64,000 nt of DNA. Source: Marsupella aquatica (Eukaryota; Plantae; Marchantiophyta). The stretch's first letter is position 1, and every line of letters starts with the position of its first letter. The translations under genes and the position numbers were made by a program. The notes beneath the pieces are model-generated. The model did no database searches. It had not been told where the DNA came from and saw only the letters and a list, made by a program, of their open reading frames with translations. The DNA is taken from NCBI GenBank assembly GCA_973895155.1, contig OZ316897.1:9695832-9759831 (forward strand), read 5' to 3'. Shown in pieces: positions 1-64,000 of this stretch.

Positions 1-1150
1 GCGTTTTGGACAAGAGCCTTGTGTCTGCTCGAGCAAAGAGTTAGTGTACCGAGTTTGTTGGGAACAACCAACCATTTCGTTATGGCCAAAAACCAGTATC
101 TCTAACTCTTTGAGACCCCCTATTATAGTGATTAGAAGACTAGATAAACCATTTCTCTAACTATAAAGCTTTGAGATGGCCTAGTATAGTAGATAGTGAA
201 GTGATTAGATTAGATAGATAGATTGGGTCATTTACCAATAACTCTGGTGCAATCATCTGCTGTAAAGCATTTTGGACAAGAGCCTCGTGTGCACTCTCGA
301 GCAAAGAGTTAGTGTACCGAGTTTGTTGAGGAACAACCAACCCCATTTCATTATGGCCAAAAATCAGTATCTCTAAGTCTTTGAGACCCCCTCTTATAGT
401 GATTAGAAATTAGATAAACCATCGTCTCTAACTATAAAGTTTTGAGATGCCCTAGTATAGTAGATAGTGAAGTGATTAGATTAGATAGATAGATTGGGTC
501 ACTACTCATAACTCTGGTGTAATTAAATAATGGCCCTTGTAAAGCATTTTGGACAAGAGCCTTGTCTGTGCTCGAACAAAGAGTTTAAGTGTACCGAGTT
601 CGTCGAGGAACAACCAGCCATTTCATTATGGCCAAAATCCAGTATCTCTAACTCTTTGAGACCCCCTATTATAGTGATTAGAAGATTGGATAAACTTTGA
701 GATGCCCTAGCATAGTAGATAGTGAAGTGATTAGATTAGATAATGTACTGTAGATAGATTGGGTCATTTCCCGATAACTCTGGTGTAATCATCTGCTGGC
801 CATTGTCAAGCGTTTTGGACAAGAGCCTTGTGTGCACTCGAGCAAAAAGTTAGTGTACCGAGTTCATCGAGGAACAACCAACCATTTCATTATGGCCAAA
901 AACCAGTATCTCTAACTCTTTGAGACCCCCTATTATAGTGATTAGAAGATTAGATAAACTTGAAGATGCCCTAGTATAGTAGATAGTGAAGTAATTAGAT
1001 TACATAATGTACTATAGATAAATTGGGTCATTTACCGATAAACTCTGGTGTCATCATCTGCTGGCCATTGTCAAGCGTTTTGGACAAGAGCCTCGTGTGC
1101 GCTCGAGTAAAGAGTTTTACTGTACCGAGTTCGTCGAGGAACAACCAACC
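1..1150. repeat. Tandem array, ~270-bp unit, >=4.3 copies, runs off the window start
   Basis: Unit start GC(G/A)TTTTGGACAAGAGCC recurs at ~1, 267, 544, 810 and 1075 with conserved internal blocks (e.g. CTCTTTGAGACCCCC, AGTAGATAGTGAAGT). The last copy stops at ACAACCAACC (~1150). Confidence 0.95.
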
Positions 1151-2523
1151 ACGCACAACACACAGTTTTGTAGAGTAGAGAGTTCGTCACCGTCCGTTTC
1201 ACAATTCGTTCTTCCTTCATTCCTTCCTTCCTTCCTTGCGCATCTGTTGTTGTGTTGTTCTCGAGCGAAGCTCTTCCTCAATCCTCACACATTGCGACGA
1301 TATGCGCTCTCCCTCACCACGACGAGAACAGAACAATACCTAAAACGCGCGAGGCTACAGTTCGTTGTGTCCTTCTTTCGGGCAAGCTCGCGAAGTTTTG
1401 TGAATCGACATCGCAACTGCACTGGTTGTCCGAGGCAGCACTCCGCGGTACGGTTCCCGATCACTCGCATGACTGCCTGCGCTCCTTATTATGTGGTTTT
1501 CGCTTGCTCTCCTCGTTTTTCTTGCGGCGTTTTTTTTGTTTTTTCTTTGTTTAGAGTTTTTTTTGTCGATTGAGTGTCGATACTCTTGCTCCGCGCCAGC
1601 GCTCCGCGATGTACGTGTTTTCTGACCACCCATTTCTTGCGCTTGTTTTTATGGGCTTTTCTCTTGCCCTCGACGTCGTTCCTCGTTTTTCTGCTGGCGT
1701 ATGTCTATTTTGTGAATTTTTTTATTAGGTGTTTGTCGTCCCCTGCGTTTTTCAACCTTTCCCCAGTCGATTGTCAATTGTGTCGTTCAGAGTCTGGAAC
1801 GCTTATTTTCGGTTGGTTGGCGATTGCGCATCGTCTGCCTTTCGATTATGTAACAGTCTGTGGACGGTTTTTGGAAAATTTGTGTCCGTTATGGAAAATG
1901 GGATCAGTTGTTTCCCTACGTCCTTGGCAGCGCCTTCCGTTCTCACATGTATGAAATTGGTTGGCAGGAAGAACCAATGTTGTTTTCCTGCTTAGTTTGC
2001 CTATCTTCGGCGCTGTTCTGTTCCATTTCAATCAACGTCTATTTTTGTGCGTTGGAGAAAAGGGCATTCGCTGTTTCGTCACGTCCTTCCCTCTCGCCTT
2101 AACTGCAATTGGTTAGCGGGAAGAAGTAAGGTTTTGTTCCGTGCATATGTCTTTCATTCCTGGGAGCTGTCTCTTTTTCCCAGTCTGCAGTCAAGGGTTT
2201 ATGAATTCACACCCAGAACAGGCATTACAAAGCGGACTTCTTGAAAAAGATTTTCCGCGGCTCAGTCCTCCACGGAGTACTCTTGTAGTTTTCGTCACTG
2301 CTATCGATTTTTCCTGTCATAGGTTTGGAGTGCTATTGCAGAAATTAGTTCCAGGGGTTCTGAGGCTGATTTTATTTGGTTGTGAGAAGGTACGTCACAC
2401 CTGAAAATTTTACATTGATAAGTTTGGAGAAGTGTGGCAGAATTTCCTAGGCCGAGGTAATACTTTCTCTGCTTTAATGAGTTTGCCTTCGATTGCGCAG
2501 GTGCTTCAATTCCTATAGGTAAA

Positions 2524-5500
2524 ATGTCGCACTTTGGACGAGCTGGACCTCCAGACATACGAGATACCTATTCACTGCTTGTACTCAACATAACATTCCG
2601 TAAGATACTCACACTGCGTTCACCGATGTTCTTCTTTCTTCTCCTTCTCAGGTTTACACTCTGTATCTGATCAAGTGATTCGTTCTTCAGATTTTTTATG
2701 CAATGAGTCCGGAGATACTACCTGTGATGCTCCACTAATATCGTTTGTTGGGGCATGTCGAATCATTTCAATGCACGTGTATGGCTTAGAACAGTTCCTG
2801 TGGGATGTTTTCCACGCTGGGTTTTGTGTTGTCGTCTGCCTGGGTCACTCTTGACATTTTCATTCTGCAAGTTTCTTACGGATGGTTGTTCACATGCCTT
2901 AGGCCGTCCTCTATCATGGTACGTTATCCTGTTCGCAAGCTGAAGTAGTATTTATATGTCCGACGTCTGAATGCCTAATGAGTTCAGCCCTCTGTCCTTG
3001 CAGGCACTAGTGCAGATGACCTTTTTCCACTTTTTGACAGATATGGAAAAGTGGTTGACATCTTCATACCGAGGGATCGGAGGTAATACCTGTACGCACT
3101 GTGTCCGTGACCAGGGTTCAGAATTTGTGTTCGTTTCATCTTGAATCGGACTTTGATTATGAACAGTATCGACCTTGTGTTTTGTTTTAATTGTCAATTG
3201 TGCAGGACAGGAGAGTCACGAGGCTTTGCGTTTGTTCGATACAAGTATGCGGATGAGGCACAAAAAGCAATTGAGCGGCTAGATGGTGAATCCCATTCTA
3301 TTCCCTTCCGTTGGCTGTCATCCTTTGTGGTTGTGCAACCCTCATTCCCTAAGAGGAATAACGAATAGCAGATAGAACATAGAAGAAATCATTAAGGTTT
3401 GTGCATTCTACGCATCTCTTTGCAACTCTTAAGGCCCTCACAGCCTTTAGAATCAGGTGAAAGTCTTCATGTCCCTCGACAGTCGATGAACCAAATAACG
3501 CTGCTACCTTGTCCGTGTTGGGATTTGTTCGGGGTGCTGAGCCCCGGGGCATCATTTGTTTAGGAGATGAGTTATGTGGTGAAGCGAATTTTGTGTCAAG
3601 GACCGTGAAGTAAAGTAATACTGAAGGGAGTTTTCAAATTGAACAATCGGCCGAGACCGCAGTCTTATGAGAGCCTGATCTTACGGTGACGTAGTAGTCC
3701 CTTCCGGGAAGTAGAGGATCTTTTGGTTGTCTTCAGCATTATGTAGGAATCACATTTGGACACCTGTGCTAATTCTCTTTGAGGGTTCCCTGTGTCCAGA
3801 TCATTTTATATCTATGGACATCAGTGTAGTACAGTTCGGGAATTATGGTGGAGACTTGCCTAGATTCACTATGGTCTGACGACACTGGCTTTTCCTAATG
3901 TTGTCTACGTGCAGGTAGGAACGTGGATGGAAGAGAGATTGCTGTACAGTATGCAAAGTATGGACCAAATGCTGAAGCAATGTGAGTATGCTCATAGAGT
4001 GTAAAAATCAAATGAGTATGTGGTTTGTCTGGTTGTTCACAGAGTTTTGGGTTCGAGATCTCATCTGATCAAGGTGAAACTAAATTATCATATAAAGTGG
4101 AGATTGAGTTTCTCTTGTAACTTGCTGGTTAGCTCAACCGTATCTGTTGCATGTGCTGGAGTTCCACTCTGGCGTGTGAGGAGTAGTATCGCCGATTTGT
4201 GGCTATGTCACTTGTCTCAATGTCACAAAGGAATTTTGATTTGTTGAGGCAACCCCTGTGGTTGTTTCTTTATTGTGATTGTTTGCTTTTCATGTGCCCT
4301 TAGAGTAGAAGGCCAAATTTGCCTGTGGTGGCCAGGAAGATTCGTTTACGAGTCTTCCTAACCGACTACATTGCCACTAACAGAACTCCATAACATGATT
4401 TATTGTCTAATGTGGTTATTGCTCTATCTTCTAGCAGTGCCCGGGGGAGAATATCTCAAGGAAGCCCGCGATGGAAGGGTGGCAGTAGGTCAAAAAGTCG
4501 TAGTCCAGGGCGCTCAAGGTGCGAATAAGTTTAAGATTGGATATTGCTGATGGTCCATGGTGTGATATCTGTTAATAACTCGTGTGCAGATAGGAATTTC
4601 ACGTGACGTTCATGGGTGTTACCCCATCTCTCAAACGTCGGAAAAAGAATGTCGATAGCCTAATGGAAGGAAACCGTTTCCGTTATTCGAAACTGGCTAT
4701 GTTGGTTTCTCGTACAAAGACAATAGATATGCTTTCTTGCCTCATACTTCACCCTCTTGTTACCCACCCGGGACGGACCAACATAGGTATCCTAGATAAC
4801 ATTTCGAATAGTGACACCAAGTAGGACCGTGATGCTATCCAACCTGGTCCGTCTAGTCTTGCCCAAAGTAATGTCGTCAAGATCAAGCTGTACTTGTCAC
4901 TGCCGAACAACATAGTTGAAGGCAGAAATAATCATTGCTTATTCATACTTAGCAAAGTGTCTCATTATTTGTCAAAGTTGAGGCTGATGAATGACTGGTC
5001 GGCAGCCGTGGTGGCAGGAACCGGGAGTCTTCTGGAAGGGATTCCCGTCCGAGAAGAGGATATGATGACAGATATGAGCGAGACCGCTACCGAGAATCTG
5101 ATAGGGGTCACCACCGGCACCATAGACGCCGAAGCCCAAGTCAGACACCAAGTCGCAGTCGAAGCCGTAGCATCAGTCGCAGTCGGAGCCCACGAGGTCG
5201 GGCAAATGATACAGATCACCGACGCTCTCGCAGCCGGTCTCCCAGTGCCAAAGTAGTCTCTTCAAGAATGAGGAGGTTGGCAATCACCTCTGAAAAGCCC
5301 CCTAATGGTGCATCAAGTGATTCTTGGTCTTGACACCAGGAAAAGGGTAATTTGGTATTTGCGTTGCACAGTTAAAACTCACATACTGTCTTGTGATAAT
5401 TGTTTTTGACAGTGCCAGTCGAGATCGAAGTCGTAGTCCGAGTCGTTCGCCGAGGCGCGTTCGGAGTCCGAGCAGCAGTCCTCATCGATCCCCCGGCCGC

Positions 5501-6045
5501 GTGAAAGAGTCATCAAGGAAGGGCTCTCCTGCTTCGAAGAGAAGGTGAAGCAATCATAACTGTCTGCCGGTTCCGATTGGCACTATCTAAGCCTGTTTCC
5601 ATATGTCTCTGGATTGACATAATTGTTACACTGAATTAATTCTTCACTCATCTTACAGGCGCACCCGAACTCCGGATTCTCGTCACGTTTCTCCCGTCGT
5701 TGGGGCATCACCTGATGCTCGCAGCACCGGGAAAGCTTCAGTTTCTCCTCGCAGGAGTACATCACGCTCCCGAGGCAGTCCTTCACCTGGTCCTCGCAGT
5801 CCATCTCCGGAACCTATGAATCAAGATGAGGTCGATGAGCATCGCTCAGAATCTGAGGCTGATGGGGCCGGTTCTCCACCAAAGTCTGATCCCGAGGTAT
5901 TTTGTACACCGTTTGAGTGGATCATCTGTGCTAGGGTTATATCTGTGCTTTAAAGTAACACCTGCGATGGGAGTCTCTCTGCTATTGACTTACAACCTCC
6001 ATCTACCAATGTGCTAATTGAGTTGTGCGATTGCAGAATCCTTGA
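2524..6045 (+). CDS. SC35: SC35-type serine/arginine-rich splicing factor (RRM + RS domain), ~343 aa
   Basis: Exons 2524-2599, 3004-3082, 3206-3285, 3915-3981, 4438(or 4435)-4518, 5006-5275, 5413-5544, 5659-5896, 6037-6045, all GT-AG and in frame. Protein MSHFGRAGPPDIRDTYSLLVLNITFRTSADDLFPLFDRYGKVVDIFIPRDRRTGESRGFAFVRYKY...KYGPNAE matches the plant SC35 N-terminus and is followed by RS repeats. The donor at 5276 is the least certain. A 5'UTR intron acceptor lies at 2500. Confidence 0.93.
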
Positions 6046-7148
6046 ATCCGGCTCTACGATTTCAGGAGATCGCTCTCAGTGCACACCATGTTGTGAAGAT
6101 TGTGGTAGATGAAAGAGCAAGACGTGTGTTTGTGCAGTAGGTGCAGTGTCCAACCCACTGCTTGGCCATCAGAAGCTATGCAAGTTGGAAGAGCTGGGAG
6201 CAGTATTTTCCCTGTTTTAGAGTGGTAGTAGCATGGATGCTGGTCTGATTTATGAACTGGATCAATATTGATTAGAGTGTAGCTGATTTTTCCTTTTTCA
6301 GGTCGTTTTATTGCTTTTTATAGACAGGATCAGGTCCACTATGCCAAGACAGGTTGGTACAAATGTGACTCATAGATACAGTGCATCGGGTTACCCCCGG
6401 TGGTTTTAGTCTTTCGTTATCTTCCTAGGAGACAGTTACCTGCTTCCTTAATGTGCTTGCTTGCCCAATGTTTGTTTGGCCATAACTTGGGAGCAAACTC
6501 TGACAGCACTTCGCTACATGATATCTGGGCTGTGATAGTGATGAGTGGGGTCGTGGGAACACCGCTGGTAGCTGTGGTGGCCACGAGGTGGTGATGGGAA
6601 GTTCCCTTTGTGGTCGTCTGCCATTTGTGCTGAGGTAGCTGCTGAGTGGAAGAGTTGGCCCACGAGTGCTGGCCGTACTGGTTTTCTTGAATACCGATGT
6701 GCAAGGCTGCATGGAGGTCCTTTGCGCTGTTCGTTGTGTACACGAAGGTAGAATATACATGAGAGGACCATTTTTGTGACCATTGCAGCTGCCTATTCCA
6801 ATTTCCTTTTGTGGACAACCGTGTGTCTTTGGCTCTTTTTCATGTGGTGTGGCTCTGTTTGGCCAAGTGGTTTGTAATTTTGGCTACTACCTTCAGGAAC
6901 TCTAGATAAGCTAGTTTCCCATCTTTTCACAACAGCAGTCTGGAATTGTGCGATTCATGAGATAGTTGGTGATAAACCACCCACTGTCAAAATGGGTCAT
7001 GATCGAGACCTTTTCAGGCAGCGGTTACGATTGGCCTCTTGCTAGGCAGACCCAGCGTTCCATATATGCAAGTCACTGGCTGGCATGATGCAGGGCAGGT
7101 TGTTCGATTGATGTTTGTTGGGGAGATTTTGAGACAGCAGTGCGTTTC

Positions 7149-7221
7149 TGATGATGATGATGAGATGATGATGAGATGATTGATGATGATGATGATGATG
7201 ATGAGAGAAGATGGGATGAGA
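7149..7221. repeat. Imperfect (GAT)n microsatellite
   Basis: TGATGATGATGATGAGATGATGATGAGATGATTGATGATGATG... read directly. Confidence 0.9.
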
Positions 7222-10200
7222 TCAAGTTAACCAGTCTTTCGTGCACTTTTGGAACTGGTTAATTCAAGGTCACGTACTGGTGAGGAAGCAGCAAAACCAT
7301 GTTGGTCTCTCCTGCCGATCCTTCTTGTATCGTCCTGTTTTTTCCACTTTGTCAGTACTCTAAATGTTGTGTTGACAGTACGTTAATTTATTTATGATCC
7401 GGATGAATGTGATGTTAGTCAAAATTGGACCAGATGAGTACATGCGACCAGTAGATTTTCTTTTACTAATCTATTTAGTTGGTATTTTGAGACTTATCAA
7501 TGGTCGGTTTTGGAGAAGGGAAGAAGATGATTCTGGTTCGAGGCAATTTGGATATACATTATGATGCGGAGGTGATCCACGAGTAGCGTCCGTGATCGTA
7601 AAAAGGCTTCCTTGGAACCATGTTTGGTTTCTAAGCGAGATCGTGGTTTCAGTTTGGACACCTGTTGGGCCTGGGAATTCATCTTTTGATGTTGTGATCT
7701 TCTGCTCAGGTCCGACGGTTTTTGACTTATGTTTTAATGGTTTGTCCTAGTATGATCACCTAACGTTGGCCTCTGTGTACTATGGTAAATATGTAGATAT
7801 GTGATCTTGCCCATCAGGATTTTCTCATTGCTGGTATAACGTGTGTTCAAGCATGGGTGGTCGACACATGCGATTCTATTGTTGTGATGTTCAGTGTTAC
7901 AGTTGGGCATTATATCCCTTTGCGATGGTGGTTGGATAAGTACTGAACTGCTGACCAACTTGAAAGCTATTCCTGTTTCGTTTAGCCACAGATCTTTCAT
8001 CCTAGTCCATCATCATCCGAACATCCATCCGAGTTGATTAGTTAATTCGACCCATCCGTATGTTGACCGTTCCCATCTGGGCCCGAGCAGAGTCTTTTAT
8101 TTGCAGCATTTGTAAATATTAGATGAACCATTGACTGTGATCGTCGATAGAAGTCACTCTTGGCACGTTAGTTGTGAGGTTACTGGTGTGTGTGGAGCGC
8201 AGGGAGCCCAACAGCGAAGTCCAAAGCATACTAGGGGTTGTCAAATGCATATTTGCAGAACAAAATATGAGTTGGGGTGGGAGAGCAGGGTTAGGAAGAA
8301 CATGAGTTCGGAGAAGTGAGTTGCATTAAAGGAGAGTCGTGCATTATTATGTAACCCAATTATCCAAGGTCACAGCCAATTATAAATTTGCTGTAACCTT
8401 GGCTTTGATAAAGGCGCGTTTCAAAAGTTCAAACTTGTCTGACATTCACATTTCCAACCTCAAAAGTTTTTAACTCCTATTTAGTGCGAAGTGAAAGATT
8501 AAGTCCGCTCCTTCTACTAGGTTAACATTTGGCTGCGTTTTGTGATTGAAGGGGTTTCCAGGTCGCCCAGCTTTTTCTGTGTAGTACCGGCAACCATTTC
8601 CGTGACGATTCGCCTCTTATGAGGTCTTGATCGGGTCATGATTGTCTGGGCGTTGGGGGGTGTTGGGTTTTTGCCTTTAAGAGGTTACTCCTTAGTGTCA
8701 CGTCTCCGTTCTGAGAAATTGGAATTTGGTCCCATTCAGATACTGTTATGTTGGGTATTTGCATTGCCTCTCGTTAATCCCAGGTGCGACTCTGTGCGCG
8801 ACTGATTCGTGAGGGGCATACAGAAACTCGAAAGTTTCGCTGACAGCATCCACTATTATGGATGTGCTCTGATAGTAGCTTTTTCACATTCCACTGGTGG
8901 TTCTTTAATGCACTTCTCTGATGAAACCTTTTCAGTCTTAGCTTGGAGTACAATCATCACTCCTGAGAGTTCACACTACAGTGAGGGGTTCGCATTTCTT
9001 CCATAGACTGAATTAGTACCAATTTTCTGGGAATGCCAGAAAGAGAACAGATTAAAAGCATTACCAAGAATTGGCGGGCGATATATACCAACAGCCTGGA
9101 TCCGTGTCTGTTGAATCCATCGAAATATCCTACTGAGGGCTATTAGCAGTGTGTTATTCTTATTAACAAAGCATCCCCTTTTTCAGTTATTTTCCAAAAC
9201 TGCTACCAAAATAGGTGCTTCGTTTACGTTGTTCACCCCAGTCACCGGTTTGGATATTGTCCCCTGTATTTTACGATTTAATTGAGACTTCACGATTGAC
9301 TAAATAAATCCGTTTGAAAGTGACATCGTCCTCCACTGACAGTTTTCACTGCGGGCCAAAAAGCTGTTTTCGCATCACATGGAAGTAGAAGGTTATATGT
9401 GGTATCTTCATCTATTGTACTATGGGACCTTGCCCACTAGGATGCCTGCAAATATTAGATTGCACAGAGATTATGAATGGCCACAGATCATTCGCAAAAA
9501 GGAAATGCAACTATTAAAGTTTACCACAGAAAAAGAATTGCTGTGTCCAGTAATCTGATAATCTCTGCACTTAGGGTGAAACCTGAGAAGCATGTTTTCT
9601 TGGCTTCAGTCTTTGTCTAAGAAGTTATGGAAGATGCGACTGAAGATGTGGCTTCCAAGAAAACCGGGCTTCTTTCCTGCCCCATAGACACTTTCTTTCT
9701 TTGCCCAATTTGAAGCCTTATTACTAATGCATATCACCAACAAGTATACTCAACAAGAGTCTTTGAAGATCTTCAGGACCACCCTGGACTTAAAATGTTG
9801 TGAACTTTGTGTAGGACACATAATAAGACGCATGTACAATAATGGCCTACAGAAAAATGCAATAACTGATACAGTCAACCTTAGGTGCATCGCCTTCATT
9901 ATCTAGAGGGAATGCTATGGGCCGAAACTTCTTAGACTAGGATTCTTATGGAGCTTCGTTGAAGCACCCATAAATTTCTGACATCCTGGCCATAAAACTG
10001 TTTTATGGCTTTAGCCATACCTCATTCCCCATGGCACCATTCCTACCCTGCAATAGTTGCCTTGACTTTACCCCCCAACTGACCTACATTCAGAATGCTG
10101 GATGAGAGTCTATGTAGGGTGTTGGATCCAACTACAGGTAGGAAGAGGGTCCTGGAGAGGAGAGGAATTTGTCTAGAAGTTAGCCCAAAAACCAAGAGCA

Positions 10201-11294
10201 CTGGACTACAAATAATAGTGAATACTTGAACCCTATGTGGTGCAACAGACACCTGTGAGAGGACTTCAATTGTTTAGTAACACTAGAACTGTTGCCTAAT
10301 TTGATAAAAATTTGGAACTACACTGTATAGTAAAAGCCCTGTCATGAGGGCTCTGTCCTGGATGATGGCAGATGGCAGGCAGGGCTCTGTCCTGCCCAGA
10401 CAAGCACTTTTTTTAGGGGAATTGTGTTCATAAGCTTTAGGGCGCTTTTATAATGCAGCTGGAGACCAAGTGAGTGTGTCCTCACACATTTGCAGATAAC
10501 TTAACTGCAAAACACAAATGAATAATCCACGAAGAGTCACCTGAGTGGGGCCTGGGGAGACGGCCTGGGTGGCCAAGGGAAAGTTGTGACCAATTGGTCT
10601 CAACATAAATCCTCCTTGGTGCCCCTCCTACACTGGGTTCTATTTCAGCTTATTAGCCAGTTTTTAAATGAATTTTATTCCAGACTGTCTTGGGCCTGTT
10701 CCATGGCGATTGCGACCTTGATAGTTTCGGACCCCACTAGAGGTCCCTTCCAAAATTCGAGACTCCACAGCACGCCATGTCATCGAGATGCGCCACAAAC
10801 AGGTACGGTTTGTTATTGGTTTACAAAATAAAATTGCTTCAACATTCGTGTCTGTGACATGATTTTGGTAAAATTGAGGATGCCATGCCGTAAACCATGA
10901 TGTAAAACTGTTTTAAAAATAACCATTTTATTTACCCTAGGTAACAGACTGTTCAATTAGTAGGAGGCCCACCTTCCATTTTTTTTACCCTGAGTAACCG
11001 CTGCCCACCCGCATTCTGAATTGTGTTTCAATTGAATAATGACTAAATCTCTCTTGGCAAGTTGATCTGATGACAAAGTAATCGTGACAATTTTCTCGAC
11101 CTTCTGCTGCCACGAAGGAAGAAGTGGACATGATTCTATGTTGGATCACTCAACACTCCTTTCCATGGCGTCATCATTGCAGTTCCTAACTTGGTGATGC
11201 CTCTCGCTACTGTTAGATTGTCCAACGCATGAGGCACGAGCGAACGAGAAGAGAAGCAAGCTTAGCAGGGTTCAGTAAGGGCCTTGTCTACGTG

Positions 11295-11441
11295 CAGATG
11301 GTGTTGAAGAGCCTAGGCATGAAAGAAAGACATAGTTATAAGAAGTGTCAATAGATGATCAAGGGAGTCAATGTGGATGTTAATGGGAAGGTGGACTTTC
11401 AGGAGTTCAATGAGTTGATGTCGTCTGAAGCTTTCCGTTAA
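11295..11441 (+). pseudogene. Calmodulin-like (CML) C-terminal EF-hand gene fragment
   Basis: Translates QMVLKSLGMKERHSYKKCQ*MIKGVNVDVNGKVDFQEFNELMSSEAFR*, the typical CML helix plus last EF-hand (MIxxVDxDGNGxVDFxEF). Internal TAG at 11352-11354; no upstream EF-hands seen. Confidence 0.75.
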
Positions 11442-12164
11442 TAGGGGGTCCACGAACTAATTTTTGGGTGCGGTGAGGGCTGACCATACAAAAAATTCAC
11501 TTTTGATCCAAAAATAAAAAACTATTCTTGTCTGATTAGTTGACTGCAGAGTCATGACTATGCAAGACTTTCTGGCTAGGTTTTCAAATTGCACATTGCA
11601 ATCTCAGCAATTACAAAAACTTCCAAATCCCGTCCACATTCAATTCAAGACCTGGTGTATTTTTTGTCTAGATCAACAACCTTGATTTAGGACCACTCTA
11701 GTGAGCTATTTGTTTTCCTTTCAAACTGCAAGATTTGGAATGCAAGAATGCTAAACTGGATTGAAAGTTTTCTAATATAATAATAATTATTAAACATTTC
11801 TGTTTATAAATAAACCCTGTTCCAAACTGTCTTGGGGTGAAACAAAAGCCCGGATGGACCGAGACATTGTCCTATCCATTCTTGTGGACTGTGTAAAGGG
11901 ATCATTGCTTTTACACACAAAAATTAAAAGGAATCGGTTGTGAACTGCACTTGACTACTTTGACTACTTTGGGGAGAAAGTAGTCAAGATGTCATGGTGA
12001 CCCTGAGTAATGGCATGACATCTTGATGCCTTTCACATTCAAGGTCATCAAGTAGTCAAGTTATCGAGTAAACCGGTTTGATAATGTAATTGACACTGGC
12101 TACAAACAGTAAGGAGACCTCTTATAGGTCACATTGCAATCAAAAGTGCAAATAGTGTTAATCC

Positions 12165-12661
12165 ATATGGATAGGGCCAAACCTCAGCAGTGTTATCCAA
12201 GCTTTGCCAGTCCATCTGGGCTTCATAGACAAAGTGGAGGTACATCCTGGCTTTAGGTTAGTCTCCGGGCTAAGTATTAGGCCCATAATTATTCTATGAA
12301 TTATTAAAGACCCAGCCTTCCACTTGTCGGGCTGACTCAGCTTGTGAGGTTTCCATTTACAAAACAACAAGAAGGTTTTCCCCTCTAAAAACAAGTTTCC
12401 CCTCTAAAAACAAGAAAAATAAATAAATTCTGGAATGCCCCTTAAAATGGGTGCACAGATAGTTTGTTGTCCATTCCAGGTGAAGTGGCGACGGTCAGAT
12501 TTCAACATCCAACAGAATTTAGTGGTGGCCAACTGTTTCCTTCAGGTACCCTAAGCTGGATGCAATCCGGGATCTGATTGAGATCCTGTCGGAAGGAAGT
12601 TCCTGGACAGGGTACCTCCTGTAGCGTGACTGATGACTGCTGAGGTTGGCCCTATCCATAT
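12165..12661. mobile_element. MITE-like element (~500 bp) bounded by ~26-bp inverted repeats
   Basis: ATATGGATAGGGCCAAACCTCAGCAGT (12165-12191) is the near-perfect reverse complement of ACTGCTGAGGTTGGCCCTATCCATAT (12636-12661). A TA target duplication is possible. Interior is non-coding. Confidence 0.55.
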
Positions 12662-12799
12662 CTGTGGAGCTACAGCAGCTACAGAATAGGAGAGGCAAGT
12701 CTGAACATCGTGACCAAATTTCTCGTCAAACCCACAAATCCCTTTCTAGAATCAATACTCCGTAGTTCGCAGGCCTCCTGCCACCGTCAGCTGGTGCTG

Positions 12800-13930
12800 A
12801 ATTCACTGGGAACAAGTCTCTTCTGATGCTTCATAAATCCTTCCTGCCTTGGAATCGTCAAGTTAAGAGTCTCTCTCCCTCCAGAATTCGCGATTTGTCG
12901 ATTGCCAAGTCTTCCCCCTCCAGAATTTGCGATTTGTCGATTGCCAAGTTGAGGTAGAGTCTTCAACGATTGACTATATAATCTACTCTGAGTAGGTTAC
13001 ACAATCAGAATTTGCGATTTGTCGATTGCCAAGTTGAGGTAGAGTCTTCGACGATGGACTATAATCTACTCTGAGTAGGTTACACAATCAGCTGAATGAT
13101 GTTGGGTGTCCATTGGGTTACTTAGCTACTTATATATTGTAGCTTCCAAATGTGTATCGTCGGTCGACTTCACTGGGGAAAAGTTTCGTCTGATCCTTTA
13201 TTAAATTGGTCCTCCAACCGTTGGATCGTCAAGTTAGAGTCTCTTCCCCTGCAGAATTTGCGATTTGTCTATTGCCAAGTTGAGGTGGAGTCTTCAACGA
13301 TGGACAATAATCTGGTCTGAATAGGTTACAGAATCAGCTGAATGATGTTGAGTGTCTATTGGGTTACTTAGCTACTTACTGTAGCTTCCAAATGTGTATC
13401 GTCGGTGGACTTCACTGGGGAAAAGTCTCTAGTTATGATTCTTTATTACATTGGTCCTCGGTCCGTTACCGCTGTTCCATAAGAATCGTCAAGTTAGAAT
13501 CTCTCCCCCTGCAGAATTCGTGATTTGTCGATTGTCAAAGTTGAGGTAGAGTCTGCAACGATGGACTATATTCTATAATTCTGAATAGGTTGTACACAAT
13601 CAGCTGAATGATGGGTTACTTGGCTAGATTCTGTAGCTAGCTACTGTAGCTTCCAAATGTATAGTGTCGGTGGATCGACCTCACCGGGTTCCTCGAAAAG
13701 TCTCGTGTGATCCTTTACTAAATCAGTCCTGCGTTGGCGCTGTTCCATTTGGCATCGTCAAGTTAGAGTCTCTCCCATAGAGAATTGCAATTTGTCGATT
13801 GCCAAGTTGAGGTATAGTCTTCAACGATGGACTATAATCTATTCTAAACAGGGTATGCACAATCGGCGGGATGATGTTGGGTGTCCATTGAGTTAGCCAC
13901 TTCGCTAGCTACCCTCCAAATGTTTACCGT
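12800..13930. repeat. Degenerate tandem array, ~260-bp unit with partial sub-duplications, upstream of the ATL gene
   Basis: Recurring blocks ATCGTCAAGTTAGAGTCTCT, CAGAATTTGCGATTTGTCGATTGCCAAGTTGAGGTAGAGTCTTCAACGATGGACTATAAT and GTAGCTTCCAAATGT. Confidence 0.9.
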
Positions 13931-14111
13931 CAAGTCGAGTAGCAACAACGAGAAGATATTGGAAGGGGTTGGCATACTACGGCAGTAAAAAATTTCGAGG
14001 GATGTAATAGATGGACGAGGAAGTCGGACAGAATCTGTCATCTACCGCACGTGGATGGACAGATTGGAGGAGCTTTGAGACTTGGGTCCACGAGTCATCG
14101 GTTGTGTCAAC

Positions 14112-14274
14112 CACATGACGTATGAAAACTGCTGTAGTAGCAGCAGCTTTTAATTTCCTGGGCGGATTGGAACAGGTGACTGCTGAGGCAGCTGGGCAAT
14201 CACATGACGCATGAGAACTGCTGTAGTAGCAGCTTTTGATTTCCCTGGGCGGATTGGAAGAGGTGATTGCTGAA
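14112..14274. repeat. Two-copy ~89-bp tandem duplication in the ATL upstream region
   Basis: CACATGACG(T/C)ATGA(A/G)AACTGCTGTAGTAGCAGC...CTGGGCGGATTGGAA at ~14112 and ~14201. Confidence 0.85.
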
Positions 14275-14640
14275 CCTGGACACTGGTGGAAACCCTGTCT
14301 GAGACTCCACGTAAAGGATTTTGAGGAGCCAGAATCTTCGATGATACACGTACATGTGTCTAAGCTGTAGGATTGAAGCTTCAGGAGCGGGCCGGGCGTA
14401 AGGATTTTCTTCGATTCTAAGGGAGCGATGGAATCGAGAGCAGCGGTGGGCGTGAGGAAGATCGATCGCGAGCAGGACTGGCTATGAGCCAGGCTTATAT
14501 CGGTTGTCTAAGTCAGTGGCCAATCCGAGCCAAGTGCGAGCGAGCGAGGCATTTCAGTTAGGTGGGAATATATTGAAGAGCGCTAGATACTAATTTCGTT
14601 GGTCAGTGAGTAAATTCTTACATTCGAATTGAGGAGAGCT

Positions 14641-15873
14641 ATGGAGCAGAGATTCTTCGCAGCTTGGCAGACGTCCTCACCTTTGAACTCGGTGTGGGTG
14701 GAGAGCAACGGCCGACGGCTCCTGTTGGCGCGCTCTGACGTAATTGGAGGTGGGATTAGGCGCCTCGCCATCAAATCTACTTCTGGTGGAGCAGGAGCTC
14801 CCCAGCCAGGCGGTTTACCGACCCCTAGTTCCAATTCGGACAGTTCAACATCAGGAGGCTTCCAGTCGCTGGACCCAGACGTAGTGATCATTATGGTGGT
14901 CCTCTTCTTCGCGCTGATCTGCGCTGTCCTCGTCAACTCGCTAATGAGGTGCGCGATGCGCAGAAGGGCGCAGCTTTCGATCAATACCAGGGCAGTGTTC
15001 ATAGGCCGAGGAGACGGCCCCGGGGATCTTGAGAGTTCGGAGCAAGGGCTCGACGCCAACACCCTGGCTTCCCTCCCCGTGCTCACATTCAAATCGTCCG
15101 AATCATCGAAGCCCGCGGAGGTGGATTGCACCATCTGCTTGTGTGAATTCACGGAGAACGAGAGGCTGAGACTCCTGCCCAAGTGCAGCCATGTCTTCCA
15201 CCTTGATTGCATTGACCTGTGGTTGCTGTCCCACAATTCCTGCCCGGTTTGTCGAGATGGCATCAAGGGTGACGCAGAGTCCGCATTGAAGCTGGACCAT
15301 GACTCAGACTCCGAAGAGGTGATGGTTCTGACTCTCGATCAGGATGGCCAACCTTCAGTGGTGAGGAGGAGCACCAGTATGAGGGCAGCAGGAGTGGAGA
15401 GTGGTGAGAGCGCTTTGAATGTGCGGGCCGAACTCAAGCGAGACAAGAGCTGGAGCACGTTGAGTGACGCCGCCAGGTTCAGTAGTAGCAGGAGATCCTT
15501 ATCGCTGGACCATTCGAGACAGGCTAGCTTCCGAGACGGTAGCATGTCTGGGAGAATACTCGGCAGCTCGTCCCGGTCGTCTTTTCGTGCCGCAATTTCT
15601 GCCATATTGACGACGTCTGCAGGTACAAGTTCCTCTGCTCGATGGCCGGGGTCCTCTTCGTCCTTCCGTGCTGGCCCTGCTGCGGCACCCGCAGCGTCTG
15701 CAATGTCAGAGAGCACTACTGAACGGCCTGAAGACGCTGGTGGCAGCTTGGTAGCCAACGAGCAACCTCGTGCAAGGTCGGAGAGCACTACTGAACGGCC
15801 TGAAGTCGCTGGTGGCAGCTTGGTAGCGAACGAGCTACCTCAAAGAGAAGCAGGCCCGGACATTAGCTCATGA
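14641..15873 (+). CDS. ATL: ATL-family RING-H2 E3 ubiquitin ligase, intronless
   Basis: TM segment VVIIMVVLFFALICAVLV, basic patch, GLD motif (EQGLDANTLASLP) and RING-H2 CTICLCEFTENERLRLLPKCSHVFHLDCIDLWLLSHNSCPVC. First ATG at 14641. Confidence 0.93.
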   Translation: MEQRFFAAWQTSSPLNSVWVESNGRRLLLARSDVIGGGIRRLAIKSTSGGAGAPQPGGLPTPSSNSDSSTSGGFQSLDPDVVIIMVVLFFALICAVLVNSLMRCAMRRRAQLSINTRAVFIGRGDGPGDLESSEQGLDANTLASLPVLTFKSSESSKPAEVDCTICLCEFTENERLRLLPKCSHVFHLDCIDLWLLSHNSCPVCRDGIKGDAESALKLDHDSDSEEVMVLTLDQDGQPSVVRRSTSMRAAGVESGESALNVRAELKRDKSWSTLSDAARFSSSRRSLSLDHSRQASFRDGSMSGRILGSSSRSSFRAAISAILTTSAGTSSSARWPGSSSSFRAGPAAAPAASAMSESTTERPEDAGGSLVANEQPRARSESTTERPEVAGGSLVANELPQREAGPDISS

Positions 15874-18835
15874 CAATCGTGCCGTGGTCGCCTCAGGCCT
15901 AGCTATGAGCGGGCACGCAAGGAACAAAGCACGCAAAAAATTACATTGGGAAAGTTCCCTTTAAATTGATCTCTTACAGCACGTGAGATTACGTTGCTCG
16001 ATCGCTCGTGACATGACCTGACATATCGAAAGGTCATTCGCGATTGGTTTCGAGCAACTTGCAAGACAAGCGACGACCGTGTATATATGATGACGAGCTT
16101 AGACGGGATTTTGGAACACTAATGAGTCTCGATCCACTGCAGTATTGCAGATCGAATGAGTCTCTTATTGTTGGCATTCCGGACTAGAGAGGTTTATTTT
16201 CTTTCGGGCCGGTGTCCTCTAGTCGATTTTAATCCGCAAGTCGGTTGACTTATTTGAATTCACGAAATTGCACAAATGCTGATGAACAAATCACACCCAA
16301 GAACTTGCAGCCTAGGTGGCATTCGATCAGGCTGATTCCTCCGTTTACAGGATGTGTCAACTGCTAATTATATACATATGTGCCCGCATATGTGACCGCA
16401 AGCTCTTGGTCAAATTCTGTTAATTTTTCTGGATAAAAGGGGAAGTTTCAAGATTTACAAGCGGATTGCGGAGAAGGAGAAAATTCCCGCACTTGAAACT
16501 AGAGCTGCACCGAAATCGAAGATATTATCTGACTCGTTCGAACCGCTTACCTAGATTTCTTCTGACGAGAACAGGTGGACTCGGGAACGTTAGAGAAAGA
16601 TGATGTTATCTACAGGCTAAATATCAGAAGGATCCAGGTCGGGTTCCATTAGTAACGATATATCGAGAAGTCTTTGTGAGGTTCTGCAGTTGGAACCATT
16701 ACCGGCTTTGGTGCCTCAGTTACTCAGTCAATCAACGGATACTCGTGAAATTGTCTTGTTTAGAGTTCACACTCTTGCTAGCAAAGGATCATTATTCCTC
16801 CCAGCCAGTAATTGGAAGGACGGTTGAGAACTCGACACCGGAAATTTGTACATAGTTATATTGTTACTCATGTTCAATTCACCCGAGAGACTCACCAGTT
16901 TTCGTCAGCGAGCTCACTCTAGCTACGGTCGCTCCATGCTTGCTAGTGCTATAATCAAGGTGTGATCGGCCTGATTACAAGGAAGCGATGTGCAGAGGTG
17001 CGGTGAGGAGCCATCCAATCGATGGACACCGGCCAGTAATAATCCGGCTTCTGGACGAGGTATTTCGTATACAGTCCAGATGGTCGGATCACAGGAGAAT
17101 CTCTGATCACGCTTGTGATGCGAACTTCAGCACGACAGACAGTACTTGTCTCCTTGAGATGTTTTCGCGAAGCACGAATGCAGAATGATTTATGCCGAAC
17201 TCATTGAAAAGCTATTGTAGTCGTCCAATTGTCGATCACAAGCTATATTGATTTCAAGGGTCTCATCGAATCTACATGATGATGATGGACTCTGAATAGT
17301 GTTGCTGATAAACGTATCGATTCACTTTAGCTGAGCTCAAGAACGGCGGAGAGCATATGTCATGTCATCATAAGTTTTATTTCCTTTAAAGTAGTGGTGA
17401 CTTGGATTAACGACAGTAGGAGAAACTTGACTGACACTTCAACTTCGACCGTTCTCGCCGCAGCTACTTTTTCCTTCAATGATATTCATACCTTGCGGTA
17501 AGTACAAGGTTTCCTTTCCGACATTCAGTTGGGTGAATCTGTGTATACAAGTAGCTTGAACCAGATCATTTGTTAGTGACCTAAGACTTTCCGCTGGGGC
17601 CCTCAGCCGAATCTTCCAGCTGGGCCCGAATAGTTTAAGATAGAGTTAATAAGCAGGCGTTGACGATAGCTATTGGATGGTAGTGCTGCTGTTGCTACTG
17701 TGATGTAAGAACCTAGGGCATTTGCTCCCCTTGACGATGCATCTTTTCCTGACTGATTCATATCGCCAACCGAGGCTGCGACTGAGGCAGGACTAGTGGC
17801 AGCAGTGGCATGTCCAGATGAACACACAACTCAAAAGAACCGATATGTACGTGTAAAGCAAGGAGCTTCATGAAAAGGAGATGAAAGCCCAAACATCTTT
17901 TCCGGGTTCCAGAGGCCAACCAAAGTAAATCTGTGCGAGTGGACCCGCCAACCAATTTTTGCTTGTCTGCTTGAGTAACAATTGCCAACCATTCAACGTA
18001 GAATAGAAAACATGTTCACCAATAGCCCACGGAGGCGCCCGATGACCTTTTCCTGATTCACATTTCAGCAACATCATCGAGGTCTATCTGTAAAAGTAGC
18101 TCATGAGTTCATTGACGAGCTCCTCTGGCGTGTTCAGGCCGCATCGATCCAAGAATGCAAGTAGCTTTAACTTGAATGTGCGAAGCTGCTGCTGGGAATG
18201 AGTCCTCCAGCTGGTGAGCACTTCGACATCCCGATGAGTGTGAACTACAGTACTGTAGCTAGTTAGAACTTCAAGTCATGTCAGAGGCTGGAAGGCAAGT
18301 TAACAGCAGACAGTTCCACCAGCCCAGGCAGGCTTTCACACAATCATCGACTGCTTGTGCGATCGAGCTATAAGTCGGCATGGCACTCAGGCTAGGTACT
18401 TCACTTCCGTTACCAACTCAATCAGCGTGAACAACAAGTCCTTTGCATGGAAACCGGGAATGTGGAACTGACAGCAGCTGAGCTGTAGATTGGCCTCAAA
18501 GGACTTCAGGACGGTAGAGAGGACGGCATCCGAAATTCTGCTGAACGAATTCTCATCGCTTGCATGCAGAAACTCTTGGTGGATCACAAATTGTTCTCAT
18601 GGCTTCCATGCAAGCAGATGAGAACGCCCTTTGCAATTGATTGCAGCCATTCTTCCCATGATGAAGCAACTGTAGCACACTAGCACAGTGTATATGATCC
18701 CTTAGCGGGAAGTTCTGGACAAAAACCAAACCGGTTTCCCTCTCTAACTAGAGCAAACCAGAACTAAGCCATAGCCTAATACATAAGAATGAGGAAGAAC
18801 ATATATAAGTAATTACAATGAATGTTAAGAAAACT

Positions 18836-21800
18836 CTACTTGTGATGCAATTGCAAAACCTGCAATACGTCACGGTGTCTAGAGAAACTCTCCAAAGGAA
18901 TCACTTTGGTAAATGCGTCAGCCGGGTTGAGTTTACCATCAATCTTGACTAGCTCAAACAAATTATCAGACACAGCCTGCCTGATAAAATGGTATCTGAC
19001 GTCAATGTGCTTCACTCTGCTGTCCATCACTTGGTTCACAGCAAGGTGGAGCGCACTTTGACTATCACAATGGAGCTTCACATTCCCCTGTGGCAATCCC
19101 ATTTCAGTGATAAGTCTATCCAACCAAATCGCTTCCTTTGCTGCTTCCGCAGCTGCAACATACTCCGCTTCTGTAGTAGACTGAGCAATACACTTCTGCA
19201 AAGTAGACCTCCAACTTATGCATCCACCGCCAAGTGTGAACACGTATCCTGTTGTTGATCTCCTTCGGTCCAAATCTTGTCCATAGTCAGAATCAACATA
19301 GCCAATCAATGATTTAGCATTATTTGCATTCGCATCCAATAAAAGACCATGATCCACGGTACCCTTCAAGTACCTGATAATCCACTTCACTGCTTCCCAG
19401 TGTACCTTCCCTGGATTCAACATGTACCTGCTCACCTTGCCCATAGCCATGGCAAGATCAGGTCTAGTGCAAGTCATCAAATACATGAGACTCCCCACTG
19501 CCTTGTCATACGGAACCTTTGACATCAACCCCTTCTCTGTGTCATCCGTAGGACAGAACGCTGATGATAACTTGAAGTGTGGAGCCAACGGGGTACTTAC
19601 TGGCTTGCTATTCCCCATGTTGAACCTTGCAATTACCTTCCTCGCATAACTGCTCTGTGTCAACCATAGCTTGCCAGCCTCCAAGTCCCTAGTGATCTCC
19701 ATACCCAAAATCCTCTTAGCTGGCCCTAAGTCCTTCATCTTAAACTCTGCACTAAGCAGTGCCTTGAGCTTAACAATCTCAGACCTATCCTTGGCTGCAA
19801 TTAGCATATCATCCACATAAAGTACTAAAACAATGAACCCAAAGACAACATTCTTTACCGGTTTCAAATACACACAAGGGTCAAATACACTTCTGTGAAA
19901 ACCTTGTGACCGAATCCAATCGTCAAACCGCTTATTCCACTGTCTTGGTGACTGCTTCAACCCATACAAGGATTTCAGCAATCTGCAAACCAATTCCTCC
20001 TGTCCTCTCTTCACAAAACCTAGCGGTTGTCTCATGAAGATCACCTCTTCCAATGTGCCATAGAGGAAAGCTGTGACAACATCCATCTGATCTAGCAGCA
20101 GACCAAACATTACAACAAGTACACACACTAGTCGCATTATAGAGTACTTAGCAACTGGTGAGAAGACCTCATTGTAATCCACACCTTTCTCTTGTGTGAA
20201 TCCCTTTGCTACCAACCTAGCCTTGTAGACCTTCGATCCACCTCCTATGGAATTATCCTTCAGCTTGTAAATCCACTTGCTGTCCACCACTTGCTGACCC
20301 TTAGGCAGCTTAACAAGCTCCCAAGTTTTGTTGTCCTTTAGTGACTGCATCTCCGTTTGCATTGCTGCAGTCCACTTCTGCTTCTCCTTTGAAGCACTTG
20401 CCTCATGAAATGAAGAAGGTTCCCTTTCTTCCAAAATTAACGCATCACCCTCATCATCAGCTGCAAACTCATCCTCTTGTAGTTGAGATGAATCAACCCA
20501 CTATCCATACCTTGGTGGAGCGCGTACAGTGCAACCAGATGTTCTTCTAGCCGATGACTCCGGTTGATCTGCGTGTGCTGGTACAATTTGAAGCTCAACA
20601 ACATCCACTTGTTGCTCACCAGCATCAACAAACTCCTCTGGTTCCTCTGGCACAGGAACCAGCTCCATAATTGGAGCAACTCCTTCTCTCCGGTCATGCA
20701 CCTCATAACCAATCTCCCCCTCAACGAGATCCGGGATAGGAGATTTTCTTTTGTTAGTACGGGAGACCTGAGTATTCTCCCCCTCCTTCAATAATCTGGA
20801 TTCATTGAAGGAAACATCCCTACTGACAACGAGCTTACAGGCAATAGGATCCCATAGCCTATAGGCTTTCACACCACTCTGGTACCCAAGAAAAACACAT
20901 TTCTTGGAGGTAGGATCCAACTTGGTCCTATTCTGCTTCGGTGTGAGAGCATATGCATCACTTCCAAAAACTACCAAGCCATGATAGTCTGCTTGCCGCT
21001 TATAGCGCATCTCAAACGGTGTTTTGAAATTGATAGCACTAGAAGGAGAAAGATTTACCAAATAAGCTGTGGTATTGACAGCTTCTACCCAAAATTCTTG
21101 TGGTAAACCTGATTGGCTCAACATACTCCGTGACTGCTCCAACAGTGTCCGATTGAGCCTCTCAGCGACACCATTCTGCTGCGGAGTATAAATTGTGGTG
21201 AGATGACGAGTTATCCCCTGTTCTGAACAGTATTCTTCAAATTCCATTGAAGTGTACTCCCCGCCGTTGTCTGACCTCAGACTCTTCACCCTTGTATCAA
21301 AACACTTGATCGTGTTTCCAGTCTGATTCTCCACCTGGGCCTTCCACTTCTTAAAAATGGACAAGACATCAGACTTATGCGTCATGAAATAAATCCACAC
21401 AAATCTTGAGTAATCATCAATAAATGATACATAGTACAACTTTCCAGAGTGTGAGGGAGTCGGGGATGGACCCCACACGTCACTATGTATGTACTCAAGA
21501 ACCGCTTTGGAACGATGAGTTCCAACACCAAAAGCACGACGATGCTGCTTTCCAAGAATGCAATGCTCACAAAACTCTAATTTACAAGATTGTAAATCAG
21601 AAATGAGTCCATTCTTCCGTAAGATAGCCAAACCCTTCTCACTTATGTGGCCTAGCCGTGAATGCCACAGTTGAGTCATCTCCTCATGAGACTTGGTTAC
21701 ATTGGCCTCTCCACATACAATATTGCCATGTAACACATACAAATTCTTTTGTCTACTCTCCTTCAAAATCACTGTCTCTCCCGACCTGACTTGAAGTTCA

Positions 21801-22966
21801 TCATCAATAACGCTCCATTGATGACCATTTGAATCCAACACACCGAGTGAAATCAGATTCTTACGCATGCCAGGTACATACCTGACTCCGGACACTGTGC
21901 GCACAGCGCCATCAAACATTTGAATCTTCACAGACCCAATTCCCTCAATTTGACAGGAGTGATAATTTCCCATCAGAACTGAACCGTTTGAAACAGAGTA
22001 AGAACTGAAAAACTCACGAATATAACAAATATGAAAAGAGCAAGCACAATCAAGAATCCACACATCATCTGCTCTCCTAGATGACGTGCACAGGGCATAC
22101 CCCCGGCTTCATAAAACATACTCATCATTGAGTAAATCAGCTTCTCCATCAGCCCTAGCCACATTTACCGATGAAGTTTCCGCTGCCTTTCCCTTACAGT
22201 CTCGCTTGAAGTGTCCAACTTGGTTGCACTTCCAACATGTCACCTGCCTCCTTTGAGGGGATTTACCCTTGGACTTAGATCTGGATTTAGATCTAAACTG
22301 GGTTCTACGGTCCCCAGTTGGTCGCTGCATACTCCTCCCACGGTTAACATTGAGGGCAGCACCAGATGATGAAGGCTGTGACGTGATGTGCATCTTCTGC
22401 TGAAGATCATCACTAAGCAGAGAACTTACCACGTTATTGTATGAAATGGTATCCCTATCACGATGCAACAACACTCGTGATAGGGACTGGTAAGATGGAG
22501 GCAATGAACTAAGAAGCTGCAGAGCCTTCGTCTCATCATTCAAAGTCTCCCCAAGGTTTTCCAAGTCAATGACCATGTCGTTGAAAGCATCCACATGGTC
22601 TTGCAACTTCATACCAGATTCCTTCATCCTGAAACTCATCAGTTTGTAGGAAGTGTAGAGCCGGTTTGACAACTCCTTGCGGTGATACTTGCTCTGCAAT
22701 TTCGCAAACAAGGACATGCAATCCTTATGTGCACCTAACTGCTTGATGATGGGAGGCATGAGATAGAGTGTAACACACCACACTCCCTGCTCCTGCATGT
22801 GGTCCCATTGTTTCTCATCAACATCGTCTTCATAAGGGCTCAGCAGTTGGCCCATCCCTGACGCATAGAGCACTCCCTTCACCTGCTTCTCCTATAGCAA
22901 GTAGTCAGAGCGCCCATCATACTTTGTCACTTCATACTTGGGTCCCCCAAGCTTGAAAGTCCCCAT
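18836..22966 (-). pseudogene. Copia gag-pol polyprotein in one frame, interrupted by three in-frame stops
   Basis: Zn knuckle CWKCNQVGHFKRDC; protease WILDCACSFH; integrase LWHSRLGH..CEHC, HSDVWGP, RSDNGGEY, QNGVAER; RT QMDVVTAFL, YVDDML; RNase H DRRSTTGY, KHIDVRYHF, NPADAFTK. Stops at 22892-22894 (TAG at a W position), 22109-22111 (TGA) and 20501-20503 (TAG). No frameshift. Confidence 0.95.
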
Positions 22967-23542
22967 CTTCTTCTTTGGTACTACCGTGAGCTCCGGTAGT
23001 AGTACTGCTTCCTCCACCACACGCCGCACTGGTGATGGTATCGGTGTCACGTGCTCTTCCTCCTGCTCCTCTCTCTGCCCCTGAAACCTCCGCGGTGATC
23101 CTCGTGCTTCAAGTTCCACGTCTTGTCAACAACGAATGTTGATCAATTGCACTTGGTGCCGTCACCAAGTCCAACAAGGTAATTGATTTTGCTTAGCCTT
23201 CCTCTTTGCATCAAAGAGCCAATCCCGGACTCAAAACAATCGTCTTGCCTCAATCTCTCCGTTGAGTCAAAACACTTGACGCTTCTCTCTCCGAGTCGAT
23301 TGCCAACTTTCTTCACAAAATCCAGAATGATGAAAACTTAGATCTCTCTGCACCACGAGCTCCGTTCAGCGATTTCTTCACACTGTTAGAAAGCTCTTGC
23401 CCTGATCTATCTGTTGAGCCCATAAACTCCAAGTTCCATGCGACGGAACTCTGGGAAATCCACCGACACTTAACGCTGGAAAAACCGTCATGAAATCCCG
23501 TCACGAACACACGTCACCTCCCAAGCATGCTCTGATACCAAT

Positions 23543-23963
23543 TGTTGAGCATAGATGACGATCGCAACGGCAAGCCCATGAACCATCCAACGCACAATAG
23601 TCGACACAAGAGATACGTGGTTCACCTCCTTGAGGCTACGTCCACGGGAACACACAAGAGAGCTTTACTGAACTCTAAGCCCGTCGACTATACCGAGTCT
23701 CCACAGTGTAAGCTCTCCCTATCTCTCAAGTGGCTCCATAACAATGAGCCTTGGTTCTACCTCTCCAAGCACACATGCCTCTTATGATATAGTGTGCAAC
23801 TTAGTTGTACCTAACCACATAGTTGTACCTAATCACGTAGTTGTACCTAACCACATAGTTGTACCTAATCACGTAGTTGTACCTAACCACGTAGTTGTAC
23901 CAACCCACGTTGTTGTACCAACCACGTCATACCTAACCTAGACGTAAGAGTAAATACCCAACA
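23543..23963 (-). repeat. 5' LTR (421 bp) containing a 7 x 18-bp tandem array at 23802-23926
   Basis: TG...CA termini adjacent to the PBS. Array unit TAGTTGTACCTAA(C/T)CAC(A/G) on the + strand. Confidence 0.92.
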
Positions 23964-24377
23964 CTCCCGACCCGCCCGAACTCCACCTAGGACCCCGCCC
24001 GAGCCCACCCAACCTGGCCCGGACGCGGCCTCCCGAACCCCTACCGAACTCCTCCCCGGCCTTTTGAACTCATCCCGAAGTCCCTAAACACCCGGCCCAA
24101 ACCCGCTCGGGTCGACCCTCACACCCGAACCAACCCCGACTCCGGGAGACCGGATTTACGGGTTTATGGCAAAAATCTCCCAATTTGACAGGCAAAGTCA
24201 AACTGGGGTATGCATGGCCTTCAATATGTAGGCAATGTTTTGGAAAGCGACACTCCAATGGGGTTTTGGTATTGTGTGGACTTTCTTGTCCCCCCTGGTT
24301 CTATTGGGTTGCTTTGACATAAGGGCCTTGTTTCCGGGTTTGGCATTTTTATGCATTTTTTCATTGTTATATATATA

Positions 24378-24972
24378 CGAGCCCTATGCCAGTGCATTGC
24401 ACTGTACAAGGAGGGCCGGCCCTTATTGGAGGAGCATTTGTGAGGGGAGATTGTCCATAATGAAGGGAGGGAGGGAATGATGAGGGACGGAGGGGACGGG
24501 GTCCATAATTAAGGCACGGAGGGGAGGGGACGGACTGACGGAGGCATGGGGGGAGCATTCGCGAGGGAGGGAATGATGAGGCACGGAGGGGAGGGGAGGG
24601 GAGGGGAGGGGAGGGGAGGGGAGGGGAGGGGATGGACTGACGGAGGTATGGGGGGAGTATTCGCAAGGGAGGGAGGGAAGGATACCCGAAACCCTCATTG
24701 ATGGCGACGTGAGGGTCCGACAAGAGGCAGGACGCGAGGGCCCGGCGCGAGGCACATATTCGTGAGACAAGTATTTGTGAGGCAGGCGTAGGCGCGAGGC
24801 AGGCGTAGAGGGACCGGATGGTATTGTCGGGAGTGGAAGTACTCATGAGTGAATCAAATGGATACGATAAATCCACTCAAATATCTAACGACCAGTTTTG
24901 ATTCCTGCCAATATTGGATTTTGTAACGGAGCAAAGGACAAAAATGGCGGGATTGCCTATTATAGTTGTAGA
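24378..24972 (-). mobile_element. Non-autonomous Helitron-like element, copy 1 (595 bp)
   Basis: Minus strand reads A|TCTACAACTATAATA ... hairpin CAGTGCAATGCACTG, then GCATAGGGCTCG|T. Inserted between A and T with no TSD; same termini as 43247-43641. Interior contains a (GAGGG)n tract. Confidence 0.72.
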
Positions 24973-27900
24973 TATTTACTGCTACACCATTCACTTTTAT
25001 TACTAACTGACAATTTATTCTAGAATTTTTTCCATTACAAAGTTTGACTATCTTTCTTTCTCTTACTAGCTGAATTGGCTCTGACTTATTGGGCTTGTTA
25101 GAAAAGGCTTGGAAAGATATTAGAACAGGTCATATTTCATGAAGAAGTGAGAGAATTATGAAATTATACTAAAGATCACTCTATCACTCACTTTATACTT
25201 CTGAAATTTTTGTATCAGTTAATGTCGACATTTAGTAGCTCCCTCTATATCCAATGGAATCTTATTCTCTTGGTTGGTGAGGAACTTACCTCTTGAAATA
25301 TCTTTTGATTCCATGAGCTTAGTATAGTCAACTTTCATTAGGAATTGTGAGACATGCAAAATTTCAGAAATGAGAGTCTCCTGTGTCATCTGTACCATAT
25401 GAGTAGAAAGGGAAGTTTCATAGCAGTCCATCTGGGTTGTGAAAATCTATCTGAGTCTTTTGGAAAATGTGGAGGTCCATATGGGCTTTGAATTCCATGT
25501 TTTGGTTACATATCAGCAAAATGCAAGAGAAAATAGATTAGATTGAGAAGGTTTTTGGTTTGCATAAAAGTACAACCTACCACACTCATGCAGAAGGGTT
25601 TAGGGCAGGTCAGTTAGATTCTCAGCTCCTAGATAAATTCTTAGTTCCCAATGACAAATTTTTACGTAACTTTTGTGAAGGGAGACTGAGAAGAACTTTC
25701 AAATGCAGGCTTCATAAATATTCTGTGAATATTGATGTAAACACCTACTTCAGAGTATGTGTATTCCTTGTTTCTTAAGAAAAACATGAAATGGGGAGAA
25801 AGGCACAATGAAAGGGAGTAGAGCTATTGACAAAATACTATGTCGGGATATTGGAATGAACCACATCTGAGGTTTTTTGAATGATATATACTGTATTTAG
25901 ACGAGTATTTAGACCATATAAAATAACATCTTTGATTTTGACTATGTAAGTTTGGGGCCTGTTTGTCATCAGCCATCATTTTACTGAACCTTTCCTAGGC
26001 GATAATGTCATTAGTGATTTTTAGAGTATCTTGGAAAGTTAAAGTTGACTTTTAATTACGGACCCCCATTAGGGGTCTTTTCCAAAATTCATGGCTCCAC
26101 AGCGCGCCACATCATAATGGCACGCTGCAAATAGGAAGAGACTTGTTTTTGGATAAAATTAACTTCCGTATTCGTGTTTGTGGCAAGTTTGCTGTAAAAA
26201 CTAGGACGCCATGCCGTAAAAAAGAATGTAAAAAAAACTGACATGCAAATCAAAAGACAAAAAGATTGAGGTAAAAATTTTCCCAATAACTATTTTATTT
26301 ACATTTTGATTTTATTCAAAACATAAAATTCTCCCGGTAGCAATTTTTGATTTGACATTGCTAAGTCAAATCATAATGAAAACTCACGTTTAATATGGCG
26401 TTAGAAAGATCTTGAAGAGACGGTCCGATGAGCTCAACATTGTCATCATTCGGTAAGAATTGAGTAAATAATTTGAAAAATAGATTTTACCCATGATTTC
26501 ATAGTCTCTAACGTGAATAGAAATCTTTGTTGTACAACCCCTGAAATGTTTACCCCTTCCATGAGAATGAACCTAAAATTGACAGATTTTATCGAGTACT
26601 AAGGAGATTATGAATTTTAGAATTTCTTTAGCTTTTTAATGAACTTAACATTGATAGATTTAGTTGAGTTCTAAATAGATTATAAGTTTCCAATGTTCTT
26701 TAGTTTTCCAATGAGTGTAACATTGGGAGATTTTATCAAGTACTAAAGTGGTCATGAGTTTCTAACTTTCTCTAGCTTTCTATCTATTCCAAATTCCACA
26801 ATTGAAGATTTGTTTCCATGAAACTTTTTGTCTTAAATGATTATGCAAAGTTATTAATTTGATGACACCGATGACTTCTCTCTCTTCGTCTATCTACGTG
26901 TAGGAATTGAAAGTGATTACTTTTGATGCAACTTCAGTACATCCAGCATCCCTTCGATACCGTGGAGGAAACCGTCGAGCACTATTTTGCTGAAGTGGGC
27001 AATTAAGCTACCCACACATTAAACACTAGTTCACAATGCAGCTGGTTTTGAGATTGATGTTAATTATGGTTGCCTTGGTAAGTTTGGCAACTATTTCAAG
27101 TGTCAAACATTGACTTGTCCATTTTTGAAATGTTTTTCTTTTGATTTGGAGGTCCATCGAGGCTTCAGTTTCTAGATAACTGCCTCTAAAATAACATGGG
27201 ATCCACGGATTAATTTTAAATAAATTTATTATTGTGACTTGACAAAGGTGACTGGCCCAAGGGGAACTCATAAGTCAATTGTATGATGCACCAGTGGTCC
27301 TTCTGCCTCAGGTTCTGCCTATCATCTGCCTATCATTATGGAATTCAAAAGTGTGGTGTATCACTTGTGCTTTTGCAATAATTATCTAATATAATGTTGT
27401 TTTCATTAGTGCGACCTGTACAATCAATCCACCAATTACTATAGCATGCAATTTCTTTTTTCTTTTTGTGGGGTATCTTACTTATAAAGTGTTAAGGGAA
27501 GCTAGAGTGAATCTCTAGACCTTGACTCTAGGGCCCCACCAAAATTTCTATGCATGGAAAAATGAATTTGCATGTATCTTAAAATTATGACAGGCTCATG
27601 GTTATGGATCCCATGGGAAGTTACTTCCAAAATTCTTGGATGCATGTGCAGCCGCATTCGCATCAGTATGATATTTCACGAACAAGAAGTGTTAATTATG
27701 CAAGAAGAATCAAATTTGACTATTTGTGTTTGAGGCAATGCAAAAACGACACTTAGACCTTGTAACTGTAAAAACAATGGGAATATGAAAAAGTAACATG
27801 TCAATATAACAAAGTAAATGGTAAAACATGGGTGAAAGAGAATAATCTTTGGATGAGTCGTGATTGATATATGCTTTCTGGTACTGTGTTTCATTTTCTA

Positions 27901-28757
27901 TTTAGTTTGCACATTTTTGAAATAATGACAAGTATAAATAAATTCTTCAACTACTCTAATTTTTACCAAGGTAGCATAAGAAACCCAGGAAACTTTTAGA
28001 CTTCTCTAACATTTACCAAGATAACTTAAAAAGCCCTTCTACTAACTATGAATAGAGGAATAACAAGCAAATGTAAGAAACACCATAACTACTATGGGTT
28101 ACCAAGGGACTCTAAGACCTTTCAATTACCATGGAAAAATTAATGTTTTGCATGAATTAATTAAATGGAATGTTACATGTATTGTATAGACATAAAGGTA
28201 CTAAAGGAAATTAATGTTTTGCATGGAGAATTACCTTTAATTACCAGGAATGTACTCCTATTTGTCTTCAATGAAATTGTCCTAACACCCTTTAAAATTC
28301 ACTTCATCTAGAATATTCAATTTTTAATCTGTGTCTTCTCATTTATCTACTTCCAACGTGCAACTCTTCATGGCTCCAAATAGTTCAATACAACAAGCTT
28401 ACATAACCAAGGGGTCCTCAAACTAATTTTTGTAATCATTTCATTAACATTCAAAGAATAAGCATTGAGTCTCTTGTTTACAAAAATGACCAAGGATGGG
28501 AAGATGGATTTTCAAGGGTGAAAAGAAACATCAATGGTTTACACAAATGACCAAGGGTGGGAAGATGGATTACTGGAATGAAAACCAATTAAGGGTGGAA
28601 AGGAACCTTGGCAGGGCTCTCTATAATCTCGTGTATAATAGCAAGCATGGGTTCACGCCAACTCATTTTATGAACTATATTTAATATTTACTAGTTGCTT
28701 AAATTACCTGATTGTTAGTACAAAGAGACACCTCAAATCCAACACATTACTCGTATG

Positions 28758-29102
28758 TGTTAAGATTAACTCTTAGATCTAGAGTTACGATTGTATCTCA
28801 GTTAGGGCTAACCTTAGTCACAGACTAGGCTAGGTTAGTCATGCTGTGCACACACTATACCCAAGTGATGTTTGCTTGGATAGTGGGACCTCAGGCTCAT
28901 TGTTATGGAGCCAATTGAGAGATAGGGAGAGCTTGTGCTGTGGATGCTTGGTATGGCCGATCGACCTAGAGTGCAATAAAACTTTTGTGTGTTCCCGTGG
29001 ACCTAGCCTCATGTGGAGGTGAACCACATATATCTCTGTGGCGACTACTTTATTGTTGGATGGTTATGGGCATGCCGTTGTGAGTGTTGTCAATGCTCAA
29101 CA
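28758..29102 (+). mobile_element. Solo LTR (345 bp) of the same copia family
   Basis: TGTTAAG...ATGCTCAACA, homologous to the LTRs at 63523-63867 and 23543-23963 (GGCTCATTGTTATGGAGC, GAGAGATAGGGAGAGCTT, TGTGTTCCCGTGGAC, GGAGGTGAACCAC). No PBS follows. Flanks GTATG/CTATG are a 5-bp TSD with one mismatch. Confidence 0.88.
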
Positions 29103-29918
29103 CTATGCAGATTTGTGACATCAAAAGACTACAATATGCAACCTTGCTATCTCTTTGCATGCTTGGTCTGTTTGTTTATAAAATGTCATTCTGGTGGGAA
29201 ACCTCCTTACCCGTTTGATTATGGTGACATTTCTTCCTAACCAAGACATGTGCCCAAAGGTGGCACTCACTGTACACATTTTTCTCATCCACCCAATCAC
29301 TCTCCCTATAGCTCACACACTCCTTGAAATACTCTGTCTTGTCAGGCCAACACCAACTCCCCCGACATCCAATTGTCTGACCATCTCACTCATACTCCAC
29401 AACATTTCCTCTCAACATCACTTACAATCACCAACATTGTGCACACTCACTATATTATTTAATTAATCCTGTCCATTCTTGACTGATCATCTGTTCATAA
29501 ATTATCATATGGTCGGGAAAAATATTAGCGGTTTTTATTAAAAACTGTTTTTACCACTGTGAGATCTGCCTAAGCACCCCTTGCGCAAATTGTACAACAC
29601 ATGGGCATTAGTCTTATGTAGGGTATAATTGCGTTTGGCGGCATAAGGAAGCTAGGAACTAAGTACAATTGATCAGTTTTGTTGTTCATGATTTTGTCAC
29701 CATGGTTCAACTTTTTCACATTGTGCTCCCCTGACTGTCAGCAACATATATTGATTGTGGGTACAGATACTGTGAAACAGGAAGCAGAACTCAAGAGCGT
29801 ACTAGGCTCCTTGGAGAAAGCTTTGGAGACATCATAGATTTAGAGGGATTTGGTGAGAAAGCTTTCATCCAAAGGGGTTTTTGTGACAATCTCATTTTCA
29901 TGTAGTCTACCAACATGG

Positions 29919-30330
29919 GTATATATATGACACTGCCAAAGAGACACAAATGCCAAACCTGGAGACATGATCCCACAAGCAAAAAAAAACCCAATAAAGC
30001 GAGGGAAAAGGAAGACCGAATAAAGGGAGGGAAAAGGGAAAAACCTGGTAAAGACCATTGAGGCCCAACAAACCAGGGAGTTTCAGGGAGTTTCACATAA
30101 CAACAAAAAGTCCACTAAGAAGCAAAGTAATAACTAAAACACTACTTGGCTGATAATTGAAAAGTCTGGTAAAGCTCTGGACTAAATGGCATAGGAGCTC
30201 ATGGAGGGGAATCTGTCTAGAGCCCCTAAACCCAACTCCTTCAGCTCTATGAAGAATGGTGAAAATTGAGCCCTCTGAAGTGGTTTCAAATCCATTTCCA
30301 TAGCCGGGAAGAAATATGGTGATCAACAGG
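29919..30330 (-). repeat. Dispersed repeat, possibly the 3' end of a decayed LINE; related segments at ~24300-24377 and ~43157-43230
   Basis: Shared block TTGGGTT...TTG...TGT(C/T)TC...GGTTTGGCATTT ending in a TA-rich run in all three copies. Upstream minus-frame remnant RLWKWI*NHFRG...SWV*GL is only suggestive of a LINE C-terminus. Confidence 0.4.
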
Positions 30331-31458
30331 TCGACAGAATAACTAAGCTAGATTTTCCAGTTTCTTCTCCTGCCCCAATGGAGTGGAGGTCCATCAATCG
30401 ACGTTGCTGACTAGTGAGTCAAAGACTATACAATGAACATTTATGAAGATCTTTCCAAGTGGAGACGATGTTGACAATGCAGCAAATTTCGTCAGTTATA
30501 CCCTCAGCTGAATCCTATCGTCCTCACCTGTTCACTTAGTTTGCCCGGCCGGTGTACCAGAAGCAATTGCAAGAAAGTTGTAGGATCACAGATCCTCCAG
30601 TGTAACAGCTAGGAACCGTAGCCTCGACTGGCGAACGTTACATTAGCCTCGTTTGACAGACCGAATCTTTCAATCCTTCGGATCGAATTAAAGAAGATGA
30701 GTATTTCATTACATTGAGCCAGCCTTCTATCTCATTGAGGGCCATGGGCTGAATCGTCACCACGATGCCTACGACTCGTGGAACTTTATTGGGGACATGC
30801 GGCAGCTAGCCCAGGCCCTTCTCTGAAGGCGGTGCGGTGCAATCGAGCTTCTTGGATTACTTCTGGTGATCCAATTCAAAGACGGTTCTAATGAATGTCC
30901 AAAGGTCGACTCACAAGTCTTATCGAGACTAACTGAATACTTCTGCTAAGAGCGGCCAAGTGAGAGAACAGTAGCAACAGTCATCATATTTTTGTTAACG
31001 ATTTGTAGATGGGATTCTGTGCTCAAGCTATGGTCCCAACACTTGAACTGAATACGAAACAGTACACGACATGAGTCCTTCTCCTTGAAGCATAAAATGT
31101 ACCAAAATCCCTGTCAATCTATACAAAACGGGATCAATTGTGACGAGCTCATCTCCCCACATTAAATTTCCTTTCGGATCTTTCACTACCGAGGTCATCT
31201 CCGTAGTCCATCGACTTTTGTGATATATCCCACTTTTTATCTGCACCTCAGGGCTTTCCGTTATCAAAACTTGACATCCACACTGATAGAGCCAGAGGGG
31301 AAATATATCAGAGGCCAACAAAATTACAACGACGTCCGAACATTCACATCAAATACATAGATCAAATCTGGGAATTCGAGAGTAAGTTCAAATCTTTCGC
31401 CGACAACTAAAGCTAGTAGCTTGACACTGAGTAGTTGAAGGCCCAACGATCGACAAGG

Positions 31459-33488
31459 ATGGCGAGCGGGCTGTTCATTGCTGTCTGGATTTGGTGGTTG
31501 CTGGTCCTGGCGTTTGAGCGTTCACGCATCGGGCATATCACCGCTGCAGCTTCATGCCCAGCCTACTGTCGGAATCGATACCAGGAAGAATACAGTAATG
31601 CCGATGACGGCATTGCCAGTGCCAACAATCTAAGTGCTCCAAGCTTCTCGCATGATCCTGACCACCATTCTTCATATGGGAGAGCGTTCCGTGGGCACGG
31701 ATGTGCGGCCCATCTGTTTGTGGAATTCGGAGCATACAGAGGCGGCAACGAAACGTTCACCATCCTCGGATTGGCGTCCAAGCCTCTCCACACTTACGGC
31801 CATCCCAGCTTCTCCTGCCAGTGGATTCCGCTCGCCAGTGCCGCTGCTGCTTCTTCAGACCATGGCAGAAGATTTGCTCTCGAAGGGGCGGTGACAAAGG
31901 ACTACCCAGACTATGGCTATGGGCGAGCGTACACCGTCGTGGTGATCACGTGTACTTTCGATGTGGGAGTTGGAACGGATTCCAAGGGAGGGGAGCTCAT
32001 CCTGCACGCTTACCACGGAGACGCGATGGGGAGAGAGGAACGAATCGTGGTTCTGTCGGAGAAGCCGGGAGTCTACAACTTGAGAACTTTTGATCCGCCG
32101 TATCGGTACGATTTTCTCTACTGCGGGTCCCCTCTCTTCGGACGCCTGAATGGGCGGCGAGTGCGGGAGTGGATCACGTACCACGACATGGTGTTTGGAG
32201 TGAGGTCTCATTTCGTTCTCTATGACGCCGGGGGAGTTCACGAGGCTGTGAGACAGGCACTGCAGCCGTGGATCAGGATGGGGCGGTTGTCCATTCAGGA
32301 CATTCGGTCGACAGCGGACTTCGACGGGTATTACTACAACCAGTTTCTGATGGTCAATGACTGCCTGCAGCGGAGCAAGTATCTTGCGAATTGGACCTTC
32401 TTCTTCGATTTGGATGAGTACATTTACGTGGAGCCGCCGCATTCCCTACATTCTCTGCTGGCTGAGCGACACAATCACGGTGCTCCTAATGATGCTTCAT
32501 CGGTGACTGAGTTCAGCTTCACACAGTACCGCATGGTCAAGAATCTGTGCCATTCATCAGCTGCATCAGCAGCAGGAGGAAGAGTGCCACACCGCACCCA
32601 GCCTACCTCCAAGTAAGCGCCTGGAATTCATGATTGCATGTATGAGTCAATGCAGCGGGATTTTTCCTGGTGGATGACAGTCCTTTCGTGACTTCATTGG
32701 AGAAGACCCCAACTTAATGATTATTATGCCTGCAGGGTCAAGTTATTTCCTATGAAGATTTTCGTCTGTTTGTTTGTACGCATATTATCATCTAGAAGCA
32801 GCTGAACTCACGTCTCTCCTATTCTTCTGAATTTCTCCATTATTTACTTAACTGACAAATTTTTTGAGAGTCATTTTGTACAGCCTCACTTTCTCAATTG
32901 TCGACAAATACTCTACATTCCAGAAAATAAATTTGCTTACCGACTCTGGGACTCAGCCAGTCTCTTCACCCCCCTCTTTTCACGGAACTCTGGTTGGGTA
33001 AAGCTGACCGTGAGTCAATCAAGACGACTGTGCGTCGATGTCAATGACGAGTAGGCTTGGCAGAAACAAATGCTAAGGAATTAACGTCTGCCCATTTGAC
33101 TAATGGATTGCTCAGGCAGTGGGGCTTTGAAAAGCTGACGTATCGAGACCTCTCAAGCTCCAATCGAGATGTGAAGTACGTATGCAATCCAAGAGCGGTG
33201 TATGCTACTGGCGTCCATGGAGTCGAACACTTTAAACGAGGATGGCAAGAGCGCTTTAACGAAACCATGGTCAGGTACTACCATTATCACGGGATCATTG
33301 ATATGGAGGACGAGAACGCCATGTGCATGGAGCTTTCGGACGACATGGACAACGTGCATAACTTCACTCAAGCAAGGGGTCCAAGCGGAGAGGAAGGAGG
33401 TGCCGTGCAGTACGATGGTTCCATGGTGCTTTATGCACCCATGGCCAAGAAGCATGAAATTGAAGTGCTCCAAAAGCTCCTTCACTGA
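31459..33488 (+). CDS. GALS: Glycosyltransferase family 92, galactan beta-1,4-galactosyltransferase (GALS-like), ~508 aa
   Basis: Exons 31459-32612 and 33116-33488 (GTAAGC donor, GACTAAT branch site, CAG acceptor). Motifs FGAYRGG, DYGYGRAYTVVVITC, YDFLYCGSPLFG, FDGYYYNQFLMVNDCL, FFFDLDEYI (DxD), WGFEKL, YATGVH, RYYHYHG. N-terminal TM. Confidence 0.92.
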
Positions 33489-33725
33489 AATGGACCCCGA
33501 TTGTTGTGTCTAACTAAAATCCATTTGGAAGACTTGGAACTAAATGTGACAGTGAATGGTCCTAGGCAAATCTAGGGCCAATGGAATGATACGGTGTCGT
33601 ATCACTAATGAATCTGCGATGGTTACTTCACATCAAGAACTGTGGATCTCAAAGTCAGACACTCGTAGGTCCTTATTGACCTACTGTAGAACCTTACACC
33701 ATGACAACGAAAACAATTGAATCTT

Positions 33726-33986
33726 CAGACAGCTACTCCATCACTGTCCTGCCCCCCCCCCCCCCCCAAATAACAACGATGGCTCGAAAAGCAATTCCAG
33801 AAGGAGCTGCAGAGTGGGAGCTGCAGAGTGGGAGCTGCAACGCCGCTGCCCACCCAGGCCCACACTCTCCAGACAGCTACTCCATCGCTGTCCTGCCCCC
33901 CAATAACAACGATGGCTCGGAAAGCAATCCCAGAAGGAGCTGCAGAGTGGGAGATGCAACGCCGCTGCCCACCCAGGCCCACACAC
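33726..33986. repeat. Two-copy ~144-bp tandem duplication with a poly-C tract, downstream of GALS
   Basis: CAGACAGCTACTCCATC.CTGTCCTGCCCCC...AATAACAACGATGGCTCG...GCAACGCCGCTGCCCACCCAGGCCCACAC at 33726 and 33870. Confidence 0.9.
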
Positions 33987-35201
33987 ACATTTTGACCAGC
34001 TCGATCCCTCAATAAGGCATTGGATGAGAGGCGTGGTTCTTCATTTCACGCTGCTCATCATCTAGATATCAAGAATGAGAAAAGTGACTAGATAAGGACC
34101 GTAAGTTGTCAAACAACTTTTTAAAAAGACCAGAAGTTGACAATAGATTAGGATTCCCACAACGATAGACAAACAGAACAAAAATCGGTAGAGATACTCT
34201 GCTGTTGGCAATATTGCCAACAAGGGAGAACTCTGAACATTCCCAGGTACTATATTTCAGTGTGGCTAAAAATCTTGACTACATAGCCCTCCAGCATCCT
34301 CATCTTAACAGAACTGAAAAGCGCAATGGCAATCGTATGCATACTATTGTGGAATCGCATCGTAATGACTGGCGTTGTGCAAACTTAATTTCCACCCAGA
34401 GTCTCAGTGCCTGGCATTGGATACTATGCAGTCGTTCCATTGGTGGAATTTTCACGTGAAATTGAGAAACTACGCCACCAGCACCTTGCTGCGGTGACAG
34501 AACTTCGGGTATCCACATAGACAGCAAACCACGCTATGAGTGCTGTCAGCGACTTGCAGTTGAACACTTCAGAAGGCAAGAGGAACATTTATGCATGCTT
34601 GGTTACCTATTTTGCAGTCTCAAGAACGGTAGCCAAAGAGGCAGTCAAGGCTTGACCCAGCAACAAGGGTGCCTTTGGTATTCCGTGGGTTGTGATAAAT
34701 TCTTCCAGGAAGCAAGTCAATATGTTTTTTTTCCACGCATGACATTCATTTACATTTGTTATTAAAATATTGAGAACTCCTTGAGAGGCTATTACCGTTG
34801 TTGAAATGTATATGACAAACTCTAAAATTCTCTGGTTCGTCTCAAGAACCAGCCAAAATGTAGCACTCACAATCACAACTTCAAAGTTCGGACTCTCACT
34901 AATAATGACCTAAGTGAACTGCATGTCTTCCCTGATCGATTGTTGCTGTTTCCATCATAGTTAGCATTGTTGAATAACCTCATGATGAAGATGCAAAACA
35001 TTATGACGAGGGGGGCGCTGTAAGCCTTTCCTAATCAGGCCCCACCTCGCCACCTATAAGGCGGCTCCCTGAGAATAACGAATGTCTCACCTTTGTCGAT
35101 TTGGATGGCAGACCCAACTGTGCTTGTAGAGAAACCCTGTACTAAGCTAAGCTTTGGCAAGCATTACGTGACCCATCAGACATCAATTTGAAAAGTGAAC
35201 C

Positions 35202-38200
35202 CTACAATGTCTTAGACTCCACTTTTTGCGGTTCACTGGTCAGGTTGAGTTCTGCCATTTGCTTTTCCACAGAAACGAGACCAATTTGAGATATGTACCT
35301 GCTCATATACAAAAGAGACGGATCAATACAACAAATCATGATACTTCAACTGTCAAAACTACAAATCCTTACATAATAACTAAGAAGCCACATATTCCTA
35401 GGAGACACGGTTAAGAAATAACCACTCCCAGTAAGTTCAAATCTATGGTTTATAAGATAATAGCGGTACTTAAACAGCTACCATTCGTGTACTGTATAAG
35501 AAAAGTTCCAGGAATTTAGCCGTCTGATATGTTTAAGTACACGTGGTGAAAGATTTTGCTCTGTGACGGCAAGTAGGAACAAAACAAACGCTGGCTGCCT
35601 TGCAGAGCCAACTCGGACTGTCACTTAATCGATAGGCACCTGAGAATACTCGACAAGTACATATATTTATTCGATTATGGAACTACAGTCAATTATTGGT
35701 GGAGCTTCACAGACCATTGTTTGACCAAAACTGTAGTGAAACTCAAGGTTACGGTGAGTAAACCCTGTGACGAAAAGCTCCAAGGATTGCCAATGAATGT
35801 TACTATCAGTCGAGAGGGATAATAGTATGACATTCGTAAATGTTCTACGAGAAAAAGGAACGGAAACTTTCGGAAGAGATCAGAAGATCCAAAGGTGAGC
35901 ATGAGCATTACTGACCACTAGAAGTTCACAACTCGTAAACTTCCAGTTGCTTCTTCTTAGGGACATCTACGCCAAGGAATGTCTACGCCTAGCAGGAAAG
36001 GAAAGGAGAACAGAAGAAATTGGGATTCTCACAAGACCACAATCAACCCCAGTTCCCAGACGCTAGGAGCTCGCAACATATGGACAGGTCTTTGTAACAG
36101 ACTTTTCAGAACTTCAACTGGTCGTCAGTCCCGATTGATTTGACAATTGTTTACCATCTTGTCTGATGGAACGCCACTCACTTCGGATAGCCCAATCAAA
36201 TGTCATACACAAAGCAAACATACGAGTTTACTTCTTTACTGACCAGGGCTAAGTGACGAGTAGTTAACCAACAAAATGAACTTGTTTCTGTGCAGTAGGG
36301 GCAATGTACATACCAGCCCAAAAGGAGAATCAGGCCACCCGCAATGAAAATGAGGAAGAGCACGTTTAGAAGAATAAACCAGCTATCCGATTTTATGGCA
36401 ACATGCAAAAGCAGGAAAAGAGATGCAACCAATGCCACCAGCACAGCCCTGATGACGAACCAAGTTGGCCTCTGCGTTCAAATCAGGGACCACACATATT
36501 GGGTTATCGACAATGACCTGACGAAGTCAAGCAAAAGAAAACGCATGAACTCATCACGTCTTCTTCATGTTACCATTTACATATTCGTCCAATAGGCTGC
36601 AGCAAGTCCCTGCCTCTGAAACCATTGGTCCTTAAACCTAGGATGAAGGGGTTATAAAACAAAGCTAGTGCGAACTAGAGATAATCGGTAAGCCGTCGAC
36701 AATAGATCTTCCAAGTCCCTACATGATCTCGGGGAGTACTGTTTTCTAAGAGGAACTTAAATGGTTATATATTCCAAAGGAGCCCCACGGAAGTAGATAA
36801 GTCTTGTGAGGGTAACAATCTCTTCAGAGCTTCTCCATAACGAAACCGAAATTAACGAACTGCAACCTCAAATCCCGAAACAAGTACGCAAAATGAAAAG
36901 TTTGTGGTCACCATCCCCACTTACGCAAATCGGTTGCTAGTCATTCTCTGAGCTGTAACTGAAATTGAACTGGATTCAGCCCTAATCATCATAAGATTGA
37001 AAAGAGAGCTTACATTCACACCGGACGCCAAAGCTCCCAGTAGGACAGCCTCTCCGACTCCTGGTTTATTTTCAGAGAGCTCCTTTGCATCGTCAACAAG
37101 GTCCGCAGGGACTGATCCCGTTCTGTCTTTGACTCGCGATTGGAATCCATTCTCCACCGCCCTTACCGAAGATCCAGTTGGCTCATTGGGAGATATCGCC
37201 TTTAAATCCGGAAGAATCGAACGACTTGTGCCCTCTAAATTCGATAGTGGCTGTGAAATGCCGTTATTCTCTGCAATTGTCTCGGCCTCCCATCCCAGGG
37301 AAATGTTTTGTTGCTCCCGAGCTTTCCTTATCCTAACCTCCAACGACAAAGGGTTGATTGTGTCCTCTGGGTCTAATTGCTGAGGATAGAATGGAGTAAT
37401 ATCCGAATCTAGCCTCGTACATTCGTCATCTTGACTCCGTGGCCCTGCTGACAATGTTCCCAGATTTGAAGCGGCGTCGTCTACCTCTGCATCGGTGGTG
37501 TCCGTCTTCTTCTCTTCTAAATTATTTTGATTTGTGCTGAATTCCTCTGGATCTGATTGCGGGGCATTGTGTTCCCCACTCAGTGAACAGAATTCCATTT
37601 CGGTAGGTTGTTGTTCGTCCGGTAGTTCCTGAGATACCTGAAATACCTCACCATCCTCATTCTCCTGGTCCTCCTTTGGTTCTCTAAGTGTTCCACTGGG
37701 CGATAAAATGCGCCCGCTCAGCTCTTCCGAATGTGGTTTCTGAGATTTCCCACCACTTATTGAATCGGTCTCTCCATTTGCTCCTTCAAAGTCATCAACC
37801 TCCAGCGATCCTCGCCGGCTCAGCTCTTCTGAATGTGGCTTCTGAGATTTCCCACTACTTATTGAATCCATTTCTCCGTGTGATCCTTCAAACGCATCAA
37901 CCTCCAGCCATCCTCGGCTGCTCAGCTCTTCCGAAAGTAGCTTCTGAGATTTCCCACCACCTATTGAGTCGATCTCTCCGTGTGATCCTTCAAAATCATC
38001 AACCACCAGCGATCCTCGCCCGCTTAGCTCTTCCGAATGTGGCTTCTGCGATTTCCCACCATTTGAATCGATCTCCCCGTGTGCTTCTTCAAAATCATCG
38101 ACCTCCAGCGATTCTTGGACGCGATTATGACCCTCCTCCTTAGTGGGATCCTTCCCCACATTTTGTCTGCAACTTGTAGGAAGCACATGAATGCAATTTT

Positions 38201-38609
38201 CCGAAGAGACCTCAGTTGGGTCGAAATGGGGGTCATCTTCAACCTCCGACATGGGTCTACTCAACTCATCTGTGACTGAATGGGTGAGGCTGTGTATGCC
38301 CCTTTCGGTCAGCTTGTTGAAGTCCTCACACTCAGGCGCTGTCGTGTTCACAATTGCAGCGCCTTTCATAGGTCGAAGGTCAGGCTTCTCAACACCGCCA
38401 CTGAGGACGTTGGTATTCTGATCATTGCCTTTGACTTGTTTGAATAGATGCTTCTGGTCCAGCAACGATTTCTCCTGTAATATGAACTGCTCGGCAACAA
38501 GTCTATCCTCCAGCTCAATCGCCTCCAGACTTTCATCGGCATCTGACTCTCCTGCTGTTGTTGTTTGCGACAGCGCTACAGCCTCAGTGGGCATTTCTGT
38601 GGACGACAT
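35202..38609 (-). CDS. Membrane protein with a C-terminal two-TM Pkr1-like domain and a long acidic N-terminal extension, ~616 aa
   Basis: Exons 38609-37014, 36471-36314 and 35298-35202 (GT-AG, phases 0 and 2, in frame). Spliced C-terminus GEAVLLGALASGVN|RPTWFVIRAVLVALVASLFLLL...LILLLGW|YISQIGLVSVEKQMAELNL resembles a conserved small plant two-TM family. The Pkr1 link is from recall, not a search. Confidence 0.75.
37710..38115 (-). repeat. Coding minisatellite, 4 x 96-99 bp
   Basis: Encodes four copies of about SLEVDDFEGSHGEIDSISGGKSQKPHSEELSGRG. Confidence 0.92.
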
Positions 38610-39318
38610 AGTTTTCACTACAATACCCTTCGAATGTCGGAAAACAGATGACGCTAGACAACACCTCCAGTATGAGTTTTTTCCCTAATAGACAACCCAA
38701 TTCAGGCTTCGGACGTCATCCCGAATTCGACCTCTCTGCCCCTTTCACCTCATTCTCACGTCGGAGATTCAACCGATGGCCTAAACATCGTCAACCAAAA
38801 TTCCCCCCCTGGAACCGTTTCCCGCCGTTTCAGTCTGCCATTCGAGAACCTTCATCCTCATTAATGCCTTGCTCTACTCTCTACCTCGGCGCGCTTTCTC
38901 GATGCAAATTAGGTGCTTGAGTCGAATCAAGAAACTAGGGGGGAATGGGTACTTCCTGGACCGGGGCAAAATTTAAAAATCTCATCAACCAGTACTACAC
39001 CCCACCCATCCTACCCACGTCCTTTCACTGTACAAGGACGTGGGTGGGATTTACGACGTCCTACTCTGCTCCTCTGCTCCTCTGGTAACGAAAATGAGCA
39101 GCTGGTGCACTATTACTGCACGAGTACGGCATACTCTTCATCAAGGGTCCGTCTTACAGAATAGCTCCGAGCCAAACGCATCCTACGGTATATATTCCAT
39201 GGTAGACAACAGTTGATAAAATTGATCAGGACCCGTATTGGACTATTGGCTATGTCCAAAACCTACCATCGAAATGTGAGACAGTTCAGCGCATTTTGCA
39301 CGCTTGAATCTTTCAACA

Positions 39319-39510
39319 GTGTGGTTTAGACCTCAGGCTGTGCCAATTGTAAGTGGATGCGATCTAACAAAACGAGGTAGACAGCTTCCATGGATTTCAT
39401 GGCATATCGGCTAGGTGTGGCTTAGACCTCAGGCTGTGCCAATTGTAAGTTGATGTGATCTAACAAAATGAGGTAGACAGCTTCCATGGATTTCATGGCT
39501 CACCGGCTAG
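39319..39510. repeat. Two-copy ~96-bp tandem duplication
   Basis: GTGTGG.TTAGACCTCAGGCTGTGCCAATTGTAAGT...GAGGTAGACAGCTTCCATGGATTTCATGGC...CGGCTAG repeated at 39319 and 39415. Confidence 0.92.
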
Positions 39511-40719
39511 ATTTGCCTGTTACCCATCTTTTTGGGGATACAGGCTTCAACCCTTAGACGTTTGGGAGGTCATTTTTCACGGCTCCTGAAACAAATCGAT
39601 TATCAATCACCAAGAAGGGTCCGTTTAGAGTCGCAACAATGACGGGGATTGATGTTTATAAAGTTACTGGAATTGGTCTCTTCTCTTACCACGTCAACCG
39701 TTGATTCTATTGTGTAATCCTTGAAGATGCTCAATCGGTTACCGGGCTTCGTCCTTTGTGCTGTACTCACTGTTGCTCGTGAGCATTCTTGTCATGAACA
39801 GAACGAATCTCAGATTCTACAAACTTGCATACGCAACAGCTTCTATACTTGGATCACACCTGTCTGCTGCTCCATGTTCCCCCATTGACACATTTCGGCA
39901 ACTTCATGTTGCTCCATAGATGCTGTACAGTGGAACATGTTCATTCAGGAAGAAGTCAGACTTGTGTCGTGTGGACTCCACCAATCCAGAGCGAGAGGGT
40001 AATATAGGGATTGCAAAGTACAATTCTGATGAAGCTGCACTAGTATCAAAAGCTGCAGCAGGCTCTCGAAGCTACAGTAGCGGTCACTTTCTCCAAGCTA
40101 TTGATAACCAAAGGGGCAGCATATAATGAGAAATAGCAATCCTGTGCATTTCTTTCAGCGTGAATGTCCACACATCCTGCCATGGTCACACCATTCTAGA
40201 TTCTGACTTTGACTTGAGTCGGAAACTGCTAGATCTCCACTTCCTCAAGGTTATTGAATCGAAAGTGCTCCACTCGTACACATCCCCATACGAGAAGCAA
40301 CGTTTAATTTGCAATCAGGTTTATCCAATAAATTAACTTTTCTAAGAATGAGGCTAATTTGACAATGCTCGTGTAGATACGCAAGAGGTGGTCGTGCTAT
40401 CGCAACTCACCCTCTTATACCAGAAAGCTAGACAACGAAGTAACTGTGGTTATGTTGAGTAGTAAGTGTAGAAAGGAAGGCACGAGAATTTGACATAGCG
40501 ATGTAGGACAAAGCATAATTCACGGCAGGGAAGTGACGATTTGTAATCAAAACTGAAAATCACGGACATATCTAAACTAAAGCAAGCTTAAAAATAAACA
40601 TAACACCAGTCTGGTCAATTCCAATAGTGATGGGGCTCCAGAAAACCTTTTGATTAAGGTCCAAGTCCCTGAATAAAAAATAATTTCACGCATACGCGCC
40701 CCAAGATATGTCCATACAC

Positions 40720-41659
40720 CTAACGCTTGGAAAATTGAGGAGCTTTCCGCGCCTTCTTGAGACCATATTTCTTCCTCTCTACAACTCTCGAGTCCCGTGT
40801 CAGTAAACCCTGCTTCTTCAGAGGATCCCTGTTAGCCTGGTTGGCCTTAATTAAAGCGCGGGCAATTCCTAATAAAATGGCTTGTGCTTGTCCGGATAGT
40901 CCTCCACCGTGAGTCCTGACGATGGTATCATACTTAGCTTCGTACCCCAGACTGGCAAGGGGGTATTTGACAGCTTGCAACCAGAGTGGATTCCCTTGCA
41001 AGTAATCCTGAAAATATGAATACAAGTCAGACTATTTTCCGCTATTTCTGTGCAACCTCTAAAGGTAATTTGGGTACAACATTCAATTGTAAACAGCATT
41101 GGATTTCAGAATCAGTGGCAAGAAACCCTAGACAATTGAATCATCCCCATGATTCTCAACAGATCAAGGTCTGGACAGTAAAGCATCGATGGCCGAAAAC
41201 CCTACAACGACAGTGTCTCCTCATCCCCATCAAAGGCAGAGTGAAATCAAATACCTGAGCAGTCCGATTGTTGATGATAATCTTCCCCGTGCCATCGACG
41301 AGAACCACACGAGCGACGGCACATTTCCTCCGCCCAGTTCCCCACAACCGCGCGGCCGCGAATCCTCCAGGCAGCACACTCTTCACATAGGCCTCGAGAT
41401 CGACGCCCTCGGCCTCCTCCGCCACGGCCGAAGAAGACGCGCAAACTCTCAGAGCCCCTGCATTGCTCGACGACGTTGCGGGTGACGAAGAAATTGCCGA
41501 ACTCTTGAGAGCAGCCCATCTCAACATGGGCCTCAAGCTCACTCCATTTTGCGCGGAGAAGCGGGACCCGAGCGATGCACCTGCTGAGGAGTTCGTCGTC
41601 GGCGTTCCTGTGAGCTGCAACGAGGCCAGCGATGTCGCGAGAGATGCCATCGTCGCCAT
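40720..41659 (-). CDS. rps9: Plastid 30S ribosomal protein S9 (nuclear-encoded, transit peptide), ~230 aa
   Basis: Exons 41659-41255 and 41007-40720. Ser/Ala/Thr-rich transit peptide; [24 protein letters not shown] and the C-terminal [21 protein letters not shown]9 signature. Confidence 0.96.
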
Positions 41660-41764
41660 AGCTCAGCTCAGCTCAGCTCTGCTTCACTACAATCTGCCAC
41701 AAAAGCTTCCTTCTCGACTCGTGTTCCTTCTCTCGCTCCCGGAGAGGAGTACTCGCGTTATCCG

Positions 41765-43080
41765 ATGCCGAAGCTGAAAACTGCGGTTCGGATGCATGGG
41801 TTTACCATATCGAGGGGGCTAGTGAGGGCAGGGTTCCATGTCGGTACAGGGGGTGGCAATTCCCATTCCCTGTACTTCCCAATGGAACACGGTTCCATTC
41901 ATTCTGTTGGAGAGCACTCCTATTCCATTTCATTTGCCGAGGTGAACAGTAAACCTTCCTCATTTGGCATATGTTTACCAAATAAGGGGGGGGGGCGGGG
42001 GAGGCGGGACGTTCCATGTTGGTATAGGATTTCCCACTCCCTATACTTCCCCATTCAAGGAACACGGTTCCATTCAGTAAGTTGGAAAGCACCCCTATTG
42101 ATTGGATTTCATTTGCCGAGGTGAACAGTGAACATGAGGTGAACTGTGAATGTGCTGATGCTCAAGATTTTGCTTCGGATGCCTGGGTTTACCAAACTGA
42201 GAGTACTAAGAGTAGGGTTCCATGTTGGTACGGGAGGGGGAAATGTCACTCCCTGTACTTTCCCACAGAACACAGTTCTATTCACTCCGTTAGCAAGTAC
42301 CCCATGGGATTGCTTTGTTTCAAATGATTTAACCAAGTGTTTCAAATGTTTCATTTGCCAAGGAGAAGAGTAAACCTATCAATGCCAACACTCAAGACTT
42401 TGGCATGTGTTCACCAACTCGATGGGGGTTGGGGGGTGGGGGTGTTCCATGTTAGTATGGGGAGTGGGAAATACCACTCCCTGTACTTCCCCACCAAACG
42501 CAGTTCCATTGACTCCATTAGAAAGCACCCCCATTGGATTTTTTTTGCCAAGGTGAACAGTGAACCTGCCAATGCCAACACTCAAGACTAAGGGGGTTCT
42601 ATGTGGGTACAGCAGAGTGGCAAGAGACACTCAATGTACTTCCCCATGGGATATGGTTTGATTCACTCCATTAGGGTACCCCTATAAAAGAAAGCAATTT
42701 TTTTGTAATTGAAGAACCACAACTTACTGCTCCTAACAAGCCATTGTTCATTTGCCTAGGTGAACAGTGAACCTACCCATGCCAGCACTCAAGACTTCGG
42801 CATGTGTTTACCAAATTGAGGGGTCTAATGGAGTGAATGTGGGTACCAGGGAGTGGGACATGACACTCCTGTGGTTCCCCACCGATAAAGCACCCCTAAC
42901 AGATTTTGTTTGTTTCCAATAATCTTAGAACCACAACAGCTGCCACCATAGAACTGGACCTGCCCTTAATATAACAGGCCAATGTTCATTTGCCTGCATT
43001 AACTCTGGACCCGGAATGGACCTACCCATTCTGATGCCCAAGACTTTGGTTTGGATGCATGTGTTTACCAAGTTGAGCGG
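41765..43080. repeat. Degenerate tandem array (~150-240-bp units, ~6-7 copies) immediately upstream of rps9
   Basis: Recurring GTTCCATGT.GGTA, CACTCCCTGTACTTCCC, TTCATTTGCCGAGGTGAACAGTGAAC and ATGCC..CACTCAAGACT. Confidence 0.85.
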
Positions 43081-43246
43081 CTACTGGCATGTAAGAATGA
43101 CAATATCTGTATAGTGAGATCTTGGAAAATGCAATCTTGATAAATCCTCCCCTTTTCATTGGGTTGCTTTGCCTTCGGGATCTTGTCTCGCGGTTTGGCA
43201 TTTTTTGCCCTTGGGCACTGTGATATATAAAGGTAGAATGTATCCA

Positions 43247-43641
43247 TCTACAACTATAATAATTGATCCTGCCTCCTTAGTCCCTTTCTGAAATCCAGAA
43301 TCAGCCTCGTTAGTCCCTTTATGAAATCCAGAATCAGCACGAATCAAACCTTGCTATTAGATATTTTAGAATATTATCATATCTGTTTGATTAGCACTTG
43401 CCCTCTCTGGCAAGGCCTCCCCCATCCGTGCCTTCATTATGGACCCCCTCGCGATATACATATACTGGCATCAATGCTCGCCATGCCTCGCCAGCCCTCA
43501 CAATGCCTCACCTTTGATGCCCTTTCTTGCCCTCCCCTTGGTCCCAATGCGCTCAACCCTGCCTCTCACCCCCCGGCCCCTGGCCCAACTCTCTATGGGC
43601 CGGCCCTCATTGCACTGTGCAACGCACGGGCATAGGGCTCG
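43247..43641 (+). mobile_element. Non-autonomous Helitron-like element, copy 2 (395 bp)
   Basis: A|TCTACAACTATAATA ... GGGCCGGCCCTC ... hairpin CTGTGCAACGCACGG, then GCATAGGGCTCG|T. The GTGCAACGCACGGGCA hairpin is of the type found at plant Helitron 3' ends. Confidence 0.75.
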
Positions 43642-44546
43642 TCCATGATAATGTCCCATCCCGGGACCATTGGTATTTGTTAAGGGAATGCCTGCCACAA
43701 AGGCTAAAAATGGTCTGGCACAAACAAGAAACAGGAAATGCAAAGTCTGACACACAGTCTAAGTGTAAGTTTAGAGGAGAGGAATGTGAACAAGGGAGAC
43801 ATCTTGGACACTTCTCCTTTTATATTGCTGGTGTTGGTTTAAGAAAGTACCACACTTCTCCTTTCTCATATATGGCCAGAGGTTTAAGAAAGGATTGGTT
43901 TTTCAAGTGACAGGCATCGTTTTGTGACAGCATCCTTGATTTTAATTCTCATTTTGTAACCCCCTTGAAGTTGGCTCGCAAGAACGTGGTTTACCCCGTG
44001 GAACCCATTCTTGTATCTACAGTATGTGGTTTGGCAGGGAGTGTGTAATTTGATTGTTTACTCCATCCTCCTGAGGTGCAGAACAGGGGTTCAAGATAAA
44101 AACTTGCTCGTCTTCAAATTCTTCTGTTCTACGAATGCAATCACGATACCTTCAATTGAATGGAATCGAGTCAAATCGAATTTCTAAAACGATTCGAATT
44201 GACTAACACAATAACCCGTCCTCCAAGTGAACTATTTAAGTCAAGTAAGACTGGCTTTGCGGTGTGAGTTGATAGAAATGGAAAAATGACTTCGATCCGA
44301 AATTTGAGAATCAGAAATGGAGAAATTGATCTCGCAGAGTTTCTAGCCAGATCGATAACACCGGCGTTAGAAGTTCGGGCAGTGTTTACTAACATGAACA
44401 ATGAAATTTTCTAATGAAAGAAAATTTGACAACATAATGTAGACCAACCGTCATGAACAATGTTGATGTTCGAATTTGGCTCGAAACGGACGCGTGACAG
44501 GCTTTTTAGAAAGAAGCTGCGTGCGAGTACATTCGGTTCATCGAGT

Positions 44547-46101
44547 TCAAGTCTTCTCCAGGCTATCTGTATCTTCTAATGTTATCTCTGCCAGGGGAAG
44601 CTGGAACTTGTTTGATTCAACCGTCACAGCGCCCGACGAGCCCACGGAACAGCCAGACTCCTTTATGATTAGGAACACAAGAAGCTTGGAGTGAATTGGC
44701 CGGGGCGAAGTCTTTGTTCTCGTGTAAAGTAGGCTCGTATCGAAGTCGATTCCAAAGTAATCCTCTGTTAGAAGATCCCTTCTGCAATTCGGATCCAGAC
44801 CAGACTTGAGTATGGCATCCATAACAGCATGATTTGTGCCATGGAACACCGTTCTGAGGCCCCTTTTCTCAATACACGTCAAAGTTGCTTCGTCGGCTTC
44901 ATCTGCAGCACTTTCGAGAAACAGCTCTGAAAAATTAAGGAAAACAAGGTTTAGGCTAACAGCAAACTCTCCCACTTGTTCCCCTTACTGCCCTCAGAGA
45001 TTTCTTAGCGAGCTCTCTCAGTTAATTGTTTCTCTTATTGCCCTTAGCATTATCTCAGCGAAGTCTCTCATTGACCTCAGCGTTTTCTCCTTCAGGCTGT
45101 AGGTGCATCGATCAGTAAGTTGAGAGATGAAGCAAGCTTAATTGTATCCTAATCCCGATCCTAACACCTGATAGCCTTACAAAGCAGAGGACTTCCGGAC
45201 AGCTGGTCACTGGGTTTCCAGAAACATCTTCACGACTAGACATTATATGTTCTCTAGCAATTCTCTGCACGAATCGCGAGCAAACAAACCAGCTGTTGTA
45301 ATGAAGGTTCGCCCTGAAGAATCTAAGCTAATTTGCAAGATCATCAACTATAGTTGAGCAATATTTAAACAGCATATATGCAAGAACATGGCACCGTTGG
45401 GGATTTACTCTTCATAAAAGGTGGATGGAATAGAGTGCTGATGAAAATGGATAGAGCGAGTGAACCTAGAAGCTGCTCCCCAGGAGGAGTACTGGTATCC
45501 GTAATCTTGAGAAGAGATTCGATGAAGTTTTCATATGGTGCATGCCCCGGCCCCAGATATGGGTTCTCCCGTATTGTGCATGTTTCTACTCCTTTCAATG
45601 CCAGGATCCTATTCAAACTCGCTGTCTTACGGATGCGGTCCACAGCCATCGCGAGTATCTGCTCAAAACCATAAAATATAAAAACCAAAACTGGAAGGTA
45701 TGAACCTGAGCTTCAAGAAGAATAGACAGTGTTCAAAACGTAAACATTCACAAATCAACTCATTCATGTACCTGACGTCGAAGCTGCGTGTCGTTTGCTT
45801 TGACCACAACCTTGAAAAAGCTCCTTGCATCCCAAGGGAACTCCACTACAAGGTCCACTTCACTTTCGGTTCCAAGACCTATCTGCTTGAGTCTCGTCAG
45901 ATCCCCTGGGGAGAGGAACCGCGTGCTTATAGAACGTTCACCATTCGAGATGGCTTTGACAACCAGCTCCGAAAAATCGAAATCCAGAAGGGACTGAAGT
46001 ACACCTTCTCTGTCCTTGTGGTAGACGCGGAGAAGAGACCGAAAGTGAGTCCCAGTCACGGGAACAGTTGTGACTGCTGAAGGGTTAAGCTTGGGAACCA
46101 T
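44547..46101 (-). CDS. PARP-like ADP-ribosyltransferase-domain protein with a degenerate WWE-like region (gene A), ~300 aa; 5' end uncertain
   Basis: Exons 46101-45772, 45658-45466 and 44926-44547, in frame. C-terminal domain LRTVFHGT...AILKSGLDP..RR...DYFG..FDTSLLY...KLLVFLII...AVTVESNKFQLPLAEITL follows the PARP-catalytic pattern FHGT / GFD / YF / S..Y / P..I. Confidence 0.72.
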
Positions 46102-46926
46102 TCTGGCTTGCGAATACTAGTGAATTGCATGCAATCTTTTGCACTCTACGACCGGCCAGAGACAGGCCTGTTGAACAGTATAGTGGCTCGAGATCACTGT
46201 CCTGGTGAATACTCCACCTCAGGTCATCATCCTCGATGGAATCTGCTGATACCTTTCAGAGTATGATCTTCAGTCCCTTTTCAGTCTGGCTAATAATTGA
46301 TATACATGATTCTCAATTTATCGATCAGACTCCCGGCGCGGGAGCGAATAGACATTTCAGGAAAGAAAACAGTCACGTTCTAAATACGTTTGGAAGCATT
46401 GAAAAGAAACAGAGTCTATGTCACTCACGGTGCACGTTCTAGGGAGGATTGCAACAAGCTTAGAGAAGGCTCTATAATTGTGGCACACGGAAATATACAT
46501 CTGCACTGCAGGTAAGTTTGGTAGTAAGAGGGCTCAGACTCGGGACTCAGACAGCGGCGCTGAGTTAGCCGCCTTTCCCAATTCTCTATGAATTCGATGA
46601 ACCAGTACACTAAACATCATCGAAGAAACAATGTCACTCTCAGTTGTACAAAACGCTACAGTAGGTCTCAACGTCACTTTTTGTATGTTCAATGATTGCA
46701 CATCCACACGAGTCAAGGTACTCTGGAATAATTATAAAATTTCGTGACTAGTGACTAGAAATCGTCCAGAATTACGATGGTCACGGTTCGGCGGCGCTTC
46801 AATCTAACTAATAAGGCTATCTAAAGCTACACTCTGGAGCCTAGAAGTTTCCAAGAGAGGCAACTTTGAGGAAGGCAAGCACGGGCCTGAGCAATGCTCG
46901 GGCATTCAGGCTAGTACTTTAAAAGT

Positions 46927-47012
46927 ACATTTCAATGTAGTGGGGTCGTGACTAGAAGGAGAGTAGTACAGTGACATTTCAATGTACTGGGGTCGTGACT
47001 AGAAGGAGAGTA
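46927..47012. repeat. 39-bp direct repeat (period 47) in the region between the divergent WWE/ART genes
   Basis: ACATTTCAATGTA(G/C)TGGGGTCGTGACTAGAAGGAGAGTA at 46927 and 46974. Confidence 0.9.
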
Positions 47013-48257
47013 AAGTGTACACAAAAATTGCTGCGAGGCGGCCAGAGACTCTGGACAGTACTAGCTAGTCTGGGGCAGAATCACAGTTGATGTTACAGTT
47101 CGCCTCAGGATGACAGTTTGAATTATTGTCCAATCAGGCTAGGAACTGTACCGGTATTTTCCGTAGCTGGGTTGCGGATAGTAACATTCGCTGGGCCTTC
47201 AGTTCTGGCCAATGGAAGTCATGATGGATTTTCTCCATGGTATGATTCTTTTTTATTTTGCAAGCCATTGATACGTTGTGAATTATAGCATTCTGCAATA
47301 GGTCATGATTCGAGTTGCCATAAACTTTCGGTTTATTAGATATGCTGACTCTTTATTTTGCAACCGGGCACCATGGTCGAAGTAAAAATGAGCCGTCGCT
47401 CAAGTTAGAGTGAATTACGGGACGCACCCAACGTCCAGCAATACAGAGAGCTGCCATTATTCGCAACCAGGAATCGGTACTTTTGCCAAATTGATCATAG
47501 AAAATGACTTTGAAAGCGCATTTACAATGTGACACAGTTGTCACTGTCAATCTAGAAGCCAGGATTCAACCGTAGTTTCCACGGCTGCATCGGAATCTGG
47601 ATTTTGAACCGATGTATAATATATATGGATAGATTCTATATGGAAGCTGCACATAATTTAGCAATGGCTAATGCGAGTTACGGTTGGATATCTATATCCA
47701 GTAAACTTGTGCGCTCTTTATTTCACAGCAAGGTACTAGACTTACTCACTAGCCTTTCAAGATTGCAAATTCCTGCATTCGTGGTGGTGAATCGTAGCCA
47801 TCTCCAATTTCAGCTGCCTCAATATATCAGTATAGGACATGGTTGTCGCCACAGCTGGTTCCGATAGTGACATAGTCAAGGAAGAATATTTGTCACTGAC
47901 GGTCAACACTAAGTACACGATTTAAGCGTGATTGCGGTAGCTAAATCAGCAACTGTACCATGACTTAGCTAGCTCGCATTGTAGAGGGCACCCAATTCAC
48001 TCCGAACTACGATGTTGCACTAGGTACTAAGAGTCTAAGACGGAGCTCTATAAACGTTATCTCCCGGTGAGGAAATTCTCCAACTTCGGGATCCGCAAAT
48101 CTTCGCACCTCTTTCAATCGACCTTTGGCAGCTTCCACTCTTGTAGACCGATTGCTTGAGCACCTTCTGAGAGATCGTGAGCCATAGAGCCTGGCAAGCT
48201 TTTCTGTCTGTAACTATCTCTCTAGCATTTTGCCGAGCCTTCTCTCGATCTTTGAAG

Positions 48258-50267
48258 ATGTGCATCCTCGACGAAGTTTGCGAAGAGCCGACTGAGCAAG
48301 GAGTGTGGTGGCGAGATGACACTGAATGGCGTTTGTACAGTGCCGAACACCAGGCCCTCATTAGGAAGGGCATGGCCGAGAAGGTCAGGGAGATAGACCT
48401 CGGAACAATTGTGTCTGTTGTTCATCCTTTGGGGGCGAAATATACCCTCGACTTGCACAGTATGCGGCAAGTTGCTGTTAACAGCGGGCAGGTAAGGCCA
48501 GTGATGGTTGTTGACGCTGCGACTGTTGGAACACAACCAAGTCCACGATCAGCGGTAAGTATGCGGTACATCCGTCTGCATACGTCCTCAAACTTCATTG
48601 ACTGTTTCTTTTGACACTAACGGTGGTACCAACGACCTTTCAGACTTGATTGAATTCTGGCTTGACATTCCGATCTGTAGGCATACATATAACGTGGTTG
48701 CTGGTTCAGGTTCTTCCAAGCTTTAATTTTACTTTGACATTGATCTGGAGGTCTGGACTGCAACGGAGCTTATGTATGGTGTATGAACAGAGTATGAATG
48801 TTGTCTTGTATTCATGCCAGCGACGTGCTTCCTTGATTGATGTATATCTTCACTTATAATATTGAGATTTTTCCATGGATGTTCGGTGCCGAAAAGACAT
48901 TGCTGCCACCGAGTTCATTCCGCAATCTCCCTCTCAACCTGCACTATCAGGGCAATGACGGGAACTTTCATCGATACGGGACCGCCATAGAGCAGGCACT
49001 ATTCCAAAGTATGACGTGTGGGAGCCAACGTACCGTAGTGGTGCTAGATGAGGGTTCAGGCCATTTTTTGAGCTTCGACTTTGAAGCCATGGAACAGCGC
49101 ATTGTCTCACATTTTGATAGCAACGAAGAGCCCGTTCTTTCAGACCACGCACCGGTCAAAGTGATTGTTGAGGTTCCTTGGGATGCTGCGGCGATGGCAT
49201 CGATGGCCGCAAAGGCCGATAAATGTTTGAGACGGAAGGTAAGTGGTGCTCTCGATCTCCCTCTTCACCTTAGCTTAGAACTGCACCGAGACTGACCAAT
49301 TATCTGACCAAACTCTGCGTTATGTAGCTATCCTGGATCAGTCAGGTCGATTCAATGTTCAATGAAACAATCCGAGTGACAACTTCCAGCCCTGACCTGC
49401 AACCAATCTGTTTACTTTAGAAATTCGTGAGTTGCTTAGAGTGTAATTGTGGAAGTATCAATTAATTAAGTAGTCAACTGTTAGTTTGGTGATTACCAAT
49501 ACTTCGCTTCTACTCGGTGAAGGCGTAAAACATTAATTCGCCTCCTCAAGCTAGAATACAATTCAGTTCGATGACTTTTTATCTTTGCTGTACTCTTTGC
49601 GAAGATTCTTTCTCTGGTAATAGAAAGGTACAGGAGCGACGAGCGCTTGGACAGCATCCTTGAGGTGAAAGCACAACCCAGGAAAGTCATTTCCAAGAGC
49701 AGTCGGGCGTGTTCTGTAGCCCTATACGAGCGGTTCATTGATTCGTTGGACGAAGTGCTGCAGACATTCCCCAACGATGCAATGGGTGAGTCAATTGTCA
49801 ATAAATTGTCCTCGATTAATTCAAAACATACTTGAAATTTGTGGAGATCGTTAGCATTCTTGAACATTAATTCCTAAGTCTGGCCTGAGTTTAGGGCGTT
49901 CTGAATACTCTTTTTAAACCATGCAGGAGATATGCTAAAAGCTGCAGGCACAAGAGAAGTTGGAGGCGGCCCAGTTCAGATAGCGTTCAAACCAGTGGAT
50001 CGGGAGACAGCAATTCCCTCAAAGCGAAAATCATTAGAGGCGGCGGTGACGCCTAAAGTTGCATTCTGGATGTCCATGGCGGCACCAGTGGCGGCTGCCC
50101 ATGCGACTGTGTATGGCTGCGTTGTCCAGATTCTCGCGTATCTAGTGATCATCCCCTTTTCTTCTTTGAAGAAATCTACTCAGCCTGAGATTGATCGCTG
50201 TTCCGGGTACGTTGAGGTCGCTAGACCTGAGCACGGACTTCCTCTGGCCGAAATCACTGTGACTTGA
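48258..50267 (+). CDS. Tandem-WWE protein with a degenerate PARP-like domain (gene B), ~390 aa
   Basis: Exons 48258-48554, ~48867(or 48897/48951)-49238, 49605-49785 and 49927-50267. WWE1: VWWRDDTEWRLYSAEHQALIRKG...YTLDLHSMRQVAVNSGQVRPV. WWE2: LHYQGNDGNFHRYGTAIEQAL...FDFEAMEQ. C-terminus ..SGYVEVARPEHGLPLAEITVT is homologous to gene A. Confidence 0.75.
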
Positions 50268-52209
50268 AAGGATGATCGATCATGTAAATGGATCATTGCC
50301 TCTTGAGTGTTCAATCGATGTGCAGGAATCACTGTTAGCTGAGAGCATGTAAATGGATGATCATCGCCTCATCAACCCTCTTACTAACGCCGTATTATGC
50401 AAATTGAGCATACTTTTGTACGCGGGAGTTTTGCTAGCGGTGGGAAGTAGTACTTCGTATGTTGGCTTAAAATTTTGCTGTCTCGCTCAAAGTGAAGCGC
50501 GCAGAGGCTAATCAGATACTGTCGAGCATTGGTGCACAGAAGTTTTTGAATACATGTCGGATCATACATGCAGTAGCAAAACCTGAATCGTCACTAGACT
50601 GAACTGTCATTCTAGTAAACCATCTTGCAGAAATAAACAAATATCGCTCCCAAGTCGAGCATCGTACAAGGGCGATCGATCTTGAATGGAGCTGCGAAGC
50701 GCGTAAAATGGAGCAAGAATACTGATGCTCAGTGGAAATGTATATTTTGTGACCCACATGTTTATCTGATATTCCCCTTACCCCTAAATTTTTCTTGTAT
50801 CTTTTCACTTATTCCCCGAGCTGTTTTTTATTTGAACGTCTAGCCCTAATGTCTTTTCCGATTCTCCCTTTCCATAATGAGAAGTATACATCCCACTTCT
50901 CAATATGTCAATTGGGGCGAAGAAGGCTCTATAAAGAAAAGAGTGCGGGAAGTTGTCATTACTTTTTCTGACTAAGAGCAGCAAAGCTAAAACACATGTG
51001 GCTGCCGATACTTTTAACAACTTCCAGACATAGAGGGCAAGCAAGGAGACCTTCTAGCTGTCGAGACAGAGTGGTGTCCTTTCACTCGTCCAAAACTTAA
51101 TTTATAGAATTCCAACTTTTTTCCCAACGCATCAGGAGCGGAATTGGGGCATTAATCAGGAGCGGGTTTTAATAAGGGAATTCTATTCTCTACCGGATAA
51201 ATTCAGCTCTCAACTACCAGTATCAGCCGCTGGAATTAAAATAAACATGTATCACTATCAATAGATCATATATATGCGCCTTCAAAACGGTACAAAAGAT
51301 AAGGCTTGAGCCACCATTTCCAATCATGGCGATCATCTTCTGAATCGCGATCATCTTCTGAATCACTGACATGTATCCAACTGGTCGATTTATGAGTTAG
51401 AAGCCCAAGCTCGAGATCCTTAGTTTAGAGCCCCTGTTTAGAGGTCACTTGATTAAGAATGTCCCGTCGACTAGAAGGCAAGTCTTGAGTAGTGAATCGG
51501 TACATTTTGACTGAATCCTTAATTTGAACTTTTAAATTTATTGTTTTTCTAACTTCTACACGTTTACTTCTGAACCTTACGTTTTGTATAAGTAGGGCCC
51601 AATTGGTTCACACAATTTTCAGCCTAGTTGTCCTCTGGGATGTTGCTGCTAACCACTACCAGCTTCCGGATAACCTCTGGGTCGGCCAATATCCTTGTCA
51701 GGACCTTCCTTGCCAATGGATCTTACTCCATGGCACTTATAGTGAAATCCTGATCAATTTAAAAAGCAAATTTACTTGGGTTTAACTGTTGTGATTAACT
51801 GTTCCCTTTATGTGGAGTTTCACAGATTTCCCCTTGATTTTATTTAAAAAGAAAAAGGAATGAGCATTTTCTCATCAGATGACTCATGTCCATTGAATGA
51901 CTATACTCTGTGCCTTTGAATTGTCATGAACAGATCAAGCTCTGAGTTCATTGCTTCAAACATTAACCTAAGATCAGATTCAGAAAAACTTTTATAATTA
52001 TCTCTAATGAGTTTCATATCTATAATTTAGAGCTTTTGATAGCATTCTTTCTTGTTGAATTGGTTGTTTTTCTTGTTTTGAGCATTTACTCAGGGCAACT
52101 TAGTGTATATCTTGCTGGTGTGATCCTACGTACCTTATTGATAGAAATACTCATGTTTTATTAAAAACACAGTTATAGGAATATTTTATATTTTAATGCT
52201 AAGTAATGA

Positions 52210-52865
52210 CCCCAGCCTGAACATGACATTCCTGTTTTGACAAATAATATGATGTACATCTCAAATACTTCCTACTACAGAGTCCAGGAATACATTTTAC
52301 TTCGTAGAATATAGAGTACAATACTTATGACAATACGGTCCATGAGTACAATCTATGTCTTAGAATCAATACAGTCTACAACACTTCCCATGATACAGTC
52401 CAGGAATGTACACGACCTATTTCATAGATTACAGTCTACAAAGTTTTCCTTCAAATAACACAGAATATGGTCTGTTTTCTCTTTGCCCCCTAAGTAGTTG
52501 TCGCAATGATAAACTGAAAACTTTGCACGAAGTGTTTGAATAACTAGGCCCGTGGGCAAAGGTTTATAATCACAATACCCTGAACAAGACATTCCTGTTT
52601 TGACAATATGATGCACAATACTTCATAAATTACAGTCTAGAATACTTTCAATGATACAGTCCGGGAATACAATGGACTTCGTAGAATACAGTGTACAATA
52701 CTTCCGACAACGCAGTATGAATAAGATATACTTTGTAGAATACACTCAACAAATACTTCCGATGATACGGTCCGGAAACAAAATCTACTTCATAGAATAC
52801 AGTCCACAATATTTCCGACACTACAGTCTGGAAATATGGTGTGTTTTCTCTTTGCACCCCTAGAA
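52210..52865. repeat. Two-level repeat: ~365-bp duplication built from short ATACAGTC / TTCGTAGAATAC-type subunits
   Basis: CCTGAACA.GACATTCCTGTTTTGACAA at ~52216 and ~52579. Both units end ATATGGT.TGTTTTCTCTTTGC.CCCC. Confidence 0.8.
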
Positions 52866-54194
52866 GTTGCCATGGTGATTCCTGTTAATTTTGACTAGGT
52901 GGGGTTTTACTTATAAAACGCCAACCACAAGCTAGAGTTGGGGTCTAAGTTTCTAGAGTGAAGACTCTAGACCATAATTCCATGGCTCATCATGTGGATG
53001 TGAAAATTCATGACTATGATGTATGTTAAATGATAATCATGCATGCTTTTTGTCATGGTTTCTATTTATATTAAAAAATGAGCTCTATGACCCCACCATA
53101 ACATATGTGCATAGAAAGAGTGATATGCATAGAAAAAAGTATGGTATGTTATGTATGATTATTAAAATGATGACATGCATGATGGGTTTTTTTTTTACAT
53201 TTCATTAACTTTCAAAAAATGTGAATAATTAATATATTTTGGTGACATTTTGTTTGTCCACCCCGCTATTCAACTTCAAAGAATGGGTAGTCGGGGCTAG
53301 TGTCACTTAAGGCGCCACTGTCCATGACAAAACCTGGATCCACAGGGTTTCATCATTTTTGGTACCTTTTTCCTGAAATTGTAGTCCCACCTTAGAGAAG
53401 AGGAATGTTAAAAAGGGAGAGTCTTGGACAATTCTCCTTTTATATGGCCAGTGGTGGTTTAAAAAAAAAAAGTCCCCGGGAAGAGGATGTTCCCATACAC
53501 ATCAGAACATCATGGCCCCATTTAAGCATTAACTTTGCTCAAGCACAGCTGCCCCTTTAAGAGCTAGAGCTATGGGCTATCAGGCAACTTCATCCGAATT
53601 TCACTACTAAGAGTAAAATTTTCCCAAAATCTTGGAGCCGACTGGCACCTCAGAAAGAAGCAAATAGCCTTGAAAAATGGAGAAGAGGAAAGAAGACTGT
53701 TGGCACCTCAGACGAAAGAAGTAAATATCCTGGAAATAGGGAGAACTCTTGTACATTTCCCCAAATAGCACCACTAGCCAAGACAAACATGTGGTTACAC
53801 CATTTTTAGTATTTTTTCCCAAAATTGTGGAGCAAGGTGTCGCTGCAAAGGAGAGTAATATGAAAAATGTTATAAGTTTTGGACACTCCTCCTTTTTTAT
53901 ATGGCCAGTGGTGGTCTTCCTTTTATATGGCCAGTGGCGGTTTAAGATGTGGTTTAACCCAATTATATCTTTTTTTTGCCTCCAAAACAATCCATGAATT
54001 TTGCACCCAAGTATATCTTGCACCATTGCAGGACATGGGTTATCCTCCACAATGCCTTTGAAACATCGATCATGTCAAGTTACTATATAAAAGGATCCTC
54101 GAACATGTTGAGCACCTGATCAGAAAAAGAGGCATGTTGGAGACGGAGCAAACACTGAAACAGAGTTCCTGCTTTCGTCCACTCGGCGATTCCC

Positions 54195-54812
54195 AACGAG
54201 CCTGAAAAGTAGTGTTGGTCGGTGCGGGGTGCGATTATGGAGGATTTCCTGTCACACGAATCCGTGAACAATTTCGGGAGCTGACGAGCCAACGAGGCAT
54301 GATGGAGACGGAGCACAGAGAGAGCGAGAAAGTGCCTTCTTTCGCCTTCTTTCCAGGTGTGTGTTTTCCCCAACGAGCTTGAAAAGTACTGCGTGGTGGG
54401 ATTTATGGAGGATTCCTGTCACAAGAATCCGTGAACAATTTCGGGAGCTAACGAGCCAACGAGGCATGATGGAGATGGAGCACAGAGAGAGCGAGAAAGT
54501 GCCTTCTTTCGCCTTCTTTCCAGGTGTGTGTTTTCCCCAACGAGCTTGAAAATTAGTGTTGGTCGGTGCGTGGTGTGATTTATGGAGAATTTCTGTCACA
54601 AGAATCCGTGAACAATTTCGGGAGCTGATGAGCCAACGAGGCATGATGGAGACGGATCACAGAGAGAGCGAGAAAGTCCCTGCTTTCGCCTTCTTCCCAC
54701 GTGTGTGTTTTCCCCAACGAGCTTGAAAATTAGTTTTGGTCGGTGCAGGGTGGTGGGATTATGGAGGATTTCTGTCACAAGAATCCGTGAACAATTTCGG
54801 GAGCTAACGAGC
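54195..54812. repeat. Tandem array, ~170-180-bp unit, ~3.5 copies, ending ~65 bp before the F-box/kelch ATG
   Basis: Near-identical units containing CTGTCACAAGAATCCGTGAACAATTTCGGGAGCT...CCAACGAGGCATGATGGAGA...TTCCCCAACGAGCTTGAAAA. Confidence 0.95.
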
Positions 54813-54877
54813 GAAAAGCAGTCGGGTGTGGGCCGGGTTCTTGTTAAGGCTAGGCTTGTTGAGGATAGAGTACGACC

Positions 54878-56068
54878 ATGGATGGCACACAATCTGGTGA
54901 AAGGGGAGGAGGAATCGAGACGCTCTTTCCAGGTCTGTCCGACGAAATCACTCTGGGATGCATTGTAACCAAAGCGTCATGGAGAGCGCTGTGTGTACTG
55001 GCGAGTGTCAATTTGGCCTGGAAGAGAGCCATTGAGGAACGAGAAGTCTACCAGGAAGCGAACTCAATCAAGCCAGACTTTGCTTGTTTTCAAGTCAATC
55101 CTCGCTTCTAGAATACCAGCTAGTCCTCTGTGATCTAGAGAAGCAGTGGATACCTCTGCGGCATCATCGCCTTCCATCTTTCGTGGATGTCAAGGCACGT
55201 TTCGTGCCACGTTTCGTTCCACATATTTCCAAAGGAGTCGAAGATCTACCCGTGATGCTTGATGGCAAGCTTTATGTTCTGGAAATTTACACAAATGAGT
55301 TCTGGGGAGCAAGACAAGTATATACAAGATTCCAGGTGCTGGACATAGGAGCGTGTCACCGCACTTGGACAGTAACCTCAGGCACGAGGATGAAGCGTGG
55401 TATTGAACGTTTGCATATCTGGCGATGGAAAACTCTACGTAGTCTCTGCGTATTTTGACAATGTGAAGGTTTTTGATCCAAGTAGGAACGAGTGGTCTTT
55501 GATTGTGGACAAGCCAGATATATTCCCGCCGTTCGACCGGAGGTATAAATTCAGCACGAACTGTAGGAAATACATGATGGCCTGTGTGAATAAGGAAATC
55601 TACTTTTCCATATGGTGTGATGAATGGCGTGGCAGAGATTGGATACAGTTCGGCATCATATTGGTGTTGAATTGCTCCACTGAGAAGTGGAGAGTAGTAA
55701 ACAACACCCTGTCGACGGCCCGAGGGTGGTTTGTGATTCGTGAACAGCTTTACAATCTCTCACAGTGTAGGTTGGAAGTGTATGATCCCTCCTCAAATAC
55801 CTGGGACATGGTCCAGCCTGTTCGGGATGATAGGTTTTGTCCCGAGGAGGACTCATATTTAGTTGTGCGTCCGGCCCCTTGCAGCGAAGAAGTTATACTT
55901 ATGATGCAGAGAAACGGTTACCACGGAAGAAACTTTCTCTGCAGGTCTGTTGGATTTGGAGTGCGTGGACTATCGTTAGACTGGCAGATGTTGCCTTGTC
56001 ACTGTGATGATATGAAGCAAGGTAGCTATCTCCTCGACTGTGTCGAGATTAAAGCTCTACTTCCTTAA
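54878..56068 (+). pseudogene. F-box/kelch-repeat gene with two frameshifts
   Basis: F-box LFPGLSDEITLGCIVTKASWRALCVLASVNLAWKRAI (ORF 54878-55111); kelch-like VMLDGKLYVL (ORF 55084-55458); GDGKLYVV..VKVFDPSRNEW and LEVYDPSSNTW (ORF 55397-56068). Confidence 0.75.
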
Positions 56069-56327
56069 CGGAAGGAGACAGTGACGCCACGGTGCTTTCT
56101 GTAGTATTTTAATTTGCTTTGCGTATGGGCAGATTTGAGTCTATCGATGTAAACCCTTCCAGATGAGAGTTACCGAATTGAGAGGCAGAGGATGAGGGGT
56201 TGTGCATTAGTTAGTGGTGATGAATTCATAGCGCCCGTATAAGTCAGTAGCCAATTAGCAATCCAGAGAATCCACTGAACAGAATTCATAAAAGATCAAG
56301 ACGCTTTGAAGGAAGCAATTATCCTTC

Positions 56328-56645
56328 ATGGTGCCCGCGTCCATGCAAGCTGCTCCAGACGAGCTCCTCTGCAATTGTTTCGCCAAATTGGAGAGAATCT
56401 ACGAGGAATTGTGTCGGCTGAGTTGTTTGGCCCCATTTCGGCCCTCCGTTTTGCTCTTTCAAGCCATTATCAGTTTCGAACCCACCCGCCTACCCAGTGC
56501 GTTTTTCAAAGCTCGTCAAGTCTCATCTTTAAGTTCACTAGTGGCAAGATGTTTACTCTACTCAAAACTAGCCGTCGACATGATTACTTTGATTGAATTT
56601 CCCATTTTTAGTCGTTCCTTCCTCAGGTTTGAGAATCGTCATTAA
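56328..56645 (+). pseudogene. Possible F-box fragment
   Basis: MQAAPDELLCNCFAKLERIYEELCRLSC resembles an F-box N-terminus (LPDELLxxIFxxL). No convincing continuation. Confidence 0.3.
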
Positions 56646-57912
56646 GATCACCGAGAACTGTCATTGAGACCACCTTAGTTATCATCGGTTGAATTATTGT
56701 CCTTAGCTACCAGGTTTGATAGAAATGAGTCCTTCCCTCAGGTCTGGCAATTGTTAAATACATCTCGATGACAATTTTATTGTGCTTGAGGGTGACTAGC
56801 ATAATCGTTTGCATCTCAGTGGCCTGATCTTCAGTGCTCTACGAATATTATTGTACACCAAATTCATGATGAAGAGCAATCGATGCCCACTTCCACATAT
56901 TTGCCCAGGTGGAGCTAGAGAAGGGCGTGGCTGCAATTTTGTGATCATAGAGCTCGTGAGTATCAATTCTTGAAAAACTTGAAGCAGCCAAGACCACACT
57001 TGAACTGTCCCTCCTGCGTGTGAAAACTCTTCTCTACCTAATAAACAACTTCACAAACCTGACCTGAGGCAGGGATGCCCATCATGGTGCTGCCATTACC
57101 TCTGGGTGTTCTGGGTCAAATCTATCCTCCACTTCGAATCATTCATCCACAACTCATCACGGTATTTAAGGCAGTGCCAAAGCACTACTTGGGATGACGA
57201 TCCTGGTGATCATCTCAGGGTCGTTCCCGATTGGTTTCCCAGACTGTAAAGGATGAGCGAGATCAATTGGATCACCCAAGAGCCTGCCCTTATTACAAAA
57301 ACCCTAAGAAGCCCGCCCTCCCCCCCCCCCCATATCATGTTCAGATGTTACTGGTGGCCTCTAGACACCTTCTTCGATCGCCAGTCTATAACGATGCCTC
57401 TTTGCAGCTTCAAATACTAAAGAACTCTAGGGAAGATCCAAACCACCAACTCATGAAGTTAAAAGCGTTCTATTTCTACCTGTCAGCTTGGATCGCTCAC
57501 TTCACTCGGGATCACACGACTCCTGAAATCCAACTGCCCCCGACATACTCATCCTGTAGACCTATTATGCAATTGAGACCTCGGCAGGCTTTCAGCTCTT
57601 TGAAAGAGTTTTCACTGCAACTTATCTGAACATTTGTTCTCGTAGCACGATTTCTACTTCCAGAAGCTGTTCAAATTGTCAGAATTGGCAGGGAAACGTA
57701 CCCGTCTCAGTTAAGGTTTCTTCTTTTTACAAGCTTAGCTCATAAGTCATAATAATCATTGAAACTCTTCTAGCCAGAACCAGATGGAATGACTCGACGC
57801 GCAATAATGTATGCCGCTTTCAAGGATTTCGAAAACCACTAGTCACTTCTACATTTAAATGATATACTAACTGCGCTGACAACCGAGACACAATTGATAA
57901 CCAATCGAAATC

Positions 57913-60492
57913 TTAACCCAAAACATCCAGAAGAACTCCACTCGGTGAGCAAATGGGCCTAAAGTCGATGATGAAATTATTGGGTAAAAATCCAAACCCA
58001 AACCTTCCACTGGCATACTGCCAGACTCTACCCTCTACCTCATTGTCCATCTCTGGATTTAGCCCAAAATCCAGTCCCAAAATCCGATTCGTGCACAGCA
58101 TTCCAACTACTTCCTCAACAAGCTCATCATGGATTCTCCTCGTCACCTCTTGCTGCCCACCCATGTCTGGATAGAATTTGGGCCAGATTCTCTGTCTTAT
58201 ATTGTACATGCCCTGTTCCAAGTCTGGAAGGGGTGCCATTATTGTTCGGTCAGATTTAGCCGTCCAGAAAACCGAGCCACTATGAGTTGTGCCAAGACAT
58301 TCACCCACTCGTCGACACACAATACCACCTTGATCATCATATAAAAGCAGAAGAAAATCAAGGCCCATGGAATCACATATCCCCTGCAAAACAGCCACCC
58401 CGTTGTTAAGTTTAATTTCTTTCAACAATCATGCTTTGATACTACATATTCTGATGACATATTATTGACCAAGGCTACGAGTAGAAAAACGGAGTTCGAT
58501 AACTCCAATGCTCTTTCCACTTTGGTCAAAAGGTTTCAGGATTTCAAGATCACTATCTCCAACAACTAGGTTAGCTAGCTTGTAAATATCATCGAGCCTG
58601 AAGGGCAGCGTTGAACTCTACATCCGGGACAACCTAAATCATTCAAAACAGACGCAGTAGAGAACAGCCATTCCTGTTATAGAACACTTCCGACTATCAA
58701 GTCCAGTCGTGAACATATTCTTTCGAGAGGAAATATACAGCTGCTAGCACTTGGGCCGGGCGACCCGTGAGTCTCACGTTAGGGCCTTTACATTCCAATT
58801 CCCTCCCAAAAGAAAGAGATACGTGAAAATTTGATTCTCTAAAAGTTCGCTTGGCATCCAAGCGCGTGGAATTCAACCCAGTGACGAGCCTTAGTCAGGT
58901 TCCTATTAGCAGTACTTACGGCAATTGTGGGATACCTTCCAGTTGGATCCCACAAAGAGCAAAAGCCAACTACGGTCAGGGCTTGCATGGGAGGTCCAGC
59001 ATTCCCCTAATTGTGTCCAACCCTTGTCACCGCAATGGGATGTAAAAAAGGACATTTACTTTCAAGAAGTTCGCAAGACCCTGCTGCCCAGGATCTTTAA
59101 ACTCGCGCGAAGGAAACCACCACGACTAATATGTTTCCTACTTTGACGGCTGTTTTCGGCACACAATGAACTGATTCATGCCCCCATAAGGTAACGAACG
59201 CCAAGATGCATGCCTGGCATTGTGCCCTGGCCAATAACATGAACTTCATCGACCCTCAAGTGCACGGCCCAGCCAGGAAATACCGGGTTAAATGGGCAAG
59301 CAAGATAGCCAAAGAAAAAAACAGAGCGTTATCGACATGTATAACAATTGCAGAGCAAAAGGAGAACAACACTAACCTTCCAGAGACCTTGCAGTGGGCG
59401 TTCCTTGGTAGGCCCAGTATCCCTCACCTTAACGAAATGTTCAGGCTCACAAGTTCTGCGACCTTGAATAAAGGCACGCTCTTTCTCTCTTCTCCTTTGC
59501 CTCCGGACTGCTCGTTCTCCGCCTTGACTGGTCACTTTGCTCGCAAGAAACTGAAACATCTCGTATTGAAAACTTCCTGGAGGACTATGTGCATATTTGT
59601 CGGAATCAGGACTTGGACTTGACCCTGCAGCAGCAGCTGCTGCAGCTGCGGCCAGGTTACCACTGGACCCAAAAGACGCAACCACTGCAGCCTCAGCGAG
59701 ACTCCTGTTGCCCACAAATTGAGGTTGCTGCAATTCCTCCATGACAATGTGAAACTTTCCCACAAAATGCAGGTCAACAACTACCAGCCCCGAAGGTGGA
59801 GATGGCTGTTCCAGATCAAATTCCGGCCCTAACCCTACAAAAGGATTTTTCCTTCCTGCCTTTCGCTTCCCAGGGGATTGGCCTCTACTTGAAGAGCTTT
59901 GTGCGCAGGTTGCGGTCCCTAAAGCACCCCGAAATGGTGTCACTGACTGATCGGGATCGAAGAAACAGACTGGCCTACCAATGTCTGACAACCCAATCCA
60001 GACAAAGGGCACCTTGCATACATCATAGGAACTGGGACGAGACGGAGTGACGCGATATCCGTTCACAAAGTGAGACCCCCACTCGAAAACAACGAGTGAT
60101 CCATGGCCTCCGTGATCCACCCCTCTCCAGAATCCAACCAAATTCTCCAACTTGGTCAATACAGAATAGAGAACTTTAAAAGCCACATTCCGCCGTCCCC
60201 AGTTTTGAACAGATGTTTGCGTTCCCCACCGCCTCTCACACATAGGAAGCCAAACCTTTTTGTCATCTTTACAGAAAGCCCTCAGATGTCGGCACACAGC
60301 CGAACACTTGGAAATGTCAGAAGGCGAGAGGAAGGAGAGGACAGTGGAGAGGGAATCGTCACCAATGTCACACAAACTTATGCACTTCTCCACCATCCCC
60401 TCCGATTCTGGACCAAAAACTGCCTCGTCATGGGCTTCTTCCGTCCCACATGCGACAGCCTCCTCCTGCTCTTCCTCCTCTCCGCCCCTCAT
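57913..60492 (-). CDS. F-box protein, At3g12350-like, ~528 aa
   Basis: Exons 60492-59377 and 58383-57913. F-box SLCDIGDDSLSTVLSFLSPSDISKCSAVCRHLR..DDKKVWLPMCERRWG; family motifs ENLVGFWR, LVVFEWG, SPPGSF, EPEHFVK..PT..RPLQGLWK|GIC, EGRVWQYASGRFGFGFL. Confidence 0.88.
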
Positions 60493-61269
60493 CTGATGAG
60501 AGGCAAAGCAATGTACAGGAGACTCATCAGGAATGGAGGGCACGGTCCAACATTGACACACTGCCAACTCAAAACTCAGCATGTAGAGATGAGAATGGAG
60601 CAGATATTCTTGCTCCTCTCATTAACAAGTTAGTCAAGGCTCGGCTCTTTGAAACCCTACAAATTCAGGGAAGGCTGCCAAGAGCCAATCCCTGAGGGTT
60701 TTCAATATGCACCTCCTGCCGTGCTCCTCCTCTGCTTTCTTTCCCCTTCTGTACAATTTGATCCCAATCAAAGAACGGGACCAAGATCGAATTCTCCCTC
60801 TCCCTTCCGTTCCAATCGCTTCCAACCCAAGCACGACTCCAGTATCAAATGAGTCACAACCAATGACACCAACTTGGGTCCAAACTCGACCAAATCGTTC
60901 ACTGACTGCTCCTTCTTCTGCTTCCTCCCTCCGCCGTGCCCGCCTTCGTCTCCACGCGGAAGCACACTCATTAACCGAAGCACGCGGCTGGCCGAACGAC
61001 TTCAGGGAACTGTTAGCACCAATGTGGGGGAATTGAGCCTACTGGTGCCTTCCTGACGCGTCCTCGTTTCCTCCCTTTACTTTCAATTCCCACCCAAATA
61101 TCATGTACCCTTAGATCAATCAAACCACAAGACAAAACGTATCTGAGGCGCCGAGGACGGTCCTTCTGTAGAAAGAGCCTCACGAGAGCATGAGGAGTGA
61201 GCGTGGCGTCAACACACGCAGCATGCACCGCAAAACCCCAGTAGCATCAGTTTGGCAATTCAGCGACCC

Positions 61270-61700
61270 TCCCTGCTAAGCATTCAATCAATCAATCCGT
61301 CACCCAATCAATCAGCCCACCACCCAAATATCGCAAACTAAGAGGAATTTCGCATAACAGGGCAGACAGCCAGTGAGAAATCAATCAGCTCACCACCGGA
61401 ACAAAGCAGTGAGAAATCGACCAGCCCACCACCGGGACCAAAGGAAACGAGGAGGAATCTTGAGGTATACGGCATTGGGCAGTCAGCAAAAAATCCGCTC
61501 ACCACCAGAACACAACAAACTAGGAGGAATGTTGAGGTATGCGGCAATGGGGTACAGAGAAATCAATCAGAAATCAATCAGAAATCAATCAGCCCATCAC
61601 CGCAAACATAGCAAACTACGAGAATGTTTTACAGAATGGGGCAGCCTGGAAACGAGAATCGGTGGGAGAAGATTTGCAACAACAATCAATCAATCAACAG
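61270..61700. repeat. Degenerate short-period repeats upstream of the F-box gene
   Basis: AATCAATCAGC(C/T)CACCA-type motif several times, (AGAAATCAATC)x3 near 61557-61590, and duplicated GAGGAAT.TTGAGGTAT.CGGCA.TGGG. Confidence 0.6.
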
Positions 61701-62149
61701 GGAGGGAGGAAGGGAGGGAGGGAGGGGGTGGCCAAGGCTACACAGATTTCTACGACAGTAGGAGAGGGCGCCCCTCCCTCGCGGTGAAGTCCAGGACGTC
61801 TGCCAAAAGCAAACCGAATGGCGTGTTGGTTTGGAGAAGTGAAAGAAGAAGAAAGAAGAGGAGGAGGAATGAAAGCTGTACTGTAGAGGTCACGAATTGC
61901 TCTGCCCTCTGCGGTCCTCCCTGATTGCTGCGTTACCATCGCTAGACGCGCGATGACAGGAACGACAATAATAAAATTATGTCGCGCCCTCTCCGTGACC
62001 TCCCGTTTCTTCGTGGAATCTTGGTACATTCACGAGGCTGCAAATTAATGATCTTGGTACATTCACGAGGGACCAAACGAATGTACACTCTACCGTACAT
62101 AAGTGCACCGTGTATAAGTGCATCCGTGGATAATTGTGTAGTCCTCTAA

Positions 62150-62850
62150 TATCATAGCATTTTCTTTGTGAATGCACCAAAAAATGCACCTTTTGAAAGT
62201 GCAAGTTTTACTTTATAAGTGTACTGAGAATGCCTCGTTTGTAAGTGCAAGTTTTTTATTGTAAAATGCACCAAAAACATGCACCTTTTGTAAGTGCCAG
62301 TTTTTCTTGTAAGTGCACTAAGAAATGCATGTTTGTAAGTGCAGGTTTTTCTTTGTAAATGCACCAAAAAATGCACCATTTTTAAGTGCGTATTTTCCTT
62401 CATAAGTGCACCAAAAAATGCACAGTTTGTAAGTGTAGGTGGGTTGTCACTAAAAACAAATTGTATAGGTGCAGTTCTGTCCCGGGTTCTGTCTATAAGA
62501 GTGCACACACATTTTATCAATTCCTATAATTGCACACGTTAGAAGCTTTTATTGATAAGTGCAGTGGACAACTATACACAGTACTTTTGTGCACTTTTCT
62601 TGTTGAATCATGCACTCTCTGGGTTTGGGATGTGAGGAGTGGGATGTGTATGACCTGATAATACATATGCGAAAGTGCATAAGCTATTTCACATTCACTT
62701 ACTTTTATTGATAAGTGCAGGGGACAACTACAGACAATAGTTTTGTGCACTTTTCCAGTTGAATCGTGCACTGTGAGGGGTTGGGAGGAGACCAATGTGT
62801 ATGACCTGACAAGACATAAGAGGAAATGCATAAGCTATTTCACATACACT
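62150..62850. repeat. AT-rich array of GTAAGTGCA / TGCACCAAAAAATGCAC motifs followed by a ~160-bp tandem duplication
   Basis: Motif repeats over 62150-62440. CTTTTATTGATAAGTGCAG.GGACAACTA...TGCATAAGCTATTTCACAT at ~62546 and ~62702. Confidence 0.75.
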
Positions 62851-63522
62851 TATTCAAGAGTGCAGCATGCACGTATGGAGAAATGTGTTGTCCTGGGAGC
62901 TTAGTGGTAGCTCTACTGCTCTTTGAATCCGCTCAATAAAAAACATTGACGTAATTTGAGGGTTTATTTTCCAAATATTTTGGGATTGAGGAAGTCATGT
63001 GAGGTAATGTACCCATGACCTGGATGGGGTTAGAGCATCCGCACTGGTTTCCTAGCTGCCGACCGGTAAACAGCCCTTCAAGGACACAAAAGCAGGCTAA
63101 GATGGTTGAGCCATCCCAAACAAAAAAGTGGTATGCACCAGTGGTTGCCATTGGGGCATGCTCTTGTCACTAAGCACACCATGGTTGGAGCTTGTACTGT
63201 GGAAAGTACTGAGGAATAGTAAAGTTGGTGCCTCATTTGCTCATGTCGCATAGAGACAAGGGTTGATGTATTTACCAATCCTGGGCAAAATCTTTTTCTA
63301 GTCCTGCAGAAATGCTTGATTTGGCAGCCTGCATTTCCTCTGGGAAAAATACAGCAATAGCAAGAACCGGTGCAAGCAGAAAAAATGTTGATGCTCCTGG
63401 AAAATGAATGCACAAGTGCATTGCTGTCTATAAGAGTGAACATGTATTCATCAATTTACTGCTTCAAATACATTAGGAGCATTTATTGAAAAGTGCTACA
63501 AACAACTACACATAGTAGTTTC

Positions 63523-64000
63523 TGTTAGATATTGCTCTAGTCTTGTGACTCACGAGCTAACCTCAGTTAGTTTAACTCGGGTTAGGACTTAGCTAATGTT
63601 AGCAGTAGTGTTGTTGTGTATTAAGCCAGGGCTGGTACCAGACCCTGGGTGGAACTTAGGCTCATTGTTACGGAGCTAGTTGAGAGATAGGGAGAGCTTG
63701 TGCTGTGGGTGCTTGGTATGGCCGTTCGGCCTAGAGTGCAGTAAAACTCTTGTGTGTTCCCGTGGACGTAGCCTCATGTGGAGGTGAACCACGTATCTCT
63801 CTATGTCGACTCTTGTGCATTGGATGGTTCATGGGCTTGCAGTTGCGAATGTCGTCTATGCTCAACAAGTGGTATCAGAGCATGCCTGGGAGGTGACAAG
63901 GTTTTTTCGTGACGGGTTTTTTCCAGCGTTCAGAGTCGATGGTACATTCAAAGTTTCGTCGCATGAAACTCGAATGTGTGTGGCTAAGCAGATAGGTTAG
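63523..64000 (+). mobile_element. Start of a second copia-family element: 5' LTR (63523-63867), PBS and leader; runs off the window
   Basis: TGTTAG...ATGCTCAACA, then AG, then PBS TGGTATCAGAGC (63870-63881). Leader ATGC.TGGGAGGTGAC...TTCGTGACGGG matches the leader of the 18.8-24 kb element. Confidence 0.92.

Follow-up and report, generated by a model that had tools for sequence, protein, structure and literature searches.

Analyses of a 64,000-nucleotide stretch of the Marsupella aquatica genome (contig OZ316897.1, positions 9,695,832 to 9,759,831; hereafter the window) identified two divergently oriented genes, A and B, that are diverged paralogs end to end and that derive from one ancestral four-exon gene whose product joined a WWE and a WWE-like domain to a short PARP catalytic domain. 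An inverted duplicate of this gene arose in liverworts, and the ancestral parts were divided among the two copies, with gene A losing the first exon and its canonical WWE domain and gene B keeping both WWE domains. The best explanation overall, and in our judgment a somewhat probable one, is that the split ancestral gene now forms a module of a writer and a reader or regulator.

Gene A has three exons on the minus strand and a product of ~300 aa, and gene B has four exons on the plus strand and a product of ~386 aa (Table 1). All frames were open in both genes and the distance between the start codons was 2,156 bp, in agreement with an earlier note on this DNA, which had described two open, divergent genes with starts about 2.1 kb apart. 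An alternative in-frame acceptor for gene B exon 2 is present at 48867; homology to the annotated Calypogeia fissa (C. fissa) proteins P0050 and P0051 indicated that 48897 is the acceptor. The junction codon of gene A exon 2 encodes E, matching P0042. Within the intergenic region, presumed to be a bidirectional promoter region, lie a tandem duplicate of ~43 bp (about 46925-47010) and a block of 54 bp (46600-46651), the latter recurring upstream of an A-type gene in C. fissa (blastn to L001).

Table 1. Features of genes A and B, in coordinates of the window.
Feature	Position	Strand	Description	Basis
Gene A exon 1	45772..46101	-	110 codons, ATG at 46101, phase-0 donor next	ORF and splice sites
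Gene A exon 2	45466..45658	-	64 codons + 1 base, phase-1 donor G/GTTCAC	
Gene A exon 3	44547..44926	-	ART domain core, stop codon included	
FHGT, gene A	44835..44846	-	Triad His, then Gly predicted to bind nicotinamide amide	Sequence reading
YFGIDFDTSLLY, gene A	44724..44759	-	Triad Tyr, Ser at +8, Tyr at +11	Translation, family alignment
Ala-Val starting strand AVTV, gene A	44625..44630	-	Third triad position, not Glu	Exact residue uncertain by one
Intergenic region common to A and B	46102..48257	.	2,156 bp between the two start codons	
Gene B exon 1	48258..48554	+	99 codons; canonical WWE domain	
Gene B exon 2	48897..49238	+	114 codons; second WWE-fold domain and VEVPWDA...LRRK block	
Gene B exon 3	49605..49785	+	60 codons + 1 base; linker and N-terminal part of PARP fold (ILSLVIERYR...YERFIDSL)	
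Gene B exon 4	49927..50267	+	Pseudo-ART core, stop codon included	
FKPV, gene B	49986..49997	+	Replaces FHGT: His to Lys, Gly to Pro	
AFWMSMAAPVAAAH, gene B	50061..50102	+	Replaces DYFG...S..Y: Tyr to Trp, Ser to Ala, Tyr to His	hhalign profile alignment

The paralogy of the two genes was evident in both exon structure and sequence. A phase-0 intron follows LRRQ in A and LRRK in B, and the next intron is in phase 1 in both. Exon-by-exon comparison against shuffles gave z-scores of 8.5 for A1 vs B2, 9.0 for A2 vs B3 and 4.3 for A3 vs B4, with values <2 for exon pairs that do not correspond. In addition, hhalign of a B-only against an A-only profile (probability 98.7%, E 2.9e-16, 245 columns) paired B residues 108-383 with A residues 12-282. 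The earlier claim of diverged paralogs with common intron positions and phases was thereby borne out, and the motifs it had listed were all found (FHGT and DYFG in A, FKPV and AFWMS in B, LPLAEIT in both).

The Chara braunii gene CBR_g12815 (P0016), annotated just as a WWE domain-containing protein, encodes a WWE domain, a WWE-like domain and a PARP domain with FHGT and DYFG. Like the A/B family it ends at the identical last strand, and its four exons are separated by three introns that share position and phase (0, 0, 1) with those of gene B; unlike A or B, it carries in one gene both the canonical WWE domain seen in B and the His and Tyr that are intact in A. Since the Chara gene has the three introns of gene B, the ancestor was one gene, and CBR_g12815 looks like its undivided state.

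Gene B had been described in the earlier note as tandem WWE domains on a catalytically dead PARP fold, and our analyses supported this description. Pfam identified a WWE domain in exon 1 above threshold (E 2.3e-9, 37.9 bits; residues 16-82, window 48303-48503), which aligned to the ADP-bound WWE domains of TRIP12 and DTX1 with W..W, Y.LD, M.Q and G..R kept. The Pfam WWE match in exon 2 was weak by sequence (E 0.2), and this second WWE-fold domain has lost its Trp residues. Structures were modelled for C. fissa homologs 57-77% identical, which stood in for the window's own joined proteins. The model of P0050, the proxy for B (pLDDT 82), matched DTX1 (E 4e-6) and ZAP over tandem WWE domains and also showed a PARP fold: residues 14-92 resembled the HUWE1 WWE domain (Z 10.9, rmsd 1.8), residues 107-195 the WWE domains of TRIP12 (Z 11.1) and RNF146 (Z 10.3), and residues 215-386 the PARP fold of PARP14 (Z 10.7), PARP12 (10.4) and RCD1 (9.8). 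In the alignments, every NAD-contacting residue in this fold has been replaced, and the replaced surface is itself under strong conservation; FKPV is conserved in P0050, P0051 and the orthologous contig L009, and the AFWMSMAAPVAAAH block is nearly invariant among B-type proteins.

Both proteins are under purifying selection. Comparison of B with L009 gave a dN/dS of 0.17 (0.15 for exon 4), with exons without indels and introns that were 73-79% identical and had many indels, and comparison of the window with the C. fissa copies gave 0.30-0.45 for A and 0.22-0.26 for B. The two genes thus spanned 0.17-0.45, rather than the value near 1 that the earlier note had considered, and both are constrained.

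Divergent A/B pairs are kept at no fewer than five C. fissa loci (L001, L003, L004, L005 and L006). Trees of exons A3, B1 and B2 all recovered the groups (L004, L006) and (L003, L005), at support values of 96-100. Because these partner trees agree, the pairs were duplicated as units, several times in this leafy-liverwort genome. Some C. fissa pairs had a fragmented A or a B truncated to 190 or 268 aa, and no B was found within 10 kb of the C. fissa copy P0001 or of the A-type clusters in Marchantia and Riccia, which shows that A genes can also occur with no B beside them. It could be argued, and we think it rather unlikely, that A and B are independent, the head-to-head layout being left over from an old inverted duplication and passed on by later segmental duplications, with regulation and function uncoupled. 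The A-type genes without a nearby B (Marchantia, Riccia and C. fissa locus L002) and the decayed partner in several C. fissa pairs are consistent with independence. However, pairing persists in two old pair lineages separated by a dS of 0.8-1.5, the partner trees agree, and the strong conservation of B's dead fold (dN/dS 0.15) implies that its PARP-shaped surface has retained a function.

Exon 1 of gene A, 57-72% identical to exon 1 of the annotated C. fissa P0039-P0044, carries at its N terminus a degenerate WWE-like domain, along with the VEFPWDA...LRRQ block. The WWE-like region aligned to the second WWE domain of B (hhalign), and Riccia homologs of A had weak Pfam WWE matches (E 0.004-0.01). 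Exon 2 (64-82% identity to C. fissa homologs) contributes a helical linker together with the PARP fold's N-terminal part (TIRENPYL...YENFIESL). Exon 3 gave weak Pfam matches to PARP (E 0.045; 13.7 bits, below the threshold of 26.7) and Tpt1 (E 0.066). A phmmer search with exon 3 identified 38 relatives, distant ones exceeded the Pfam PARP cutoff (29-73 bits vs 26.7), and the family profile matched PARP12 in the PDB at E 1e-3. The top Foldseek matches of the P0039 model, the proxy for A (pLDDT 87.6), were all PARP catalytic domains, and in VIA it matched PARP12 with a Z of 12.7 over 145 residues (rmsd 3.3); the A-type domain is short, with about 145/185 PARP12 residues aligning.

In the family alignment the FHGT column is conserved and aligns to HGT of PARP12 and Tpt1, with His-Gly-Thr nearly invariant from Chara to liverworts. 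The Tyr/Ser/Tyr spacing is that of the PARP signature, Y896, S904 and Y907 in PARP1. The third triad position was placed by aligning the family to the PARP12 strand SIFVIF...Q..P, and relatives carry I, V, M or T there. Poly-ADP-ribose polymerases have Glu at this site, and PARP7, 10, 11, 12 and 14 are mono-ADP-ribosyl transferases with an aliphatic pattern. The triads are H564 Y596 I660 in PARP12 and Y787 Y819 V876 in PARP13 (Jaspers 2010, PMC2848248, Table 2), and proven mono-ARTs combine H-Y with an aliphatic residue (PMC2848248, Table 2; PMC2964712). By these residues, gene A retains a complete nicotinamide pocket (His-Gly, Tyr, Ser, Tyr), and its small aliphatic residue in place of Glu corresponds to the mono-ART pattern. 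Together with the models, which showed an ART fold for both genes and WWE, WWE and PARP for B, these data agree with the intact NAD pocket in a PARP/ART fold proposed earlier for A, and with the proposed complementary losses, the NAD pocket being kept in A and the tandem WWE domains, on a dead PARP fold, in B.

We consider it improbable that A is also non-catalytic, a compact PARP-like fold serving as an NAD/ADP-ribose-binding sensor or scaffold, and that the locus comprises two pseudoenzymes. Such a reading would fit a domain shorter than solved PARPs (145/185 PARP12 residues, rmsd 3.3), the sub-threshold Pfam score, the Phe or Trp at the triad Tyr in some paralogs in the family alignment, and a dN/dS higher in A than in B. 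Against it, the window's gene keeps His-Gly, Tyr, Ser(+8) and Tyr(+11), the near-invariance of His-Gly-Thr extends from Chara to liverworts, and H-Y plus an aliphatic residue is the proven mono-ART pattern cited above.

Among known ADP-ribosylation families, A and B resemble the animal clade-3E WWE mono-ARTs (PARP11, PARP12 and PARP7) in having WWE N-terminal to a C-terminal PARP catalytic domain, in the motif before the His (NPYL...YE.F), which resembles the N-terminal part of those domains, and, for A, in a triad of His-Tyr plus an aliphatic residue, not Glu. PARP12 was the best solved match by both sequence profile (E 1e-3) and structure (Z 12.7). Unlike these proteins, A and B have no CCCH zinc fingers and a shorter catalytic domain, the WWE-like domain of A is degenerate, and the A/B lineage is streptophyte, the likeness being one of sequence and structure; clade 3 has no plant members (Citarelli 2010, PMC2964712). 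B shares with PARP13/ZAP a pair of WWE folds ahead of a PARP fold that lacks NAD-binding residues, and the ZAP central domain and ZnF5-WWE1-WWE2 structures were among its top matches (E 1.7e-5 to 3e-4). It differs in having no zinc fingers and in its independent origin by a liverwort duplication; moreover, the first WWE domain looks canonical in B, whereas in ZAP it is the second that binds ADP-ribose (entries 7sz2, 7sz3).

The earlier note had placed the pair outside PARP1-3 and SRO, and domain, profile and structure matches support this placement in part. Neither A nor B has a WGR or regulatory domain, both end after the last strand with no RST domain, as previously claimed, and in a family profile search of the PDB no solved SRO domain came up at an E of as much as 10, PARP12 being the best match. 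Like B, RCD1/SRO proteins (clade 2) are plant proteins with WWE and a PARP-like domain without the triad; the RCD1 WWE domain is reported to read PAR (PMC10115779). Unlike SROs, which are defined by the RST domain (PMC2848248), A and B have none, the NAD pocket of A is intact, and the family has no sequence-level match to solved SRO domains. That A and B are truncated SRO/RCD1 members that lost the RST domain is very improbable: the RCD1-like WWE plus inactive PARP layout of B, the structural matches of B to the RCD1 and wheat SRO1 PARP domains (Z 9.8 and 9.6; 13% identity, the highest among PARP-fold rows) and the more intact triads of moss SROs (Jaspers 2010, PMC2848248) would fit such an origin, but A, B, every homolog and the Chara gene alike terminate just past the last strand, PARP12, 3, 15, 16 and 10 but neither RCD1 nor SRO1 are matched in the PDB by the family profile even at E 10, the Z to RCD1 is no higher than those to PARP14 and PARP12, and the second WWE domain and exon structure are common to a charophyte gene.

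If the ancestral gene was split into a writer and a reader or regulator, as we favor, A would be an active mono-ADP-ribosyl transferase and B a non-catalytic reader, with putative ADP-ribose binding via its first WWE domain, and the dead PARP fold of B may serve as a docking or regulatory surface. The 2.2-kb intergenic region would drive transcription of both genes, and their products would act in one pathway. In vertebrates, PARP9, an inactive or weak PARP gene, and its partner DTX3L are divergent from a shared promoter and their products cooperate. By analogy, this may be likened to the liverwort head-to-head pair with its inactive PARP-family gene, although DTX3L is an unrelated E3 ligase, whereas A and B are paralogs, one enzyme-like and one dead, with putative cooperation. 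Comparison with NLR sensor/executor pairs is pure analogy. No paper describing the A/B family was found. The birth-and-death pattern of the family suggests a candidate role in stress or biotic conflict, and the pair points to an undescribed plant ADP-ribosylation module.

The two genes form a real and conserved pair of the plant PARP family, of a kind not described before: gene A, a putative active PARP-like ADP-ribosyl transferase (ART), and gene B, a tandem-WWE pseudo-ART. An earlier note on this DNA had described the two genes as head-to-head diverged paralogs with common intron positions and phases; that observation was confirmed, and its domain-level interpretation supported, by exon and profile paralogy, the folds of proxy models and the residues of the pocket. 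Both genes contain introns, gene A encoding a protein of ~300 aa and gene B one of ~386 aa; they are divergently oriented with 2,156 bp between their start codons. Both have a phase 0 intron after LRRQ (gene A) or LRRK (gene B), followed by a phase 1 intron. When exons were aligned and compared with shuffled controls, A1/B2, A2/B3 and A3/B4 gave z-scores of 8.5, 9.0 and 4.3, and mismatched A/B exon pairs gave z < 2. Alignment of a B-only with an A-only profile (hhalign) had a probability of 98.7% and an E of 2.9e-16 over 245 columns, placing B 108-383 on A 12-282, so that gene A corresponds to gene B minus its first exon. By these alignments the two genes are paralogs. For gene B exon 2, the acceptor was placed at 48897 in preference to 48867, since the annotated Calypogeia fissa homologs P0050 and P0051, both B-type, start this exon at the position equivalent to 48897.

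The exons were searched one by one, and whole-protein analyses were performed on natural C. fissa homologs found by these searches. The sequencing-run matches to the locus (n=4) were all genomic contigs crossing introns and intergenic DNA.

Features of the gene pair and the surrounding DNA (window positions)
Feature	Position	Strand	Content
Copia-type ORFs	18836-22882	-	three long ORFs
ORF without Pfam match	36921-38618	-	565 aa
RING-H2 finger, glycosyltransferase family 92 (two pieces), Kelch repeat and F-box ORFs	14629-15873, 31435-33488, 55397-56068, 59329-60582	+, +, +, -	
Gene A exon A1	46101-45772	-	110 codons
Gene A exon A2	45658-45466	-	64 codons + 1 base
Gene A exon A3	44926-44547	-	2 bases + 125 codons + stop
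Altered loop of gene A	44773-44793		substitutions and indels
Recurring short pieces	44791-44822, 46883-46915		
Out-of-frame ORF upstream of gene A	46100-46255	-	LRWSIHQDSD..LY
Block resembling C. fissa upstream DNA	46600-46651		54 bp
Tandemly duplicated unit	about 46925-47010		~43-bp unit
Gene B exon B1	48258-48554	+	
Gene B exon B2	48897-49238	+	
Insertion in gene B exon 2	49012		in-frame TCA
Gene B exon B3	49605-49785	+	
Gene B exon B4	49927-50267	+	
Tau-like strand, gene B exon 4	49971-49997		GPVQIAFKPVD

The two WWE domains claimed for gene B were both recovered, the first from sequence and the second from structure. Exon B1 was recognised as WWE by Pfam (E 2.3e-9). Aligned with the WWE domains of TRIP12 and DTX1 in their ADP-bound structures, it retains the W..W, Y.LD, M.Q and G..R positions; these motifs probably supply the Tyr, Gln and Arg that contact iso-ADP-ribose in the RNF146 structure. 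AlphaFold2 models were made of C. fissa proxies 57-77% identical to the Marsupella proteins (P0039 for gene A and P0050 for gene B), with the window exons as alignment rows. In the P0050 model (pLDDT 82), residues 14-92 had a WWE fold (HUWE1, Z 10.9), residues 107-195 a second WWE fold (TRIP12, Z 11.1; RNF146, Z 10.3) and residues 215-386 a PARP fold (PARP14, Z 10.7; PARP12, 10.4; RCD1, 9.8). The top Foldseek matches of this model were the tandem WWE of DTX1/Deltex and the central domain of ZAP/PARP13. The N-terminal region of gene A is a degenerate WWE-like remnant, homologous by profile alignment to the second WWE of gene B. An out-of-frame ORF upstream of gene A, considered as a WWE relic, is attributed to chance: it had no Pfam match at E 10, and tblastn of B-type proteins against the upstream region found nothing there.

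The P0039 model (pLDDT 87.6) matched PARP12 with a Z of 12.7 (145 residues, rmsd 3.3; VIA), and its Foldseek top list held PARP catalytic domains only. The proxy models thus support a PARP (ADP-ribosyl transferase) fold in both genes, as had been anticipated. Sequence matches were fainter. Exon A3 matched Pfam PARP at E 0.045 and Tpt1 at E 0.066, its 13.7 bits falling under the PARP (PF00644) gathering cutoff of 26.7, and exon B4 returned no match in the Pfam scan. A phmmer search with exon A3 against 1.8 billion representatives gave 38 matches. Distant relatives of A3 exceeded the Pfam PARP threshold (P0021, 73 bits; P0022, 53; P0025 and P0027, 35 each; P0011, 29) while A3 itself did not, and the link between A3 and PARP is therefore transitive. 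About a dozen of the 38 matches were ankyrin-repeat proteins, which matched repeatedly to only 25 residues after FHGT and were rejected as motif mimicry. A Tpt1/KptA identity was also rejected: it offered the best PDB profile match (E 2.4e-4), but this was limited to a 35-residue HGT..GL.P..R motif, and the accompanying WWE domains, the Y/S/Y signature and the matching folds all pointed to PARP. Matches in the ESM Atlas were consistent with PARP and are treated as leads only.

The pocket residues of the two genes are in the complementary states that the note had reported. In gene A, the FHGT strand-loop supplies the triad His and Gly, as judged from the sequence and the family alignment, and is followed by YFGIDFDTSLLY, with a Tyr, a Ser at +8 and a Tyr at +11; this is the signature spacing of PARP1 (Y896, S904, Y907). 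The third triad position was set by alignment to the PARP12 strand. The site of the catalytic Glu falls where the strand AVTV begins, just before QLPLAEITL; gene A has Ala or Val there, a placement uncertain by one residue, and in relatives the site is I, V, M or T. The mono-ARTs PARP11, PARP12 and PARP14 are listed with a His-Tyr-aliphatic triad, and PARP13 has the triad Y-Y-V and is inactive (PMC2848248, Table 2). On this pattern gene A would encode an active mono-ART. At the aligned sites gene B carries Lys-Pro where gene A has His-Gly, and the Tyr, Ser and Tyr are replaced by Trp, Ala and His, respectively. Because the replaced segments (GPVQIAFKPV, AFWMSMAAPVAAAHATVYGC, QILAYLVIIP and CSGYVEV..EH.LPLAEITV) are near-invariant among four B-type sequences, gene B is, on this alignment, a conserved pseudoenzyme and no decaying copy. 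Its WWE motifs suggest that it would act as an ADP-ribose reader.

One replaced segment of gene B, GPVQIAFKPVD, is close to the tau amyloid core VQIVYKPVD. PDB sequence searches with exon A3 alone or P0050 alone gave noise only (E2F8; tau via VQIAFKPVD), tau fibril chains being the sole matches of P0050, and the resemblance is taken as coincidence. The strand is invariant, strongly beta-prone and sits where gene A has its catalytic His.

Plant ADP-ribosylation, as currently described, comprises PARP1-3 and the inactive SRO/RCD1 proteins, together with PARP6/8-like proteins in bryophytes and algae. In the survey of Citarelli et al., plants have clades 1, 2 (SRO) and 6, and no plant protein belongs to clade 3, the clade of the WWE mono-ARTs (PMC2964712). 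The Marsupella genes resemble clade 3E (PARP7/11/12/13 type) in two respects: a WWE domain lies N-terminal to PARP in gene B, with the full layout in a Chara relative, and an aliphatic residue replaces Glu at the third triad position of gene A, subject to the one-residue uncertainty of the alignment. The DNA-damage PARPs (PARP1-3, clade 1) carry a WGR domain, a helical regulatory domain and the triad His-Tyr-Glu. Neither WGR nor PARP_reg turned up when exons and homologs were scanned with Pfam, and the third position of gene A is not Glu. The earlier claim that the pair lies outside PARP1-3 and SRO is partly supported.

The family may be sister to SRO. The hallmark of SROs is the combination of a PARP-like domain with a C-terminal RST domain (PMC2848248). 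Genes A and B lack RST, as had been noted: Pfam scans of the window exons and homologs found none, and both proteins end 4-10 residues past the last PARP strand, all homologs also stopping just after it. The family profile found solved structures of PARP12, 3, 15, 16 and 10, but neither it nor the B-only profile matched the RCD1 (5ngo) and wheat SRO1 (7plq) chains at E up to 10. The structural Z of the B proxy to RCD1 was 9.8, and Z values across PARP clades were tied within 1, so that structure alone does not separate the clades.

Retention of the divergent pair in a related genome was seen in C. fissa, in which A-type and B-type genes lie head-to-head, 1.8-5.6 kb apart, at five loci on three contigs (L001, L003, L004, L005 and L006). 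Single-exon trees of A3, B1 and B2 had the groups (L004, L006) and (L003, L005) in common with support of 96-100; these agreeing trees indicate that the partners duplicated together. The dS between the C. fissa copies and the window was 0.8-1.5, and by these sequence comparisons the pair is older than the split of these lineages. There were also signs of birth and death in the family: B copies cut short at 190 or 268 aa, A annotated in fragments, A relics beside P0001, and solo A clusters in two complex thalloid liverworts. In one of these, Marchantia polymorpha, three A-type copies lie within 16 kb on chromosome 4, and the other, Riccia sorocarpa, has an A-type tandem cluster (R1sor_016313, 016320 and 016328); no B-type gene was present within 10 kb of either cluster.

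The 2.2-kb spacer between the Marsupella genes is a candidate shared promoter. In the DNA upstream of gene A, a 54-bp block ~500 bp from the ATG shares 81% identity with one ~350 bp upstream of the C. fissa A-type gene P0042. The intergenic DNA also holds a tandemly duplicated unit of ~43 bp (acatttcaatgta.tggggtcgtgactagaaggagagta), and two short pieces of the locus recur on other contigs.

Both genes gave dN/dS values of 0.17-0.45, well away from the value near 1 that the note had set as a refutation. A 4.7-kb contig from a separate sequencing run (L009) showed synteny with the gene B locus at 79% nucleotide identity; its exons had no indels relative to the window, while its introns were 73-79% identical with many gaps. 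Against this contig, the dN/dS of gene B was 0.17 overall (exon 2, 0.19; exon 3, 0.23; exon 4, 0.15). Comparison of the window with the C. fissa copies gave 0.30-0.45 for gene A and 0.22-0.26 for gene B.

Variation at the locus was seen in DNA runs of a related organism ('organism B'). One run carried a substitution cluster with compensated +1/-1 indels in gene A, changing NCRRDL to LCRSSH; this divergent haplotype has an altered loop after GLDP and its frame stays open. The similarity of the altered loop to CRSSHL in the C. fissa paralog P0007 points to gene conversion or to hypervariability of a surface loop. Part of the run contigs had an in-frame TCA insertion in gene B exon 2, and intron 1 had a 10-bp deletion, a pattern consistent with frame preservation in coding parts.

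A-type proteins were found in C. fissa (at least 10 annotated copies and fragments), in M. polymorpha (Mp4g19060, in a tandem cluster), in R. sorocarpa and, as a fragment, in Taxus chinensis; the next-closest relatives were short protist PARP domains. Best identities to the C. fissa homologs were 57-82%. The Chara braunii protein CBR_g12815 (374 aa) combines a canonical WWE and a further WWE-like region with a PARP domain that carries FHGT and DYFG. Its gene (BFEA01000177.1) has 4 exons over 42 kb, with introns of ~14, 6 and 21 kb whose positions and phases (0, 0, 1) match gene B at all three. A homolog search with the Chara protein as the only query returned itself alone. In the simplest history, an ancestral gene of four exons underwent inverted duplication in the liverwort lineage, and the copies then lost complementary parts.

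Elsewhere in the window, three long ORFs encoding a copia-type gag with zinc knuckle, an integrase and an RVT_2 reverse transcriptase together are a largely intact Ty1/copia LTR retrotransposon. The RING-H2, glycosyltransferase family 92, Kelch and F-box neighbours of the pair appear to be ordinary plant genes, and the F-box ORF was without an exact match in the public gene collection. Among the unexplained ORFs of the window, the longest had no Pfam match at E 0.01.

A literature search found the Marchantia and Chara gene ids of the family in no paper of the searched library, and no paper joining WWE and PARP with Marchantia; the sole match to WWE, PARP and liverwort was a review on hub domains such as RST. 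That the products of the two genes cooperate as writer and reader is plausible but unproven, and an immune or stress role is an idea drawn only from the family expansion pattern and the variable A loops. In the most far-reaching interpretation, which we put forward tentatively and think rather unlikely to hold in full, the family would be an old, undescribed streptophyte lineage of WWE-linked compact mono-ARTs distinct from PARP1-3, SRO and clade 6. It would span Chara, liverworts and one gymnosperm or more, with no members known from the angiosperm models. Within the leafy liverworts, an enzyme and its paralog, a pseudoenzyme-reader, would have separated; staying head-to-head and duplicating together, they would form a two-component switch for ADP-ribosylation, perhaps in biotic conflict, in which B reads or controls the mark written by A.

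Since Marchantia has A-type genes (Mp4g19060), the enzymatic claim is testable in a tractable model. Genes A and B are members of a conserved family of streptophytes in which WWE domains are joined to a compact PARP domain with a mono-ART-type active site, and this family may bear on the origin of plant SRO proteins. With its co-duplicating enzyme-like and dead paralogs, the pair is a natural setting in which to study how a pseudoenzyme persists beside an active relative.
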